A DNA stretch of 61,009 nucleotides, counting the filler, from Stramenopiles sp. TOSAG23-6 (Eukaryota): NCBI GenBank assembly GCA_900128565.1. It is 14 parts of 14 records of this genome, joined end to end, with 100 filler letters (N's around TTAATTAATTAA, not from the genome) between each part and the next. Parts side by side here need not be neighbours in the genome. Positions count along the whole stretch, not along the records: positions 13,149 to 17,427 come from LT637208.1; 13 more parts are not named here. One strand, written 5' to 3'. Made by a program: the position numbers and the translations under genes. The notes under the pieces are model-generated. The model was not told where the DNA came from. It ran no database searches and saw only the letters and a list, made by a program, of their open reading frames with translations. Positions 1 to 61,009 of the stretch are shown in pieces (positions within the stretch are counted from its first letter, which is position 1; the number at the start of each line of letters is the position of its first letter).

Positions 1-66
1 TCGTACGAAATTTTGTACCTAACAAATTTTCAAATTTTTTTTTTGAAATATTTTTCCAAAATACAT
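1..66 (+). mobile_element. 3' part of repeated non-canonical intron (family copy, ends ...AAAATACAT)
   Basis: TCGTACGAAATTTTGTACCTAAC...GAAATATTTTTCCAAAATACAT followed by an open coding exon. Confidence 0.8.
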
Positions 67-221
67 TAATGGATTTGGAGGATTGTATAAGGGTACTTAC
101 TAATTTACCTGCTGGTCTTGATGAAAATCGATTATTTTCATCTATAGAATCTGTAAAGATAAATATAAAATCATTCCAGAAACTTTTAAAAAGTTCATCT
201 AGGGATGGATTTATATTGTAA
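67..221 (+). CDS. last exon of probable TBC/Rab-GAP protein (partial)
   Basis: MDLEDCIRVLTNLPAGLDENRLFSSIESV resembles the C-terminus of TBC1D12/14-type RabGAPs; stop TAA at 219-221. Confidence 0.45.
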
Positions 222-281
222 GAAAAAAATAAAACTTTTAAAAAGTTCATCTAGGGATGGATTTATATTGTAAGAAAAAAA
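180..281. repeat. 52-bp-period tandem duplication spanning the stop codon
   Basis: AAACTTTTAAAAAGTTCATCTAGGGATGGATTTATATTGTAAGAAAAAAA occurs twice. Confidence 0.85.
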
Positions 282-440
282 ATAAAGCAAAGTGTAATAA
301 CCAAAGTAAGAAAATGATTTTATTTTTAAAAAAACCTATCAAAAGACACACAGAAGAGTTGGTCAATGTATTGATTTTATTACTTTTCGTGTATTTTTGT
401 TCTACGATTGTAAACGTCCCTCGCGACCTCTCCAATTCGC

Positions 441-537
441 GTTATAGAGGATATCGCAGACTCTCTTCTTAATTACTAGGGTTAGGGTCACTATTCTAGG
501 GTTAGGGTTATAGAGGATATCGCAGACTCTCTTCTTA
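441..537. repeat. 31-bp direct repeat flanking TTAGGG-type insert
   Basis: GTTATAGAGGATATCGCAGACTCTCTTCTTA at 441-471 and 507-537; spacer contains CTAGGGTTAGGG twice. Confidence 0.85.
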
Positions 538-581
538 TATGATTACACCAACTACTAAAATCGCTAAAAGTAAAAAGTGAA

Positions 582-2038
582 TTATTTTCTCCTTCCTGGG
601 TATAAGAAGTTCAAAAGCATATCAGCTGCATCAGATTCGACAGTTGTAGGAGATATTGAAGGAGATCTACTACTTCTAGTAGCAGATGTTATTGATGCCA
701 TACTACTGCAACTTAGTTTACGATCTGCGATACTACTGCAACTAAGCTTGCGATCACAATGTTCACCATTAGGAGAGGAATAAGAGGATCCAGGAGATTC
801 ACCAGATGATGAAAGGCTATACAAGTCTGGAGGACCTGTATATATCGCGAAAAATAGTTCAAACATTTTAAAATTTTTGTTAGGTACAGAATGTTCAAAA
901 AAAAAAAAAAATCAAAAAAAAAAAAAATAAAATCATAGACACATACATATTGGTTTACAGGTGACATTTTTCCTCTACCTTCCAAGGACAAACTACCCCG
1001 ACGTAAATATCCTTCTCTTTCTATCATTGGTAATTCAGGAGGGGCAGATATATTCGGTAATTGCCAAGATGGGTGGTTTACTAGATGTGATGGTTGAGAC
1101 AATTTCTTTCTAGAAGTTTTTGATATACTCGAAGAAAATCCATCTTTTGAAGTTTTCTGTTTTTTAGCACTTTTTCCTTTTTTTCTTGAGCCGCGTTTCA
1201 TAGGTCGAATGACCCGTAGAGCTCCAGTTTTACCAGAACGACATTGTAGTGTAAAAGTCCGTCCTTCGCCGATTTTACCCATTGCTTCTTTATACGCACC
1301 AGCTGCTTCTTCTTCAGATGAAAAGTCACCCAAATTGTAAGACAAGCCCTCATGCTGGAGTTGGGCTCGCCATTTCTTTCGCTTTGATATCCACGAAACA
1401 CCACGGTAAATACTCGTAGGTGGGCGCTTTTTTACAGCATTTGCACCTTGTCCAAAATTTAATCGGGCTCGTGACCCGTGGAGCTCAAGTGCACGCTTGT
1501 CATATGCCCTGGCTGCTTCTTCCTCTAAATGAAAGCTCCCTAAAAAATGTTTCTTTCCCTGATTGTATATCTGAGCATGCCATTTTTTACCTTTACCTGC
1601 AGAGGTTCGAATATAGACCCCGCGATAACTTGATGTCGATGTGCTCAACTTTAAGGTAGGACATATATTTTTTTGTTTTATTACCAATGGCCCTTTTGCT
1701 GGTTGTTTTTCATCTACTTTTTCGGTGCGTGNGGGTAAGACTGGTGTAGATATAGACGCTATTTTAGATTTTATAACTAAAGATCCATTACACAGAGTTT
1801 TACTAGTACCATTAATAATATTGGAATGTGTAGCTTGAGGCTTTTTTGTAGCTTCACCGGGTGAAAGGGAAGAAAGAACTGAAGCTGACAGCTTACGCTT
1901 CCCAGAGTTAGATGTTGAAATATTCATATCTTTCTTTTTGTTTTCTACTGCCCCAACTGAAACAACAGTACACTCTATTGAAGACGTTCCTCGATTATTT
2001 AGCTCTGCATAATTGACGTTCTTACGAACGCGACTCAT
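582..2038 (-). CDS. AP2/ERF-domain transcription factor (two AP2 domains); exons 2038-947 and 839-582
   Basis: SSYRGVY..KWHAQI..HFLGSFHLEEEAARAYD and SIYRGVSW..KWRAQL..LGDFSSEEEAAGAY; GT..TAT splicing gives a Ser-rich tail (last-exon frame uncertain). Confidence 0.85.
840..946 (-). mobile_element. family intron GT...TAT (107 nt)
   Basis: tat|GTATGTG...TGTACCTAAC...GAACTATTTTTCGCGATATAT|aca; an alternative CAG lies 4 nt further on. Confidence 0.65.
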
Positions 2039-2468
2039 TATAAAGGAACTATAGTAAAGCTTCAAGCTTTCTGTTTGGTGTGTGTCCACAACAGTGCGTT
2101 CGACTCGCAAACGACGTTTGACAGCGAGTTTTTGTTCGTTGCGAGTGGCAAAAAAAAACGCAATTAATGCCACGTGGCAATCTCATCTCAAATCGGAATG
2201 TTGACATATCAACTCGATCAACTCTCAAATTAATTATGAAATTCAAAGACTAATACAAATCAGACAAGACTTTGTTTGTAATCTTATTTTCATTTTTTTT
2301 TTATTTTTTTTCATTTTTTTTTATTTTTTTTTATTTTTATTTTCTATGTACAGTTGAATACTATGTACAAGTTTTGTATACAATCCATATTTTCCCATTT
2401 ACACGTTTTACACTTTTGCCGACTTTTGCTGTAACTTTTCAAAACAATTCTTGCTTTCTTGCCACCAA

Positions 2469-3557
2469 TTATTCCTCGTGCTTTAGCCGCATCACGTGCT
2501 GCCTTTGCAAAGGTAGATATGGCGGATATATTAGCGCAAATCTCAATAAATCATTTGAGGAATCATCCGAATCATCCAAATCACCAAATAAATCATTTTG
2601 ATATATTTGTTGTAATCTTAAAAGTTCTTTTGTTTCCGCTGCTGCTTTTGCTGCTGCTGCTTTTGCTTTGTTTTCTTGACGTCGATCTTTCTTAGCCTCA
2701 CGTAGCGGTTCGAAATACAGCAATGTGCTTTCGTGTACTGCTGTTTTTGCTTCTGCTTCTGCTGCTTCTGCTGCGTTTGCTGCTGCTTTTGCTGCGTTTG
2801 CTGCTGCTGCTGCTGTTGCTTCTTTTGCTGCTCGTTTTCTTTCTTTTATTCCACGAAGAAAACCTGTAATTGTTTTTACTGCTGCTTTTTGTTCCGGTTC
2901 CGTTGGCCCAGAAGGTGGTGGCGTTGGCCCAGAAGGTGGTGGCGTTGGCCCAGAAGGTGGTGGCGTTGGCGCTGGATCTGTCACTGAACCATCTTTCTCC
3001 TCAAGGACTGCGTTTTCGACTTTGAATTTGATTCCCTCTTCTTTCAAGTTGGATTGAATTTTTTCAGAAAATTTAGATGCAATAATAGCTTCCCCCTGAA
3101 TCGCTTGAATGGTAGTATCAAATTCATGATGTTCTGATGGACACCCATTGTTTAATTCCACGACTTTTATCACTGACGTTGATCCCATACGCGTGTTCAT
3201 AAGAACCTTTTTGGTTTCTTTGACAAACTCTTCACAAGACATTTTGGCAAGTGAGTTAAGTCTACGTCCGGGTGCACGGTCTTTTTCATCAACTTTGAAA
3301 ATGTAGCTTTTGTGATACATTTTCTTCTTTGACTTCTTGAGAAATACAGTTGGAATAAGAACTCCAATTGAAATGACTACAACAAGTGCAAGGATAATAA
3401 GTGCAGTACGTCGAGTCCCAAAAACGTTTTTCTTCTTTGTCGTTTTCGGTAAGGAAATCTTTTTCTTTTTGGGATCTTCCGGTGTAACAATGACTTGCAC
3501 ATTGACTGGAGTCTCCTTGGTTTTTGATTCAATCGATTGGGAAGAAGAAGACGACAT
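2469..3557 (-). CDS. type II membrane protein with PTPPPSG repeats and Ala-rich region, unknown function
   Basis: single hydrophobic anchor ALIILALVVVISIGVLIPTVFL; 21-bp tandem repeat at about 2901-2970. Confidence 0.7.
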   Translation of the reverse strand: MSSSSSQSIESKTKETPVNVQVIVTPEDPKKKKISLPKTTKKKNVFGTRRTALIILALVVVISIGVLIPTVFLKKSKKKMYHKSYIFKVDEKDRAPGRRLNSLAKMSCEEFVKETKKVLMNTRMGSTSVIKVVELNNGCPSEHHEFDTTIQAIQGEAIIASKFSEKIQSNLKEEGIKFKVENAVLEEKDGSVTDPAPTPPPSGPTPPPSGPTPPPSGPTEPEQKAAVKTITGFLRGIKERKRAAKEATAAAAANAAKAAANAAEAAEAEAKTAVHESTLLYFEPLREAKKDRRQENKAKAAAAKAAAETKELLRLQQIYQNDLFGDLDDSDDSSNDLLRFALIYPPYLPLQRQHVMRLKHEE

Positions 3558-3707
3558 ACTCTTTAATGAGTACACTTTGTATTGCTGGTATTGCTACTCG
3601 ATGCGCACTACCTACACGTATGTGTGTGCGCACTTGAGTTCGTTTGGTAACACGCGGTTTCAATATTGTCAGGTAGTTCCTGGCGCGTCATATACCTCTG
3701 ATCCAGA

Positions 3708-3726
3708 CTGACTCTCTCTCACTCGT
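3708..3726. promoter_or_regulatory. candidate upstream motif CTGACTCTC(T/G)CTCACTCGT
   Basis: 18/19 identical to 36983-37001; both lie upstream of minus-strand genes. Confidence 0.35.
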
Positions 3727-3962
3727 GACTCGGAAAGAAAAATCAAGAACAGGTTTGTTCAAAAATCGATTTTCGGAATGTTCAGAACATATCAAATTAA
3801 TAATTATTTATGATGTATGTCATTCATTATAACTTATGTAACAATTTATATCTGGGGATAAAAACAAACTTCACTGTGTTTAGTAGTATAATATGGAATA
3901 ACACACAATAATGTTTATTTTTTTAAAATTCTCAAATCTAACTATCTTCGCCCTAACCCTAA

Positions 3963-4234
3963 CTATCTTCGCCCTTTACCATTTCGTTTACATTCCCATA
4001 TTTTATGAAGTTCTTTTTTTGCCTCTGCAATTTCATTAAATTTTCGCATTGCACGTTTCTTATTTCCCTGTGCTTTGTCAGGGTGCCATTTCTTGACGAG
4101 TTTACGGTGTTGTTTTTGTAACCACTTGCATCGACTTTGGAGATTCAGCTCCTCAATATTAACAGGTAATTCCAAAACTTTATGATGGTCTCGATGCTCT
4201 AGCCACATTTTTTCCTCATGTTGTGCACTTCTCC
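3963..4234 (-). CDS. DnaJ (J-domain) protein, last exon (partial)
   Basis: KQHRKLVKKWHPDK..AMRKFNEIAEA, with the HPD motif. Confidence 0.85.
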
Positions 4235-4283
4235 AAGTATTGTGAAAAAATATTTCAAAAAAAAATCTAAAAAAGTTTGTTAG
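4235..4283 (-). mobile_element. 3' part of family intron (apparent end ...CAATACTT), truncated by contig end
   Basis: CTAACAAAC...GAAATATTTTTTCACAATACTT. Confidence 0.65.
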
Positions 4284-4383
4284 NNNNNNNNNNNNNNNNN
4301 NNNNNNNNNNNNNNNNNNNNNNNNNNNTTAATTAATTAANNNNNNNNNNNNNNNNNNNNNNNNNNNNNNNNNNNNNNNNNNNN
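4284..4383. other. artificial contig linker N-TTAATTAATTAA-N (others near 8711, 13093, 17472, 21849, 26224, 30595, 34953, 39311, 43661, 48011, 52361, 56708)
   Basis: identical six-frame-stop spacer within N runs every ~4.35-4.38 kb; contig lengths decrease steadily. Confidence 0.97.
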
Positions 4384-4443
4384 GTACAAAATTTCGTACG
4401 AAAAAAAAAATCGATTTTTTTGTAAAAAAAAAATAAAACATAC
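4384..4443 (-). mobile_element. 5' part of family intron, truncated
   Basis: gtat|GTATGTTTTATTTT...TTTCGTACGAAATTTTGTAC. Confidence 0.75.
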
Positions 4444-4945
4444 ATACTTTGACGGTATCGGAAGAGGTAAGAGTTTGGATTGCGTTACCAGCATATGAAG
4501 GTCGTTCAAAAGTGTTTTCATCAATGAATTTAGTAACATCGGAAATTTGAGCAACGTCAAGTTTTGCAGCAACTCTAGGAGACCAGTTCCGTCCGCTGTT
4601 ATTTGCATCAGTCAAAATGTGTGTATAGTTACCAGCTTCTTGTACACTTAGGACAAGGGCAGACAGATTCTCTGCTACGGCATTGCTATACGCTGCATTA
4701 TCTGCTAATAAAACTTTGTCAACACCAGCCACTTTAGACGCTTGCTCGGCAACAGAGCCACAATCTGTACCAGCCACTAACATTGTTACGTCACCACCAA
4801 TACTCTGAGCTGCAGTAACAGCCGAAAGAACACAAGCATCAAGATCAGCATTATTGTGCTGCGCTACAACAAGTGTTGATGCATAGCGATGCGTAGTGGT
4901 AGAACTCCTTCGCGCAATTGAAGAAATGATACGAGAGGATAACAT
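4444..4945 (-). CDS. ETFA: electron transfer flavoprotein alpha subunit, exon 1 (partial)
   Basis: mitochondrial presequence; STLVVAQH, PRVAAKLDVAQISDV, FERPSYAGNAI. Confidence 0.93.
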
Positions 4946-5429
4946 TTTGTTGTTAAAGGTTTAGCGACGTATAATGATGAACTGTTCCAAAATCAAGAAA
5001 GTTCTTTTCTGTTTCTTCTTCGCTTTGTTGTTGTTGTTCGAGTGTGTGACCCAAGACGAGACACAAAAAAACGAAAAAATGGAGGAAATCGAAATGTTGA
5101 CAAACCTGCTTGATTGTTTCGATTTCTCTCCACAGGTTTTGTTGACATTCTTTTGAAATTATTTTTTTTTACAAACTAGTCAATTCAATTGGGTAATTGT
5201 AATAAAAAAAATACCGTTGCATGTAAAAACTGCGAAAAGCTGCCAATATTCACCAAGGTTTTTGAAGAAAAAAAAAGAGATAACGTAGTATAATTATCGA
5301 TAATTATAGCCGATGTAGATTAGGTATAAAATTATTAAAATATTTGAATTACTTTACATAAAATTATGTGGGATGGCATTTTATTTACTTAGAGATAATG
5401 ACCCGCAGGGGACAGTTTTATAAGAAGTA

Positions 5430-6056
5430 CTAGAGCACCGCTAGCTGATGATCTTCATCTGGTGGTTCAACTGTGTGGTATGATGAGGAAGGGTTAGGGG
5501 CTACTAGGGTAAGGCCTTCCTTGGTATCCATGACAGCAACGGCAGCCGCTGGAACAGGTTGCTGCATTCTTTCCCCTTCAGTCGCAACGAGTGGGTCGCA
5601 AAATAACGAGTAGAACTCGGGGTTTAAATTCCTGGATTCTGTAGCCCTTTTTTTTACCTGTATCACAATAGAGAAACTGATAAACATAAAAGGAATGTCC
5701 AAAATCCTCAGCAGACGAAAAACTCGAAAAACTTCCTGCCATTCCACTCTGAGCACAACAATGAATTCAAGAATACTCAAAAAGCAACTGAAGAGAAGCG
5801 CAAATTTCAGAACTGAAAAAAAGCGCGTACCAGTGATACTCAGGACGTGCTGGGAATATCGAGAGGTAAAGAACATTTTAAACAATAACAGTTTCGTTGT
5901 AATGTCAAAAAAATCTACCAAGTTTTCTACAGTGTCAATGTTATGTATGTCTCCGAAATAAAGCACCATTAGAGTGATGCTGAAGACTACGTTGATCATA
6001 GTCAGGACCACAAGGTAATTACATAGTGTGATCAGAGTGCACACACAGAAAGCCAT
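5430..6056 (-). CDS. multi-pass membrane protein, unknown function
   Basis: 208-aa ORF with about four hydrophobic segments and a polar tail. Confidence 0.6.
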   Translation of the reverse strand: MAFCVCTLITLCNYLVVLTMINVVFSITLMVLYFGDIHNIDTVENLVDFFDITTKLLLFKMFFTSRYSQHVLSITGTRFFSVLKFALLFSCFLSILEFIVVLRVEWQEVFRVFRLLRILDIPFMFISFSIVIQVKKRATESRNLNPEFYSLFCDPLVATEGERMQQPVPAAAVAVMDTKEGLTLVAPNPSSSYHTVEPPDEDHQLAVL

Positions 6057-6519
6057 TGAAGTGATGGTTACATGAACAACATGATAATATCAACAGACAT
6101 GTTAGACAATAACAATCTTAGATGATACTACGTACTATACACGCAAGCCGACCGTTAACTTTGATTTCTTTGATAGAAAAACACGAAAAATCGTTTGAAA
6201 TGAAATCTAATCGTAATAAAAAAATCTTATTTTTCTTTTTTTATTTTTCCCAATTTTTTCTATGTTTTTTTATTTTTCCTAATTTTGCTTGCATTATTTT
6301 TTTATTTTTCCTAATTTTTNCTATGTTTTTTTATTTTTCCTAATTTTTTCATTTCAAATAATAAATTGACAGAATATGCTTTATATTCAAATACATCTTC
6401 ACACCAAGTGAATATAAATTATAGGCATATTTAATAAAGTCAATTCATTCCATTCAACAAACTGAATATCTTTCTTTCCATAAGGAAAAAAGATAGACTT
6501 GTCGAAGATATTTCACATA

Positions 6520-7299
6520 TCACTTTTTCTTTCTTGACAACGCTTGACAAGTCTCAACCAATCCTTTTGGACATTTAGAACAAGTATCAAGTATCCCTTT
6601 GTCAATAAAGGTCTCCAATCCAGATAGACACGGTGTACTGTACGGTGTACCTGGTTTACCACACTCTAACTTTTCTCTTGTTAGTATTCCTTGCGGACAG
6701 AGATTTGCAATAAATATCTTGTTTTTATTGCAATTGCTATTGGCTCCTATGTTGACTTCCTCTTTTTTTACCGTGCCTCTTCTTGTCTGGACTTTTGTAT
6801 AGCAAGTATTATAACAATCCCTTCCAAGTTTGCAGTCTTGTATTTTTTTTGCTTTTGCTTTTGCTGCTGCTGCTGCTTTTTCTGCTTTTCTTTTTTTTTC
6901 TTTTTCTGCTTCTCTTTTTTTTTCTTCTCTTGCTTTTCTTTTTTTTTCTTTTTTTGCTTTTTTCTTTCTCTCATCCAATGCTTCCTTGGCATTTTTGACT
7001 TTATTGAAACAATTTCCCTTTGAACTTGAAGTACCTGTTTTAACACATTTGTCCGTGCCTCCATTCAAATCGTTCAAATCGACACAAAGACTGCAACCAC
7101 CAAAGCGAAGTGAACGTTTAGCTCTAGCAATTAAGGAAGATTCGATGCATTTTCCCGGTGATTTGCCGCGATCACGGCACGGTTTTCCTCCAAAAATCCC
7201 TTTTAGTCTTCTTGCCGTTTTTTTCATGTCGATGGCGTGTACAAACGCCGTGTTATACAGTATAACCAAGAAAAGAAAGAATACACATGTTGTCTTCAT
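6520..7299 (-). CDS. secreted Cys-rich protein with Lys/Glu-rich coiled coil
   Basis: signal peptide MKTTCVFFLFLVILYNTAFVHA; two Cys clusters separated by a KKEKKRKA linker. Confidence 0.7.
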   Translation of the reverse strand: MKTTCVFFLFLVILYNTAFVHAIDMKKTARRLKGIFGGKPCRDRGKSPGKCIESSLIARAKRSLRFGGCSLCVDLNDLNGGTDKCVKTGTSSSKGNCFNKVKNAKEALDERKKKAKKEKKRKAREEKKREAEKEKKRKAEKAAAAAKAKAKKIQDCKLGRDCYNTCYTKVQTRRGTVKKEEVNIGANSNCNKNKIFIANLCPQGILTREKLECGKPGTPYSTPCLSGLETFIDKGILDTCSKCPKGLVETCQALSRKKK

Positions 7300-7775
7300 T
7301 GTATTTAATATGCGTTGTTTGTTTTGTCTTGTTTTCTGTGTTCTAGTATATACTTGTACTTTTATTGTACAGTGAACGTAAATTGAGAAAGATACGCTTT
7401 GCAAGAGAAAACACAATAGAAAAGCGCTTTGTAAAGTAACGGACGAAATCACCGGAACGACAACAACAAAACAACAAAAATTAAACCGCTCTCCACGAAA
7501 TCGTCTAGTTTTTTTTTGAAATCTTTGCTTTGAATTATTTTTTCAACCTCTCTCTGACTGACTCTTTTATCGACGACAACAAAGTCGCTGTATACTAACT
7601 AACTAGTACATAGGAATTACTTGACTGAAAAACGAATAGTCTCCCAACAAAGTCTCAAAGGTATTGAATTTCATTGTATTTTCATTGTGCTTGTGTATTA
7701 TTTGTGTTTTTCATATTCTCTGTGGTGTCATTTGAAGCTCAAAATTCTAGCGTAAAAGAAAAAAGTATAAAGTTA

Positions 7776-8291
7776 ATGTCACAATCAAATCTTGAAATTT
7801 CTTCAACAAAACCAAGACAAGACATCTGCGAGATTCGTGAGACGGTTAGTAAAGGTCTTGAAATTACTTCAACAAAACCAAGACAAGACCTCTGCGAGAT
7901 TCGTGAGACAGTTGGTAAAGGTCGTGGTTTATTTGCAACTCAGAAAATCGTAGCAGGAACATTAATAGAACGAGCCCCGTGCATTCGTGTACCAAAATTA
8001 GAATATGAACAGTATTTGAAGCATACAGTCTTAGAACATTATGTATTCACGTTGAAGTGCGGTGATGTTTTTGTCTCCCTTGGGAATGGTTCTATATTCA
8101 ATCATTCTCAAGACCCAAATATAGATTATAGAATCATTGAATCAAATAATGAGATTGAGTATTATGCCATTCGTAAAGGTGGTGTATCATCAGAAGGAGA
8201 GATTAAAAAGGATGAAGAATTGTGCATTTATTATGGACCTCGACCTGAGTGGGATGTTTATTCAGAAAGCGATGATGAAAGTGACTGGTAA
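7776..8291 (+). CDS. small SET-domain lysine methyltransferase
   Basis: GKGRGLFAT, GNGSIFNHSQDPNIDY, IKKDEELCIYYG; N-terminal 66-bp in-frame duplication. Confidence 0.9.
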   Translation: MSQSNLEISSTKPRQDICEIRETVSKGLEITSTKPRQDLCEIRETVGKGRGLFATQKIVAGTLIERAPCIRVPKLEYEQYLKHTVLEHYVFTLKCGDVFVSLGNGSIFNHSQDPNIDYRIIESNNEIEYYAIRKGGVSSEGEIKKDEELCIYYGPRPEWDVYSESDDESDW

Positions 8292-8611
8292 AACTATTCT
8301 TCAATTTTTTGTATAATAATACAATATATATACTATATAGTTAGGGTGCATAATAATAAATATAGAATTTCGTATATATAGTATAGATGTAAATAATGAA
8401 TATATTTTTATAGCTTTTTCATGTTTGTGTTTACATTACTACATTTCATTTTTTTTTTAAATTTTTTATCAAACAAACTTTTCAATACATTATAGCTTTT
8501 ATAGTTTGTTATAATAAAGATATATATAGATGAACTACACATGAAAATATTATAGTAAAACACATTGAATAATTAAACATTTCCGTTATTGGTTTGTCTA
8601 TACAAAATGGC

Positions 8612-8666
8612 ATGTATTTTGGAAAAATATTTCAAAAAAAAAAAAAACTAAAATTTGTTAGGTACA
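8612..8666 (-). mobile_element. 3' part of family intron, truncated
   Basis: GTACCTAAC...GAAATATTTTTCCAAAATACAT on the minus strand; host exon not identified. Confidence 0.7.
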
Positions 8667-8766
8667 NNNNNNNNNNNNNNNNNNNNNNNNNNNNNNNNNN
8701 NNNNNNNNNNTTAATTAATTAANNNNNNNNNNNNNNNNNNNNNNNNNNNNNNNNNNNNNNNNNNNN

Positions 8767-8829
8767 TTTTTTCATACGAAATTTTGTACCTAACAAATTT
8801 TACAAAAAAAATATTTTTTCAAAATATAT
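8767..8829 (+). mobile_element. 3' part of family intron (ends ...AAAATATAT)
   Basis: TTCATACGAAATTTTGTACCTAAC...AAATATTTTTTCAAAATATAT. Confidence 0.7.
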
Positions 8830-9145
8830 GTACTTCATATCATTTCTGATTGGCTTTTTCATGAATGGAACTATTCCTTTATTTTACGAGTTGTGTATAG
8901 AGACTACATATGGTACTGCTGGAGGAGGTACAACATCATTATTTTTGGTATTGGTTCAAAATGTAGTTCAAACATTATTTTTGACGATACCTATTGGAAA
9001 TTTAGGAACAAATTGGATGAATTGGATCACGTTATTAACGTTACCTCCAGCAATAGCGATACTTATCCCCTTTCAAGAAATTATGCTCCGAAGAGAAATT
9101 GATATTGTTAGATTTGGATCATATCATCAAATAATTGAGAATTAA
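8830..9145 (+). CDS. MFS transporter (FLVCR/DIRC2-like), last exon
   Basis: GFFMNGTIPLFYELCIETTY..GTNWMNW..RREID. Confidence 0.7.
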
Positions 9146-9308
9146 AAAGTATTTTTTATAATTATTGTTTCGTAGAAAATTTTGTACCTAATTTTTTTTT
9201 CCGTTATTCCCCCGGACGGTATCAAAGTTAACGTACTACGCGTAGTCCTACCTAAAAAGAACATTAGAAGAACAAAACCAAAGAGTAACAAAAAGAAGGT
9301 CTTTCGTA

Positions 9309-10847
9309 ATGATGCAAAAATTATTATTAACATGCTTAACAATTGCTTTGTGTGTGGTGTCTGCTATGAACAGCACACCAAGCGATTCCCTTCGACACCA
9401 AGCCTCTACTGATCCTAAACCTAAACCTGAGCTGCCACATTCTGCTCAACCAAGCGAGTCAGCTCCTACTGAACCTGAACTTGAACCTAAACCTGAGCTG
9501 CCACATTCTGCTTCACCAAGACATTCCCTTCGACACCAAGCCACTGAACCTGAAGCTGAGCCGACACATTCTGCTCTACCGGTTCCTCTCGGCCTTTATC
9601 TACACGACAACCACGAGTTTACAGAAGTAAGCGGTAATGAATTTATCCTAAGATCATTGCTTCCAGAAGGTTCTACAATTGAATCTAAAGACCTATTAAC
9701 GTGGTTTGGTAGTGAAGATCATGAAGTACATAGCATTGTTGTTGTATATTTACACGCACATGGCGCAGAAGCAGAAGACAAGGAAACTGGAGAAATTATT
9801 TCAGGTGTGACTTTGTGGACACCAACAAGTCCACCTGTAATGAAAACATTATATCACCATCTTTTTCTGCAGAAACTCATACAGCTTTACCATAATACAC
9901 CAGTACTGTTAATCTCAGAATCTTGTCATGGTCAATGGATGAAACATTATCTACAGGAATTTCAGAATAAGGGATATGGTACAAATATTGGTTTAATTTC
10001 ATCAATGGGAGGTATTAATGCATTGTATATATTGGGTCTAACCTCAAAATTAGCGCTAAATACAGAAAACTCACAGCTTTCAATTATTGACTTTTTATCA
10101 AAGTTTCAGGATCTTCACTACGAAATAGCTGATACTGGGGTAAATATGGACTGGGGTGACAGAGACCTTGAATTTACACATCCAAGAGTACCACACACGG
10201 ACGACTTCAAAGTACTAACTAGCAGAGCTACTCAACAAGGTATAGAGTATCTTGACCAATACACTGAACCCCATCTGAAAATACTACGTGCAGCTCTCAG
10301 AATAGGTAACAAAGCAATTACTAATGTACTGCTGCCAAAGACTTCTAATGAAGCAATGAGTATAATCCAAGAAGCTCGAATGTTGGTAAACTCTCAATTG
10401 GCTTACAACATTCGTCATCGACCTGTTCACGAATTCTATGAAGAACTTCAACAAAGTGCACTTGAAAAACGACAAAGTGCACTTGAAAAAACTCGTTTTG
10501 ATGATATGGGACTGGGATGGGAATTACCGCTGTTAACGGTAGCCGCTATGTGGAGGCGATTTGACATTATTAAATTACTTGTTGAGAAATTCAAAGTCAA
10601 TGTGAATGAAATTGGAAAATTTGAGGGAAATGATGTGAGTGCATTGGATGCGGCTTTAACGCATTTGATGATTGAGTATAAGTCTGATTTTAGTATGGCT
10701 TTTAAAATAAGAAAGTATGAAGAGATCATCGAATACTTGGAAGAGAACGGTGCAAAATTAGCTCCAGCTTCTAAAGATCACCCAGTCTATAAGAGTTTTA
10801 TTAAAACAACCCCAGGCTTCTGTAAAGATTACCCAAGGTTTTGCTAG
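9309..10847 (+). CDS. secreted protein with Pro/Glu repeats, putative clan CD protease-like domain and ankyrin-like C-terminus
   Basis: signal peptide; VVVYLHAHG and VLLISESCHG motifs; PLLTVAAMWRRFDIIKLLVEKFKVNVN..SALD..IIEYLEENGA. Confidence 0.65.
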   Translation: MMQKLLLTCLTIALCVVSAMNSTPSDSLRHQASTDPKPKPELPHSAQPSESAPTEPELEPKPELPHSASPRHSLRHQATEPEAEPTHSALPVPLGLYLHDNHEFTEVSGNEFILRSLLPEGSTIESKDLLTWFGSEDHEVHSIVVVYLHAHGAEAEDKETGEIISGVTLWTPTSPPVMKTLYHHLFLQKLIQLYHNTPVLLISESCHGQWMKHYLQEFQNKGYGTNIGLISSMGGINALYILGLTSKLALNTENSQLSIIDFLSKFQDLHYEIADTGVNMDWGDRDLEFTHPRVPHTDDFKVLTSRATQQGIEYLDQYTEPHLKILRAALRIGNKAITNVLLPKTSNEAMSIIQEARMLVNSQLAYNIRHRPVHEFYEELQQSALEKRQSALEKTRFDDMGLGWELPLLTVAAMWRRFDIIKLLVEKFKVNVNEIGKFEGNDVSALDAALTHLMIEYKSDFSMAFKIRKYEEIIEYLEENGAKLAPASKDHPVYKSFIKTTPGFCKDYPRFC

Positions 10848-11042
10848 TAAAAGCCATATAAGATTGATATGTTAAATGGGTATTATCCAGTATCATCAAA
10901 GAAACAAAACTGAAGAGATAACACATTTTTATAATTTACAATTCGTACGTTCAAGTAGTTTTTTCCAATTGTTTGGGAAACAGTCTACTACGAAATGACA
11001 AAAATATTAAAATCAATTTCAAATTATTTTTTTCTTTATTTT

Positions 11043-11924
11043 TCAAATATTTTGTGGCGGAATTGGCGGATTTCCCTTTTCAGCTTTCCAGGGAACCTTT
11101 GGCGGTATTATGTGAATGACTACAGGATTTTGTTTTTGAATTACTTCGAATCGAATTTGCCTTCCACGAGTATTCATGGCAATTCGAATAATTCCAGCCA
11201 ATTCATAGGCGGATATCCTCCAATGAACAATATCAATAGGAATTTTTGGAATTTTTCGTTTTCGAAAACGTGATTTAGATTGAATCGATTGGATATCATC
11301 AACAGGTAACAAATTTTGTATAGAAACCCAATTAGATATCCAATGAGTCGGTTCAATAACGATTCGAACGTTCTTATGATATTTTGAGGATTCTTTAAAG
11401 GCGCAAGCAACTAGTTTTCGATTTTTTTTTCGTGTCCAGTTTTGAGTGTTTAATACTTTGTATTCTGGTCTTTTGATATATCCTACAATAATTTCACTCA
11501 TTCCAAAAACCCACTCTGATGTGAATTCATCACATGTTTTTATTTCCTTTATTCCCTTACTATTGTCTTTGTAGACTTTCAGGGTTTTGAATTTTGGTAT
11601 ACACTGTGGAGTGTGAAGTTCTTCCGTACCACATAACTTTGGATTCGTGCATTGAGTTGTTATATCTGCATCGAAAAACTTGTTTTTATCACAATGCAAA
11701 GGTGGTCCACGTGTGTAAAATTCCTCATACTTGGAATGCCAAAAAAAGTGATAAAAGAAGTAAGATCTCATATTTTCGTCTGGCATCAAGACTTCCATAA
11801 GCGGTCCGCCAACTAACTTTGCATTTTCAAGTGTCTCTTTACGTTCCCGAATATAAGGACTCATTTTCCTTGCTTCGGGAGATACGACAGTTTGTATGAT
11901 GGCGATCAAGAACAGCGTTTTCAT
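11043..11924 (-). CDS. hypothetical protein with possible signal peptide
   Basis: 293-aa intronless ORF, no recognised domain. Confidence 0.55.
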   Translation of the reverse strand: MKTLFLIAIIQTVVSPEARKMSPYIRERKETLENAKLVGGPLMEVLMPDENMRSYFFYHFFWHSKYEEFYTRGPPLHCDKNKFFDADITTQCTNPKLCGTEELHTPQCIPKFKTLKVYKDNSKGIKEIKTCDEFTSEWVFGMSEIIVGYIKRPEYKVLNTQNWTRKKNRKLVACAFKESSKYHKNVRIVIEPTHWISNWVSIQNLLPVDDIQSIQSKSRFRKRKIPKIPIDIVHWRISAYELAGIIRIAMNTRGRQIRFEVIQKQNPVVIHIIPPKVPWKAEKGNPPIPPQNI

Positions 11925-12286
11925 TTCTACACTTCTAACTTCTTGGAAAGGCGGACTATAATTTCTTTTAAGTAGTTGATCAATAAAATTAGTACCGTAT
12001 TATTCGTATGTCAACGTCATCTCTGCATCTCGACATCAACATCAGTTGACATCCATCAGTGTTGAAGAAGAAGAGCAAGAAGAGCGCGAAGATCAAAAAA
12101 TCGGAGGTTTTTGAAAAAAAAAAAATGAATAAAATTTTTGATGTCAAGATCTGTCACTGTCACATTGAATTGACAAGGAATTCGACGACAGTCATCCTAA
12201 ATAATATAAAAGTTAGCAAGAGTTGAGATTGGTGGACTCTACTGTAGCTAGTTCTACAATCTCATAACCGTACATTGATATTAATA

Positions 12287-12992
12287 ATGCAATCGCGTCG
12301 GCGACATATGCAATTGTCGTATGAAGAAGATACAGAAAGTCAGAAAAATACGGAAAGTCGGAAAAATACTCCAAATGTAAAATTAAATACGTTTGTGGAG
12401 TTTAATCTCGTTGGACGAATGCCAGCTGAAGGTTTCAGTGATATAAAGACTCCAGATAATGTAGCTATTGCTACCTGTATAATTCAAGCAGGCACTCAAG
12501 TTCTTCTTCCGAAATCTAAAAAGTCAGGAGATAAGAATATCGTTACTATTTCTCATACAATCCTGGAGGGACATCGATTTGCAGTCCAACATATAAAAAA
12601 AGGAGAACAATTGCTTTCTTGGGGGCTTCCTTTTGCTACGGCGACGCAAGACATTCAACCAGGTGAATATTTGTGTAATGACAGAATTGTTCAATCTTTA
12701 AAACTTCGCGGAGTGAAACAAAAACTTCCAACGGAGACAAATTTCAAAGACTTCTCTGAAGTTTATCAATTAAATGAGACAACATTTTGCCCCGTTGAAC
12801 AAGTGAAATTACTCCCAATATCAAAACAACGTTTTGAGGGTCATTTCGAAGGTTTTTCTCGTCCAGGATTTCGTGGTGTTGGTACAAGAAATATGATCAT
12901 TGTGCTAGGCACTACTTCACGAACTGCTGGATTTGCCAGACGGGTGGCTGAAATAGCACAAAGTAGACTACTATCAAATCATAATCCCTGTA
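12287..12992 (+). CDS. UxaA/GarD-family dehydratase (SAF domain), exon 1 (partial)
   Basis: DNVAIA..ILEGHRFAVQHIKKGEQLLSWGLPFATA, FEGFSRPGFRGVGTRNMIIVLGTTS. Confidence 0.8.
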
Positions 12993-13048
12993 ATATGTTT
13001 TATTTTTTTTTCAATTTCGAATTTATTTTTCATACGAAATTTTGTACC
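12990..13048 (+). mobile_element. 5' part of family intron (donor GT at 12990 or AT at 12993), truncated
   Basis: GTAATATGTTTTATTTT...TTCGAATTT...CATACGAAATTTTGTACC. Confidence 0.65.
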
Positions 13049-13148
13049 NNNNNNNNNNNNNNNNNNNNNNNNNNNNNNNNNNNNNNNNNNNNTTAATTAA
13101 TTAANNNNNNNNNNNNNNNNNNNNNNNNNNNNNNNNNNNNNNNNNNNN

Positions 13149-16005
13149 ATGTACTATTGTCTACTAATGAAAACACAAATATGGATAATACAAATGTACT
13201 ATTATCTAGTAATGAAAAGTATCTCGTGAAAACATCAAAAATTTCGATATCAAAAAAAAAGTCGTCAATTTATCATGGAGTAGAATGGCATTCAGATAGC
13301 GGTTGTTTTCTCTCAGTGTTACGTTGTACATTTGATCATAGTGAACATTTGAGTAATAAACAATCTAATGAAATGCAAGTAGTGGAAATGTCTTCATCCA
13401 GTGTGGATTGTTCAAATGAATTATCAAGTACAAAAAAGAGTACAATTATTAATCCGAATGAAATTCAACGAGAAAAGACAAATATAATGGTTAAGATGCC
13501 TACAAAAGAATTATCAAAACAAGTTGATGATGTTAAAAAAACAAAAAAACAAATGAATGATGATCAAAAAACAAAAAACATTGAATTGGTAAGTCGTTCT
13601 ATTGTTCTTGGTTTATATGAAAATGAATATGATGCAGCATTAGTTTATGATTGTGCGGCAAGAATGCAATCCGGAGATAATGCAATTATCAATTTTTTTG
13701 GTACTGTCAAAGAAAGAAATGTAAAAACAGCACAAGTACTATGGGCATTATGTGAAAAGTGCAATAAATGGCGTATTGTGGCTTCGGAACCTTCATCGGA
13801 ATCTGTGTTTACCTGTGATACTGTTGGTAGAAGCTGCTTTGAAGTGGAAGACACAACCGAATCTCTCGAAGCTGCGTTACATTCTGGTCGAGATATATCT
13901 TGTATTGGTCAAGTTTGGGACTCTATAGCTTTTGCTTCTATTGAATGGCGTAAAAAGATTGTTATGTGGAAACACAAAGTAAATGATATACGACCACCCA
14001 TACGACCAGAAGATGGCTTACATTGGTGGAGGCTTCTTGAAAAAGCTAGACGTGAAGAATTTCCGCCTCTTTTAAGTCATATGTATGTTTTATTTTTTTT
14101 TCAAATTCCAAATTTTTTTTCGTACGAAATTTTGTACCTAACGTTTTTTTTTTTTCGAAATATTTTTTCATAATCCATAGATGATGAGTGTACAAAGATT
14201 CAAAACAATATTGATGAAATTAATATCCGTTTAAAACTTGCGCATAATGATTTAAATGCTGCTGTGGCATTTGCTGGATCAATTGGAGTCAACTGTAATA
14301 TGTATGTTTTATTTTTTTTTCAATTTTTTAACCATTTTTTTTTCGTACGAAATGTTGTACCTAACGAATTTTTTTTTGAAATATTTTTCCAAATACAAAA
14401 GAGCGCCCAGACTCGATATCTCTGGAATCATTGGAAGGTATTAGTGACGTCATTGCTTACCGCCATTGGACATTTCGTAATGAATCGTATGAGAATAGCG
14501 CAGAAAGTTATATGATGGCAATGAAACTTCAAAAAAGACCAAGAGGTGTTCCTCCTTCAGACGATAGCATTTCAATAAAATACGCCTCAAAATTTGTCAA
14601 TTTGGAAGACGCACCTGTTTCTCTTCCTCCTGCTATCCCAATCATGCTAGACTACAATTATAACAAGAATAGTACATGTGAAACGGGTCAGTCATTTCAG
14701 ATGAATATGAATAAAATGGAAGTCGATGAGAATGATGCTAGTGTTGATGATTCGAGACCGAAGAAGCGAAGAAGAACATCTTTGAATTACGACACGAATG
14801 TGTTTGACAGATCTGGCGTTGAAATGAAGAATTCAAATAAAACAAATGGAAATACTATAAATGGCGATATGGGAAAGGTTCATCCTGATGCTCCTCTTCC
14901 CTTACGAGTTCGCCTGAAAAGTAACAATTTTAAAACAGGTCTAGCACCAATGGTTGCTCTTTATCGAAAAGGATCTTCTTTACCACGTTATTTGATGCAT
15001 TTACGTCCTACTTGGCCCAAAGTAAAAGTTGTTGAACCGGACCGAACTGAAGAAGAACTCGAAGAAGCGCAGCATCTTGCCGATGAAGAGTTACTTTCTA
15101 GTTTGAAGCCTCCTAAACGAGCATTATCAGCGTATACGTTCTTCATGAAGGTGAATCGAGTAAAAGTGATTGAATTAAATCCTGGTATCAAACAGACGAT
15201 GGTAATGACAAAAGTAAGTGAGCTTTGGAAATTAACAACTGAAGAAGGAAAAAAAGAATATATTGCAATGGCGGAAGAGGATAAAAAACGTTCTGTAAAG
15301 GAACGGATGGAATATGATTCTATTCGTGCTGGTCCTCTTCGCCGCGAAGCTGAGCGTGAACGTAGACTAAAAAAAGCAGAAAAGGAAGCAAAGAAACCTC
15401 CACCAAAATTATTTTCCAAAGTAGTTCAGGTGAGACCTCACCCAGCTGCATTACTAGGACGACATGATCTTCAAGGTTTATCTCTGACAGCTCAGTGTAA
15501 GGCACTAGGTTTTGCACCTTATTATTTTGTACTGACATACATCCCAGATTTACGATGGGCAAGATTAGCACCAATGGTCATTCGTGGCCGTTTTGAGTCA
15601 GAAGAACGAGGAATGAAAGATCTTGTTGGTCGTACACGGTGGATGCTTGAACCAGAAGGGTCCTCTATGGAGGAATTGGACATTCCTGCTTCTCGGTGTG
15701 TCATTGTTAGAAGTCGTGCCGTGCGACGTTGTCCTGATGCTGACAAAGAAGAATGGCATATTATTGATTATTCTGATGATGATATAGATAATAATCAAAC
15801 TCTGGATACTACTAAAAATGTAGTGGGTGGTGATAGTACAATTAGTGTAGTAGAGGATCTTTGCCAAGAGAAAAATAAGATGGTTTCAAATGCAATGATT
15901 GTATCAAGTGAGATCGATTGCAAACCAGTCATCAAACGGTTGGGTTCCAACTGTATTGATACCCCAGAACCTTTGATAGAAAAGACTCTACTTAATATAC
16001 CGTAA
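13149..16005 (+). CDS. chromatin protein with split AP2-like, CW zinc finger and HMG box; exons <13149-14082, 14179-14301, ~14400-16005
   Basis: SSIYHGVEW..LGLYENEYDAALVYD; WALCEKCNKWR..FTC..C; PPKRALSAYTFF..VSELWKLTTEEGKKEYIAMAEEDKKR. Confidence 0.8.
14083..14178 (+). mobile_element. family intron GT...CAT (96 nt)
   Basis: cat at|GTATGT...AATCCAT|a gat gives SHIDDECTK; using the adjacent AG (14179-80) gives an immediate TGA. Confidence 0.85.
14302..14399 (+). mobile_element. family intron GT...AA (or GT...AC if it ends at 14396)
   Basis: of the ends near the family terminus, only 14396 or 14399 join the long HMG-box frame. Confidence 0.7.
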
Positions 16006-16097
16006 TGTGTGAAGCATTTCAATTGACTTTTTAATGAAAAAAGAACGAAAAAAACTAATAAAAGTAGCAATTATTATCCTTCGTCATCCCATTGTTT

Positions 16098-16766
16098 TTA
16101 TAGCTCGTCTTCATGAGTATTCGCCAACTTTTGTTTTCGATCTTGATCGTGAATACTGTCTAATATAGCCTGCCTTGTTGCTGTATCTAATTTCCCTCCA
16201 ATTCCAGTACCTTGGATTACTTCATCTAAACTAATACGAATCGTTTTTGTACCCATTTTTTTCTTTTCTGTAAGCGGGCGCGGATCTCCGTCAGATGTAC
16301 CACCTTTTAAAGCTGATTGGTGAAGACGAAATTGTTTTGCTTTATCCAAATTTCTTTTAGCTAATTGATCATATGGGTCAAGTTTTACTGCAATTTCCAA
16401 ATATTGTATAGCCTCAGAAAATTTACCTTGCCTACCTAGCAAGGTTCCAAGATTGACTAAAACCTTTGTTGAAGTAGAATCTAGAGCAAGAGCACGATAG
16501 AAAGGACCTTCACTCTGCTCCAATTGTTCTTGTGTTTTAGCAAAAGTACTCATATCAGTACCCACGTTAAACCAATCTATGAATTGCCATGAATCATTAG
16601 AAGAGGTTTTCGTCATGGATTCGTAAATTTCCAGCCAGTTGTTGAAGTTTTCAAGAATTTCTTCTCTAGTCATTTGTTCGATTTGCTTCTTTTTCATAAT
16701 TCTTTTCTTTGCAAAGACATGAATAGATGTACAGAATATTAATACCAGGGCGATGCGTTGTGACAT
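16098..16766 (-). CDS. TPR-containing ER-lumen protein
   Basis: signal peptide, TPR VLVNLGTLLGRQGKFSEAIQYLEIAVKLDP, C-terminal EDEL. Confidence 0.8.
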   Translation of the reverse strand: MSQRIALVLIFCTSIHVFAKKRIMKKKQIEQMTREEILENFNNWLEIYESMTKTSSNDSWQFIDWFNVGTDMSTFAKTQEQLEQSEGPFYRALALDSTSTKVLVNLGTLLGRQGKFSEAIQYLEIAVKLDPYDQLAKRNLDKAKQFRLHQSALKGGTSDGDPRPLTEKKKMGTKTIRISLDEVIQGTGIGGKLDTATRQAILDSIHDQDRKQKLANTHEDEL

Positions 16767-17051
16767 AATGTCTGAAAAATATAGATTTACAACATTACTT
16801 GTTGCTAACTAGAGATTGTTTTTTCACATAAAAGTAGTGTGGGTGCACCTATATTCGATACGGTATATCGGCGCACGTACGTTACAAAAAAAAAAAAAAA
16901 AAAACTCCGAAAACTTGCCGAACACGAAAAGTCAGTTTTCGGCAATCTCTTATATCTTCTTTTTGTTTTTATTCATTTTGAGCATTCATTCAAATCCAAA
17001 ATCACATAAAATAAGTGAATAAACATTTTGAGGGGTAAAATTTATTTTTAT

Positions 17052-17372
17052 TTAGTAAGAAGCAAGATGTCGTCGAGGTCTTTTTATACACGTTTTTTTA
17101 CTATTTTTACTACATTTTTTACTATTTTTACTCTTTATAGATTTACGAGATTTGCACATTTTTTTACAGGATGGGCACGTCCAAATACCAACTGGTTTAT
17201 TTTTCATTTTTAAACAAGATAAATGATACCACTGATTTCGACATTTTACTTTAGAACACATGATCATATCACAATCATAAGCATTACTTGTCTTACATAT
17301 ACAGTACAATCTTTGTTCATTCGCCATTAATGATGGCCTTGGAATACAATCAAACTGTGAATAACCATCCGT
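17052..17372 (-). CDS. PHD-finger protein, last exon (partial)
   Basis: LYCICK..MIMCSKVKCRNQWYHLSCLKM..WTCPSC. Confidence 0.85.
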   Translation of the reverse strand, partial: TDGYSQFDCIPRPSLMANEQRLYCICKTSNAYDCDMIMCSKVKCRNQWYHLSCLKMKNKPVGIWTCPSCKKMCKSRKSIKSKNSKKCSKNSKKTCIKRPRRHLASY

Positions 17373-17427
17373 ATGTATTTTGGAAAAATATTTGAAAAAA
17401 AAAATCGTTAGGTACAAAATTTCGTAC
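17373..17427 (-). mobile_element. 3' part of family intron
   Basis: GTACGAAATTTTGTACCTAACG...AAATATTTTTCCAAAATACAT|acg gat. Confidence 0.8.
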
Positions 17428-17527
17428 NNNNNNNNNNNNNNNNNNNNNNNNNNNNNNNNNNNNNNNNNNNNTTAATTAATTAANNNNNNNNNNNNNNNNN
17501 NNNNNNNNNNNNNNNNNNNNNNNNNNN

Positions 17528-19471
17528 ATTCTAAAGAAGAAGCTAATGAAAAAAGAAAAGCGAATGCGGAAGAAAATCAGCAACATGAAGATGCAACTGC
17601 AACGGAAGCTGAGAGAAGAGCGGCAAAAAATGGAGGATGAGATGAACCTACTTATTGATGATGGGCAAACTGTAAATGAATTACGAACTGAAATAAAAAA
17701 TATGGCTACCCAATCAGAGAAAGAGAAGGAACAGATTAGAAAGGAATTCGAAGAGCGTTGGTTAAAACGTCAAAAGGAAATAGAACAAGATCAAATGAAA
17801 AAAATTAATAAAGCAGAAAAGCAGTTGCAAGATTCTCAACGAGGAACAAGGTTAAAATTGAATATGGATCTATGGCGAAGAGTTGCATTTAGAGTTGGTA
17901 GAGAGCGCGTTCTTCGAAAGCAAATGATGACGAAACAAGAGTTATTTAAAGAGCTAGCCGCGGCAGGTAAAGAAGCGATGAAAGAAGAGAAAGCCAATAC
18001 CCAACAAAAACAACAGGAAGTTGAGGAATACAGGAAGAAAGTAACAGAATTTGAAGAGCGCCTTGCACAACAACAAAAAGAATCAGAAAAACTCAAAAAA
18101 GACGCATCGCAGCAACTAAAACTTGAAGCAGAACGCATTGCACGCGAAGCAAAAGAATCAGTACGCGCACAACTCGGTGCTGAAGTTGCTGCACTAGAAG
18201 AAAAACAGGCGGAGATGACGAGATTACTTGATGAGGAACGATCTGCTCGCAGAAAACTTCACAATGAAATGGAGGACATGAAAGGAAAGATCCGTGTATA
18301 TTGCAGGGTTCGGCCAATTGGAGAGCTTGAAAAAGGACGCAATGAACAATCTATAGTTGATTGTATTGCAGAGGATACTGTTGCAGTTACAGTGGAAGAA
18401 AAAGCATCTTTATGGGCAAATAAAGACGAAAAGAAACATACCCAAAAAACCTTTGTATTCGATGCAGTCTTTGGTCCCAAAACGACACAGGAAACTGTTT
18501 TTAAAGATACAAAGCGCCTCGTTCAATCAGCACTTGATGGATATAATGTGTGTATTTTTGCGTATGGTCAGACTGGGACAGGTAAGACATATACGATGCT
18601 TGGTTTCCCAGGGAGCGGAGGAATAAATCTTGGTATTACCCCAAGAGTAGCATACGAACTATTTCGTTTAATGGGTAAGCAGTCAAATAAGCTAAAAGTT
18701 CAGGTTTCATTAACAATTGTTGAATTATATAACAAGAAACTGGTTGATTTGCTTTCTGATAAAAAAGCAGACTCGAAGGAATCATCTCTGAAAGTAAAGA
18801 AAGATTCGGATGGATTTGCATGCATACTTGGGGCTACAGAGAGAACGGCTGATAATCCTGCTGAGCTATTAGATGAATTCCATTATGCTCAATCGATGAG
18901 AACATCTTCGGCCACATTAATGAATGTAGATTCGTCGCGCTCCCACCTTATTTGTAATATCAATTTAGAATTACATGATGTTCAGAGTGGTAAACGTCAT
19001 CGCGGTAAAATATCTTTAGTAGACTTAGCTGGTAGTGAGCGTGTTTCAAGATCTGGAGTAGCGGGCAAGGCACTAAAGGAAGCAATTTCAATTAATGAAA
19101 GTTTAACTGCTCTTGGTAATGTAATAAGTGCTCTTGGGGATCCTAAAAAGTCATTAGCTCATGTGCCATATAGAGATCATATATTAACAGAATTAATGTC
19201 CGATAGTATTGGAGGAAATGCAAAAACATTGATGTTTGTGAATATATCGCCCGGCTCGCTTAGTTTCAAAGAAACTATTGGATCTCTGGAATACGCCAAA
19301 CGAGTGAAAGGAGTACAACAAGATACAGGTGGTAAAATGGGCAGTAATTCTAAAAAGAGCAAAAAGAAAATTGCGTTTCAGAATAATAATAAACTTGTAA
19401 CAGATCAAGCTGAAACTATTCTCGCACTCCAAAAACAATTAAAAGAAATGAAAATGCAGACAGGAAAATGA
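17528..19471 (+). CDS. kinesin-14 (C-terminal motor), 5' partial
   Basis: coiled coil then KGKIRVYCRVRP, AYGQTGTGKT, SSRSH, DLAGSE, HVPYRD. Confidence 0.95.
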   Translation: MLKKKLMKKEKRMRKKISNMKMQLQRKLREERQKMEDEMNLLIDDGQTVNELRTEIKNMATQSEKEKEQIRKEFEERWLKRQKEIEQDQMKKINKAEKQLQDSQRGTRLKLNMDLWRRVAFRVGRERVLRKQMMTKQELFKELAAAGKEAMKEEKANTQQKQQEVEEYRKKVTEFEERLAQQQKESEKLKKDASQQLKLEAERIAREAKESVRAQLGAEVAALEEKQAEMTRLLDEERSARRKLHNEMEDMKGKIRVYCRVRPIGELEKGRNEQSIVDCIAEDTVAVTVEEKASLWANKDEKKHTQKTFVFDAVFGPKTTQETVFKDTKRLVQSALDGYNVCIFAYGQTGTGKTYTMLGFPGSGGINLGITPRVAYELFRLMGKQSNKLKVQVSLTIVELYNKKLVDLLSDKKADSKESSLKVKKDSDGFACILGATERTADNPAELLDEFHYAQSMRTSSATLMNVDSSRSHLICNINLELHDVQSGKRHRGKISLVDLAGSERVSRSGVAGKALKEAISINESLTALGNVISALGDPKKSLAHVPYRDHILTELMSDSIGGNAKTLMFVNISPGSLSFKETIGSLEYAKRVKGVQQDTGGKMGSNSKKSKKKIAFQNNNKLVTDQAETILALQKQLKEMKMQTGK

Positions 19472-19610
19472 TCTAAACATTATATCCATCTGTAATAAAC
19501 ATAGCAATAACCATGAATATTGCACAACATGCAATACAATAGAATTTTCCCATAAATTTATTTCCCATATATTCACCGAAAAGTGAAAATTGAATATCAT
19601 ACGTAGCACA

Positions 19611-21804
19611 TTATTTAACCTGGCGATCATTGGCGGGACATCCCTCTTCCATAATATGCCTTCTCCACCCGGCTTCACCACCAACCACATCAGTATGACA
19701 AAGAGGACAACGTTGAGCTCCTTTAATTGTTGGTTTACACGAAGCGCGCTCCATGTGAGAATCGAAATATTGTATGGCGATAGCTTCCCCGCATATAGTA
19801 CAACGCTGACAGTCACCAGCTTCTGAACATTCTCCTAATAAATGATCATTCAGGGAAGAAATTTCAACAACTTGTTGACATTTAGGACATGATATGAGCA
19901 TTGGACATTCTTGCCAATAATGCATATCAAGTTGTTTTTCTCCCCATGATTCATCATATCGCCCACAAAAGGCACATGTATTGGCAGGAACTTGGTCACT
20001 ATTTATGTTCCTTTCATCTGTATGGGAACTCGAACTTTGATTGTCTCCACCAAAATCACCACGCTTTTTACCACGATTCCTGCCACCTCCACGTCCACCT
20101 CTACTACTTCGACCCATTGAATCTGAGTCCCGTCTATTGTAGTCACTACCATGNNNNNNNNNNNNNNNNNNNNNNNNNNNNNNNNNNNTATTGGGCTCTA
20201 CACGTGCTAGAGCTGCATTAATAATTTGAAGTCTCTTTGGGTGATCATTCAGCACACGCATGTACGGGCGTACTACTGCATCTCCAGCATTTTTATAACA
20301 AACAAGGAGCACATCTAATGAAACATCACGTATTTCGCTTTGCTTGTGTTGCAGTGCTTCACAATCTACAAGAAATTGCATTACATCTTTTGCGCCAAAT
20401 CCTTGGGAAGGATCACATTGAAATACAGTACACAATTCACAAAGTAATGTAAGTCGGTACAATAAACCACGCCACAAACGACCTTTCTCACGTGTAGTTA
20501 AAGTTCGAAGTAAGGCTTTTGCTACAAATTGTGCATTTAATCTTTCGTCGCGAGCAAGATTTGTCAACACAGATTTACTCCTCTCCCGAAGTCGTACATT
20601 ATTATTGCCTAATNNNNNNNNNNNNNNNNNNNNNNNNNNNNNNNNNNNNNNNNNNNNNNNNNNNNNNNNNNNNNNNNNCTATCATGTGAGGTGCACTTAA
20701 CATTACTTCTACTAAATCTATTGTGCCCATGAATACTTGACCTATATGATCATTTGCAGTCATTGATATAGCTTCTACAAAAGCATTGTAAATATCAACA
20801 GCCTCATTAGTAGTGCTAGTAGAAACGACTTCACTTGCCACGCGATTCAATGCTGCTTCACGAAGTATCCATAGACGAGAGAGGAGACATCTGGTTACGT
20901 AATCTCCAAAGACATTTGTGAGTGTTTTACAACGATGTTGTCGCTGGATATCAGCATTATCAGTACCTAAGGACTCCGGTATAGGTAATTCCTCCCAACC
21001 CGGAACNNNNNNNNNNNTGAGGACCAACTCCTTCCCAAGGTTTACCTGATTCATTGCCTAAATTGTGAGTAGTTCTAGTTGGGTATTCTGTAGGCATACT
21101 TTCTGAAGCCCCTCTGCGAGCAACGTCAAGTGGTCTTTCGTCGCCATTTGATCTTTGCGTAGGTTCAAACGCATTACTGTTTAAATCCATTATCTGTCGT
21201 GCATTATTCGCCCCTCCAACATTTTGCAAACCCATTTGATTCAAAGGAAGATACTCTTTTTCTTTGTTAGTCTTGCCATATTTTATATTTACCTTTGTTG
21301 GTCTGGACTTTTGTTCATAATTAGTCTGTTCTATTTGACGTGTCGCAGAATTATTCATCACAGCTTCTTCACGAATGTGCTTTGACTCTTCAACAGTTGT
21401 ACTTCTACATGATGTCCGCAGCATGTCAATATTATTCTTGATTTCTCGAGCTAATCCGTAGTCTTCTGATTGTACGGCCTTGTACTTTTTCATCACTTTC
21501 TNNNNNNNNNGTCTCTGTTCTTCAAGTTTCAAACGTTTTGCTTCCTCATAATCTTCTGAAGCGACTGCTGATCGTTTTTCTTCACGCAGTTGTTTTAGTC
21601 TACTTGCTGTGATGGCGTCTAATTTCATATCTACTGCAAACTCTTCTTGACCCGACATTGGAGGAATTATTGAGTCGGATTGTTTGCTATCCGAGTATTG
21701 AGAAATACCTTCTGAGTAACGATTTGGGACATCACCAAGCACATTTAAAGCAACAACACCAACCTGATTAAAAAGATTAAACTTATTTACATAGCATTTG
21801 TGTA
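19611..21804 (-). CDS. CEP104: centrosomal/ciliary tip protein CEP104 (partial, gapped)
   Basis: NLFNQVGVVALNVLG, AVASEDYEEAKRLK, TOG-like region, C-terminal CAFCG..LDMHYWQECPML..RCPLCH zinc fingers. Confidence 0.85.
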
Positions 21805-21904
21805 NNNNNNNNNNNNNNNNNNNNNNNNNNNNNNNNNNNNNNNNNNNNTTAATTAATTAANNNNNNNNNNNNNNNNNNNNNNNNNNNNNNNNNNNNNNNN
21901 NNNN

Positions 21905-22793
21905 TAAGATGAAAAAAGTAAAGAGTGATGCGCAACAAAGTGTTCAAAATAATCAAATCAAAAGAAGAAATACAAAAAATATAAAAAATATAAAAAAATC
22001 AAAAAAAACGAAAAAAATAAAAAAATCAAAAAAAAGAAAAAATAGTAGGATAGTAAAAAGTAAAAATTCTTATAAAAAACATTTGGTACCAATGCTAATG
22101 CAGGGAGATTCTATATCACGTAAAAAATTTGATGAAATGAGAGAATATTATCCTGAGATTAAATCATTAGCTGAAGAGAAAGAAACATCATTTACTGAAC
22201 AATTAAGGAGTTCGACTGATGATGAAGACACTCCAACGAGAAGTAGTAGTAGCGACAGTCTCAACCCTAACCCTAACCTAAAGTTGGAAGTTGACAAACT
22301 CGCAAACTCTGGTAGAAGTTTGTTTAGTGAAAGTTGTCAACATCAGGAATTAGGTAATTCTGAATTATCCGGAACATCAATTAGTTCGGATGTAAAGGAC
22401 CTTCAGACAGATAATGATTATATTTATATGGGTGATAGTGATGACAGTGATGATAGTAATGATAGAAAACAGAAAAGTGAACCGGGAGCACCTTGTGTTG
22501 AAAGTGGCTGTGAGGGATTTATACCAAATACATTTTTACCTAAAAGATGCCAAATATGTGCATATAAATTTTCCTCTCATCGGTATCCCACGGAGAGGAT
22601 CAACGATGTACAAGATAATAGGGATGATAGGGATGATAGTGATAATGAGAAAAAATCTCACAAAAATAATAATATTGTTGCTCACGAGACAACTCCATTA
22701 GTAAAGCTTGATGCTCCCGACGAAACAAAAAAAAAATCGCAAGAAGAATTAATGCGAGCTAAGCTTGACAAAATATTCGCAAGACCATTTTGA
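21905..22793 (+). CDS. low-complexity hypothetical protein, 5' partial
   Basis: open frame, Lys/Asp-rich, small CxxxxC..CxxC..H motif. Confidence 0.5.
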
Positions 22794-22815
22794 TAACTTA
22801 ATAATAAATGTAGTT

Positions 22816-23409
22816 TTAATGATCTAAAACATTACTAGCAGTTAAAAAGTTGATATGAAATTGAACTGCAGGTAAATTTGAATGACTATGAGTGACAGTA
22901 CACCTTTCGCTTAGTTGTGCAAAAGCGCCTCTAATAATACCACAAGTAAATGTCAAATAATTCTGCAACTCGTGAGACAAATCTGTACCTTCACATGGCC
23001 ATAAATGCTGCAATAATTTAAAATTGAAATCATGTAGGACATACACGCCTCTGTGATTCGTTTGTAACTTATCGATTGACTTCTTAAATAATACAGTCCA
23101 AAAGTCTTTGCACACCAATTTGACTGTACTAAGAGTATCTGTTTTTCGCTCCCGTTGCCTCGTACACTTTGCCATAATACGATTTCCGACACTAAACCCC
23201 ATACAATCTACTTTGCGATATCTATACTCGCCAGATAGTTTCGAATATTCGTCTATTTTCAAGTTAGAATCTTTTGTCTCATCAGCTGAAGTTGAAATAG
23301 AACGACTAGCCTCAAGCTGTTCAGGATTACGTAAAAAATGCTGCACCAGTTCATTATGTAGCATCTGAAAAGCACTTAATGAAACCTCTCGATTTTGTTT
23401 TGCTGCCAT
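22816..23409 (-). CDS. TRAPPC6: TRAPP complex subunit Trs33/TRAPPC6
   Basis: MGFSVGNR, KLVCKDFWTVLFKKSIDKLQTNHRGVYVLHD, FTCGIIRGA. Confidence 0.9.
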   Translation of the reverse strand: MAAKQNREVSLSAFQMLHNELVQHFLRNPEQLEASRSISTSADETKDSNLKIDEYSKLSGEYRYRKVDCMGFSVGNRIMAKCTRQRERKTDTLSTVKLVCKDFWTVLFKKSIDKLQTNHRGVYVLHDFNFKLLQHLWPCEGTDLSHELQNYLTFTCGIIRGAFAQLSERCTVTHSHSNLPAVQFHINFLTASNVLDH

Positions 23410-23645
23410 CTTATTGTGCTGGTATTCTATTAATAATACGGAGTGATAATTGTGATAATAGATTTTTGTTATCACGACGGCCATGCATATACAAATTACA
23501 AGACGGATGACTTGCTGATGACACGTGGCATTTTTGATCGGAGTTTTTCAAAATGCCGAACAGGAAGGAAATTTTGCGCTTTCTTCTTTCGTCATTCAAA
23601 AATTTTTGAATAATTCTTCTCAACTCTTCCCCTACTAATTAGAAA

Positions 23646-26178
23646 ATGCAACATACCATGAACTTATCAAGAGTGGACATGTGTTTATCTAAAAACTACT
23701 ATATACATGGTATCTTCTTGTTAGCAATTCTCACAAGCTCTCAATGCACAAAAACAAACGATTGCTCAAAAATTTTAAACTGTAGTGAGTGCGTCAGTGA
23801 GACCTCGTGTGGTTGGAGTGCACAGACTTCCACTTGTTTACAAGGAAATATCAACGGGCCAAATTCCGGAGAACACGATAGTAATTGGAACTATTCATTC
23901 TGCCCCGGTCAAAGTTGCGATAGCTACGATAATTGTCAAAGATGTGTTTCTGATCCACTATGTGCGTGGTGTGGACCAACGACAACGAGTGGTTCATCTT
24001 CTGATAAAGGAAAGTGCATTCCTAGTGGCACGGACGAAGTTAATGATCTGTGCGATAAAAATAGTAAAGTTGTTAGATTAGAATTAAAAAAAATGTCTCT
24101 TTTATATGCGCAACAAATTGCCTTAGAGAAGTCTAATGAAATGAGCGTTAGCTGCAGCTATTTTGACAATACTAATCAAACAGATTTCAAAAAGGAAATG
24201 AAAAATGTAAGATTTATCAATATTGTGGGAAATCCCCCAAAAGATCCACAACAAGTAGCACAGCCACCAAAGTTGTACACTATCAAACCAGAAGTTGGAC
24301 CACCGTGGGGAGGAAATATTATTGAAGTGACAGGTGAAAACTTTACAACTAAAGCCTCCATTAAAGTCAGTGGTGTATCATGGCCCACTACATTTATCAC
24401 AGATAAAAAACTGAAAGCCACGGTGGCACCTGGTAAAGGAAGTGATCTATTAGTTACTGTATTTCAAGGAAACACCGATTCTTCAGAGAATGGAATGTAC
24501 CCCGGATTGAATCTAGGCAAATATGGAAATAGGGAATGGTCGTACTCTGAATTTAAAATTACAGATGTAACTCCTAAAATTATTAATACAACGGGTAAAC
24601 AGTCTATTATTATTAAAGGAGTTGGGTTTAGTCAAGATAAAGGTATAAAAAAAACAATCACTATAGGTGGTAAACCTTGTGAACCTATGACACATATAAA
24701 CATAAATATACTAAGATGTCAAACGAAGCCTGGTTATGGAACGAAACATAAAGTCAATGTAATTTTTGATAATGTGAAAGCAGACGGTATTTTTTTTCTA
24801 GATTATGCCCTTCCTGAAGTGCTCGGCGTCGAGCCAAAGTTAGGAATCACTAAAGGGGGTGAAATCATTACTGTTACTGGGAAGAATTTTGGGCCTATTG
24901 AAGCACACGCAATCGTTTTTATAGATAAAGTCGTCTGCAAAACGGTATATATTTCGCATACAAAATTAAAATGCATTACACCAAGTGGTACTGGAATTAA
25001 TCATATTATATCTGTGTTTATTCCGAAACAGAAAATAGCAAATGAAAATGAAACCCCCAGTAATGACTCTCTCAAAAACAATCAAACTGCTGACCAAAAA
25101 TCGATTGCTACAAATGTAATATTTGATTATGCCTCTCCAAAAATTCATGAAATATCACCAACGCACGTTCCAGCACATGGTTTTGTTGCGATACTTATTC
25201 GAGGAGAAAATTTTGCAAGCAATCCTAATCCTACAATGCAGCCAACTTCAATACCAAGTGGTGGTTCAGCATCTAGTGTTAGTTCAGGGTCTAGTGGTCC
25301 AACAACACCAGATCCGAGTATGAATTCTTTTCTAGAGCAAAAGGCATTGAAAAGACTTAATGGTACAGGGAGAAGAATACTAACTTTGCGAGGGTTAAAG
25401 TCTTCGCAACAGGCCATGGTTCAGTCTTCGGGATTTACCAACTTACAATTTAATCCAATGAATGATATGATGGCTAATATGGCTAATATTCCAATCCCAG
25501 GTAATGACAATAGTTATATTACCTCACATCCAGAAATAGAAAGGTTTAAACGTATACGTGATGACAATATGGAGATTCAGAAACCACAAGGTCTAAAGCA
25601 ATACGATTATACGGAAGAAAATAAGATGGAGGATGGCAATTTTTGGGCTTGTGAACACCCTGCTTTCCCCGGATATCAACCATATCAATCGAAGGGGTTC
25701 AATTTAATAAAGATGCAGAATCCAACAATTCTTGGTCCGACTAAATCCGGTTGTTGTCCATCTTATGCGCCAACAAAGGAATCAGTTCGAAGTTGGGATT
25801 TATGTAAACCTTACAAAGTTGGTAAATACTGCACTATAAATGGTCGTGATCACTGTATGTCGCCTATTAGGATCGAGAAGAACCCAAATCTTTATGGTGA
25901 TCTTTCTAAAGACTGTGCAACTATGAAACGTAGTGAGGAGATGTGCAGTAAAATAACAGGACTTCAATATTCAATGAGATCGTGTGAAAAATTAAGCAAC
26001 GCCATTTCGTGTTATAAAAAGATTAGTGTCGATTCTTGTATTATGGTGAAAACCCAAGTGATGTTGCAGATTCAAATAATCTGTGAGTTAGTGGCTTTAA
26101 AAAAATGTCCGGAATCTGGAGGTATTGAGAATATCTGTGAAAGCGTCGATCCTAAAAGGAAACTGTTGAAAAATTTGA
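23646..26178 (+). CDS. secreted/surface protein with PSI and IPT/TIG repeats (3' partial)
   Basis: CSECVSETSCGWS, CQRCVSDPLCAWC; GPPWGGNIIEVTGENF, GGEIITVTGKNFG. Confidence 0.85.
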
Positions 26179-26279
26179 ANNNNNNNNNNNNNNNNNNNNN
26201 NNNNNNNNNNNNNNNNNNNNNNNTTAATTAATTAANNNNNNNNNNNNNNNNNNNNNNNNNNNNNNNNNNNNNNNNNNNN

Positions 26280-26461
26280 GTTTTCATTATGAATTTCAAA
26301 TTTATTTTTTTTTCATACGAAATTTTGTACCTAAACAAAAAAGATTTTTTTTTAGTTTTTATTCAATACGTTTTCATCATGAATTTCAAGTTTACTTTTT
26401 TTTTTTTTATAAAAATTTTGTACCTAAACAATTTTTCTTGAAATATTTTTCTGTAGCACAG
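26280..26461 (+). mobile_element. family intron with internal duplication, ends in canonical CAG
   Basis: two TTTTGTACCTAAAC units; GAAATA+16 nt = TTTTTCTGTAGCACAG. Confidence 0.65.
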
Positions 26462-27289
26462 AATATTTGCAAAGCTTTCATCATGGGTAACGCCACTGAA
26501 AATATTCTTGATGATGCTGTCCGCCACTGCCAGTATGCGGTGAATGTAATTGTCCCTGTCAGTGAACGCCTATGTTGTGCTGGTGATAGTGATAGTGCGT
26601 TTCCATAATGAATTGTTTACCTACATCTTTTTTTCGTATGAAACTTTGTATCTAAGGATTTAAAAAAATATATATTTTTCACAATGTATGTGATGGTGAA
26701 AATATTAATTTAGAAAATTCTAATTGTGATAAAATTGTTCATAGTTCTAGGCAAAATATTGTTGATAAAAGTATATCTAACCAAAATCATCAAGAAAGAC
26801 ATTTACATATGAGAAAGACCTTGTGTGATCTATACCAAACATCAAATAGTCATCATGTTTGTTTTTTTTTTTTTTTCAAATTCGATTTTTTTTTTTATAA
26901 AAATTTTGTACCTAACAAATTCTAGTTTTTTTTTTTGAAATATTTTTCCAAAATACATGATCCATCACTTCATCATTTACTTTCAGCTCTACTAGAAGTA
27001 AATCCAAGGAAAAGATTAACACTTAAAGAAGCTCGAAGTCATCCATGGGTCACACTTGATGGGACTCATCCCATGCGCGATGAAAATTACGAAACAGAGT
27101 TAGTCACAAAAGAAGATATGAGTATGGCATTTTCAGTGGCTAAAATCGTAAATGATAAGGCAAAATCATGGCTGAATCGAGCTCGTAATACTATTTTTCG
27201 TTCTAAAGCACTTGAAAGAGAAAAGGAAAAAGAAAAGGAGGAAATGTTGAAGAATGAACGCGTCACTGCCTTGGTCATGACAGCTGCTT
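26462..27289 (+). CDS. Ser/Thr kinase (CaMKK-like) C-terminal exons 26462-26594, 26690-26856, 26959-27289 (further exon likely)
   Basis: LHHLLSALLEVNPRKRLTLKEARSHPWVTLDG = kinase subdomain XI; exons join in frame with GT..YAT introns. Confidence 0.7.
26595..26689 (+). mobile_element. diverged family intron GT...TAT (95 nt)
   Basis: gat a|GTGCGT...TTCGTATGAAACTTTGTATCTAAG...CACAATGTAT|gt gat, in frame. Confidence 0.65.
26857..26958 (+). mobile_element. family intron GT...CAT (102 nt)
   Basis: cat cat|GTTTG...AAAATACAT|gat cca, phase 0. Confidence 0.8.
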
Positions 27290-27380
27290 GTACATTGTCT
27301 ATTTAAATTTCGTTTTCTTTTTGTACCAAAGTATATATACCTAACGAATTTGTAATGTGATATATTTTCCCACACTATTT
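27290..27380 (+). mobile_element. diverged family intron (ends TAT at 27378 or TT at 27380)
   Basis: GTACAT...ATACCTAACG...GATATATTTTCCCACACTATTT. Confidence 0.5.
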
Positions 27381-27690
27381 GGAATTTCAAAAAACCAATC
27401 ACTTCCCCAAAATTCAGAATGAAGCAAAACATTGCAAACAATTTTATTAAGAGCCATGGACGATCCAAAAAAATGAAAATTAGTAATCTAGCATAGTACT
27501 GAATTTTGAAAATTTTCCATTTTATTCTTTCTACAGTTTTTCAAATATTATAAATGAAGATACATTTGAAATTGCTATAGCAGGTTCTATGAAATCTACT
27601 ACAATTAGTTCTATTATTATGCACCCACTAAACATTTTACGAATTAAATCTACTACAATTAGTTCTATTATTATGCATCCACTAAATATT

Positions 27691-28335
27691 TTACGAATTC
27701 TTCTTTAAATGTGGATACCATTTAAGAACATTTTCGACCACCTTTTCAAAAGCGACGTTGAGTTCGTCGTTTACAATTACTGCATCAAAATTACCTATTT
27801 GCCTTCCATATTTCATTTCTTTTTCAGCTACAGCTAAGCGAATAGCCAGAGTCTCATTTGTCTCTGAATTACGACCACGCAGACGATTCTTAAGAGTTTT
27901 TATTGAAGGTGGAAGAACAAATATTCCACGCGTGTTTAGACCTACTTTTTTGAGTTGTTTACAACCTTCTATGTCTATATCTAAGAGGCAGATGCGCCCA
28001 AGTTCACCCTCAGATACTGTTCTGATCGCGTCGATGCTTGTACCATAAAGATTAGTATGTACTTCAGCATTCTCTATGAATTTCCCCGCTAATATAGCAC
28101 GGTTCATCTCTTTACGATCGACAAAGTGATAGTGCTCCCCGTCGATTTCACCAACACGAGGTTCGCGAGTTGTGTGTGATACACTTAAACCAAACTGTTC
28201 AGGAAAGCGTTTGAAGAGTAACTTAGATAAAGTTCCTTTGCCAACACCAGAAGGCCCCGCGAAAACAAGTGGCATAAACCGCATAGGAATATTAGATGTT
28301 CTATGATTTGTGTGTTCTTCAAAATTATATACCAT
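27691..28335 (-). CDS. GUK1: guanylate kinase
   Basis: GPSGVGKGT, SVSHTTREPRVGEIDGEHYHFV, NLYGTS, LDIDIEG. Confidence 0.95.
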   Translation of the reverse strand: MVYNFEEHTNHRTSNIPMRFMPLVFAGPSGVGKGTLSKLLFKRFPEQFGLSVSHTTREPRVGEIDGEHYHFVDRKEMNRAILAGKFIENAEVHTNLYGTSIDAIRTVSEGELGRICLLDIDIEGCKQLKKVGLNTRGIFVLPPSIKTLKNRLRGRNSETNETLAIRLAVAEKEMKYGRQIGNFDAVIVNDELNVAFEKVVENVLKWYPHLKKNS

Positions 28336-28662
28336 TCACTTGGAAGCTTTAATTTTTTATGTTTACGTCGTTCGTCGTCTCCGAAAAGTGAAATCGAAAT
28401 TTATCTTTCGTTTGACTCGTTTTTGACTGACTTCTTCATGATTTCAAAAGTTCAATCACCTGAATTTATTCAATTTACGGCATAGCCGATAAATAGATAT
28501 TTTATAGGGTTAGGGTTTCGATTTTTTCAAAATTGCTTTTTCAATTTTGTGTATTTTTTTGGCTCTCTCGATATTTGAGATAGAATTTCATACTTTTTGA
28601 TAAAGAAAGGTCGCGATCAGGGTGCTCTATCCAGCTGTTGACGAGAAAGTTGCTCAAGCAAT

Positions 28663-30459
28663 ATGGAAAATTGCAGACCTGTAGATAAGAGGATATCTTG
28701 TTGCAGTAATGAAGTAAAACCAAAAATTGGTAATCGGAGACGGAAGCTTCAGCAAGTTGATGGTGTTGGTCCCGAGCCAAATTCAAAAAGACCGAGGTAT
28801 CTAGAAAAGAATAATTCAAATTTAGCCACAAAAAATGCCCCATTGAGTACATTTCCTAATGGAATGATACCAGGTAAGATCAAATTACAACATGCAAGTG
28901 ATGTAGTTTCATTAGAAAAACCTTTTGCCCCGTTACGAGTTATTGATAGCAAAGACGATGTCACTTGTACGTCTGATACTTTGAACCCTCTACAGCATTG
29001 TTCCGAGTTTTCAAATAAGATAGCTATAGAAGTAACAGAGAAAGCAGTAGGATTAAAAAATGAAAAAACTTTATTGTGTAAGAAAAATCAATTGGATTCG
29101 AGTGAGGAAACTGGGTCGGAAGAAGAATTACGCGAACTCAGTTCAAACTTGATTTATTCGATAAATGGTGATACAAAAACAAGCAATACAACTTCAAGTG
29201 CTGTAGCGCCTAGAGATTTTGAATTCCGGCCGATAATAACAAATATCACTATTCCAACAAACGCCAAGACATTGAACAATGAAGTTGATGATTCAGAACA
29301 ACAAAATATTGTTGGGGTTCATAAGTTCAAACACGATGATCTAGATGAAATTTTACCTGGTTACGCTAAGGTATCCAAGTCGAAGGAAATATTCTACCAA
29401 CCTGATTTTAATTACATGCACAGGCATCCTGAATTAGAGGTTGTTATGCGCGCCATACTTATTGATTGGATGATGTAGGTTTTCAAAATTGAATTTCAAA
29501 TTTATTTATTTTTTAGTATGAAATTCCATACCTAACAATTTTTTCTACAATGTTTTTTTTTCACGATACATGGAGGTTTGTCATGAATACGGTTTAAAAA
29601 GAGTCACTCTCCAAAGAGCAATTAATTATACTGATCGCTATCTTTCAATATGCGAAGGTTTAGAAAAAGTACAGTTACAATTGCTCGGTGTTACATCGTT
29701 GTTCATAGCTTCTAAATTTGATGAAATTTACCCTCCAAGTGTACAAGATTTTGCAGTAACTACCGATGGTGCTTGTTCTAGAGATACTATTAGAGCTTTC
29801 GAAGGCAGGATCATTTCAGTTCTGAAGTGGCGATTAGTTCCTGTGACGTGTAATTGTTGGATCTCATATTATGTGCAGCGTCTTGCACATCTTCAAATTG
29901 CGTATAGAGCACAAAAAAAATCTAGCGCTAGTGTTTTGGTAACAAGGGAGTGGGATATCGACCGAGAAACGCCTCCACCATTGTATGGCTCTATTGATGG
30001 TGCTGGTGCCCCAGATTGTACACCTGCAGATGATGGACAAAAACGTGCAAAGCGTCGCTCATTTTCTGGTGTTTCTTCAGAAATGAATGATAAGAATCCC
30101 TCAAATAGTAAAGATATAAAAAATGTAGCCCAAATGCCACGTTTATTTGATCATAATGATGATAAAAATATATGCTCAGAAGCAACTGTGAAGAGCAACT
30201 TTAACGAAAAAAATGAAAATGATGTCAACAAAAAAAGATGTAACAATTTGCCAATTTCGAAACGTTCATCTCATTTCATGCATCGTATCAAAGACATTGA
30301 TACTGAAAATGAAACGGATAAGGTGCACATTGGAAATGCATGCTCTGCTTGCTTTCCACAAGATGCTGTCTTTCCCGAGGCTTTGTTTGAGAGAGCAACA
30401 GATTTAGTCGATCTTTGCGTCTTAGATTCTGTCGGTTTGACACATAGGAGAAGTCACAT
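28663..30459 (+). CDS. cyclin (E/A-like box); exons 28663-29474 and 29572-30459, 3' partial
   Basis: spliced MRAILIDWMMEVCHEYGL..AINYTDRYLS..LQLLGVTSLFIASKFDEIYPP. Confidence 0.92.
29475..29571 (+). mobile_element. family intron GT...CAT (97 nt)
   Basis: atg at|GTAGGT...ATACCTAAC...CACGATACAT|g gag restores the cyclin box. Confidence 0.85.
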
Positions 30460-30550
30460 GTATGTTTTATTTTTGTTTGAATTTCGAATTTTATTTTTCG
30501 TACGAAATTTTGTACCTAACGATTTTTTTTTGAAATATTTTTCCAAAATA
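30460..30550 (+). mobile_element. family intron, truncated at contig end
   Basis: cac at|GTATGTTTTAT...GAAATATTTTTCCAAAATA. Confidence 0.85.
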
Positions 30551-30650
30551 NNNNNNNNNNNNNNNNNNNNNNNNNNNNNNNNNNNNNNNNNNNNTTAATT
30601 AATTAANNNNNNNNNNNNNNNNNNNNNNNNNNNNNNNNNNNNNNNNNNNN

Positions 30651-30751
30651 ATTATGAAAAAATATTTCAAAAAAAAAAAACTAAAATTTGTTAGGTACAA
30701 AATTTTTTTACCAAAAAAAAAATAAATTCAAATTTTGAAATGAAAACGTAC
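30651..30751 (-). mobile_element. family intron, truncated at contig end
   Basis: gct cat|GTACGTTTTCATTTC...TTTGTACCTAAC...GAAATATTTTTTCATAAT. Confidence 0.8.
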
Positions 30752-31720
30752 ATGAGCACGCACTAGTTGATGTGCACAATAAAACAATTCACTTTTAAGA
30801 CCCAGATCCACCATTGTTGATATTGTAACAGGGAGATTACGGTATAAAAATGGATCGCGTTTGCGAACTTCAATAGTAAGAGCGTGAGCTTTGGTTGTAT
30901 CATGTCGATAATATAGTTGTTCAGCTTCAGCAGATAAAATATCAGCATTATCCGCTAAACCCCACTCCGAACGCAGTTTTTGGAAATGGACTTCCACATC
31001 ATCAGTAGGATTGTATTTAAGGATTCTACTGCGATAGATTAGTTTTGTTAACTTGGCTACTGGTGCTAATTCTTCACTATTTGTTTCTGTACCGAATGGT
31101 AAAGAAGTTAATAATTCGTGTTCTTTACTCTCTTTCAGCATTTGTTTATCCACAAGTTGTTCAAAAGCATCATAACAATGCGCATCACAACGCATAGCGT
31201 GTACAAACCAAGCTGCAGCTCGACTACGATTTTCTGCTGCCTCCAGAGCTTTAGCCTTTAGAGTGCATAGTTGTGCAATTACATTAATTTCTTCACCCAC
31301 TACTGCAGGATGTGTTCGAACGAGTGATTGCAACGCAGATCCAGGTCCTGAACCTTCAGGTGTGTCTGGTATGATACGATCTAGTAACGATAATGCTTCT
31401 TCATTCATACCCTGTGCGAGCATACACTGCGTAGCTAACCGGCAAAAGTGTGGATATCCAGGCTGGAGGAGATATTCATATTTACCTAACAAATATAAGG
31501 CTTGTTCATACTTGTTACTCCGGAAATAGGCATCTGCAAGTAAAAATACATCTGACGGCTCACCAGAAGACATTGTGACGACTTTATCTGCATAGAAAAT
31601 TGCACCAGCGAGCGAATGTTGTGACAAGCAACTTTTCGCAAGAGCACGATATTTGACACAAGCACTTACAATATTAGGAGCCACTTTGGGGTTTGACCAT
31701 TGAGACGTACTCTCGGACAT
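30752..31720 (-). CDS. CDC16: anaphase-promoting complex subunit 6 / Cdc16, exon 1
   Basis: AIFYADKV, ENRSRA..CYDAFEQLVDKQML, ELFYCAHQLV. Confidence 0.9.
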
Positions 31721-32088
31721 ATCACTTTAAATTTTCAAAAAAAAGAATAAAGCTGCACTACTTACCTAATGATGACTGAAAGGAAATTCACGTTAAATCC
31801 AATGACAAATATAAACCGACAATTGAACTGTACAAAGAAAATTGCTGCTCTTTCTCTCTCCACAGAAAAAATGACGGAGCACTCCACACTGGCAGGCTCG
31901 TGCAATTTCAGGCTCAAAGACGAGGAGCATTGATTGATGTCGGATGTCATATTTTGACTGCTGTACCTACAAATTCGAAATTCACATGAATCATGTCCTA
32001 CATTTCAATAAATGTTTAAAATTTATTTATCAAGAATGTACTTTTTTTATTTTAAAATGGCGCCAGTACTTTAATGTATTCTTTCATG

Positions 32089-34908
32089 TTACAATTTTCC
32101 TTTATTTTTCATGGTAACTACTGTATTCCATTCATCTGTACCTGGACATAATCTATGGTAACCTATTGAGGCTGTTGACGTACTTACATCAGAGTGACAC
32201 ATACCTGCTTTTGGCATTTCCCCAAAAGGGCGAGGTATTTCTCCATGTAATACATCAACAATATCTCGTGCCAAATTCATTCCAATTGCTGCTTCACTCG
32301 CTCTTCGAGACTTGCGTTGTCCCTTACGGCGAATCGCCCATTTGTATAATAAATTTCGGTTGAATGGCATAGGTGCAAGTAATCCTATAGTATCCTTTAT
32401 CAAGGCTGACTTAATTCGCTTATCCAAATCATTTTCAATACCAAATGATGGTGAGGCATTCACTTCAAGTAACCATGGTCGAAGTGAAGAATCAATAATT
32501 ATATCATAACCATACACTTCGAAACAATTTGGTTGGTGTTTGATTAAATCATCAGCACAAACTAGTGACTTTAAAATCAATATATGTATATTTTTCTGTA
32601 ACTTTTGTGTATCAATATTTAATTTTTCTAGGCGTTGTAAGAGGAAACTATATGAAAGTTTACTTCCTCCTACTTCTGAGGATGGTGCAGTCATAAGAGG
32701 TGTACATGATATTGTGCTACGGTTTTGATAAAAGCTTTCAGTATTTTTCGATTCTTTTGTCCTTATCTCCGGTTTTTGTTGTACCGATGAATTTGTAAGA
32801 TGCATTCGAAGATCTTTGAGGTAATCCCTATTTATTGGTTCCTCAGAGTCGTCTGGATCTTCGTTACCAATTTTATACTTGACCGTTGACATTCTCGCAA
32901 AGCCTTCTGTGTAGATAAAAGCCTCTAGGGGTTGGAATGATGTAACAAGTACATATAATCTCAGATCGAATTTGTATCCATCAATCAGTAATGGTTCATC
33001 AATATATTGCTGTACCACATGTATTTTGGAAAAATATTTCAAAATATTTTTTGTTAGGTACAAACTTTCGTACGAAAAAAAAATCATACAAAAAAAAACA
33101 TACAGCTGCCTCGGAATAGCGTAGTGTTGGACTATCTGTAATTCTAATTCCTCTTCCACGACTCATCAGTGCGGGCTTGACAATCCAAAGATTTTGTCTT
33201 GTAACATTTACACTGCTAGCGTTTGAACGTTTATCGTCCATCACATGTTGTGAATGGATTAATTGATCCTTTCGCTCAAAAAATGCTTTTGTAAATGCGT
33301 TATATTCTGTGGGTAAAATAAATGTGGGTGGCTGTATCGAAAAAGTAGATAATACACCCCCCATTTTCCAATATCTCGCAAGTGTTTTACACAATAAATC
33401 TTTTCTTGTCAGGCAACGAGCACCAACAAAGCGATGAACACGTTGCCAAGGCAAAAGTTGATCAAATGCAAGACGTGGTTCCTGGAAACACCACAAGATA
33501 TTCCAAGCCATCCGAGAACTATACGGTGTGCTCAAAGAAGTCATTGATTTAGCAGACATACTTTTGTAAGTATTGTATGTCTTAGTGTCATCTTTAGGGT
33601 CGGTCTTGAATTTAAACTCACGAGTAGACTCATCTGGAAGCTCCCGCATTCCTAGTGCATTAAACTGCTCATGTACTAGACTATATACTTCAGATTTTCG
33701 TTTCGATACAACAAACCATAGTTGTTGATTACCCAACTTTTTCGATAAATTCATCATTTTATTATTGTAATGGTATCTATTATGCTTACTTTCGTCGTTT
33801 GTCGTTTTATTTAGATTATGCAAAAACTTTACACTACTCAGAGATTCTTCGCCATTATCTTTGGAGTAAAATTCATTATATCCACCGCTAACTCGAATAC
33901 TACAAAATTTATTGTAACTTTTCAAAGAGGATTCGCTTGCCCATGGCTTATACGTATTCTCTATACTATTCCATATCTTTAATAATTCCCTTTCAGCACT
34001 TTCGCTATGCCGTCGACTAGTCTGTTTATTCTGGCCTTGTTTTAAATTTTTCATCAATAATGAGGGGCGGAGCAACTCGATTTCATTAGGCCAAAGTTTT
34101 GAAAGTGGAATAATGTAATTGTCACTATCATAATCTATTTTATCTTTCTGTGTATCATTCTTGACGTTTTTAGTGAATAAAATATCTTTGCTGATTATCA
34201 TGCGTTTTGGTGGTAACTTATCAAAATTTGTCACACGTTTTATCGCATTTTCGTCATTAGAACCTACTACATTCCCTATTGTCACTTGATTACTTATACC
34301 ATCATTTTCATCTAGAATGAAAGATCCAGAAGGTGCGAAATTTGCGCCTCGCTTATCATCAGTATTCAATGTACTTACAGCATGCAATTTATCCTTACTA
34401 TCGCTTTGGTTCACCTCAATTGAATGAGGTTCATGTAGAAATTGTTCTTCATTCTTATTTATTTCACAACATTCATCATCTTCAAGGTTACCCTCTTCAT
34501 TCTTATTTATTTCACCACATTCATCATCTTCAAGGTTACCCTCCGGAGTCCAACCATCGTACCAATCATCAACTTCAGATTCTTCTTTGTCGCAGAATTC
34601 AATATTTGTTTGATCTAATTCTATGATAGGATCTTTTTGTACACTTGAGCTATCATTTATATGTTTATCGAGTTCAACTACTGTATTATTATTCGTACTA
34701 TTTGATTCATCCAATTCTATCATAGGATTATTTTGTGCATTTATATTTTCATGATGCTCAATTACTGTATTATTATTCGAGCTATTTGATTCATCTGATT
34801 CAATGATGGGATTATTTTGTGCATTTATATTTTTATGATGCTCAATTACTATCTTATTATTCGAGCTATTTGATTCATCTGATTCAATGATGGGATTATT
34901 TTGTGCAT
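32089..34908 (-). CDS. tubulin-tyrosine ligase-like (TTLL) polyglutamylase; exons <34908-33104 and 33018-32089
   Basis: LTRKDLL, WIVKPALMSRGRGI, VVQQYIDEPLLIDGYKFDLRLYVLVTS, MHLTNSSVQ, CFEVYGYDII, PWLLEVNASPS. Confidence 0.93.
33019..33103 (-). mobile_element. family intron GT...CAT (85 nt)
   Basis: gca gct|GTATGT...AAAATACAT|gtg gta cag gives YSEAAVVQQYI. Confidence 0.88.
34660..34908. repeat. 84-bp coding tandem repeat in TTLL N-terminus
   Basis: GGATTATTTTGTGCAT recurs at 34725, 34809 and 34893. Confidence 0.8.
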
Positions 34909-35052
34909 NNNNNNNNNNNNNNNNNNNNNNNNNNNNNNNNNNNNNNNNNNNNTTAATTAATTAANNNNNNNNNNNNNNNNNNNNNNNNNNNNNNNNNNNN
35001 NNNNNNNNTAATTAACGGATCATTTTTCGTTGCTCCAGTCCCATTGATTGAT

Positions 35053-36924
35053 TTACAAATCTAGGTGATCTACATCCTGTACATGTATCATTACATTTGA
35101 AAACAGGGCATCCTGCAACCCTTCTGATAATTCGTTCTCAAAAATATAGAGATGTTCTACTTTCAAATCCCAAGGATAATCTTTAAATTCACCATCAATT
35201 TGATTATGCCTTAAATTCAGATGTTCAATTTCGTGAGAAAAAAATCCAGCGAAACTTTCCAATTTATTATGAGACAAATTCACGAGTTCGTAAGATTTTA
35301 TTGGCAATCCATGCACCGTCAGCATATTAAGTTCATAATAGTTAACTGAATCGCTGCAAATAATGTTATCCAATTTAGGCAGTGTCGGAAATCCAACAAA
35401 ATTCTTCATGTGCCCACGGGTTATTTTAAAAGTATCTAGTTTGTTAAGCAAATTAGGCAAACCAATGAAACTTGAAATTTGTGAATTTTGTATTTCAAGC
35501 GAAGTAAGATGTTCCATTTGTTCTGGAAATCCGACTAAACTTTTAATCAAGGAACCATCAATTCTCAATGTTTGCAGATGTTGTAATCCTGAAAGTAGAG
35601 AAAGTTCACGAAGCCTTTTTCGGGGTAAGCACATATCGTCAAATTCATATAGACCACCATCAGCACCAAAATATTTACCACCAAAATCCTTAATTAGTTT
35701 CGCAACCTTTTTCGATTTCTTGCCAATTGCAAGACCCATATCTTTCAAGAAATCTTCCTCACTTGATTCAAGTAAGGGTTGAAGATGTCTGAAGAGAGGG
35801 CATATTCCACCTTCAAAATGTGGATCATCTGCAGCTTTCTCTGAAAATCTCTTGAGCAATACTTTTTTAGACATCACCTCGAGAAGAACCGACGACGCCC
35901 TCGAACTTATAAGATAATCACACATATGAAATAATGTTTTAGAGTCAAATTCCCAAATGAAACTATTGAACAGATCCCCATGTATCTCTTCTTTCGTACT
36001 TAATAAATAAGCATGTTCAATCATGCTTGCTCCAAAACNATGAAAGGACAACGCTTGTTCCTTTAATTTTATCAGGATGTNACGTACATCATCGAATTCC
36101 GGATACCTTTCATGACATACATCACTTTCATATAAATAGTATTGCGCGANTTCCACNGAGATAAAAGGTTGTGCATTTTCTAGTAACCATTTTGCATTTT
36201 CCAGATAACGATCTGTATCATCCAGACCTGCATCNTGTAAAAACAATTTCGCCTTGTCATCATTACCTTTTTGATGTGATAATTTGACCAATTTTTCATT
36301 AACACAACGTGTTCCAATATTATTCTCGAGGTATTTTTCAGGAGGTAGCTGATGCGGATAAACTTTTCTCAAAATAGCCTCAGCGGCAGGCTTAAAAAGT
36401 GTCCCCCTTTTATCATCAAAAATATGGAACAATCTACTGACACTTTCATCATTGAAGCAAGAAAGCAATATTCTTCTGATATTCACCATACCGAAGAAGT
36501 CAGAGGCATTTAGTAAGTTTAAACATGTCGAAAAATTGCCTTTTGAAGAAAGTAACTGTTTTACCGCTTCGACTGATTCCTTCTCCATCTTTTCTTTTAT
36601 CTCAAATAAAAATTGAATTGTCTCAGACGTTTGTGGTACTGGAATATCCTGTGAACAGTCAAATTCACCGAGTTCAGATAGTTCAGTTACATCCCATGAT
36701 ACCACTACTCGCTTTTCGTCAGAACATAGGAATGTAACTTTATCATTTTCTGACTCATGTTTTTGTCTTTTGCTGGCGCGAAAAGTACTCTCAGTCCCAG
36801 ATACATTATCCGCCTCCCCTCGCCAAGAAGATTGATCAGCTCCTCGCGAGGAATGTATTTGGGAGTAAATGATGGTTGCTGTAAGTAATAGTAGCAACTT
36901 CATATTTCGTTTTTTTCCTTGCAT
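35053..36924 (-). CDS. signal-peptide protein with Skp1/BTB-like domain and C-terminal LRRs
   Basis: MKLLLLLTATIIY; VTFLCSDEKRVVVS..LNLLNASDFFGM; LQHLQTLRID, LTSLEIQNSQI, VNLSHNKL, LNLRHNQI. Confidence 0.75.
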   Translation of the reverse strand: MQGKKRNMKLLLLLTATIIYSQIHSSRGADQSSWRGEADNVSGTESTFRASKRQKHESENDKVTFLCSDEKRVVVSWDVTELSELGEFDCSQDIPVPQTSETIQFLFEIKEKMEKESVEAVKQLLSSKGNFSTCLNLLNASDFFGMVNIRRILLSCFNDESVSRLFHIFDDKRGTLFKPAAEAILRKVYPHQLPPEKYLENNIGTRCVNEKLVKLSHQKGNDDKAKLFLXDAGLDDTDRYLENAKWLLENAQPFIXVEXAQYYLYESDVCHERYPEFDDVRXILIKLKEQALSFHXFGASMIEHAYLLSTKEEIHGDLFNSFIWEFDSKTLFHMCDYLISSRASSVLLEVMSKKVLLKRFSEKAADDPHFEGGICPLFRHLQPLLESSEEDFLKDMGLAIGKKSKKVAKLIKDFGGKYFGADGGLYEFDDMCLPRKRLRELSLLSGLQHLQTLRIDGSLIKSLVGFPEQMEHLTSLEIQNSQISSFIGLPNLLNKLDTFKITRGHMKNFVGFPTLPKLDNIICSDSVNYYELNMLTVHGLPIKSYELVNLSHNKLESFAGFFSHEIEHLNLRHNQIDGEFKDYPWDLKVEHLYIFENELSEGLQDALFSNVMIHVQDVDHLDL

Positions 36925-36982
36925 AGAACTACTAAGAGGGTAGGTAGACCGTCGGCGTTGCTAAATTTTTTTTAAAATGACG

Positions 36983-37001
36983 CTGACTCTCGCTCACTCG
37001 T
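36983..37001. promoter_or_regulatory. second copy of candidate upstream motif
   Basis: CTGACTCTCGCTCACTCGT. Confidence 0.35.
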
Positions 37002-37208
37002 AATTACGATTACCCGGTACCAACATTTTTTGGAGCGCATCAAGCGTTGAATCATGGTACATAGAAAATGCCACAATGTCATTATCTTTTTAATACTGTT
37101 TGTTTGGGTTGAACTACACATTGAATATTTCTTTTTATATTTCATTTTATTTTCTATACAGTTTGATTCTCTAGCAAGCTACAAAAAAAAAAAACTAACT
37201 CCATCAGA

Positions 37209-37478
37209 TTAAAACCAACGCATCATCCTGCTTAATATACTATTCGACGTATTTACAGTTTCCCTTGTTGCATCACACTCGACTTTTGCACATTCTAAAG
37301 ATTCTCTCTGCTCTTTAAGTTCCTGCAAAACATATTGAGCTGTATCAGTTGTACTTTTTACAGTATTCATCATTTCGTTCAAACGATTCTGTTGTTCTAA
37401 TAGTTTCTCTTTATTCGCCGATAACCGCTTATCATTTCTACTTGTATTGCTGTTGCTTTCATGTTTTCTAGGTGTCAT
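37209..37478 (-). CDS. small SNARE-motif coiled-coil protein without TM
   Basis: TTDTAQYVLQELKEQRESL..VNTSNSILSRM resembles a Q-SNARE heptad. Confidence 0.55.
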   Translation of the reverse strand: MTPRKHESNSNTSRNDKRLSANKEKLLEQQNRLNEMMNTVKSTTDTAQYVLQELKEQRESLECAKVECDATRETVNTSNSILSRMMRWF

Positions 37479-37765
37479 TCTTTAGTTGGAAGACATAAAG
37501 CACCCTTTTTTTGATTCCAGATTCTTCACTATTTTTGCCTTGTCTCATGAGTCATATTCCTCAGTAACTACTGGAAAAAACCTCAGGTAACCAGGTTCAA
37601 CAACACGATTTTTTTTTGTTTTTTTGATGTTTCTGGCCATCAATTTAAATTAAATTTTAATCAATCACACAATGTCATTCGTTCGTTTGTTGCACATGTG
37701 TGTCAATCCACTTTACAAGTACTAACTTTGAATTGTATTCTTTATAGACTTATTACTCCTTTAAA

Positions 37766-39199
37766 ATGCAACACTTTCTAACTTTCATTGTTTACGCCTC
37801 CATCATTCAAGGAACATTTTCATGCACTAATTATATGGTTACCAGAGGTGCATCAAATGATAATAGTACCATTGTGGCGTACAATTCTGATGGGTTTTCT
37901 CTATTTGGGTATCTTAAACACTTGCCAGCACAAGAATATGTCCCAGGAACTTTACGTGATGTGTATGACTTTACAAGTGGCAAATTTTTGGGTTCAATTC
38001 CAGAAGTATCGGCTACGTATAATGTGGTTGGTAACACAAATTCGGAAGGCCTTTCGATAGCAGAAACAACTTTTGATGGAATCGAAAAACTTGCAGAACC
38101 ATTTCCTGGATCCATACTTGACTATTATTCTTTAATGTGGATCACTCTTCAACGTACAAAAACTGCTCGTGAAGCAATCGCGACTATGGACATTTTAACT
38201 AGTAAATATGGATATGCGTCGACCGGAGAGTCATTTTCAATAGCAGATACGAAAGAAGTTTGGATCATGGAAATGATTGGTCGTGGGTTACATGAAAAAG
38301 GTACTGTTTGGGTGGCTAGAAAAATTCCTAATGGCGCCATCTCCGGCCATGCAAATCAGGCACGTATAGAATCCTTTCCTCTCAATTCCACAGATACTCT
38401 TTATTCTTCTGATATTTTTGAATTTTCTAAAAGGAACAATCTCACTGCACAAAATCTACCCAATTCAGAATTTAACTTTGCTCAAACATGTATGCTTTAT
38501 TTTTTTTTGGTATGAATTTTTTTTTCATACGAAATTTTGTACCTAACATTTTTTTTTTGAAATATTTTTTCAGAATACATTTGACCCTATCACCTCAATT
38601 GGTGCACGCGCATGTGACCTTAGGGTATGGAATTTTTTTCGTTTAGCTCTAGGCAAACAAAAAGGCAGAAAATTTGCAGATAAATATCTCGAATATGTGA
38701 AAGGTTACAATTTAAGTAGACGAATGCCTCTATGTATGTNGTATTTTTTTTTTAACAAAAAAATCGAATTTATTTTTCGTACGAAAATTTGTACCTAACA
38801 AATTTAAGTTTTTTTTTTTTGAAATATTTTTCAAAAATACATACGTACAAGTTGGTAATAATAAAGTGAGTGTCAATGATACGATGTGGGCGATGAGAGA
38901 TCGATATCAAAACACGTGGTTTGATCAAAGTGGTCGTGATAAGCCCGACATTAGTGCAGGGCCATTCCATTCCCTAGTAAGAACAAGACCTTTAGCATTT
39001 GAATTGGGACAAAAAAAATATTCATTCGAAAGGAATGTATGTTTTATTTTTTTTTTTTTTGTATGAATTTATTTTTTATAGTAAATTTTGTACCTAACAA
39101 ATTTTAGGGTTTTTTTTTTGAAATATTTTTCCAAAATACATGTTGGTTATCAAGGAACTTTTTTCAACTTTGTTGCCAATAGTCGTGGTCATTTTAAAT
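37766..39199 (+). CDS. peptidase C69 (dipeptidase/secernin); exons 37766-38489, 38581-38733, 38843-39036, 39142-39199, 3' partial
   Basis: signal peptide then catalytic C (SCTNYMVT), ETTFDG, ALQR-like ITLQRTKTAREAI, GESFSIAD, HANQARI; spliced FAQTFDP..LRVWNFF, RMPLYV, FERNVGYQGTFFNFVA. Confidence 0.9.
38490..38580 (+). mobile_element. family intron GT...CAT (91 nt)
   Basis: aca t|GTATGC...CAGAATACAT|tt gac; using the internal CAG would create TAA. Confidence 0.88.
38734..38842 (+). mobile_element. family intron GT...CAT (109 nt)
   Basis: cta t|GTATGT...AAAATACAT|ac gta, in frame. Confidence 0.88.
39037..39141 (+). mobile_element. family intron GT...CAT (105 nt)
   Basis: agg aat|GTATGT...AAAATACAT|gtt ggt, in frame. 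Confidence 0.88.
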
Positions 39200-39266
39200 G
39201 TATGTTTTATGTTTTTTCAAATTCGATTTTTTTTTCGTACGAAATTTCGTACCTAACGATTTTTTT
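39200..39266 (+). mobile_element. family intron, truncated
   Basis: aaa t|GTATGTTTT...TTCGTACGAAATTTCGTACCTAACG. Confidence 0.8.
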
Positions 39267-39553
39267 NNNNNNNNNNNNNNNNNNNNNNNNNNNNNNNNNN
39301 NNNNNNNNNNTTAATTAATTAANNNNNNNNNNNNNNNNNNNNNNNNNNNNNNNNNNNNNNNNNNNNTTTTTGCATTATCAATACATTCTCGAATTTTTTT
39401 GTGTCACTCAGATGCTAGTCGTTACCCGGTAATTTGCCTGGCATGCATCAATCTGACCGCGTGCCGCCGCAGCGACAACTGAAACACACAAACTTGTGCG
39501 AGCGTCTTCTTTTCGTCTTCTCCAAAGCACACATCAAGAAAGTCATAAACAAA

Positions 39554-40078
39554 ATGGTGGAAATTCTAGGAAAGAAAGCTGACCCAAAGAAGGGATTAAA
39601 AATTTTCAAGACCAAATGTTCCCAGTGCCACGTTGCTGATCATGTAAGTTATTTTTGAAAATATTTTCATTGGTTGAAATTGTTTTTATGTTTTCCATCT
39701 TCTGACCCTCTCCATGTTGTCAACTGGCTACTTCGATATCCAGTTCATTTGGGATGAATTTTCGTGGAACACCCTTGCATATTATATCCCATAAAAGCTA
39801 ACTTTGTCATATACTTATATTTCTCCAAATTACAGGCAGGTGTAAATAAGCAGGGACCTAACCTTCACGGACTTATTGGCCGCCACTCTGGTTCTGTCGA
39901 TGGTTTCTCTTATTCCAAGGCTAACAAAGACTCTGGAGTAACGTGGGATCACAAGACCTTATTTGACTACCTCAAAGCACCAAAGAAGTTTATGCCAGGA
40001 ACTAAGATGGTTTTTGCTGGACTTAAGAAAGCTAGTGATCGTCGTAACTTAATCGCATACCTTGACTCACAAAAATAA
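39554..40078 (+). CDS. CYC: cytochrome c; exons 39554-39643 and 39836-40078, canonical GT-AG intron (copies at +4350 and +8700)
   Basis: CSQCH heme motif, [35 protein letters not shown]...CTAAC...TTACAG. Confidence 0.97.
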
Positions 40079-40303
40079 ATTGCTGAAGTGGGTTACGTTT
40101 TATATCTGTCTGTTACCCCTTCTTGTATACTTGGTGGGTCAATACAGATACAATATCAATAACAGTTAATGTAAGCAAAATAATATTTTTTCTAGTTTTA
40201 TATAAGAGCATTATTCTCAAAAATAAACGTCGTTCTAGAAATTTATAAGGATTTTGGATTTGTATATCCAAATTTGGAAATCTTGAACGTTTGAGAAAGA
40301 ACT

Positions 40304-41262
40304 TCATTGAAGTATGAATCTATTCCATCCACCACCAACCAAAACCTTAAGCCTCCCTGTATGACGCAAAACACGTAATATTTCTTTACCCATTCCGCGT
40401 CCTGAGTTGTTAAAGGGAGCATCCGTGCGTATAAGATCTTTCGCCACGAAAAAATACTGTTTTTCTGTTTCCTGTATTTCAGAATTTTTCTGTTCCATAA
40501 AATTTCTGTACAATTCTGATAACTTCCTGCTCATTTTGCGAGGATCTCGTTCTAGGAAATCATACTTGCGCTTAATGAGTTTGTTCAAATGTGCCACAGC
40601 CTCATTCACCTTTGAAAGCTTTACTCGGCCCCTGAGGCATTTTGGAACATCATCTAGTTCTGTTGTCGTCACAAAATTTATGACCTTTATACTTCTTGAA
40701 GGTTTATCAGGCAATACTTTATTACATTCCTGTGTATTACGGTTATTGCTTTGAGCTGGGTGGTGCAAGGTATTATAGTCGTTTTCCGTATCTATACCAC
40801 TATTTCCTACTTGACTATTAGAGTCGCTGTTTTGACGAGCACTCGGTAAAAATTTTGGCAAACTTTCGCGTATCTTAATGAGATACTCCTGTTGTTCTTT
40901 ACCATCCTCATAGACCCGTTGAAGTGTGGCGATGTTTTCTTTTTCTAATTTAATCTGTTCGTGAATGTTTTTTGTGCGTCGTTCGGCAGCACCAAGCGCA
41001 CCTGAGAGATGCTGCAATTGAATATGACTTGCTGACCCAACTTTAAGTTTCGCGATATATATATATGTATGAAAATTAAGTGTGTTGCATTTTTAAACTT
41101 TAGTGAATGCTATTGATATTAAATATTTTACTTACCATCTATATCGTGTACATCAGAAATCTCTCTCAGAGTTTCAAGGTGTTGCGTAAGTGAACTTACC
41201 AAAGTCTCAAACGACTTTGTTAGCGATGTGGTTTTTGCCTGTTGACTACGAACGCTTTCCAT
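40304..41262 (-). CDS. SKA1: kinetochore protein SKA1; exons 41262-41136 and 41040-40304, GT-AG intron (copies at +4350 and +8700)
   Basis: coiled coil plus FVTTTELDDVPKCLRGRVKLSKVNEAV..KYDFL..ILRVLRHTGRL microtubule-binding domain. Confidence 0.8.
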
Positions 41263-41733
41263 GTAGATTAACGATTGTGAAAGGGAAGCGTATATAAAGT
41301 GTGTGGTTGATGAACCCAATAATGTCTGGGAGGGTAGTGAAAAGACAGAAAGACTATCAAATAATTCAATACTATATATTCAATATTGTCGCTTTGTGTG
41401 GGAGTTCAAAAACAAAGAGAAATTGAAATTCAAGTTCAAAATGTTCAAAATTTATCTTGAATTTTTGAAGACACGACAACTCGAACTCAAAAAGGGAAAA
41501 AGCACGAAATCCTTTGGCTTTATTGGAGCCTTGAAGTTGAACTCTACATTGAAATTGCATAGCTTTAGTTAGTGCAAAGTAGAGGATACAAAAACACATA
41601 CTATTGCCATATTTTACTCACAATTATCTTGCTTCATAATTTTCGGGATAATTTTCTTCTATATATTCAGAGACAATGAGCCAGTGTTGACGTAGAAATG
41701 TTCATTTATTGTTGATGAAACTACAAATTAACT

Positions 41734-42264
41734 TTAAAGTTCAGCATGGGCAGACCCTGGTTCTCCTTCACAACTTTTAATATCATTTTCTTGTAGTTGA
41801 GTCCATTTTTGAGTATCAATTTCATATTCCCACATACCTGCTTCACCGCAAAGTTTCATTAGGCTGGTTCCTCCACGCCGGTGGTTTCCCCACATAATAG
41901 TTGTACCACCGAATATAATCATTTTGTTACCAACTACACTTGCACTATGGAAAGCACGATATGGAGGCCATGCTGCTCCAGGTTGCTTGATGATTTGTTT
42001 CCACTTCTTCGTTGCGATTTCATATTCATATAAATCTTTATTCAAGAGACCACCTGAATAGTCCCAAGTGGAAAATGAATCACGCCAGACATACCCTGGA
42101 GTACCACTATATCCTCCATACATAATCAGCTTCGTGTTACCTGATGTCACCACAGTTGTGTGACCAAAACGCCTAGAAGGTATTTCATTCTCTTCTCCAC
42201 TTGCAACGTGATAATATATAAGAATATAAGCAACAAGTAATGACTTCATTGTGATCTTTTTCAT
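41734..42264 (-). CDS. secreted/ER kelch-repeat protein (copies at +4350 and +8700)
   Basis: signal peptide, PSRRFGHT..YGG, PPYRAFHSASVVGNKMIIFGG, C-terminal HAEL. Confidence 0.8.
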   Translation of the reverse strand: MKKITMKSLLVAYILIYYHVASGEENEIPSRRFGHTTVVTSGNTKLIMYGGYSGTPGYVWRDSFSTWDYSGGLLNKDLYEYEIATKKWKQIIKQPGAAWPPYRAFHSASVVGNKMIIFGGTTIMWGNHRRGGTSLMKLCGEAGMWEYEIDTQKWTQLQENDIKSCEGEPGSAHAEL

Positions 42265-42480
42265 GTCTACAATTTGTTGAACAAATGAATGAATAATTGT
42301 CTCGTTCAAATCAAAACAGAAATGAGCGTGGGTTTACTAAAAACACGAAATCCTAGCGCGTCGCTCAGACACGAGGTAGCAAAAGTGATTATATTTTTGT
42401 GGTTGCCAACGCGGTCATTCGCGGAGTGTAAATCTCAACACAATTCCAATATTTGTTGAAATTGGGTGAAATTCCATATA

Positions 42481-43527
42481 ATGGGGACCATCAAGGCTGC
42501 CAATAGTGGCATACAGTGTGATAATTTCTGCGACAAAGCCATATCACCTGCTGTATTTTCGTTGACTTCCGCTGCTCAAACTATTCGTAGTGTCATTTTG
42601 AAGAATGGCGCTCTCGTGACGTCACCAAGCATCCGTACAGCTGTTGAGCATTGCCGCGCACTTCTTGAATCGTTTGATTCAGTCTCGACAAAAACTAAAT
42701 ATAAACGCGAACGTGATACGAGGCCGTTGTTTAAAAGTAGAAAGCGTTTATGTACTTCTACCAATATTGGTGTAGGTGGTCGCTCCAATGCCTCTGATAC
42801 TAGTCTGCTGTCACTTCCGAACGTTTTACTGATTCATTCTCTTACTTTTCTTTCCCCAAGAGAGCTTAGTGACATCGCAACAACATCTCGATTATTTTAT
42901 TCTCCAGATTTTCGCAATAGTTATAGTAGCGAATGTAGCAACGGTACGATTAATAAGGGAAAAAAACTCATTCAAGTTGCATGCGAAATTCGGGCCAAAG
43001 CTTGTTTGCCGGTCTTTTTACAGCCCTTACGCCGGACGCACACAAAAACAATTACAAAAACCGTAGTAATAAACTCTTCAGAGAGTTGGGGTGAATGGAT
43101 GTCCAATATTGAATTTATATCAATGATGCGAAAACGACAACACGGTTTAAATACTTTAACTTTAGACGGTGCGAGCGGAGTACATCGCTGTTCTATTATA
43201 GCCAAACCTAACGAAGTCTATACTTACGAAAGCAAAACAAATGAAGATGACAGTTCAGACGAGGATCCTGGCTTCGAAAAAAATACATTTTGCATAGCAA
43301 TGGAAAAAATTACTCAAGTTTCGATAGGTGGTTGTTTCCATACCGCATTAGCAGAGAGTGGTGCTGTATATACGTGGGGAGATGGCGATTATGGCAGACT
43401 TGGTCACGGTGATGAGGTTGATTCCATTGCCCCAAAGATAGTTATGCCACTTCACAATAAAAAAGTGATACGAATATCTGCTGGATTTGAATATACAATG
43501 GCGTTGACAGACAAAGGGGAAGTATAT
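42481..43527 (+). CDS. F-box plus RCC1-repeat protein, exon 1 (copies at +4350 and +8700)
   Basis: LLSLPNVLLIHSLTFLSPREL; HTALAESGAVYTWGDGDYGRLGHG. Confidence 0.8.
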
Positions 43528-43616
43528 GTATGTTTTATTTTTTTTCGAATTCCAATTTTGTTTTCGTACGAAATTTTGTACCTAACGATTTTTTTTTCAA
43601 ATATTTTTCCAAAATA
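43528..43616 (+). mobile_element. family intron, truncated (redundant copies 47878-47966, 52228-52316)
   Basis: gta tat|GTATGTTTTAT...TTCGTACGAAATTTTGTACCTAACG...CCAAAATA. Confidence 0.85.
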
Positions 43617-46600
43617 NNNNNNNNNNNNNNNNNNNNNNNNNNNNNNNNNNNNNNNNNNNNTTAATTAATTAANNNNNNNNNNNNNNNNNNNNNNNNNNNN
43701 NNNNNNNNNNNNNNNNTTTTTGCATTATCAATACATTCTCGAATTTTTTTGTGTCACTCAGATGCTAGTCGTTACCCGGTAATTTGCCTGGCATGCATCA
43801 ATCTGACCGCGTGCCGCCGCAGCGACAACTGAAACACACAAACTTGTGCGAGCGTCTTCTTTTCGTCTTCTCCAAAGCACACATCAAGAAAGTCATAAAC
43901 AAAATGGTGGAAATTCTAGGAAAGAAAGCTGACCCAAAGAAGGGATTAAAAATTTTCAAGACCAAATGTTCCCAGTGCCACGTTGCTGATCATGTAAGTT
44001 ATTTTTGAAAATATTTTCATTGGTTGAAATTGTTTTTATGTTTTCCATCTTCTGACCCTCTCCATGTTGTCAACTGGCTACTTCGATATCCAGTTCATTT
44101 GGGATGAATTTTCGTGGAACACCCTTGCATATTATATCCCATAAAAGCTAACTTTGTCATATACTTATATTTCTCCAAATTACAGGCAGGTGTAAATAAG
44201 CAGGGACCTAACCTTCACGGACTTATTGGCCGCCACTCTGGTTCTGTCGATGGTTTCTCTTATTCCAAGGCTAACAAAGACTCTGGAGTAACGTGGGATC
44301 ACAAGACCTTATTTGACTACCTCAAAGCACCAAAGAAGTTTATGCCAGGAACTAAGATGGTTTTTGCTGGACTTAAGAAAGCTAGTGATCGTCGTAACTT
44401 AATCGCATACCTTGACTCACAAAAATAAATTGCTGAAGTGGGTTACGTTTTATATCTGTCTGTTACCCCTTCTTGTATACTTGGTGGGTCAATACAGATA
44501 CAATATCAATAACAGTTAATGTAAGCAAAATAATATTTTTTCTAGTTTTATATAAGAGCATTATTCTCAAAAATAAACGTCGTTCTAGAAATTTATAAGG
44601 ATTTTGGATTTGTATATCCAAATTTGGAAATCTTGAACGTTTGAGAAAGAACTTCATTGAAGTATGAATCTATTCCATCCACCACCAACCAAAACCTTAA
44701 GCCTCCCTGTATGACGCAAAACACGTAATATTTCTTTACCCATTCCGCGTCCTGAGTTGTTAAAGGGAGCATCCGTGCGTATAAGATCTTTCGCCACGAA
44801 AAAATACTGTTTTTCTGTTTCCTGTATTTCAGAATTTTTCTGTTCCATAAAATTTCTGTACAATTCTGATAACTTCCTGCTCATTTTGCGAGGATCTCGT
44901 TCTAGGAAATCATACTTGCGCTTAATGAGTTTGTTCAAATGTGCCACAGCCTCATTCACCTTTGAAAGCTTTACTCGGCCCCTGAGGCATTTTGGAACAT
45001 CATCTAGTTCTGTTGTCGTCACAAAATTTATGACCTTTATACTTCTTGAAGGTTTATCAGGCAATACTTTATTACATTCCTGTGTATTACGGTTATTGCT
45101 TTGAGCTGGGTGGTGCAAGGTATTATAGTCGTTTTCCGTATCTATACCACTATTTCCTACTTGACTATTAGAGTCGCTGTTTTGACGAGCACTCGGTAAA
45201 AATTTTGGCAAACTTTCGCGTATCTTAATGAGATACTCCTGTTGTTCTTTACCATCCTCATAGACCCGTTGAAGTGTGGCGATGTTTTCTTTTTCTAATT
45301 TAATCTGTTCGTGAATGTTTTTTGTGCGTCGTTCGGCAGCACCAAGCGCACCTGAGAGATGCTGCAATTGAATATGACTTGCTGACCCAACTTTAAGTTT
45401 CGCGATATATATATATGTATGAAAATTAAGTGTGTTGCATTTTTAAACTTTAGTGAATGCTATTGATATTAAATATTTTACTTACCATCTATATCGTGTA
45501 CATCAGAAATCTCTCTCAGAGTTTCAAGGTGTTGCGTAAGTGAACTTACCAAAGTCTCAAACGACTTTGTTAGCGATGTGGTTTTTGCCTGTTGACTACG
45601 AACGCTTTCCATGTAGATTAACGATTGTGAAAGGGAAGCGTATATAAAGTGTGTGGTTGATGAACCCAATAATGTCTGGGAGGGTAGTGAAAAGACAGAA
45701 AGACTATCAAATAATTCAATACTATATATTCAATATTGTCGCTTTGTGTGGGAGTTCAAAAACAAAGAGAAATTGAAATTCAAGTTCAAAATGTTCAAAA
45801 TTTATCTTGAATTTTTGAAGACACGACAACTCGAACTCAAAAAGGGAAAAAGCACGAAATCCTTTGGCTTTATTGGAGCCTTGAAGTTGAACTCTACATT
45901 GAAATTGCATAGCTTTAGTTAGTGCAAAGTAGAGGATACAAAAACACATACTATTGCCATATTTTACTCACAATTATCTTGCTTCATAATTTTCGGGATA
46001 ATTTTCTTCTATATATTCAGAGACAATGAGCCAGTGTTGACGTAGAAATGTTCATTTATTGTTGATGAAACTACAAATTAACTTTAAAGTTCAGCATGGG
46101 CAGACCCTGGTTCTCCTTCACAACTTTTAATATCATTTTCTTGTAGTTGAGTCCATTTTTGAGTATCAATTTCATATTCCCACATACCTGCTTCACCGCA
46201 AAGTTTCATTAGGCTGGTTCCTCCACGCCGGTGGTTTCCCCACATAATAGTTGTACCACCGAATATAATCATTTTGTTACCAACTACACTTGCACTATGG
46301 AAAGCACGATATGGAGGCCATGCTGCTCCAGGTTGCTTGATGATTTGTTTCCACTTCTTCGTTGCGATTTCATATTCATATAAATCTTTATTCAAGAGAC
46401 CACCTGAATAGTCCCAAGTGGAAAATGAATCACGCCAGACATACCCTGGAGTACCACTATATCCTCCATACATAATCAGCTTCGTGTTACCTGATGTCAC
46501 CACAGTTGTGTGACCAAAACGCCTAGAAGGTATTTCATTCTCTTCTCCACTTGCAACGTGATAATATATAAGAATATAAGCAACAAGTAATGACTTCATT

Positions 46601-49600
46601 GTGATCTTTTTCATGTCTACAATTTGTTGAACAAATGAATGAATAATTGTCTCGTTCAAATCAAAACAGAAATGAGCGTGGGTTTACTAAAAACACGAAA
46701 TCCTAGCGCGTCGCTCAGACACGAGGTAGCAAAAGTGATTATATTTTTGTGGTTGCCAACGCGGTCATTCGCGGAGTGTAAATCTCAACACAATTCCAAT
46801 ATTTGTTGAAATTGGGTGAAATTCCATATAATGGGGACCATCAAGGCTGCCAATAGTGGCATACAGTGTGATAATTTCTGCGACAAAGCCATATCACCTG
46901 CTGTATTTTCGTTGACTTCCGCTGCTCAAACTATTCGTAGTGTCATTTTGAAGAATGGCGCTCTCGTGACGTCACCAAGCATCCGTACAGCTGTTGAGCA
47001 TTGCCGCGCACTTCTTGAATCGTTTGATTCAGTCTCGACAAAAACTAAATATAAACGCGAACGTGATACGAGGCCGTTGTTTAAAAGTAGAAAGCGTTTA
47101 TGTACTTCTACCAATATTGGTGTAGGTGGTCGCTCCAATGCCTCTGATACTAGTCTGCTGTCACTTCCGAACGTTTTACTGATTCATTCTCTTACTTTTC
47201 TTTCCCCAAGAGAGCTTAGTGACATCGCAACAACATCTCGATTATTTTATTCTCCAGATTTTCGCAATAGTTATAGTAGCGAATGTAGCAACGGTACGAT
47301 TAATAAGGGAAAAAAACTCATTCAAGTTGCATGCGAAATTCGGGCCAAAGCTTGTTTGCCGGTCTTTTTACAGCCCTTACGCCGGACGCACACAAAAACA
47401 ATTACAAAAACCGTAGTAATAAACTCTTCAGAGAGTTGGGGTGAATGGATGTCCAATATTGAATTTATATCAATGATGCGAAAACGACAACACGGTTTAA
47501 ATACTTTAACTTTAGACGGTGCGAGCGGAGTACATCGCTGTTCTATTATAGCCAAACCTAACGAAGTCTATACTTACGAAAGCAAAACAAATGAAGATGA
47601 CAGTTCAGACGAGGATCCTGGCTTCGAAAAAAATACATTTTGCATAGCAATGGAAAAAATTACTCAAGTTTCGATAGGTGGTTGTTTCCATACCGCATTA
47701 GCAGAGAGTGGTGCTGTATATACGTGGGGAGATGGCGATTATGGCAGACTTGGTCACGGTGATGAGGTTGATTCCATTGCCCCAAAGATAGTTATGCCAC
47801 TTCACAATAAAAAAGTGATACGAATATCTGCTGGATTTGAATATACAATGGCGTTGACAGACAAAGGGGAAGTATATGTATGTTTTATTTTTTTTCGAAT
47901 TCCAATTTTGTTTTCGTACGAAATTTTGTACCTAACGATTTTTTTTTCAAATATTTTTCCAAAATANNNNNNNNNNNNNNNNNNNNNNNNNNNNNNNNNN
48001 NNNNNNNNNNTTAATTAATTAANNNNNNNNNNNNNNNNNNNNNNNNNNNNNNNNNNNNNNNNNNNNTTTTTGCATTATCAATACATTCTCGAATTTTTTT
48101 GTGTCACTCAGATGCTAGTCGTTACCCGGTAATTTGCCTGGCATGCATCAATCTGACCGCGTGCCGCCGCAGCGACAACTGAAACACACAAACTTGTGCG
48201 AGCGTCTTCTTTTCGTCTTCTCCAAAGCACACATCAAGAAAGTCATAAACAAAATGGTGGAAATTCTAGGAAAGAAAGCTGACCCAAAGAAGGGATTAAA
48301 AATTTTCAAGACCAAATGTTCCCAGTGCCACGTTGCTGATCATGTAAGTTATTTTTGAAAATATTTTCATTGGTTGAAATTGTTTTTATGTTTTCCATCT
48401 TCTGACCCTCTCCATGTTGTCAACTGGCTACTTCGATATCCAGTTCATTTGGGATGAATTTTCGTGGAACACCCTTGCATATTATATCCCATAAAAGCTA
48501 ACTTTGTCATATACTTATATTTCTCCAAATTACAGGCAGGTGTAAATAAGCAGGGACCTAACCTTCACGGACTTATTGGCCGCCACTCTGGTTCTGTCGA
48601 TGGTTTCTCTTATTCCAAGGCTAACAAAGACTCTGGAGTAACGTGGGATCACAAGACCTTATTTGACTACCTCAAAGCACCAAAGAAGTTTATGCCAGGA
48701 ACTAAGATGGTTTTTGCTGGACTTAAGAAAGCTAGTGATCGTCGTAACTTAATCGCATACCTTGACTCACAAAAATAAATTGCTGAAGTGGGTTACGTTT
48801 TATATCTGTCTGTTACCCCTTCTTGTATACTTGGTGGGTCAATACAGATACAATATCAATAACAGTTAATGTAAGCAAAATAATATTTTTTCTAGTTTTA
48901 TATAAGAGCATTATTCTCAAAAATAAACGTCGTTCTAGAAATTTATAAGGATTTTGGATTTGTATATCCAAATTTGGAAATCTTGAACGTTTGAGAAAGA
49001 ACTTCATTGAAGTATGAATCTATTCCATCCACCACCAACCAAAACCTTAAGCCTCCCTGTATGACGCAAAACACGTAATATTTCTTTACCCATTCCGCGT
49101 CCTGAGTTGTTAAAGGGAGCATCCGTGCGTATAAGATCTTTCGCCACGAAAAAATACTGTTTTTCTGTTTCCTGTATTTCAGAATTTTTCTGTTCCATAA
49201 AATTTCTGTACAATTCTGATAACTTCCTGCTCATTTTGCGAGGATCTCGTTCTAGGAAATCATACTTGCGCTTAATGAGTTTGTTCAAATGTGCCACAGC
49301 CTCATTCACCTTTGAAAGCTTTACTCGGCCCCTGAGGCATTTTGGAACATCATCTAGTTCTGTTGTCGTCACAAAATTTATGACCTTTATACTTCTTGAA
49401 GGTTTATCAGGCAATACTTTATTACATTCCTGTGTATTACGGTTATTGCTTTGAGCTGGGTGGTGCAAGGTATTATAGTCGTTTTCCGTATCTATACCAC
49501 TATTTCCTACTTGACTATTAGAGTCGCTGTTTTGACGAGCACTCGGTAAAAATTTTGGCAAACTTTCGCGTATCTTAATGAGATACTCCTGTTGTTCTTT

Positions 49601-52416
49601 ACCATCCTCATAGACCCGTTGAAGTGTGGCGATGTTTTCTTTTTCTAATTTAATCTGTTCGTGAATGTTTTTTGTGCGTCGTTCGGCAGCACCAAGCGCA
49701 CCTGAGAGATGCTGCAATTGAATATGACTTGCTGACCCAACTTTAAGTTTCGCGATATATATATATGTATGAAAATTAAGTGTGTTGCATTTTTAAACTT
49801 TAGTGAATGCTATTGATATTAAATATTTTACTTACCATCTATATCGTGTACATCAGAAATCTCTCTCAGAGTTTCAAGGTGTTGCGTAAGTGAACTTACC
49901 AAAGTCTCAAACGACTTTGTTAGCGATGTGGTTTTTGCCTGTTGACTACGAACGCTTTCCATGTAGATTAACGATTGTGAAAGGGAAGCGTATATAAAGT
50001 GTGTGGTTGATGAACCCAATAATGTCTGGGAGGGTAGTGAAAAGACAGAAAGACTATCAAATAATTCAATACTATATATTCAATATTGTCGCTTTGTGTG
50101 GGAGTTCAAAAACAAAGAGAAATTGAAATTCAAGTTCAAAATGTTCAAAATTTATCTTGAATTTTTGAAGACACGACAACTCGAACTCAAAAAGGGAAAA
50201 AGCACGAAATCCTTTGGCTTTATTGGAGCCTTGAAGTTGAACTCTACATTGAAATTGCATAGCTTTAGTTAGTGCAAAGTAGAGGATACAAAAACACATA
50301 CTATTGCCATATTTTACTCACAATTATCTTGCTTCATAATTTTCGGGATAATTTTCTTCTATATATTCAGAGACAATGAGCCAGTGTTGACGTAGAAATG
50401 TTCATTTATTGTTGATGAAACTACAAATTAACTTTAAAGTTCAGCATGGGCAGACCCTGGTTCTCCTTCACAACTTTTAATATCATTTTCTTGTAGTTGA
50501 GTCCATTTTTGAGTATCAATTTCATATTCCCACATACCTGCTTCACCGCAAAGTTTCATTAGGCTGGTTCCTCCACGCCGGTGGTTTCCCCACATAATAG
50601 TTGTACCACCGAATATAATCATTTTGTTACCAACTACACTTGCACTATGGAAAGCACGATATGGAGGCCATGCTGCTCCAGGTTGCTTGATGATTTGTTT
50701 CCACTTCTTCGTTGCGATTTCATATTCATATAAATCTTTATTCAAGAGACCACCTGAATAGTCCCAAGTGGAAAATGAATCACGCCAGACATACCCTGGA
50801 GTACCACTATATCCTCCATACATAATCAGCTTCGTGTTACCTGATGTCACCACAGTTGTGTGACCAAAACGCCTAGAAGGTATTTCATTCTCTTCTCCAC
50901 TTGCAACGTGATAATATATAAGAATATAAGCAACAAGTAATGACTTCATTGTGATCTTTTTCATGTCTACAATTTGTTGAACAAATGAATGAATAATTGT
51001 CTCGTTCAAATCAAAACAGAAATGAGCGTGGGTTTACTAAAAACACGAAATCCTAGCGCGTCGCTCAGACACGAGGTAGCAAAAGTGATTATATTTTTGT
51101 GGTTGCCAACGCGGTCATTCGCGGAGTGTAAATCTCAACACAATTCCAATATTTGTTGAAATTGGGTGAAATTCCATATAATGGGGACCATCAAGGCTGC
51201 CAATAGTGGCATACAGTGTGATAATTTCTGCGACAAAGCCATATCACCTGCTGTATTTTCGTTGACTTCCGCTGCTCAAACTATTCGTAGTGTCATTTTG
51301 AAGAATGGCGCTCTCGTGACGTCACCAAGCATCCGTACAGCTGTTGAGCATTGCCGCGCACTTCTTGAATCGTTTGATTCAGTCTCGACAAAAACTAAAT
51401 ATAAACGCGAACGTGATACGAGGCCGTTGTTTAAAAGTAGAAAGCGTTTATGTACTTCTACCAATATTGGTGTAGGTGGTCGCTCCAATGCCTCTGATAC
51501 TAGTCTGCTGTCACTTCCGAACGTTTTACTGATTCATTCTCTTACTTTTCTTTCCCCAAGAGAGCTTAGTGACATCGCAACAACATCTCGATTATTTTAT
51601 TCTCCAGATTTTCGCAATAGTTATAGTAGCGAATGTAGCAACGGTACGATTAATAAGGGAAAAAAACTCATTCAAGTTGCATGCGAAATTCGGGCCAAAG
51701 CTTGTTTGCCGGTCTTTTTACAGCCCTTACGCCGGACGCACACAAAAACAATTACAAAAACCGTAGTAATAAACTCTTCAGAGAGTTGGGGTGAATGGAT
51801 GTCCAATATTGAATTTATATCAATGATGCGAAAACGACAACACGGTTTAAATACTTTAACTTTAGACGGTGCGAGCGGAGTACATCGCTGTTCTATTATA
51901 GCCAAACCTAACGAAGTCTATACTTACGAAAGCAAAACAAATGAAGATGACAGTTCAGACGAGGATCCTGGCTTCGAAAAAAATACATTTTGCATAGCAA
52001 TGGAAAAAATTACTCAAGTTTCGATAGGTGGTTGTTTCCATACCGCATTAGCAGAGAGTGGTGCTGTATATACGTGGGGAGATGGCGATTATGGCAGACT
52101 TGGTCACGGTGATGAGGTTGATTCCATTGCCCCAAAGATAGTTATGCCACTTCACAATAAAAAAGTGATACGAATATCTGCTGGATTTGAATATACAATG
52201 GCGTTGACAGACAAAGGGGAAGTATATGTATGTTTTATTTTTTTTCGAATTCCAATTTTGTTTTCGTACGAAATTTTGTACCTAACGATTTTTTTTTCAA
52301 ATATTTTTCCAAAATANNNNNNNNNNNNNNNNNNNNNNNNNNNNNNNNNNNNNNNNNNNNTTAATTAATTAANNNNNNNNNNNNNNNNNNNNNNNNNNNN
52401 NNNNNNNNNNNNNNNN

Positions 52417-52519
52417 ATTTTGGAAAAATATTTCAAAAAAAATCTAAAAAAATTTGTTAGGTACAAAATTTTCAAAAAAAAAAATCAATTTTTTGTTAAA
52501 AAAAAAAAATAAAACATAC
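52417..52519 (-). mobile_element. family intron, truncated
   Basis: gaa t|GTATGTTTTAT...TTTGTACCTAAC...GAAATATTTTTCCAAAAT. Confidence 0.8.
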
Positions 52520-55500
52520 ATTCATCTTTTGACATTGCATTATTATTCATTTGACGTTTCATTACGTTTTCCTGTTTATGTTTGTGTTTTGTCCTCCATG
52601 GACGTGAAGAATTTCGTCTTATCGATCGATCTCTGTACTTTTCGCATTCCTTTGGTGGATTGATTTTTTGACTATCAAATCGATGACGTCTTCTTCTATT
52701 TCCTTTTCCAATTGAGTATTTATTTACACGCCCTCGTCCACGACCCCGAAGTGATTTAGGGTTAGAGTTAAGGATACTGCTTTCATATTCTCTCGAAAAA
52801 GAAGGGAAAGGCACGTCAGCATTACTCGGAAAAGATGGATATACAATATCATGAGAGCTCATTGAAGGTGGTATCATCGATCCGCTCCCAGCTGTATGGA
52901 ATCCGAAATTACGACGACGGGTGTCAGCTGCTTTGATAGTAATACCCATCGAATTAGGATGATATGAATGTAAATTTCTTTTTTTTTGTTTTTCCACACT
53001 ATCTAAGAGCTCATCATAGGATATTGAATGATCTTTATCAGTATCATATTCACGAAATAATTTTCTCATTATGTCTCTGGAAGGTAATGGACGTATGCCA
53101 ACACCTGCAATGCCTTTGCAAAACTCTTCAAAAGAAATTCTATTTGATTTATGCATTTTCGAAAAATATTTCAGAAAAAAAATCGTTAGGTACATAATTG
53201 CGTACGAAAAATAATTTCGAAATTGAAAAAAAAACATACATTTTGATCCATCCATGAAAATAAGTGACCAGTTGTAACCATTTTTTTCTGTAGCGCAAAG
53301 CGTAAATCATCAACTGTTGCAATTTTTGTGTACTTACTATTAAATGGATCATTTGTATGCAAATTAGAGATTTTGTAGGGCGACAAAGTTTTAGGACTGA
53401 TTTTTCCTCGTCTTTCCTTCATCAATCGACGTTCTTCTGCAATTGCATTCCGAAGCAATGATTTATTTAGTGCATCGCGAGCCCTCCGTGCTGTTGTCTC
53501 ATCTTCTTTGGCCTTTTCAAACATTTCTAATTGAAGATAATTCCGATGCCTATTTCGTGTCAGACGCCCTCTAGCAATCGCCTGTATAAAGACAATTGAA
53601 TTAGTAATTTTTAATGCCTTTTTGTATTGCTTTTCTGTTGACCGTTTCGCTTTTTTAGCAGATTTCAACAAATCATAATCATCCATGTTTATGGATAGGA
53701 AATTCTGAATAAGCAAATTGCCATGTTTAGCTGCTTTGCCAACAACTATCCGTCCAATCTCATAATTAATATGAGTTTTCATCACAGTATTGATAAAATT
53801 GCATAATCTACTAAGAATAGAAATTTTTGTACGTTTCGTAAATTGTGACATTGACATTTGCTGTTCCTCTGGTGTTAGCAGAATATTACAAACATCACCA
53901 CTACTATCTATATTAAAAAGTATTTCTTTAACTATCAAAAATATGCTACTAAAAGTAGGTGTTCGTAGTCTGCTGTAATTCCTTGATGCAATTGTTTTCA
54001 TCAAACCTTCGGAAATGCAACCTTTCAATACATTGAATGTGTCCCTCACATAATTTGGCAGTCTATGTTCTTTTTCAAGTGCTTCTAATAGATTTCTATA
54101 CGATATTAAATTATTTGAGTCTAGTTCAAAGTTACTAAATAGCAACTTTGTATCGTTTCTAGAAATAGTTGGACGAAGATCCAGTTCAGCAATACCCCGT
54201 TTGAAGGTATTAAAATCAATTTTATATGTATCATGATGATTAAATAAAGCCCCAGTTGTGACATGAAATAAATGTAGTTGTCGTCGATAATTCCGCATTT
54301 TTCTACGTTGTTGTGGAGTTAAAACAGCCTTTACTTGTTGTATTTTGTTTGGTTTTTGAATAGTATGCTTTGTATCAATGGAGTTATTTTGAATTATAGG
54401 GCTAAATCGAACACTCTTTGGTCTCGTTCCTGGCCTCGACGAACTACGTCTAGATAAGATGCCTTCGCGTGGACGAGCTCCAGCTTTAGTGTAATTAGTA
54501 CTTTTTATAGCCCCATTCTCAGACGATTCAGCAGTAGCTTCCCTATTTTTCTTTTCAACCAATTCTAATTTTTGTTTATGCTGTATCAACGTTGATTTTA
54601 ATTTACGTTTTCTCTCTTGTTCGTTTTCGATTGCATGCTTAGTCCATGACTCAATATCAAAACGATCATCAGTTTTTTTATCCATTGGCTGGTTTATATG
54701 ACTATTTTCGTACTCACCATCTGTATCATCTTCAAAATCATCACCAAATGATGAATAGTTTGTTGAAGCTCTAGTTCTACCAGTATTTGCACGGGTTCTG
54801 CCCGTTGTTGAGCGCTGTGGAGTAGAAGATAAATTGTTCATGGGAGATGACTCTGGTAAAGACACTAGCTGCTCTTCCTCCTTATTTTCTACAATTTTCT
54901 TTTTTTGATGATGAAATAAATGTTTTACTCCCCCTTCTATTGTTTTCTCGACCACCATGGCACCATGTTTCGTCTTTTTTGTCGCAGATGTAAACGACTG
55001 TTCAGCTATCGCTGCGTCACTTTTCAATACTGTCAAAATATTAGAAGGATGTTTTTTGTCTGATTTTGACTGAACTATAGAAGATTCATCACCATCTGTA
55101 TCATCTTCAAAATCATCACCAAATGAAGAATAGTTTGTTGAAGCTCTAGTTCTACCAGTATTTGCACGGGTTCTGCCCGTTGTTGAGCGCTGTGGAGTAG
55201 ATGATAAATTCTTTACGGGAGATGACTCTGGTAAAGACACTAACTGCTCTTCGTCATTTGTATCCTTATTTTCTACAATATTGGAATGAGTTCTTGTGAC
55301 TAATTTTGACTGAACTATATCAGGAGATTCATCACCATCTGTATCATTTTCAAAATCATCACCAAATGATGAATAATTTGTTGAAGCTCTAGTTCTACCG
55401 GTATTTGCACGGGTTCTGCCCGTTGTTGAGCGCTGTGGAGTAGATGATAAATTATTTACGGGAGATGACTCTTGGTGACGGTGTTGGTGGTGACGGTGAT

Positions 55501-56002
55501 GGTGTTGATGCTTTGGCAAAGACACTAACTGCTCTTTTTCATTTGTATCCTTATTTTTTTTATGATGAAATAAATGCTTTAGTTCATCTTCTATTTTTTT
55601 CTCTACTACCACAGCCTCATGTTCCGCCATTTTTGCCACAGCTATAATTGATCGTTCTACTACTGCAACGTCATTTTTCAATACTTTCAAAGTTTTAGAA
55701 GCATTTTGTTTGTCTGATTTTGACTGAATTACACTTGAAGAATCGTCACCATCTGTATCAACTTCAAAATCATCACCAAATGATGAATAGTTTGTTGAAG
55801 CTCGAGTTCTACCAGTATTTGCACGGGTTCTGCCCGTTGTTGAGCGCTGTGGAGTATTCCTTGTGACTAACTCACTTACAGAATCTTCGAATTCTCCTGT
55901 TTCTTCAAAGTCATCCGAGTCACTACCATAGTTGTACGCTGATTCTTCTATGACGCTTGTATCTAGCGCTATAGCAGATGGTTCATTACTAACATACTGC
56001 AT
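52520..56002 (-). CDS. large repeat-rich protein with EF-hands and IQ motif; exons 56002-53240 and 53150-52520, 3' partial
   Basis: IQAIARGRLTR; spliced EF loop DQNKSNRISFEE and DTDKDHSISYDE; four STPQRSTTGRTRANTGRTRASTNYSSFGDDFE repeats. Confidence 0.8.
53151..53239 (-). mobile_element. family intron GT...CAT (89 nt)
   Basis: caa aat|GTATGT...GAAAATGCAT|aaa tca restores a 12-residue EF-hand loop. Confidence 0.9.
54717..55856. repeat. four ~110-bp coding repeats
   Basis: GTATTTGCACGGGTTCTGCCCGTTGTTGAGCGCTGTGGAGTA recurs four times. Confidence 0.9.
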
Positions 56003-56763
56003 TTATGATATCTGAGAGTATTGCGGTCTCAGATTCAAAAATAAACTTTCAAAACAAACCAGGAAAACCGTTGTACGACCTAAGTATTGTATATCATGAT
56101 TTCATTTTGACAGTTTCATTTTTGTTCTATATTCAGCGATTGCCGGTCCATGACCAAGATTTCGTGAAATGGCCGGTCCATGACGTTTAGTACACGAAAT
56201 TTTTTATATACAATAATTATCTTCCCCATACTACCCCACCCATCCACAATATTGGTAAATATGAATATATTATAATGTAGGAGAGACTTCTTGGTTTTTT
56301 TATATGTATGCATTTATTAAGAAACAATAAAGGAAAAGATCCACTTTTTTTTCAATTTTTTTCAATTTTTTTCAATTTTTTTCGTAGACATTTTTGTGAC
56401 CTAATAATTATTTTTTAAACTTTCTTTGGACATTTTAAAGGAGACTATGGTATGAGAGTCCCCAGCAGCAATATTTGTAATTTTCAAATAGAGATGACGC
56501 ATACCGAAACACCAGCGTTGTTCTTTCACGCAAACTAGGGTTGGGGATAATTGATCATTATCGTGAAGAAAACCAAGTCGAAGACATTTATTGTGGAAAA
56601 AAAAATAGTAAAAAAAATAAGGATACAAATGAAAAAGAGCAGTTAGTGTCTTTGCCAAAGCATNNNNNNNNNNNNNNNNNNNNNNNNNNNNNNNNNNNNN
56701 NNNNNNNTTAATTAATTAANNNNNNNNNNNNNNNNNNNNNNNNNNNNNNNNNNNNNNNNNNNN

Positions 56764-57093
56764 GCACAGCGGGGCACAGACCCTGTTTTTTATGCCAAAT
56801 TCAGAATTTTCACTTTTTTGGTACGAATTTTCGTAGTTAATTTTTTTGGTACGAAATTTCGTAGTTAATTTTTTTTTTTTATGGAAAAGTGCTCCTTCCT
56901 CAAAAAATGACAATGTCTAATTAAACAATGTTAGGCGTAGAGTTTCTTCATGTAACTTTGTAGATGTTCTGGGGTTAGCATTTGCAGCATACGATTTCAA
57001 TCTCTACAAAAAACTCTGCCTACTTTAGAAATTAGAGCATTTTTACGATTTTTCACTTTTGGCATAAAAAACAGGGTCTGTGCCCCGCTGTGC
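56764..57093. mobile_element. MITE (330 bp) with 36-bp perfect terminal inverted repeats
   Basis: GCACAGCGGGGCACAGACCCTGTTTTTTATGCCAAA (56764-56799) and its exact reverse complement at 57058-57093; no coding capacity. Confidence 0.85.
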
Positions 57094-57253
57094 AGTCATC
57101 AAAAAATTTCGATTGATGATTAGATTTGAGATTTTGATTTGTCTTCTTCTTTCTTTCTCTTTCTTTCAGACTTATTTTACTAACACACACACAACAATAA
57201 TATTGATTATTATATTTACATTGTACGAAAATATAAATAGTTCAATAAGAGTA

Positions 57254-60059
57254 ATGTTTGTCGGATCATCAACATGTGTAAATAATGAGAAGGTTGGGAT
57301 GAAAGATCTCCATGAAAGTAGTAGTACAATTTCTGTAGATCATACAAAGGGACCTTCTAATGTTTTGGAGGACATTGACAGGCGTTGTGACCAGGTTAAT
57401 TCACGTCGAATTCAACGTCTTAAACGGCATAGTCATGCTCAGACTATTCTAGATCCTGTTTTGACCATTCGATCTCCGAAATCATCAAAACGTAAATCTT
57501 TAGATTCTAGTAAAACTGTTGTGACAGAGTCGTTAGGTACTGTTGAAAGAGGACGAAGTGGTAGCGTCCTTCTTGCACGAAGAGTTCTTGAGGCGGATGA
57601 ATTTAACCCTTTACTTCATTTTCCTACATCTGACTCGAATACGTCTATCGAATCACTAGATGTACATCATAAAATTTCATCATCTGTACATCACATTACT
57701 GAAGACCAACATTGTAAGAAAAATAATTTATATAATGGTAAAGACACAAAAAGAAAACAAAGTATAATGAATAGACAACATTGTAATAGAGGTAGTAATG
57801 AAGATGTTGAGAAGTTGTTCAAAAATAGTCAAAATAGTCATGAAAATATTTCTAATTTGTCTACATTGAAAACATATAGGCATTCATTGACATCTAATTC
57901 TTTAGATGATAGTACTACATCAATTCACAGTAAGAAGATTCAATCAAGAGAACCTTGGAATCTTAGTAGTAACTCTAACCCTAACCCTAACCCTTGGAAT
58001 CTTAGTAGTAACTCAAAACACAATACAAAAACGAAATCCTACCCAAATATAAAACATACAAAACATCAAACAATGAATGAAAATGAAAATATATTCACCA
58101 TGAAAAGCAAATCTCAAACATTTAAAAAAACACAAAAAACACAAAAAACACAAAAAACACAAAAGAATAATTCTTTATTAAATTCATTGAATGATGAAGA
58201 AAATTTTCGCATCTCATTAGGTCGTCAGACAGGATTGTTCCAAATGGTGAAGGCTGGTTCATATATAAGTCATACTCGTCAGTCACATGGCTTATTTAAT
58301 AATCTATTCCGTTTTTCTTATGCACAAATAAATGATAAAAACACAATTCTTACAAAAACACGAAATCTGAATGGTTTAAAATTTCGGTCGTTTGAAGAAT
58401 TTTCAACAAATCGTTCAAATATTACTGTCTGTTGTGAATTACCTGATTGTGCAGTAGTACGTTTTTTTTGTGTAGTACATTTTTTTAGAAAACAAAAATG
58501 TACCTAATTGCGAACTGTCCAATTTTTTTTTCATACGAAATTTTGTACCTAACAAATTTTGAATTGTGAACTGTCCAATTTTTTTTTTTTTTTTTTTTTT
58601 TTTTCGAAAAAAAAAAAAATTTTGTACCTAACAAATTTTGAATTTTTTTTTAAATATTGTCCTATATTGTACGTGTCACGAAATCATTTAGATAAAAAAG
58701 GAATATCTCACTCTACCATGTCTCATCTTGATGGTGGTACTGTTGAAGATGCGTTAGGTACAAAATATAGTACAAACATGTCAGATCCAATATTTCATAC
58801 AAAAAACAGTACAAATATTCCAACAAGTACATTTTTCATCTAACAAAAAACATTTTTTTTTTATAGTAAATATTGTACCTAACAAAAAACATTTTTTTTT
58901 TCATAGTGAATTTTGTACCTAATGAAAAACCAAAAAAAAAATAAATTAAATATTTTTTTACAATACATAAAATCATTCAACTGCATTTTCTCAAATGGGT
59001 GCAAAAAAAAATAGTAAAAATAATAATATTGTGAATATTAGAGAATATATAATACGTTTTCATTTCAAAAAAAATATTTTTTTTTTCAATTTTTTTTTTC
59101 AATTTCAAAAATTTTTTTTCAAATTTTTTTTTTCAAATTTTTTTTTTTTCAATTTTTTTTTCGTACGAAATTTTGTACCTAACAAAAATTTAAAATTTTA
59201 TTTTGAAATATTTTCACAAAAAACATGTTGATATTCCACTTATATTAATCATCGATGAACCAAATAATTCATATATATCAGAATTTGAAAATGATCAAAA
59301 AGATTTTTTTGCTACTTCGAACAAAATAAGTATCGAAAATCAAAATAAAAAAATCTTGAACCCAAATCTTTTGAAAAAAAAATCTTTAGGTACAAAATTG
59401 GGTACAAAAGAAAACATCGCTAATAAACCGAAAATTTTATCATGTAATATCAATATTAAAAACATAATGTATGTTTTATTTTTTTTTTCAAATTCGAATT
59501 TTTTTTCGTACGAAATGTTGTACCTAACAAATTTAAGTTTTTTTTTTTGAAATATTTTTCCAAAATACATTGGTGTTCGACATTTCGGAGCATCGGTGTT
59601 AATTGATGCTAATCATATAACATTTGAAAAAGATGAAAAACAAAATAGTTATATTTGGGGTAAATTATGTAAAAATTTGCCATCTAGCCAAGGAAGCCAA
59701 GATGAGAAATATTTGAGTGATATGTTTAATCATTTTAATGATACTAATGATGATACTAATGATGATGATCATCATAATGATACTACTACTAATAATAATA
59801 ATACTAATAATACTGATAGTAATACTACTACTACTACTAATAATAATAATAATGATAATAATAATAATGATAATGATAACACTATTACAAATCCTACAAA
59901 TAAAAAGGAAGAAAAAATGAAATTATTGACAAGAGGAAATAATTCTTCCACACGAGACAAAATTGTTTCAGTGTTTAAACAACAGCAACCAACAATACAT
60001 GGTTGGGTTCTCTTACAATATAATGAATATCATTTACTAAAGCCAAACCATATTAACAA

Positions 60060-60091
<32 letters not shown>

Positions 60092-60880
60092 NTAATAATA
60101 ATAATAATAATAATAATTATGATACAACAAATAATAATACTACCAAGACTACTACAAATAATAACAATAATAATAATAATAATAATAATACTACAAATAA
60201 TAATAATTTAGAAATGAAATGTCCTTCACTATTAGCATTGTTAAAAGTATATTCGAAAGAACTCGTTACAGAAGTTCTAAAAAGACGACGATTGCATCAA
60301 ACAGCTAAAAAATTGTCCAATCCAGAGATTTTATATTTATTATGGTTAGAAACGCGTCATTGTTTGGAACAGTGTTTGTTTTTACAATTCATTTCAAAAT
60401 TAATTTTTTTTTTTTTCTAAATTACATTTTGTACCTAACGATTTTTTTTACAAAAACAAAATTTTTATAATTCATTTCAAAATTAATTTTTTTTATAGTA
60501 CATTTTGTACCTAACGATTTTTTTTACAAAAACAAATTTTTACAATACATGGGGTCTTCATTCGTTAATTAATGTATATTTACAGCATTTAAAACTTCGT
60601 GAAAAGTTGATTAAACAAGAGGCCGCATTACATGTATATTTTTATCATGAATTTCATTATGTTTTAGTTTTTTTTACTATTTTTTTAAACAAAAACAAAA
60701 AAAAAAAAAAAAAAAAAAAATTTTTTTGCTTCTTTTTAAAATATTGTAGCTGACAAATTTCATTTTTTTTTTTTTTTCACAATACATTTAGCCGTAGGCA
60801 AATTAATCGAAGGACACTTGGGATTTGTTCAACAACTGATTTTAAATATGGAGCGTCCTTTTGAATTTTTACGTATTAAT
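57254..60880 (+). CDS. large Asn/Thr-rich hypothetical protein; exons 57254-58456, 58673-58826, 58969-59051, 59227-59468, 59571-60373, 60551-60633, 60788-60880; 3' partial
   Basis: continuous reading frame after removing six family introns; no recognised domain. Confidence 0.7.
58457..58672 (+). mobile_element. family intron GT...TAC with three branch-motif copies (216 nt)
   Basis: gca gta|GTACGT...TAAATATTGTCCTATATTGTAC|gtg tca. Confidence 0.65.
58827..58968 (+). mobile_element. family intron GT...CAT (142 nt)
   Basis: aca a|GTACAT...CAATACAT|aa aat; the register shifted by 2 nt gives TAA. Confidence 0.75.
59052..59226 (+). mobile_element. family intron AT...CAT (175 nt)
   Basis: tat ata|ATACGTTTTCATTTC...AAAAACAT|gtt gat, phase 0. 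Confidence 0.65.
59469..59570 (+). mobile_element. family intron GT...CAT (102 nt), near-consensus copy
   Basis: ata at|GTATGTTTTAT...CAAATTCGAATTT...CGTACGAAATGTTGTACCTAAC...CCAAAATACAT|t ggt. Confidence 0.88.
60374..60550 (+). mobile_element. family intron GT...CAT with internal duplication (177 nt)
   Basis: cag t|GTTTG...TACAATACAT|gg ggt. Confidence 0.7.
60634..60787 (+). mobile_element. diverged family intron GT...CAT (154 nt)
   Basis: tta cat|GTATAT...TGTAGCTGAC...CACAATACAT|tta gcc. Confidence 0.75.
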
Positions 60881-61009
60881 GTACATTTTTACTACATTTT
60901 CATATTTCACCTTTTTTAATTTTTTTTTTTTTTTTTCGTACGAAATTTTGTACCTAACGATTTTTTTTTTTTAAAAATTTTTTTGAAAAAAAAATGGAAA
61001 TTTTTTAAA
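60881..61009 (+). mobile_element. family intron, runs off window
   Basis: att aat|GTACAT...TTCGTACGAAATTTTGTACCTAACG. Confidence 0.75.

What the first reader, a model, noticed from the sequence alone, without database searches (positions are those of the whole stretch)
14302..14399. 3' splice site appears set by a 16-nt ruler from a GAAATA box, not by the dinucleotide
Seen: internal poly-T runs vary freely, yet the distance from (G/T/C/A)AAATA to the inferred end is 16 nt in the copies ending at 66, 8829, 14178, 17373, 26958, 33019, 38580, 38842, 39141, 53151, 58968, 59226 and 59570. Applying the same count predicts frame-restoring ends with other dinucleotides: AA (14399), AC (58672), AG (26461), and possibly TT (4235, 27380). 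Exceptions exist: 15 nt at 840, and a degenerate box at 29571. Inference: acceptor choice is positional. The A in GAAATA may be the true branch point or a factor-binding site, reminiscent of distance-defined U12 acceptors.
Basis: partly seen in the sequence, partly recalled or inferred. Interest (0 to 1): 0.8.

Follow-up and report, generated by a model that had tools for sequence, protein, structure and literature searches.

The report
Repeated AT-ending introns; ruler unproven
The constant 16-base spacing is real, but it looks like the inherited tail of a repeated, mobile-element-like intron that ends in AT instead of AG, and the sequence does not show that the cell counts bases to choose the splice site.

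Summary
The window is a chain of ~4.3-kb contigs from an AT-rich marine eukaryote; its best protein matches are to stramenopile algae. The genes are interrupted by one repeated ~85-110-nt intron: AT|GTATGT...CGTACGAAATTTTGTACCTAAC...T-run...GAAATA + 16 nt ending (C/T)AT|.

In detail: all 13 listed copies have 16 nt. The GT...AT boundaries hold at codon level at four junctions. Three peptidase C69 junctions align without gaps to 8 homologues. At the cyclin junction the Pfam profile runs 38|39. AGs inside or just after the intron are not used.

The ruler itself is not shown. The last 22 nt are simply a conserved part of the repeat. The 22-nt branch-site core, where nobody proposes a ruler, also has no indels in 11 of 11 aligned copies.

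In the two copies where the count and the terminal YAT disagree, YAT wins. These are 946-840, minus strand (15 nt), and 29475-29571 (19 nt, no box at -22).

The focal copy (14302-14399) has no in-frame YAT. Ends at 14393, 14396 and 14399 all restore the frame, and homology cannot choose. No RNA contig bridged the junction. A positional fallback in YAT-less copies stays possible (~0.2).

The parts
14302..14399 (+). Focal intron copy. GTATGT 5' site at 14302-14307, preceded by exonic AT. The 3' end is uncertain: 14399 (AA, 16 nt), 14396 (AC, 13 nt) and 14393 (AA, 10 nt) all restore the frame.
   Evidence: nhmmer E 3.8e-15
14344..14365 (+). Conserved core CGTACGAAATGTTGTACCTAAC of the focal copy. 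It holds a GTAC..GTAC mini-hairpin and the CTAAC branch-site consensus, 34 nt before 14399.
14369..14377 (+). T-run (9 T) of variable length among copies.
14378..14383 (+). The GAAATA box of the finding.
14384..14399 (+). 16-nt tail TTTTTCCAAATACAAA. Against the consensus TTTTTCCAAAATACAT it needs either about one deletion, one insertion and one substitution, or five substitutions. It holds no in-frame YAT.
14083..14178 (+). Upstream intron of the same gene, GT..CCAT|. The frame requires the end at 14178, not the AG that ends at 14180.
14179..14301 (+). Exon 2 of the focal gene (coding score +20.7 in the required frame).
38490..38580 (+). Peptidase C69 intron 1, GT..ACAT|. The junction is gapless in T-F-D-P, and an internal TTTTTTCAG is skipped.
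38734..38842 (+). Peptidase C69 intron 2, GT..ACAT|. The junction is gapless in R-M-P-L-Y/W-V.
39037..39141 (+). Peptidase C69 intron 3, GT..ACAT|. The junction is gapless in E-R-N|V-G-Y-Q-G-T-F-F-N-F.
29475..29571 (+). Cyclin intron with a degenerate box (ACAATG + 19 nt, ends ACAT|). The Pfam Cyclin_N profile runs 38|39 across this end.
840..946 (-). Intron in an AP2-domain gene: box GAACTA, 15-nt tail, ends ATAT|. An end at 16 nt, or the AG at 19 nt, falls in a frame that does not score as coding.
58457..58672 (+). Composite 216-nt copy, GTACGT..GTAC|, box TAAATA + 16 nt. It is in frame with a downstream frame that scores as coding (+25.2).
33019..33103 (-). Intron splitting the tubulin-tyrosine-ligase domain. 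It is the only complete canonical copy whose 5' exon ends in CT rather than AT, and it still ends ACAT|.
53151..53239 (-). Canonical copy ending GCAT|, in frame at 16 nt.
26857..26958 (+). Canonical copy (5' GTTTGT) ending ACAT|, in frame at 16 nt.
59469..59570 (+). Canonical copy ending ACAT|, in frame at 16 nt.

Best explanation
The finding sits in one copy of a young, highly repeated, introner-like intron family of an AT-rich marine eukaryote. The family layout is AT|GTATGT, a T-rich stretch, CGTACGAAATTTTGTACCTAAC, a T-run, then GAAATATTTTTCCAAAATACAT|.

Shown, by reading frame and by protein homology but not by RNA: the intron is removed from |GT to (C/T)AT|, or an equivalent cut shifted by up to 2 nt within the AT/AT direct repeat. 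AG dinucleotides are ignored.

Inferred: the 16 nt between GAAATA and the end are constant because the last 22 nt are one conserved module inherited by all copies, not because the machinery counts from GAAATA. The acceptor is read from the terminal module itself, with a YAT end taking the place of YAG, and CTAAC is the likely branch site. Where indels changed the spacing, the splice site moved with the terminal YAT.

The focal copy has a damaged tail without an in-frame YAT, so its true acceptor is undetermined (14399, 14396, 14393 or another site). It may be spliced at the homologous position, at a cryptic site, inefficiently, or the assembly may be wrong in its A-run.
For: - One repeat family: 44 matches to GTACCTAAC against 6.6 expected; 40 of 60 nhmmer hits with E<0.01.
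- 13 of 13 listed copies have 16 nt. The 22-nt core also has no gaps in 11 of 11 aligned copies, so constant length is general for the non-homopolymer parts.
- The GT..AT junctions are gapless against 8 homologues at three C69 junctions.
- The cyclin junction is continuous at Pfam profile 38|39 at ACAT|, 19 nt after a degenerate box.
- The 946-840 copy needs 15 nt, at ATAT|; the coding frame scores +28.7 against -19.1.
- The internal CAG is skipped in 38490-38580. AGs 33-34 nt before the end are skipped in four other copies, two of which (38734, 39037) have homology-checked junctions.
- The exon ends in AT before the 5' site in 10 of the 12 complete copies, and also in the 5'-only copies seen.
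Against: - No spliced RNA was seen for any copy. In one search no contig bridged 14083-14178 or 14302-14399.
- Two YAT-less copies (14399 AA, 58672 AC) are in frame at exactly 16 nt, which a ruler predicts and a strict YAT rule does not.
- The focal tail looks like a 1-nt deletion offset by a 1-nt insertion, which would fit selection on length.
- Both counter-examples have degenerate boxes, so an advocate could say the anchor itself is altered there.
- The 15-nt case rests on ORF length and codon statistics, not on homology (Pfam found nothing in that exon).
Confidence: 0.6

Rival explanations
1. A true ruler. The 3' splice site is placed a fixed 16 nt downstream of the (N)AAATA element, which would be a bound factor or the real branch point. 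The terminal dinucleotide is irrelevant, as in distance-defined U12-type acceptors.
For: - 16 nt in 13 of 13 listed copies.
- An end at 16 nt is in frame in 11 of 12 testable copies, including the YAT-less 14399 (AA) and 58672 (AC).
- AG is ignored.
- The focal tail has offsetting indels.
- U12-type splicing tolerates AT-AN and GT-AT ends (PMC1557818, passages read).
Against: - 946-840 needs 15 nt.
- The cyclin copy ends 19 nt after its degenerate box, with no box at -22..-17. An end at 16 nt would insert a residue between Cyclin_N profile positions 38 and 39.
- The first box base varies (G, C, T, A) and GAAATA has no branch-site consensus, while a perfect CTAAC lies upstream.
- The 5' site is GTATGT, not the U12 type.
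- Equal absence of indels in the 22-nt core shows that constant length needs no ruler.
Confidence: 0.17
2. Structure-defined excision. The intron ends pair (exon-AU + GUAU with AUAC + AU) and the cuts are placed relative to that helix. This is what is proposed for euglenid nonconventional introns and for Amoebophrya introner elements with direct and inverted repeats.
For: - A 6-nt palindrome ATGTAT...ATACAT spans both boundaries, with a 2-nt AT direct repeat.
- The minimum-energy folds pair the two ends in 4 of 5 copies folded.
- Amoebophrya elements have 3-5-nt direct repeats and 8-20-nt inverted repeats at non-canonical boundaries (PMC7789003, passages read).
Against: - Folding energies are no better than shuffles in 4 of 5 copies (z -0.34, -0.39, +1.25, -0.48; one at -3.47).
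- By hand alignment, the helix register predicts 14398 in the focal copy and 58674 in the 58457 copy, both out of frame (my reading).
- Copies with 5' GTTTGT or GTAGGT, or with a CCAT end, weaken the helix without compensating changes.
- Strong GTATGT and CTAAC signals point to an ordinary spliceosome.
Confidence: 0.08
3. The focal copy's odd end is not biology of acceptor choice. Either the A-run or tail is mis-assembled, or this intron uses another acceptor (14396, 14393, or even 14438), or it is poorly spliced in a decaying gene.
For: - The assembly is fragmentary, with single Ns and contig breaks inside the repeat.
- Several ends are in frame.
- Two RNA-library contigs from two studies start at 14439 and 14440, and nothing covers 14400-14438. 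Excision of 14302-14438 would also be in frame (my arithmetic).
- Homology begins only at about residue 356-368, just around 14440.
Against: - Exon contigs match the window with 0-1 mismatches elsewhere, so the assembly is not generally poor in exons.
- The frame from 14401 scores as coding (+42 over 100 codons).
- An end at 14438 would be GG, with no known signal.
Confidence: 0.15

Closest known systems
Introners: transposon-like repeated spliceosomal introns of Micromonas, Aureococcus, Symbiodinium, Chrysochromulina, Florenciella and others (PMC9860276, passages read)
   Same: Many near-identical short copies sit inside unrelated genes in the sense orientation. They are AT-richer than the exons. 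A short direct repeat lies at the boundaries, so removal restores the frame. The element carries its own 5' site and branch site.
   Different: The families described there are reported with GY-AG boundaries. That paper's passages mention only rare GC and GA 5' sites, and I saw no non-AG 3' ends in them. Here the 3' end is YAT and AGs are skipped. The direct repeat is only 2 nt (AT) and the inverted termini about 6 nt, so a TSD/TIR origin is not established. I could not see the SI table that lists families and species; it may bear on whether this family is already catalogued.
Non-canonical introns and introner elements of Amoebophrya A25/A120 (PMC7789003, passages read)
   Same: A marine protist with repeated introns, non-GT/AG boundaries, direct repeats overlapping the boundaries and inverted repeats joining the ends. 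The splicing rule is unknown.
   Different: Amoebophrya shows no preferred terminal dinucleotides, has 8-20-nt inverted repeats, and has GC of about 54-58% in the genes quoted. Here one family has a fixed GTATGT 5' site, CTAAC and a YAT end, only a 6-nt palindrome, about 35% GC, and stramenopile-like proteins.
U12-type introns with non-canonical termini (PMC1557818, passages read)
   Same: GT-AT and AT-AN ends are spliced by the minor spliceosome.
   Different: The 5' site here is GTATGT(T/C)TT, not RTATCCTT. The branch-like CTAAC lies 33-43 nt from the end, not close to it. A long T-run is present, whereas U12 introns lack one.
Fritillaria borealis non-GT/AG introns handled by the major spliceosome with diverged U2AF (bioRxiv 10.1101/2025.08.15.670264, abstract read)
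   Same: A spliceosome that accepts non-AG 3' ends genome-wide.
   Different: It is an animal with many different terminal dinucleotides. Nothing here shows U2AF duplication, because no genome is held for this window.
Euglenid nonconventional and intermediate introns (PMC3935182, PMC4770533, PMC12501133: abstracts in the search listing only)
   Same: Non-canonical borders and pairing that brings the intron ends together.
   Different: Those have variable borders and a stable secondary structure. Here the structure is weak and the conventional 5' and branch signals are strong.

Membership tests
Introner (repeated, mobile-element-like spliceosomal intron) | Many sequence-similar copies at unrelated positions in unrelated genes | tested here: met
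   40 of 60 nhmmer hits with E<0.01 in 61 kb. Copies lie in AP2, CW/HMG, cyclin, ANAPC3, TTL, peptidase C69, RCC1 and MIP-T3-like genes.
Introner (repeated, mobile-element-like spliceosomal intron) | Precise removal from mRNA that restores the reading frame | tested here: inconclusive
   The frame is restored in 12 of 12 testable copies at the supported end. Four junctions are exact by homology. No spliced RNA was seen.
Introner (repeated, mobile-element-like spliceosomal intron) | Target-site duplication and/or terminal inverted repeats | tested here: inconclusive
   AT lies before the GT in 10 of 12 complete copies and AT at the end in 10 of 12. This could be a TSD or an insertion preference. 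The palindrome ATGTAT/ATACAT is only 6 nt.
Introner (repeated, mobile-element-like spliceosomal intron) | Absence of the intron at the same site in relatives (recent gain) | not testable with these tools
   No genome of this organism or of a close relative is held. The 22-mer scans of viral and prokaryote contigs gave 0 hits. The metagenome scan returned only chance matches.
U2-type GT-AG intron | GT at the 5' end with a U1/U6-type consensus | tested here: met
   GTATGT in 7 of 12 complete copies; the others are GTTTGT, GTAGGT, GTATGC and GTACGT.
U2-type GT-AG intron | Branch consensus (CTRAY) followed by a pyrimidine tract | tested here: met
   CTAAC lies 33-43 nt before the end and is followed by a T-run. 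Branch usage itself was not tested.
U2-type GT-AG intron | AG at the 3' end | tested here: not met
   The supported ends are CAT or TAT in 10 of 12 testable copies and never AG. Nearby AGs give stops or the wrong frame.
U12-type intron | 5' site RTATCCTT | tested here: not met
   The 5' ends read GTATGTTT or GTATGCTT. The consensus is taken from the passages of PMC1557818 and from recall.
U12-type intron | Branch sequence TCCTTAAC close to the 3' end, with no pyrimidine tract | tested here: not met
   GTACCTAAC lies 33-43 nt from the end and a T-run of 4-13 follows it.
U12-type intron | Minor-spliceosome snRNAs present in the genome | not testable with these tools
   No genome is held. Rfam found no family in the window.
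Amoebophrya-type or euglenid-type structure-defined intron | A stable helix joining the intron ends | tested here: inconclusive
   The ends pair in 4 of 5 minimum-energy folds, but z-scores are -0.34, -0.39, +1.25, -0.48 and -3.47.

The most novel reading that the evidence does not exclude
In this intron family the second splicing step does not depend on AG. The acceptor is placed by position inside a conserved 3' module, measured from an upstream anchor such as GAAATA or the small GAAA/UUUC hairpin it can form. The last two bases would then be free (AT, AA, AC, TT). That would make it an intron with U2-type looks and a U12-like distance-defined acceptor, spread through the genome by a mobile element.
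Probability: 0.2. Interest if true: 0.8.

Novelty: new variant of a known kind. Interest (0 to 1): 0.45.

Why it matters
Annotation pipelines and introner surveys assume GY-AG boundaries. A repeated intron family that ends in YAT and skips AGs would be missed or mis-spliced in gene models of this organism, giving truncated or frame-shifted proteins.

If the AT end is confirmed by RNA, the organism offers a natural system, with thousands of near-identical substrates, for asking how a spliceosome with ordinary 5' and branch signals picks a non-AG acceptor. The specific 16-nt ruler idea would add a mechanistic twist, but it is not needed to explain the data in this window.

Tried and rejected
- RNA evidence. 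The look-up of sequencing runs gave only seawater metatranscriptomes with small shares. The lay on the focal contig gave exon contigs with 0-1 mismatches, but none bridged either intron. The listed joints link the two intron copies to each other and are repeat artefacts.
- Transcript-derived proteins. The downstream exon found only 31-57% identical relatives of 293-935 aa. Its first 120 aa found nothing among proteins of 66-210 aa. So there is no cDNA-like protein across the junction.
- More copies. My metagenome pattern (branch motif, gap, box) was too loose. The exact 22-mer had 0 hits in viral contigs and 0 in genome contigs. No whole genome is held.
- Homology at the focal junction. N-I-E-R and N-I-K-E-R score the same (140 bits to P0001), and conservation starts about 5-17 residues after the junction.
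- GAAATA as part of a GAAA/UUUC mini-hairpin. It appears in some folds, but the first box base changes (G, C, T, A) without a compensating change. I did not pursue it.
- AT-AC reading (cuts shifted 2 nt left). It gives the same mRNA in most copies, but would make the 3' ends CC, AT or GC in 14083, 8829/840 and 53239, whereas the GT...AT reading keeps both ends uniform. It is not excluded chemically.
- Rfam and tRNA scans of the window found nothing.
- Literature. Searches found no paper describing a GT-AT repeated intron family in a marine protist. This covers only the held library, and supplementary tables were closed.
Full report
**What the window is**

The 61-kb window is not one locus. It is a chain of about 4.3-kb contigs joined by N44-TTAATTAATTAA-N44 spacers. 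One 4,250-bp contig is present three times, identically. GC content is about 24-39%.

The open frames encode eukaryotic proteins:
- AP2 domains;
- a CW zinc finger plus HMG box;
- a kinesin motor;
- a tubulin-tyrosine ligase;
- cyclin;
- ANAPC3;
- RCC1 repeats;
- IPT/TIG;
- peptidase C69.

The best protein matches are 31-62% identical. Where they carry names, they come from ochrophyte algae (Triparma, Cylindrotheca, Amphora). Exon contigs with 0-1 mismatches occur in seawater metatranscriptomes. I therefore read the source as an unidentified AT-rich marine eukaryote, probably a stramenopile; this is an inference.

**The thing itself**

The genes are interrupted by one repeated element of 85-110 nt, or 216 nt in one composite copy. 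Its layout is:
- an exon ending in AT;
- GTATGTTTTATTTTT...;
- the core CGTACGAAATTTTGTACCTAAC;
- a short variable linker;
- a T-run of variable length;
- (G/C/T/A)AAATA;
- a 16-nt tail, with consensus TTTTTCCAAAATACAT.

Evidence that it is one repeat family:
- GTACCTAAC with up to one mismatch occurs 44 times against 6.6 expected.
- A profile built from 11 copies finds 60 hits, 40 of them with E<0.01.
- Many contigs end inside the element, as expected when an assembler meets a high-copy repeat.
- In the RNA libraries the element has summed depths in the thousands while the exons have depths of 2-8. In two runs, 7 and 6 contigs diverge from the window exactly at 17373, the ACAT end of a minus-strand copy (table 7). 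The repeat therefore ends sharply at the inferred intron end.

**Checking the observation**

Of 21 fully readable tails:
- 14 end in YAT at 16 nt.
- 1 ends in TAT at 15 nt (840).
- 1 ends in CAT 19 nt after a degenerate ACAATG (29571).
- 5 have no YAT at 16 nt: 14399 AAA, 26461 CAG, 27380 TTT, 58672 TAC, 4235 CTT.

**Are the GT...AT boundaries real?**

I took the 5' site at |GT and examined the 12 copies that have both exons on their contig. An end at 16 nt is frame-compatible in 11 of them; chance would give one in three each.

Homology gives exact junctions in four cases.
- I spliced the peptidase C69 gene at 38490-38580, 38734-38842 and 39037-39141. The product aligns to 8 homologues with no gap at any junction. 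The junctions fall inside T-F-D-P, R-M-P-L-(Y/W)-V and E-R-N|V-G-Y-Q-G-T-F-F-N-F (residue positions counted by hand from that output). A shift of one codon either way would need a gap.
- In the cyclin gene, the Pfam Cyclin_N match of the upstream exon ends at profile position 38 on the exon's last full codon. The match of the downstream exon starts at profile position 39 on the ATG that the junction recreates.

AG is not used.
- The 38490 copy has TTTTTTCAG ending 7 nt before the true end.
- Four copies have an AG 33-34 nt before the end.
- The TAG ending 2 nt after 14178 would give an immediate stop.
- The AGs at 14401 and 14403 are out of frame.

The exon before the intron ends in AT in 10 of 12 complete copies, and the intron itself ends in AT in 10 of 12. 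The cut sites are therefore ambiguous by up to 2 nt, so AT...AC or TG...CA give the same mRNA. The GT...AT reading is the only one that keeps both ends uniform across the variant copies (14083 ends CCAT, 53239 ends GCAT, 840 ends ATAT).

No spliced RNA was seen for any copy. All of this rests on frame and homology.

**Is there a ruler?**

In canonical copies the count and the sequence cannot be separated, because the whole 22-nt tail is conserved and its differences are substitutions.

Constant length is not special to the tail. The 22-nt core around the branch motif also has no gap in 11 of 11 aligned copies. Gaps are concentrated in the T-runs and the linker, and those may also suffer from homopolymer assembly error.

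The informative copies are the ones where the spacing changed.
- In the AP2 gene copy (946-840, minus strand) the box is GAACTA and the tail is one base short. The downstream frame that scores as coding (+28.7 bits against -19.1; more than 85 open codons against 41) requires the end at ATAT|, 15 nt from the box. It does not fit 16 nt, or the AG at 19 nt.
- In the cyclin copy the end fixed by the profile is ACAT|. That lies 19 nt after the only box-like hexamer (ACAATG), and nothing box-like sits at -22..-17.

In both cases the junction followed the terminal YAT.

Against this, two copies without YAT are in frame at exactly 16 nt: the focal copy (AA) and 58457-58672 (AC, with a downstream frame that scores as coding at +25.2). 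The 27380 case is weak, because its downstream piece does not score as coding. The 26461 and 4235 ends cannot be frame-tested.

The in-window score is therefore two against and two for, on small numbers. Neither a strict count nor a strict YAT rule covers all 12 copies.

**The focal copy**

The tail is TTTTTCCAAATACAAA. It differs from the consensus by what looks like a lost A, a gained A and a T-to-A change. Ends at 14393, 14396 and 14399 all restore the long frame that scores as coding (+42 bits). No in-frame end is YAT.

Homologues cannot choose. The two spliced variants score the same, and conservation (AYRHWTF...SYMMA) begins only 5-17 residues after the junction.

One oddity remains unexplained. 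Two RNA-library contigs from different studies start at 14439 and 14440, and nothing covers 14400-14438. Excision of 14302-14438 would also be in frame. That end (GG) has no known signal, so I leave this open.

**Mechanism**

GTATGT and CTAAC are the classical U1/U6 and U2 recognition sequences (recalled knowledge), and a T-run follows. I therefore infer an ordinary major-type first step with the branch at CTAAC, 33-43 nt from the end.

GAAATA has no branch consensus and its first base is free.

The acceptor is most simply a YAT at the end of a conserved module. It keeps the A at -2 that AG also has. AT, AA, AC and AG all share that A, which may be why damaged copies still work; this is speculation.

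A helix between the two ends (AUGUAU/AUACAU) appears in 4 of 5 folds but is thermodynamically unremarkable. By hand alignment, its register predicts out-of-frame ends in the two YAT-less copies.

**Comparison with what is known**

- The family works like an introner (PMC9860276, passages), but with a non-AG acceptor.
- It resembles the Amoebophrya introner elements in having direct and inverted repeats at non-canonical boundaries (PMC7789003, passages), but it keeps strong conventional 5' and branch signals.
- GT-AT ends and distance-dependent acceptors are documented for U12-type introns, and there are rare conserved U2-type GT-AT cases (PMC1557818, passages). The U12-defining 5' and branch features are not met here.
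- Fritillaria shows that a major spliceosome can be re-tuned to non-AG ends (abstract only).
- My four literature searches found no description of a GT-AT repeated intron family in a marine protist. Supplementary tables of the introner surveys were not available and might list it.

**Verdict**

- The spacing is real but is explained by descent.
- The ruler is not demonstrated, and two copies contradict it.
- The AG-independent AT acceptor of this repeated intron is the robust and more interesting fact.
- The focal junction needs cDNA.

Noticed in passing
window 1-61009 (spacers at 4284-4383, 8667-8766, 13049-13148, 17428-17527 and so on): The window is an artificial chain of ~4.3-kb contigs joined by N44-TTAATTAATTAA-N44. 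Neighbouring genes across a spacer are not linked.
   Followed up: yes
window 39367-43616, 43717-47966, 48067-52316: One 4,250-bp contig (an RCC1-repeat gene ending in a truncated intron copy) is present three times, identically.
   Followed up: yes
window 14439-14685: Two RNA-library contigs from two studies begin at 14439 and 14440 with 0 mismatches, and nothing covers 14400-14438. Excision of 14302-14438 would also be in frame, and the conserved AYRHWTF motif begins just after this point.
   Followed up: partly
window 58400-61009: A very AT-rich stretch (GC about 24%) holds tandem and nested degenerate copies of the element, several with two or three CTAAC motifs. Some lie outside obvious coding frames.
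   Followed up: partly
window 26280-26461: Two element copies lie head to tail at the start of a contig. The second ends in CACAG 16 nt after GAAATA. It may be a twin intron or a zero-length exon. It is not frame-testable, because the 5' exon is off the contig.
   Followed up: partly
window 4050-4235, minus strand: The exon that follows the CTT-ending copy encodes a J-domain (a KKWHPDK motif) when I translate it by eye. I did not run it against Pfam.
   Followed up: no
window 30551, 43617, 47967, 52317, 52416, 30650 (contig ends): Six contig ends fall within the last few bases of the element tail (CCAAAATA or CATAAT followed by N). This is consistent with assembly graphs branching at the end of a high-copy repeat.
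   Followed up: partly
window 14007-14435 and 17296-17427: In poly(A) and other seawater RNA libraries the element sequence has summed contig depths of about 5,000-13,000 against 2-8 for the exons. Intron-containing RNA (or DNA carry-over) from very many loci is therefore present.
   Followed up: no

What the first reader, a model, noticed from the sequence alone, without database searches (positions are those of the whole stretch)
38490..39266. Abundant intron family with GT...AT (non-AG) ends: the dominant intron class in this window
Seen: about 32 distinct copies of one 85-216 nt element interrupt unrelated genes, and full-length copies are always in sense orientation (four in this dipeptidase gene alone). 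Of 18 complete copies, 15 restore the frame when removed as (G/A)T...YAT, and none ends in AG. Junctions rebuild conserved motifs exactly: cyclin IDWM|MEVC (29475-29571), EF-hand DQN|KSNRISFEE (53151-53239), TTLL SEAA|VVQQYI (33019-33103), and C69 FAQTFDP, RMPLYV and ERN|VGYQ. The nearest AGs give stops or frameshifts at 14083, 29475, 38490 and 53151, or delete conserved VVQ at 33019. Known: GTATGT and CTAAC are U2-type donor and branch signals, but major-spliceosome introns almost always end in AG; mass non-canonical introns are reported in only a few lineages (Fritillaria, Amoebophrya, euglenids). Inference: this organism splices a GT-AT class at large scale, alongside only two ordinary GT-AG introns in this window. 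I cannot confirm from here that it is undescribed.
Basis: partly seen in the sequence, partly recalled or inferred. Interest (0 to 1): 0.95.

Follow-up and report, generated by a model that had tools for sequence, protein, structure and literature searches.

The report
Transposon-like intron family ending in AT
A short mobile DNA element has inserted itself, always in the reading direction, into many unrelated genes of an uncultured marine protist, and the genes only make sense if it is cut out of the message from GT to AT rather than the near-universal GT to AG, which would be an unusual splicing rule if RNA data confirm it.

Summary
A roughly 85-110 nt repeat (composites up to 770 nt) occurs 34 distinct times in 61 kb. 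Its consensus is AT|GTATGTTTTATTTT...TTTCGTACGAAATTTTGTACCTAAC...T-run...GAAATATTTTTCCAAAATAC-AT|. All 17 copies that abut an open frame of at least 100 aa are in sense orientation.

Removing the element from GT to AT gives stop-free frames for 13 of 15 complete copies. For the C69 dipeptidase, this removal gives gap-free alignment to homologues at all three junctions. GT..AT is the only terminal pair shared by all 13; TG..CA fits 11 and AT..AC fits 7. One copy needs GT..AC, and one diverged copy ends in CAG.

The element carries a strong U2-type donor, a CTAAC branch motif 32-44 nt from the 3' end and a T-run, but usually no AG after the branch. It also has a 6-10 bp terminal inverted repeat and an AT direct repeat.

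My best reading is an introner-like miniature transposon whose insertions are spliced as GT-AT introns (confidence 0.6).

No RNA junction evidence was obtained. The one read-laying run showed no RNA contig reaching a C69 junction, and protein and contig databases held no near-identical sequence. I found no description of this class, but the host lineage remains unidentified.

The parts
38490..38580 (+). Family intron 1 in the C69 dipeptidase gene (91 nt, GTATGC...ATACAT). A TTTCAG lies 7 nt before the AT end.
   Evidence: junction FAQT|FDP is gap-free against P0001 and P0002. Using the internal AG shifts the frame.
38734..38842 (+). Family intron 2 in the C69 gene (109 nt, GT..AT).
   Evidence: junction RMPL|YVQ. 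The AG 9 nt downstream would delete 3 residues that homologues keep.
39037..39141 (+). Family intron 3 in the C69 gene (105 nt, GT..AT). It is in phase but full of stops.
   Evidence: ERN|VGYQ with exactly 35 codons removed.
39200..39266 (+). 5' part of a fourth family intron in the C69 gene, cut by the contig end.
37748..38489 (+). C69 dipeptidase exon 1 (open frame). The later exons are 38581-38733, 38843-39036 and 39142-39199.
   Evidence: Pfam PF03577 relatives, best 62% identity.
14083..14178 (+). Family intron (96 nt, GT..CCAT) in an HMG-box protein gene.
   Evidence: an 887-aa model has 0 stops.
14302..14396 (+). Family intron whose 3' end reads ATAC|AAAAG. It is in frame only as GT..AC (95 nt). 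This is the one exception to YAT.
   Evidence: ending at the consensus position (14398) leaves at least 16 stops in every frame.
26595..26689 (+). Diverged family intron (GTGCGT...CTAAG...GTAT) in a kinase-like gene. The 5' flank ends in A, which excludes TG..CA.
26857..26958 (+). Family intron (102 nt, GTTTGT...ATACAT) in the same gene.
29475..29571 (+). Diverged family intron in a cyclin gene (GTAGGT...ATACCTAAC...GATACAT).
   Evidence: Cyclin_N profile 7-39 and 39-126 on the two sides. A 573-aa model has 0 stops.
33019..33103 (-). Family intron in a TTL-family gene (85 nt).
53151..53239 (-). Family intron (89 nt, GT..GCAT) between the MIP-T3-like part and the EF-hand part of one gene.
58457..59226 (+). 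Composite multi-unit family intron (770 nt, GTACGT...AAAACAT) in a low-complexity protein gene.
   Evidence: A split into two introns (58457-58968 and 59056-59226) leaves 2 stops; a single intron gives 0 stops.
59469..59570 (+). Near-consensus family intron (102 nt).
   Evidence: (best nhmmer hit, E 9e-22).
60374..60550 (+). Two-unit family intron (177 nt, GTTTGT...ATACAT).
60634..60787 (+). Diverged family intron (154 nt, GTATAT...GCTGAC...ATACAT).
   Evidence: its length is 1 mod 3, and the frame stays open only with these ends.
836..946 (-). Diverged family member in an AP2-domain gene. It ends ATACAG, so it is a canonical GT-AG version at the homologous position.
4384..4443 (-). 5' part of a copy interrupting an ETF-alpha gene, cut by the contig start.
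26280..26455 (+). Two tandem units of a GTTTTCAT subfamily. The first ends ...CAATAC and directly abuts the second. The array ends TGTAG, upstream of an ATG.
43528..43616 (+). Copy interrupting an RCC1-repeat gene, cut by the contig end. It is repeated identically at 47878-47966 and 52228-52316 in duplicate contigs.
39644..39835 (+). Ordinary GT-AG intron (GTAAGT...GCTAAC...TTACAG) in the cytochrome c gene, for contrast.

Best explanation
The element is a non-autonomous, MITE-like 'introner'.

Anatomy:
- a unit of about 85-110 bp, with tandem and composite forms up to 770 bp;
- a short terminal inverted repeat, ATGTAT(G)TTTT / AAAATACAT;
- an AT dinucleotide repeated at both ends;
- on one strand only, a full set of major-spliceosome signals: the donor GTATGT, the branch motif TACCTAAC, and a run of 10-13 T.

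Insertions survive in coding exons only in sense orientation, because the transcript is then spliced. Splicing removes the element plus one copy of the AT repeat.

The 5' cut falls before GTATGT. Exon ligation happens after a YAT that sits 32-44 nt past the branch A, where other introns have YAG. The 3' splice site is therefore AU instead of AG.

Shown here: the repeat family, its orientation, exact frame and homology restoration, the uniform GT..AT ends, and the lack of AG after the branch.

Inferred, not shown: removal at the RNA level, the spliceosome as the agent, and the branch site.
For: - Repeat family: 34 core matches against 1.18 expected; 36 profile hits at E<=0.01.
- Sense orientation in 17 of 17 copies next to an open frame of at least 100 aa.
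- GT..AT removal restores frames in 13 of 15 complete copies. Whole-gene models have 0 stops: 870, 887, 573 and 207 aa.
- C69 gene: the GT..AT model has 0 stops and a mean score of 1179 against 4 homologues. Unspliced it has 15 stops and scores 768. The best G[TC]-AG alternatives score 1168, 1163.5 and 1149.
- In an unbiased scan of 961 boundary pairs per intron, the GT..AT set ties for the top in introns 2 and 3 and is within 1 point of the top in intron 1.
- GT..AT fits 13 of 13 copies, TG..CA 11 of 13, AT..AC 7 of 13.
- The 5' hexamer is GTATGT in 8 of 15 copies and starts with GT in all 15. A CTAAC, CTAAG or CTGAC motif lies 32-44 nt from the 3' end. No AG follows the branch motif in 9 of 15 copies.
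- The terminal AT is kept in diverged copies, while the two bases before it vary (AC, CC, GC, GT, AT).
- One diverged copy has AG at the same position, so AT and AG occupy the same slot.
- An independent 2024 seawater DNA run has contigs joining exons to the element at the same depth (about 6) as the unique exons. The insertions are therefore not an amplification artefact.
- GT-AT is chemically possible: rare U2-type and U12-type GT-AT introns are on record (PMC1557818, passages read).
Against: - No spliced RNA junction was seen. Of the RNA runs laid, only one contig (38167-38481) lies on a unique C69 exon, and it ends 9 nt before the donor.
- RNA libraries hold the element itself at high summed depth, with flanks attached (109 and 112 partly fitting contigs in X7 and X8). 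This could be unspliced RNA or DNA carry-over.
- From recalled knowledge, a U at the last intron position is strongly disfavoured in the second step by the spliceosomes studied so far.
- Copy 38490-38580 has a good TTTCAG 7 nt upstream of the required AT, which a standard spliceosome would be expected to use.
- One copy needs GT..AC.
- No snRNA or splicing-factor gene could be examined: there is no whole genome and no Rfam hit in the window.
Confidence: 0.6

Rival explanations
1. The element is removed from RNA by a structure-guided route independent of the spliceosome. In this route the paired inverted ends mark the cuts and an RNA ligase joins the exons. Known examples are SOS splicing of DNA transposons in animals and the nonconventional introns of euglenids.
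For: - The termini are an inverted repeat, ATGTAT(G)TTTT / AAAATACAT, and the minimum-energy fold pairs the two ends in 4 of 8 copies.
- The borders are non-AG with a direct repeat, as in euglenid and Amoebophrya elements (PMC11282704 and PMC7789003, passages read).
- SOS splicing removes DNA transposons from mRNA when inverted repeats pair (PMC12779559, abstract and passages read).
Against: - Orientation is strictly sense, 17 of 17. Pairing of inverted repeats works in both orientations.
- The repeat is only 6-10 AT-rich bp. Folding energy differs from shuffles in only 2 of 8 copies.
- Diverged copies lose the pairing but keep GT, CTAAC and YAT.
- SOS splicing is described as imprecise, with indels. 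Here 13 copies need one exact length.
Confidence: 0.12
2. The introns are spliceosomal but with other true termini: AT..AC (like the known AT-AC classes) or TG..CA. The repeated AT makes the cut position ambiguous.
For: - Shifting both cuts by -2 gives the same mRNA in 9 of 13 copies, and by -1 in 11 of 13.
- 10 of 15 copies have AT before the GT.
- AT-AC is an established class (PMC1557818).
Against: - AT..AC holds as a dinucleotide pair in only 7 of 13 copies and TG..CA in 11 of 13, against GT..AT in 13 of 13.
- The TTL-gene copy has GCT before the GT, and two copies have A at position -1.
- The AC before the final AT varies among copies, while the AT does not.
- Read as AT-AC, the donor would be ATGTAT, which fits neither the U2-type nor the U12-type consensus (recalled: RTATCCTT).
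- The branch motif lies 32-44 nt from the end, too far for U12-type introns (recalled: about 10-20 nt).
Confidence: 0.1
3. The elements are cut out of DNA, like the internal eliminated sequences of ciliates. The expressed nucleus would then lack them.
For: The insertions are short, AT-rich and multi-copy, bounded by a short direct repeat of which one copy stays. These features resemble TA-bounded eliminated sequences (recalled).
Against: - Sense-only orientation and one-strand splicing signals are not expected for DNA excision.
- Genes read with the standard code: a 635-aa frame is open under table 1, and cytochrome c ends at TAA at its usual C-terminus.
- Single-cell-sized DNA runs and an independent metagenome hold the interrupted form, with exon-element contigs at the same depth as the exons. 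No exon-exon DNA joint appears among the listed joints, although 203 further joints were not shown.
Confidence: 0.05
4. The elements are not removed at all. The interrupted genes would be dead copies, or the insertions would be assembly or amplification artefacts.
For: - The assembly is highly fragmented, with duplicate contigs.
- No transcript evidence was obtained.
Against: - Flanking frames stay open for hundreds of codons on both sides in many unrelated housekeeping-type genes, including cyclin, ETF-alpha, APC3-neighbouring TTL and C69.
- Frames are restored by one uniform rule in 13 of 15 copies.
- The same insertions stand in a seawater metagenome sampled about nine years later.
Confidence: 0.03

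Closest known systems
Introner elements (Micromonas, Aureococcus, dinoflagellates and others): MITE-like transposons that create spliceosomal introns
   Same: - A multi-copy, near-identical short element at unrelated positions in genes.
- Sense orientation.
- A terminal inverted repeat plus a short direct repeat.
- The element carries splice signals, and removal takes out the element plus one repeat copy (PMC11282704 passages; PMC12130899 passages).
   Different: - Described introners use GT/GC-AG, with one site often supplied by the target duplication. Here the 3' end is YAT in 13 of 15 copies.
- Large surveys start from annotated introns and discard families with unfamiliar ends unless RNA data support them. 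A family like this in an unannotated assembly would be missed.
Non-canonical MITE-derived introns of Fritillaria borealis
   Same: Transposon-derived introns with non-GT-AG ends that are processed by the major spliceosome. AT is among the 3' ends seen there, in the AG-AT class (review passages).
   Different: In Fritillaria the 5' end is non-GT (AG-AC, AG-AT) and the ends are diverse. Here the donor is a textbook GTATGT and only the last base departs from the rule. I did not read the primary paper.
Amoebophrya introner elements and non-canonical introns
   Same: A marine protist with inverted repeats at the intron ends and 3-5 nt direct repeats over the boundaries. The elements spread like transposons (PMC7789003 passages).
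   Different: - Amoebophrya shows no consistent terminal dinucleotides and has GC-rich genes (54-58% quoted). Its U1 component (the U1 snRNA, per the review passage) was not found.
- Here the ends are uniform, the element is AT-rich, and the donor matches the consensus donor (GTATGT) that U1 recognises in yeast (recalled; no U1 sequence of this organism was seen).
Rare GT-AT introns of animals (U2-type DGCR2; seven U12-type cases)
   Same: The same terminal dinucleotides, which shows that both spliceosomes can ligate after AU (PMC1557818 passages).
   Different: Those are isolated single introns, not a repeated mobile family that dominates a genome region.
SOS splicing of DNA transposons (C. 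elegans, human cells)
   Same: DNA transposons with inverted ends are excised from mRNA at non-GU-AG sites near the repeats (PMC12779559).
   Different: SOS splicing is imprecise and is triggered by long paired repeats with no need for donor or branch motifs. Here removal must be exact, the repeat is short, and the spliceosomal motifs are conserved.

Membership tests
Introner / transposon-derived intron family | Many near-identical copies at unrelated positions in different genes | tested here: met
   34 distinct copies in at least 12 genes.
Introner / transposon-derived intron family | Copies in genes are in sense orientation, and exact removal restores the coding frame | tested here: met
   17 of 17 in sense; 13 of 15 as GT..AT, 1 as GT..AC, 1 as GT..AG; homologue alignment.
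Introner / transposon-derived intron family | Transposon hallmarks: terminal inverted repeat and target-site duplication | tested here: inconclusive
   - The ends ATGTAT(G)TTTT / AAAATACAT are inverted repeats of 6-10 bp (read).
- AT stands at both ends in 10 of 15 copies.
- No empty site was available, so I cannot tell a 2-bp duplication from insertion into A^T without duplication.
- No autonomous copy or transposase was seen.
Introner / transposon-derived intron family | Removal from transcripts shown by RNA data | tested here: inconclusive
   no RNA contig reaches a junction; no near-identical transcript-derived protein in the database.
Major (U2-type) spliceosomal intron | GTRNGT-type donor | tested here: met
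   GT in 15 of 15 copies, GTATGT in 8 of 15.
Major (U2-type) spliceosomal intron | CTRAY branch motif followed by a pyrimidine tract | tested here: met
   TACCTAAC-like motif 32-44 nt from the 3' end, followed by a run of T.
Major (U2-type) spliceosomal intron | YAG at the 3' end | tested here: not met
   YAT in 13 of 15 copies, TAC in 1, CAG in 1.
Minor (U12-type) intron | RTATCCTT donor, and a TCCTTAAC branch about 10-20 nt from the 3' end (consensus recalled) | tested here: not met
   the donor is GTATGTTT and the branch lies 32-44 nt from the end.
Euglenid-type nonconventional intron | Stable end-to-end RNA pairing, variable borders, no donor complementary to U1 | tested here: not met
   z-score of -2.7 or lower in only 2 of 8 copies; uniform borders. 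Cytochrome c has CSQCH, not the single-cysteine form that I recall for Euglenozoa.
Ciliate-type internal eliminated sequence | Removed from somatic DNA; independent of orientation | tested here: not met
   DNA runs hold the interrupted form, and the copies are sense only. DNA from defined nuclei was not available.
Helitron-derived element | Insertion between A and T without duplication; 5' TC and 3' CTRR ends with a 3' hairpin (recalled) | tested here: not met
   An A^T site is compatible, but the ends would be TG...CA. The only palindrome (TTTCGTACGAAA) sits mid-element.

The most novel reading that the evidence does not exclude
In this unsampled marine protist lineage, the major spliceosome routinely ligates exons after YAU. 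It would do so for a mobile intron family of perhaps thousands of copies, even passing over a consensus TTTCAG 7 nt upstream (38567-38573). Under this reading the rule for choosing the 3' splice site has changed: it would be set by position after the branch, or guided by pairing of the element's ends, rather than by AG. That change is what would let a transposon whose end is AT colonise coding exons.
Probability: 0.4. Interest if true: 0.85.

Novelty: new variant of a known kind. Interest (0 to 1): 0.72.

Why it matters
Nearly all spliceosomal introns end in AG, and that AG is read directly in the catalytic centre. Suppose a natural system has one intron family with perfect donor and branch signals that uniformly ends in AU, next to ordinary GT-AG introns in the same genome. 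That would give a clean test of how the second step picks its site.

It would also show that introners can spread with an unorthodox splice site. Intron surveys and gene callers that assume GT/GC-AG would then undercount introns and break gene models in such lineages. In this window, at least 12 genes would be mis-called.

The family also accounts for the assembly's fragmentation: 14 of 24 distinct contig ends lie inside a copy.

Tried and rejected
- Whole genome: none is held.
  - RNA runs X7 and X11 have no cover on unique C69 exons beyond traces. X8 has one contig, 38167-38481.
  - The listed joints (15 shown, 203 not shown) link different copies of the repeat, not exons.
  - This gives no verdict on splicing.
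- Transcript-derived proteins:
  - C69 exon 1, longer proteins: best 62% identity.
  - ETF-alpha exon, similar lengths: best 59%.
  - Kinesin: best 53%.
  - No sequence near-identical to the three window queries was returned, so no spliced product could be found.
- Element in public contigs:
  - A 22-mer gave 0 hits in metagenome contigs and 0 in viral contigs.
- Rfam on the window: 0 matches, so no snRNA to inspect.
- RNA folding of 8 copies showed no general excess stability.
- The scan for canonical introns was too noisy to count them.
- Literature:
  - No paper holds both 'GT-AT' and 'introner'.
  - The other searches turned up no description of such a family.
  - Supplementary files were not consulted and could list such families.
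- Rejected readings:
  - Ribosomal bypassing (recalled from phage T4 and yeast mitochondria): the shared repeat is only 2 nt, and splice motifs would be unnecessary.
  - Nested 'stwintron' splicing: many copies contain no AG at all after the branch.
Full report
**What the window is.** The 61,009 bases are 14 contigs of 4,246-4,283 bp, joined by N44-TTAATTAATTAA-N44 linkers. Three of the contigs (39367-43616, 43717-47966, 48067-52316) are identical.

The DNA is eukaryotic with about 35% G+C. It is gene-dense, with long frames open under the standard code. Pfam assigns these genes:
- C69 dipeptidase, cyclin, a TTL-family ligase and a kinesin;
- AP2-domain and HMG-box proteins, ETF-alpha and a SET-domain protein;
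- CEP104, TRAPP, guanylate kinase, APC3 and SKA1;
- Kelch, RCC1 and EF-hand/MIP-T3 proteins.

Cytochrome c carries a CSQCH haem motif and an ordinary GTAAGT...TTACAG intron.

Public runs place the DNA in three small runs of a coded 'organism A' (2015) and in seawater metagenomes and metatranscriptomes from 2022-2025. No whole genome is held. The nearest proteins in the large database are only 62%, 59% and 53% identical. The lineage is therefore poorly sampled, and I leave it unnamed.

**The observation.**
- The core TTGTACCTAAC (up to 1 mismatch) occurs 34 times, against 1.18 expected.
- A profile built from 7 complete copies finds 46 hits, 36 at E<=0.01. That is 34 distinct copies, covering 4.1% of the bases.
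- The consensus on the sense strand is AT|GTATGTTTTATTTTTTTT-(C)AAATTCGAATTTTTTTT-CGTACGAAATTTTGTACCTAAC-(AAATTTTAG or GA)-T10-13-GAAATATTTTTCCAAAATAC-AT|.
- 14 of 24 distinct contig ends fall inside a copy. In a seawater DNA run the repeat bins carry summed contig depths of 4,700-82,000, against about 6 for unique parts. The tool warns that this is not a copy number, so I take it only as a sign of very many copies.
- All 17 copies that abut an open frame of at least 100 aa lie on that frame's strand.

**Removal restores the genes.** I examined 15 complete copies.
- Cutting from the G of GT(A/T/G)NG(T/C) to the T of a terminal YAT leaves an open frame for 13 of them.
- Whole-gene models then have 0 stops over 870 aa (four introns), 887 aa, 573 aa and 207 aa. 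Unspliced, the same genes have 11-41 stops in the best frame.
- One copy (14302-14396) has ACAA where the others have ACAT. It is in frame only if it ends ...ATAC.
- One diverged copy in the AP2 gene ends ATACAG.

For the C69 gene, tblastn with homologues gives FAQT|FDP, RMPL|YVQ and ERN|VGYQ without a gap.
- The GT..AT model scores 1179 on average against four homologues. The unspliced gene scores 768. The best G[TC]-AG alternatives score 1168, 1163.5 and 1149; these lose residues, or in the third case keep a stop.
- I scanned all 961 boundary pairs within 15 nt of each end. The best pairs all remove the same length. GT..AT and its equivalents tie for the top in introns 2 and 3, and lie within 1 point of the top in intron 1.

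Pfam's Cyclin_N profile runs 7-39 on one side of 29475-29571 and 39-126 on the other.

**Where the cuts are.** The repeated AT makes positions ambiguous within single copies. Across the 13 frame-restoring copies, GT..AT holds in 13, TG..CA in 11 and AT..AC in 7.
- The TTL-gene copy has GCT before the GT.
- Two copies have A at position -1.
- In diverged copies the terminal AT persists, while the two bases before it vary.
- The AP2 copy has AG in the same slot.

The first AG downstream of the AT end shifts the frame in 10 of 13 copies. In the other 3 it deletes 3-8 residues; in C69, homologues keep the three residues that would be lost.

**Signals.**
- The donor starts with GT in 15 of 15 copies and is GTATGT in 8 of 15.
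- A CTAAC-type motif lies 32-44 nt from the 3' end and is followed by a T-run.
- 9 of 15 copies have no AG after that motif. In 4 of the rest, the only AG lies about 10 nt after the branch A.
- Copy 38490-38580 has TTTCAG 7 nt before the AT, and using it breaks the frame.

These are major-spliceosome features (consensus recalled), except for the last base. The donor and the branch distance do not fit the minor spliceosome.

**Transposon anatomy.**
- The ends ATGTAT(G)TTTT and AAAATACAT are inverted repeats.
- AT flanks both ends in 10 of 15 copies.
- Tandem and composite forms exist: 26280-26455, 58457-59226 and 60374-60550.
- DNA contigs join the 3' end of one unit head-to-tail to the AT-GTATG start of another (13 contigs for the joint 38580 to 39035).
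- No autonomous element is in the window.
- RNA folds are not unusually stable: z-score of -2.7 or lower in 2 of 8 copies.

**What was not obtained.** I found no RNA junction. The one read-laying run showed a single RNA contig on a unique C69 exon, and it stops 9 nt before the donor. The RNA libraries do hold the element with flanks, which may be unspliced RNA or DNA carry-over. Searches of protein and contig collections found nothing from this organism.

**Reading.**
- Best (0.6): an introner-like miniature transposon whose sense insertions are spliced as GT-AT introns.
- Rivals:
  - structure-guided, spliceosome-independent excision (0.12);
  - other termini (0.10);
  - DNA elimination (0.05);
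  - no removal (0.03).

**Comparison with what is known.**
- Introners with TIR/TSD and GT/GC-AG ends, the AG-AC/AG-AT introns of Fritillaria, the inverted-repeat/direct-repeat introns of Amoebophrya and euglenid nonconventional introns are reviewed in PMC11282704 (passages) and PMC7789003 (passages).
- Single GT-AT introns are known in animals (PMC1557818, passages).
- SOS splicing is described in PMC12779559 (abstract and passages).
- The large introner survey PMC12130899 filters on annotated introns and familiar splice sites (passages).
- No paper in the library holds both 'GT-AT' and 'introner'. The other searches showed no such family. Supplements were not seen.

I rate this a new variant of a known kind. 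Interest is 0.72, held down by the missing RNA proof and the unnamed host.

Noticed in passing
window 39367-43616, 43717-47966, 48067-52316: Three contigs of 4250 bp are letter-for-letter identical. Counts made on the raw window therefore triple-count their genes and their element copy.
   Followed up: yes
window, all linkers (e.g. 4284-4383): The window is a chain of contigs sorted by length and joined by N44-TTAATTAATTAA-N44. Of the 24 distinct contig ends, 14 lie inside a copy of the element, so the repeat is what fragments the assembly.
   Followed up: yes
mid-element, e.g. window 14121-14132: The element's centre holds a perfect 12-nt palindrome, TTTCGTACGAAA, just upstream of the branch motif. 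It is kept in many copies and replaced by CATACGAAA or TATAAAAA in others. Its role is unknown; it could be a transposase or protein binding site, or a small hairpin.
   Followed up: no
window 57068-60880 (+): A gene for an 870-aa, Asn/Thr-rich low-complexity protein carries at least four family introns in 2.4 kb, plus a fifth cut by the window end at 60881. One of them is a 770-nt composite that contains antisense-like fragments.
   Followed up: partly
window 38480-39266, runs X7, X8, X11 (RNA) and X4 (DNA): Poly(A) metatranscriptome contigs hold the element at summed depths of thousands, while the unique exons have 0-3. The RNA/DNA ratio across the repeat bins is fairly flat, about 0.15-0.4. 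I cannot tell abundant unspliced or excised intron RNA from DNA carry-over.
   Followed up: partly
window 38580/39035 joint in X4 contigs: 13 DNA contigs join a unit's ...ATACAT end directly to the ATGTATG... start of another unit. Head-to-tail neighbouring copies therefore exist elsewhere in the genome.
   Followed up: no
window 12990-13048 (+): One copy has ATATGT where the others have GTATGT, with a GT three bases upstream (cctGTAATATGT). This may be a shifted donor that compensates for a G-to-A change. Its 3' end is lost at the contig end.
   Followed up: no
window 716-2182 (-): A protein with two AP2 domains (Pfam E 2.9e-12) in a flagellate-type gene set that includes TTL, CEP104, MIP-T3 and kinesin. 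This is a hint about the lineage, but it is not decisive.
   Followed up: no
window 40792-41135 (-): A possible ordinary GTAAGT...TAG intron near the 5' end of the SKA1-like gene. It comes from a noisy scan and was not checked against homologues.
   Followed up: no

What the first reader, a model, noticed from the sequence alone, without database searches (positions are those of the whole stretch)
59469..59570. Introns look like mobile elements: short terminal inverted repeat plus duplicated AT (introner architecture)
Seen: the consensus context is AT|GTATGTTTT...AAAATAC-AT. ATGTAT and ATACAT are reverse complements, and 18 of about 26 copies with a visible 5' end are preceded by exonic AT. 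Near-consensus copies (30460, 39037, 43528, 59469) coexist with decayed ones (26595, 27290, 29475, 60634), and all three phases occur. Known: introners in Micromonas and Aureococcus are non-autonomous DNA transposons that take splice sites from the TIR and the target-site duplication. Inference: an element GTAT...ATAC inserts at AT and duplicates it, and the second AT serves as acceptor, giving scarless removal. An exonic splice-site preference or reverse splicing could also explain the AT bias.
Basis: partly seen in the sequence, partly recalled or inferred. Interest (0 to 1): 0.85.

Follow-up and report, generated by a model that had tools for sequence, protein, structure and literature searches.

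The report
Repeated mobile introns ending in AT
A roughly 100-base intron is repeated in dozens of unrelated genes of this marine protist and appears to be cut out from GT to AT instead of the usual GT to AG. This points to a mobile element that makes new introns, and it explains why standard gene prediction goes wrong here.

Summary
Window 59469-59570 is one full copy of an 85-109-nt element. A profile search finds 36 distinct matches in 61 kb. The 45 pairs among ten full copies have a median identity of 76%, against 54% for shuffled controls.

Each copy carries GTATGT, an invariant ACCTAAC branch motif, a T run and a ...CAT 3' end. Protein continuity fixes four junctions exactly. These are one in a cyclin gene and three in a C69 peptidase gene. 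In each, the stretch removed runs from GT through AT, or the same length shifted by 1-2 nt. It never ends in AG.

Reading frames agree for 9 of 10 full copies. A canonical GT-AG intron in cytochrome c lies on a contig that also holds a family copy. AT precedes 16 of 18 visible 5' ends (P about 1e-14).

The inverted repeat is only 4 nt, the constant AT cannot be told from a site preference, and I found no empty site, transposase or RNA junction read.

Verdict: an introner-like mobile intron family with a non-AG 3' end, a new variant of a known kind.

The parts
59469..59570 (+). Focal full copy of the intron family (102 nt). GTATGT lies at 59469-59474. Perfect palindromes are AAATTCGAATTT at 59490-59501 and TTTCGTACGAAA at 59504-59515. 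The branch motif TACCTAAC is at 59521-59528, a T run at 59538-59548, and the 3' module GAAATATTTTTCC...ATACAT at 59549-59570.
   Evidence: E 2.7e-19; phase 2 upstream and offset 1 downstream fit GT..AT
59467..59468 (+). Exonic AT directly before the focal copy. It matches the last two intron bases, 59569-59570.
29475..29571 (+). Decayed copy in a cyclin gene (GTAGGT...CATACCTAAC...CGATACAT). Its boundaries are fixed exactly.
   Evidence: The upstream exon ends at residue 51 and the downstream exon starts at residue 52 of cyclin E1 chain 8h6p_B. The same holds at residues 249/250 of the 52%-identical relative P0241.
38490..38580 (+). Copy 1 in the C69 peptidase gene, phase 1.
   Evidence: The GT..AT model aligns without a gap to homologues.
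38734..38842 (+). Copy 2 in the C69 peptidase gene, phase 1.
   Evidence: Using the in-frame AG at +9 would delete three residues that all 9 homologues keep.
39037..39141 (+). Copy 3 in the C69 peptidase gene, phase 0.
   Evidence: The internal AG 10 nt after the branch motif is not used.
39200..39266 (+). Copy 4 in the same gene, cut by the contig end.
14083..14178 (+). Full copy ending ...AATCCAT. A TAG lies 2 nt further on but is out of frame.
   Evidence: An independent seawater DNA run (X1) has contigs that enter this copy from both flanks (records 1 and 6).
14302..14396 (+). Exceptional copy ending ...CCAAATAC|AAAAG. The reading frames fit GT..AC (or AT..AT), not GT..AT and not AG.
   Evidence: The sequence from 14393 onward is confirmed by X1 record 7.
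26857..26958 (+). Full copy with a GTTTGT 5' end.
33019..33103 (-). Full copy in a tubulin-tyrosine-ligase-like gene, preceded by CT rather than AT.
   Evidence: GT..AT gives VVQQYI and leaves a 1-residue gap against TTLL6 and TTLL7. The in-frame AG at +9 would leave a 4-residue gap. This is not decisive.
53151..53239 (-). Full copy ending ...AATGCAT, phase 0.
   Evidence: (best hit, E 8e-20)
30460..30550 (+). Near-full copy at a contig end, second intron of the cyclin gene.
   Evidence: The relative P0241 runs on after the matching ...RRSH.
43528..43616 (+). Near-full copy at the end of contig 10, in an RCC1-repeat gene. Identical copies lie at 47878-47966 and 52228-52316 in duplicate contigs.
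39644..39835 (+). Comparator: a canonical GT-AG intron (GTAAGT...GCTAAC...TTACAG) in cytochrome c, on the same contig as the copy at 43528. It is not a family member.
   Evidence: Exon 1 ends at residue 31 and exon 2 starts at residue 32 of chain 1ccr_A. It is 50-58% identical to family copies, the shuffled baseline, and gives no profile hit.
26280..26460 (+). Two head-to-tail decayed copies upstream of an ATG, probably in a 5' untranslated region.
58440..58966 (+). A run of partial copies in an AT-rich stretch without a long ORF.
59364..59420 (-). The only antisense match. It is partial (profile positions 25-81), has no ends, and lies inside a putative + strand exon.
   Evidence: (E 8e-7)

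Best explanation
This is a high-copy family of short (85-109 nt) spliceosomal introns that all descend from one mobile element. It is an introner-like element in a marine microbial eukaryote.

How each copy works (inferred from sequence): every copy brings its own splicing signals.
- A yeast-like 5' site, GTATGT.
- An invariant branch motif, (T)ACCTAAC, 32-44 nt from the 3' end.
- A T run.
- A 3' end, CAT.

The copy is removed from the transcript from the G of GTATGT through the T of CAT. The intron therefore ends in AU, not AG. Because the exon before it also ends in AT, removal leaves a single AT and no scar. The same product would arise if both cuts lay 1 or 2 nt upstream.

Shown here: the family, its signals, the exact stretch removed, and the presence of a normal GT-AG intron on a contig that also holds a family copy.

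Inferred, with my odds:
- Removal is by the major (U2-type) spliceosome, about 0.7.
- The first intron G pairs with the last U in the second step. This would resemble in shape the A-C pair of AT-AC introns (recalled, untested).
- The element spreads by insertion at AT dinucleotides. I put about 0.45 on DNA insertion with a 2-bp AT duplication, about 0.3 on reverse splicing into transcripts, and the rest on unknown routes.
For: Family:
- 36 distinct profile matches lie in 61 kb.
- The 45 pairs among 10 full copies have median identity 0.76 (range 0.59-0.89). Shuffled controls have median 0.54 and maximum 0.60.
- The copies sit in unrelated genes: cyclin, C69 peptidase, a TTL-like gene, ETF-alpha, an RCC1-repeat gene, and AP2, PHD and EF-hand proteins.

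Repeat status:
- 14 of the 24 ends of the 12 distinct contigs fall inside a copy.
- In an independent seawater DNA run, summed contig depth over the copies is 7,204-45,444, against 5-7 on the unique flanks. The tool warns that this is not a copy number.

Boundaries:
- 4 of 4 junctions tested in conserved proteins are exact with GT..AT.
- 9 of 10 full copies fit GT..AT by the longest flanking ORFs. Chance would give (1/3)^9.
- The nearest downstream AG is out of frame in 8 of 10 copies.
- The public CDS P0121, spliced at canonical sites, carries a 9-residue insertion, a 3-residue deletion and a read-through that are absent from 9 homologues.

Signals and orientation:
- ACCTAAC is invariant and C-A-T near-invariant in the alignment of 10 copies.
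- 27 of the 36 matches abut or interrupt an ORF of at least 70 codons on their own strand. One partial match is antisense, and 8 lie where there is no such ORF.
- AT precedes 16 of 18 visible 5' ends.
Against: - No RNA read or contig bridges a junction. The RNA contigs laid on 13149-17427 cover exons only sparsely, and none spans 14083 or 14302. Splicing is therefore inferred from protein continuity only.
- One full copy (14302) does not fit GT..AT.
- In the 16 copies preceded by AT, the register of the cuts is undetermined within 2 nt.
- As far as I recall, a major-spliceosome intron class ending in AU has no precedent.
- A cell that also splices ...CAG| in cytochrome c must tell the two classes apart in a way I cannot name.
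- In copy 14083 a good TAG lies 2 nt past the inferred cut and is passed over.
- Mobility is inferred from similarity alone. I have no empty site, no polymorphism and no autonomous copy.
- No conserved RNA fold was found: RNAalifold predicts 0 pairs on 9 copies, and single-copy fold z-scores run from -3.2 to +0.8.
Confidence: 0.75

Rival explanations
1. The element is a non-autonomous cut-and-paste DNA transposon with GTAT...ATAC inverted ends. It inserts at AT and duplicates it, and the second AT then serves as the acceptor.
For: - AT stands on both sides in 16 of 18 copies.
- The ends GTAT/ATAC are complementary.
- Only positions -2 and -1 of the flank are biased, as for a 2-bp target.
- In passages of Gozashti et al., 78.5% of non-ascomycete introner families that could be scored have a target duplication or inverted repeat.
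- A similar TA...inverted-repeat...TA model was proposed for Physarum introns.
Against: - The inverted repeat is 4 nt, and the next 26 nt are no better than shuffles (P 0.05-0.67).
- The repeat is the same at all copies, which the quoted criterion calls ambiguous.
- Of the two non-AT copies, 33103(-) still carries AT at its 3' end; the 3' end of 12993 is cut off by the contig end.
- No complete antisense copy exists, even among the 8 matches outside ORFs.
- No transposase domain was found in 10 large ORFs.
- I recall no superfamily with an AT-specific 2-bp duplication; Tc1/mariner uses TA.
- The non-family cytochrome c intron is also preceded by AT.
Confidence: 0.4
2. The family spreads at the RNA level. 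The excised intron (GU...CAU) reverse-splices into transcripts after an AU, is copied to DNA and is recombined in. The AT before the intron is then a site preference, not a duplication.
For: - All 27 copies next to ORFs are in sense, as are the copies in ORF-free stretches.
- Both splice sites lie inside the stretch removed, so the excised RNA is the whole element.
- The last six intron bases (AUACAU) are complementary to the 5' junction AU|GUAU. This could guide an AU-specific attack; that step is inference.
- Fungal introner-like elements without a target duplication or inverted repeat have been read this way, according to a passage of Gozashti et al..
Against: - It needs a separate reason why the preferred exon end equals the intron end.
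- The terminal helix shows no compensating changes.
- Sense bias also arises from selection. I recall that Micromonas introners are nearly all in sense yet are held to be DNA elements.
- No reverse transcriptase was seen in the window (only 10 ORFs scanned).
Confidence: 0.3
3. The same removal in another register, or by the minor spliceosome. Either the cuts lie 2 nt upstream on both sides (AT...AC), or the family is handled by a U12-type machinery, which tolerates odd 3' ends.
For: - The product is identical for the 16 copies preceded by AT.
- AT-AC is a known pair.
- The family's long conserved 5' site (GTATGTTTT) and its branch motif differ from the U12 consensus at few positions.
Against: - GTATGT is a perfect major-type site, whereas /ATGTAT is a poor one.
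- Copy 33103(-) would then begin with CT.
- The U12 motifs quoted ([G/A]TATCCTT, TTCCTT[G/A]AC) are not met.
- The invariant branch motif lies 32-44 nt from the 3' end. As I recall, U12 branch sites lie about 10-20 nt away.
- No snRNA gene is in the window to test this.
Confidence: 0.1
4. These are ordinary old introns whose likeness reflects only unusually long, strict splicing signals in this lineage.
For: - The most conserved parts are the presumed signals: the 5' site, ACCTAAC and CAT.
- Decayed copies keep mainly these parts (29475).
Against: - Likeness extends over the whole length, including two palindromes with no known splicing role.
- Contigs break inside the copies.
- Four copies lie within 780 bp of a gene whose homologues include many bacterial ones.
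- The cytochrome c intron, on a contig that also holds a family copy, shares none of the family sequence.
Confidence: 0.03
5. The element is removed from DNA rather than RNA, like the internal eliminated sequences of ciliates, which are bounded by a repeated dinucleotide.
For: - A short AT-rich element is bounded by a repeated dinucleotide.
- Removal is precise and leaves one copy of that dinucleotide.
Against: - The element carries a full set of spliceosomal signals and is strictly in sense. DNA excision needs neither.
- The standard genetic code gives long ORFs.
- The element stands in bulk seawater DNA at the same sites.
Confidence: 0.02

Closest known systems
Introners of marine algae (Micromonas, Aureococcus and many others; Gozashti et al. 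preprint 10.1101/2022.06.06.494994 and PMC12130899, passages read; Huff et al. 2016, recalled)
   Same: - One sequence family makes up many short introns in unrelated genes of an aquatic protist.
- The copies are non-autonomous.
- Splice sites are carried by the element or taken from the flank, so that removal does not change mRNA length.
- A single family can dominate intron gain.
   Different: - The 3' end here is AT, not AG. The surveys accepted only AG or AC 3' sites and discarded families with unfamiliar sites unless RNA data backed them.
- The inverted repeat here is 4 nt, against their threshold of at least 6.
- The flanking repeat is constant, so a target duplication cannot be called.
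Non-canonical introner elements of Amoebophrya (PMC7789003, passages read)
   Same: - Repeated introns have non-GT-AG ends.
- Direct repeats overlap the exon/intron borders and inverted repeats join the two ends.
- The host is a marine protist.
- Gene predictors fail on these genomes.
   Different: - In Amoebophrya the inverted repeats are 8-20 nt, the direct repeats 3-5 nt, the end dinucleotides are many and varied, and a U1 component is missing.
- Here there is one fixed pair (GT-AT), a perfect major-type 5' site and branch motif, a 2-nt repeat and only a 4-nt inverted repeat.
Transposon-like U12-type introns of Physarum polycephalum (preprint 10.1101/2020.10.12.336362, passages read)
   Same: - Introns were gained en masse.
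- Their ends form a short inverted repeat flanked by a repeated dinucleotide (TA...rtatctt...aagATAT).
- GT-AT borders occur.
- The authors proposed a DNA element whose duplication restores the frame.
   Different: - The Physarum introns carry U12-type 5' sites and a branch motif 10-12 nt from the 3' end.
- Here the motifs are major-type and the branch motif lies 32-44 nt away.
- Physarum shows signal-level likeness, not likeness over the full length.
Fungal introner-like elements (van der Burgt et al. 2012, recalled; described in a passage of Gozashti et al.)
   Same: - The elements are short and found only in genes, in sense.
- They lack a clear inverted repeat or target duplication.
- Reverse splicing has been proposed as the way they spread.
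   Different: - The fungal elements end in canonical GT-AG.
- Here the 3' end is AT and a constant AT flanks the 5' end.
Non-canonical introns of the tunicates Fritillaria and Oikopleura (PMC13326754 and 10.1101/2025.08.15.670264, search listing and start of abstract only)
   Same: [quoted passage not shown]
   Different: - Those introns vary at both ends and are not one sequence family. What I saw is limited to the abstracts.
- Here only the last base differs from the rule.

Membership tests
Introner / introner-like element | Introns in unrelated genes are alike along their whole length, not only at the splice signals. | tested here: met
   The 45 pairs have median identity 0.76, against 0.54 for shuffles and 0.50-0.58 for a non-family intron. 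There are 36 profile matches.
Introner / introner-like element | The copies are removed from the transcript as introns. | tested here: inconclusive
   Four junctions are exact by protein continuity and 9 of 10 fit by reading frame. No RNA junction read was obtained.
Introner / introner-like element | Gain is recent: positions are not shared with relatives, or presence varies between individuals. | not testable with these tools
   No genome of this organism or of its relatives is held. One seawater DNA run has copies 14083 and 14302 at the same sites.
Non-autonomous inverted-repeat DNA transposon (MITE-like) | Terminal inverted repeats. The survey quoted asked for at least 6 nt. | tested here: not met
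   Only GTAT/ATAC is complementary. The match beyond 4 nt is not above shuffles.
Non-autonomous inverted-repeat DNA transposon (MITE-like) | A target-site duplication, shown by a flanking base that matches within a copy but varies between copies. | tested here: inconclusive
   Only the constant AT repeats. Position -3 and the base before the 3' AT do not match. The criterion is quoted.
Non-autonomous inverted-repeat DNA transposon (MITE-like) | Copies occur in both orientations, and an autonomous partner encodes a transposase. | tested here: not met
   One partial antisense match among 36. No transposase domain in 10 ORFs. Only 61 kb was searched.
Canonical major-type (GT-AG) intron | GT at the 5' end, a branch motif and AG at the 3' end. 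| tested here: not met
   The 5' site and branch motif are present. The 3' end is AT in 9 of 10 copies and AC in 1. AG is excluded at 4 exact junctions.
U12-type (minor) intron | A [G/A]TATCCTT 5' site and a TTCCTT[G/A]AC branch motif close to the 3' end (motifs as quoted). | tested here: not met
   The 5' site is GTATGTTTT. The invariant motif is ACCTAAC, 32-44 nt from the 3' end.
Amoebophrya-type non-canonical introner | Inverted repeats of 8-20 nt, direct repeats of 3-5 nt over the borders, and many different end dinucleotides. | tested here: not met
   The inverted repeat is 4 nt and the direct repeat 2 nt. One end pair dominates.
Ciliate-type eliminated DNA sequence | No strand preference and no need for splice signals. 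| tested here: not met
   All 27 copies next to ORFs are in sense, and the splice signals are invariant.

The most novel reading that the evidence does not exclude
In this marine protist a mobile element has written a second splice-site class into the genome. Thousands of element-derived introns would be removed by the ordinary major spliceosome at ...CAU|, with the AU coming from the element's AT insertion site. Older introns on the same contigs are still removed at ...CAG|. If so, 3' splice-site choice here is set by something other than the AG rule. One candidate is pairing of the intron's last bases with the 5' junction AU|G.
Probability: 0.35. Interest if true: 0.85.

Novelty: new variant of a known kind. 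Interest (0 to 1): 0.72.

Why it matters
1. It would add a heterotrophic marine lineage in which one element family supplies nearly all the introns I could identify in the window. That makes intron gain by mobile elements directly visible.

2. It would be a natural case of many introns ending in AU beside normal AG introns. The question of how the second splicing step picks its site becomes testable with one organism's RNA data.

3. There is a practical consequence now. A public coding sequence for one gene of this window is mis-spliced at all three junctions because canonical sites were imposed. Proteomes predicted for such uncultured protists, and surveys of introners that accept only AG or AC 3' ends, will miss or distort these genes.

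Tried and rejected
RNA and genome data:
- RNA junctions: three metatranscriptome runs and one DNA run were laid on 13149-17427. The RNA contigs were 150-307 nt and none bridged an intron. The listed joints link one copy of the element to another and show no precise deletion; 61 joints were not shown.
- Whole genome: none is held.

Searches for more copies:
- An exact 25-mer found nothing in metagenome contigs.
- A gapped pattern gave 26 loci, none of which matched the profile.
- A 19-mer found nothing in viral contigs.

Other tests that gave nothing:
- snRNA and tRNA genes in the window: none.
- Transposase domains: none in the 10 ORFs scanned.
- Conserved RNA structure: none. RNAalifold predicts 0 pairs, and single-copy folds are weak.
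- An extended inverted repeat of about 23 nt that I thought I saw by eye was not significant.
- A palindromic target motif around AT is not supported once counted properly.

Inconclusive cases:
- The TTL-like junction has an in-frame AG 9 nt downstream.
- The intron at 41135(-) has a GTAAGT 5' end, and both ACAT| and AAAAG| keep its frame, so it tells nothing.
- A search for a public CDS or transcript across the cyclin junction found none in the length class searched. The representative search gave a 52% relative instead.

Literature:
- Six searches and passages of two papers on single-cell genomes of marine protists turned up no description of this family or of GT-AT introns in such organisms.
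- The library is partial and supplements were closed, so this is weak evidence that the family is undescribed.
Full report
WHAT THE WINDOW IS

The 61,009 bases are 14 contigs of 4,246-4,283 bases in falling order of length. They are joined by N44-TTAATTAATTAA-N44 linkers. Three contigs (39367-43616, 43717-47966, 48067-52316) are identical letter for letter. All counts below take them once.

G+C is about 24-39%. ORFs under the standard code are long, up to 938 codons. The genes are eukaryotic: cyclin, kinesin, a tubulin-tyrosine-ligase-like gene, cytochrome c, ETF-alpha, AP2-domain proteins, TRAPP and RCC1 repeats.

The stretch 13149-17427 stands in seawater metagenomes, so the organism is marine. 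The best named relatives of one protein are algal, Triparma and Prymnesium at 53-56% identity. The source label of an identical public CDS hints at a marine stramenopile assembly; that reading rests on the label alone.

THE OBSERVATION

Window 59469-59570 reads AT|GTATGTTTTATTTTTTTTTTCAAATTCGAATTTTTTTTCGTACGAAATGTTGTACCTAAC...GAAATATTTTTCCAAAATACAT|T.
- A profile of six full copies finds 38 matches with E<0.01, or 36 distinct places. The six seeds match by construction.
- Ten copies have both ends inside a contig. Their 45 pairwise identities have a median of 0.76 (range 0.59-0.89). Shuffled controls have a median of 0.54 and a maximum of 0.60. A non-family intron on one of these contigs scores 0.50-0.58.
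- The likeness covers the whole length. It includes two perfect 12-nt palindromes with no known splicing role.
- Fourteen of the 24 ends of the 12 distinct contigs fall inside a copy, as expected if the assembler broke at a high-copy repeat.
- In an independent seawater DNA run (X1), summed contig depth is 5-7 over unique sequence and 7,204 to 45,444 over the three copies in that stretch. The tool warns that this sum is not a copy number. The same run has contigs that enter copies 14083 and 14302 from their flanks, so these copies are not an artefact of this one assembly.

WHERE THE INTRON ENDS

For the ten full copies I took the longest open frame on each side. All nine copies that end in CAT fit removal from the G of the 5' GT through the T of CAT. 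Chance would give (1/3)^9. The tenth copy (14302-14396) ends ...CCAAATAC|AAAAG. It fits only GT..AC, or AT..AT with both cuts moved.

Four junctions are fixed exactly.
- Cyclin gene. The exon before 29475 ends at residue 51 of cyclin E1 chain 8h6p_B (...MRAILIDWMM). The exon after 29571 starts at residue 52 (EVCHEYGL...). A 52%-identical relative, P0241, reads ...LIDWMMEVSHEYGL... without a break. The two exons meet it at residues 249 and 250.
- C69 peptidase gene. Removing 38490-38580, 38734-38842 and 39037-39141 gives a protein that aligns to homologues without a gap at any of the three junctions...FAQT|FDPIT......RMPL|YVQVG... and ...FERN|VGYQGTFFNF... (11 homologues, 9).

AG can be set aside.
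- The nearest AG downstream is out of frame in 8 of 10 copies.
- In 38734 the in-frame AG at +9 would delete three residues that all nine homologues keep.
- In 14083 a TAG lies 2 nt past the cut and would run straight into a stop.
- AGs 10-12 nt after the branch motif, as in 39037 and 38734, are not used.

A public CDS identical to exon 1 (P0121) was built with canonical sites. Compared with the nine homologues it carries a 9-residue insertion at the first junction, a 3-residue deletion at the second and a read-through into a stop at the third.

Because 16 copies are preceded by AT, the same product would arise from cuts 1 or 2 nt upstream (TG..CA or AT..AC). I prefer GT..AT for two reasons. 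GTATGT is a perfect major-type 5' site. Copy 33103(-) is preceded by CT yet keeps the same intron ends.

The TTL-like junction favours GT..AT. It leaves a 1-residue gap against TTLL6 and TTLL7, whereas the in-frame AG at +9 would leave a 4-residue gap. It is not decisive.

A NORMAL INTRON ON A CONTIG THAT ALSO HOLDS A FAMILY COPY

Cytochrome c on contig 10 is split by a 192-nt intron, 39644-39835 (GTAAGT...GCTAAC...TTACAG).
- Exon 1 ends at residue 31 and exon 2 begins at residue 32 of chain 1ccr_A.
- The intron is not a family member.
- The same contig ends in a family copy (43528-43616).
- So the cell handles both ...CAG| and ...CAT|.
- This intron is also preceded by AT (gatcat|GTAAGT).

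THE AT AND THE ENDS

AT precedes 16 of 18 visible 5' ends, against a background of 0.098 (P about 9e-15). Only positions -2 and -1 of the flank are biased.

The inverted repeat is GTAT/ATAC. Beyond these four bases the two ends match no better than shuffles. The last six intron bases can pair with AU|GUAU, and this helix appears in the minimum-energy fold of four or five of ten copies. Folding energies are unremarkable, however (z from -3.2 to +0.8). RNAalifold finds no consensus pair in nine copies, and variant copies show no compensating changes.

The survey by Gozashti et al. states that a flanking repeat which is the same at all copies cannot be told from an insertion-site preference, and it scores such cases as ambiguous (passage). 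That is the position here.

ORIENTATION AND PLACE

Of the 36 matches:
- 27 abut or interrupt an ORF of at least 70 codons on their own strand.
- One (59364-59420) is partial, has no ends and is antisense.
- Eight lie where there is no such ORF. These include head-to-tail decayed copies upstream of a start codon (26280-26460) and runs of partial copies at 58440-58966. All are on the strand of the neighbouring genes.

No transposase-like domain was found in ten large ORFs.

HOW IT MOST LIKELY WORKS

Shown:
- One element family.
- Its invariant parts: the 5' site, ACCTAAC at 32-44 nt from the 3' end, a T run and CAT.
- Scarless removal of the element plus one AT.
- Coexistence with GT-AG splicing.

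Inferred:
- The major spliceosome removes the copies. Its snRNAs would recognise GUAUGU and UACCUAAC. The only departure from the rule is U for G at the last intron base.
- From recalled work on the first and last intron bases, a G-U pair could take the place of the usual G-G contact, much as A-C does in AT-AC introns. I did not test this.
- I cannot explain how CAU is chosen over the earlier AU dinucleotides and the nearby AGs. Pairing of CAU with the 5' junction AU|G is one untested idea.

On spread, DNA insertion with a 2-bp AT duplication explains the two ATs in one step and fits what is known of most non-fungal introners. Reverse splicing explains the strict sense orientation and the fact that the excised RNA is the whole element. 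I put about 0.45 and 0.3 on these two.

COMPARISON WITH WHAT IS KNOWN

The family meets the working definition of introners. It fails the tests for a MITE-like transposon, for U12-type introns and for the Amoebophrya type of non-canonical introner (see the membership table).

The closest parallels are:
- Marine algal introners, which share the logic but end in canonical sites.
- Amoebophrya elements, which are non-canonical with direct repeats over the borders but have long inverted repeats and many end pairs.
- Physarum U12-type introns, which have TA-flanked short inverted ends, some GT-AT borders, and a proposed transposon origin.

The large introner surveys accepted only AG or AC at the 3' end unless RNA data showed otherwise. 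A family like this one would probably have been missed.

Six literature searches and passages of two papers on single-cell genomes of marine protists gave no description of it. The library is partial and supplements were closed.

VERDICT

The introner reading is supported at the level of a mobile intron family. The transposon mechanism (inverted repeat plus target duplication) is not shown. I rate it a new variant of a known kind, with interest 0.72. The main gap is the lack of RNA junction reads.

Noticed in passing
window 4284-4383 and 12 further linkers; 39367-43616 = 43717-47966 = 48067-52316: The window is 14 short contigs joined by N44-TTAATTAATTAA-N44 linkers in falling order of length. 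Three of the contigs are identical letter for letter, so the assembly holds redundant records.
   Followed up: yes
window 39554-40078 (+): A cytochrome c gene is split by one canonical GT-AG intron (39644-39835). This is the only intron in the window whose ends I could fix that is not a family member.
   Followed up: yes
window 37766-39266 (+); protein P0121: A public annotated CDS for the C69 peptidase gene is mis-spliced at all three junctions. It has a 9-residue insertion, a 3-residue deletion and a read-through to a stop, because canonical sites were imposed.
   Followed up: yes
window 14302-14396 (+): One otherwise near-consensus copy ends ...AAATAC|AAAAG, and the reading frames need GT..AC. 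It may show that the 3' cut tolerates C as well as T, or it may hide a second change nearby.
   Followed up: partly
window 26280-26460, 29475, 30751(-), 59054, 60634: A second 5' module, GT(AC)GTTTTCAT(T/C)ATGAATTTCAA..., replaces the usual GTATGTTTTATTTT...CAAATTCGAATTT in several copies, so the family has sub-families. At 26372/26373 two copies abut head to tail with no AT between them.
   Followed up: partly
window 59364-59420 (-): A partial antisense copy of the element's middle part lies inside a putative + strand exon and is read in frame (KKKSLGTKLGTKENI...). It may be an exonised fragment.
   Followed up: no
window 41066-41135 (-): An intron with a GTAAGT 5' end lies in a gene whose product I guessed by eye to be a kinetochore protein; I did not test that guess. 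Both ...CATACAT| and ...CTAAAAG| keep the frame, so AT ends may not be confined to the family.
   Followed up: partly
window 59490-59501 and 59504-59515 (and the same places in other copies): The element holds two perfect 12-nt palindromes, AAATTCGAATTT and TTTCGTACGAAA. Neither is needed for any splicing signal I know of. Whether they bind a protein or form DNA hairpins is unknown.
   Followed up: no
window 38490-39266 (+): Four family copies lie within about 780 bp of one gene, leaving exons of 153, 194 and 58 nt. This suggests local or repeated insertion into the same gene.
   Followed up: no
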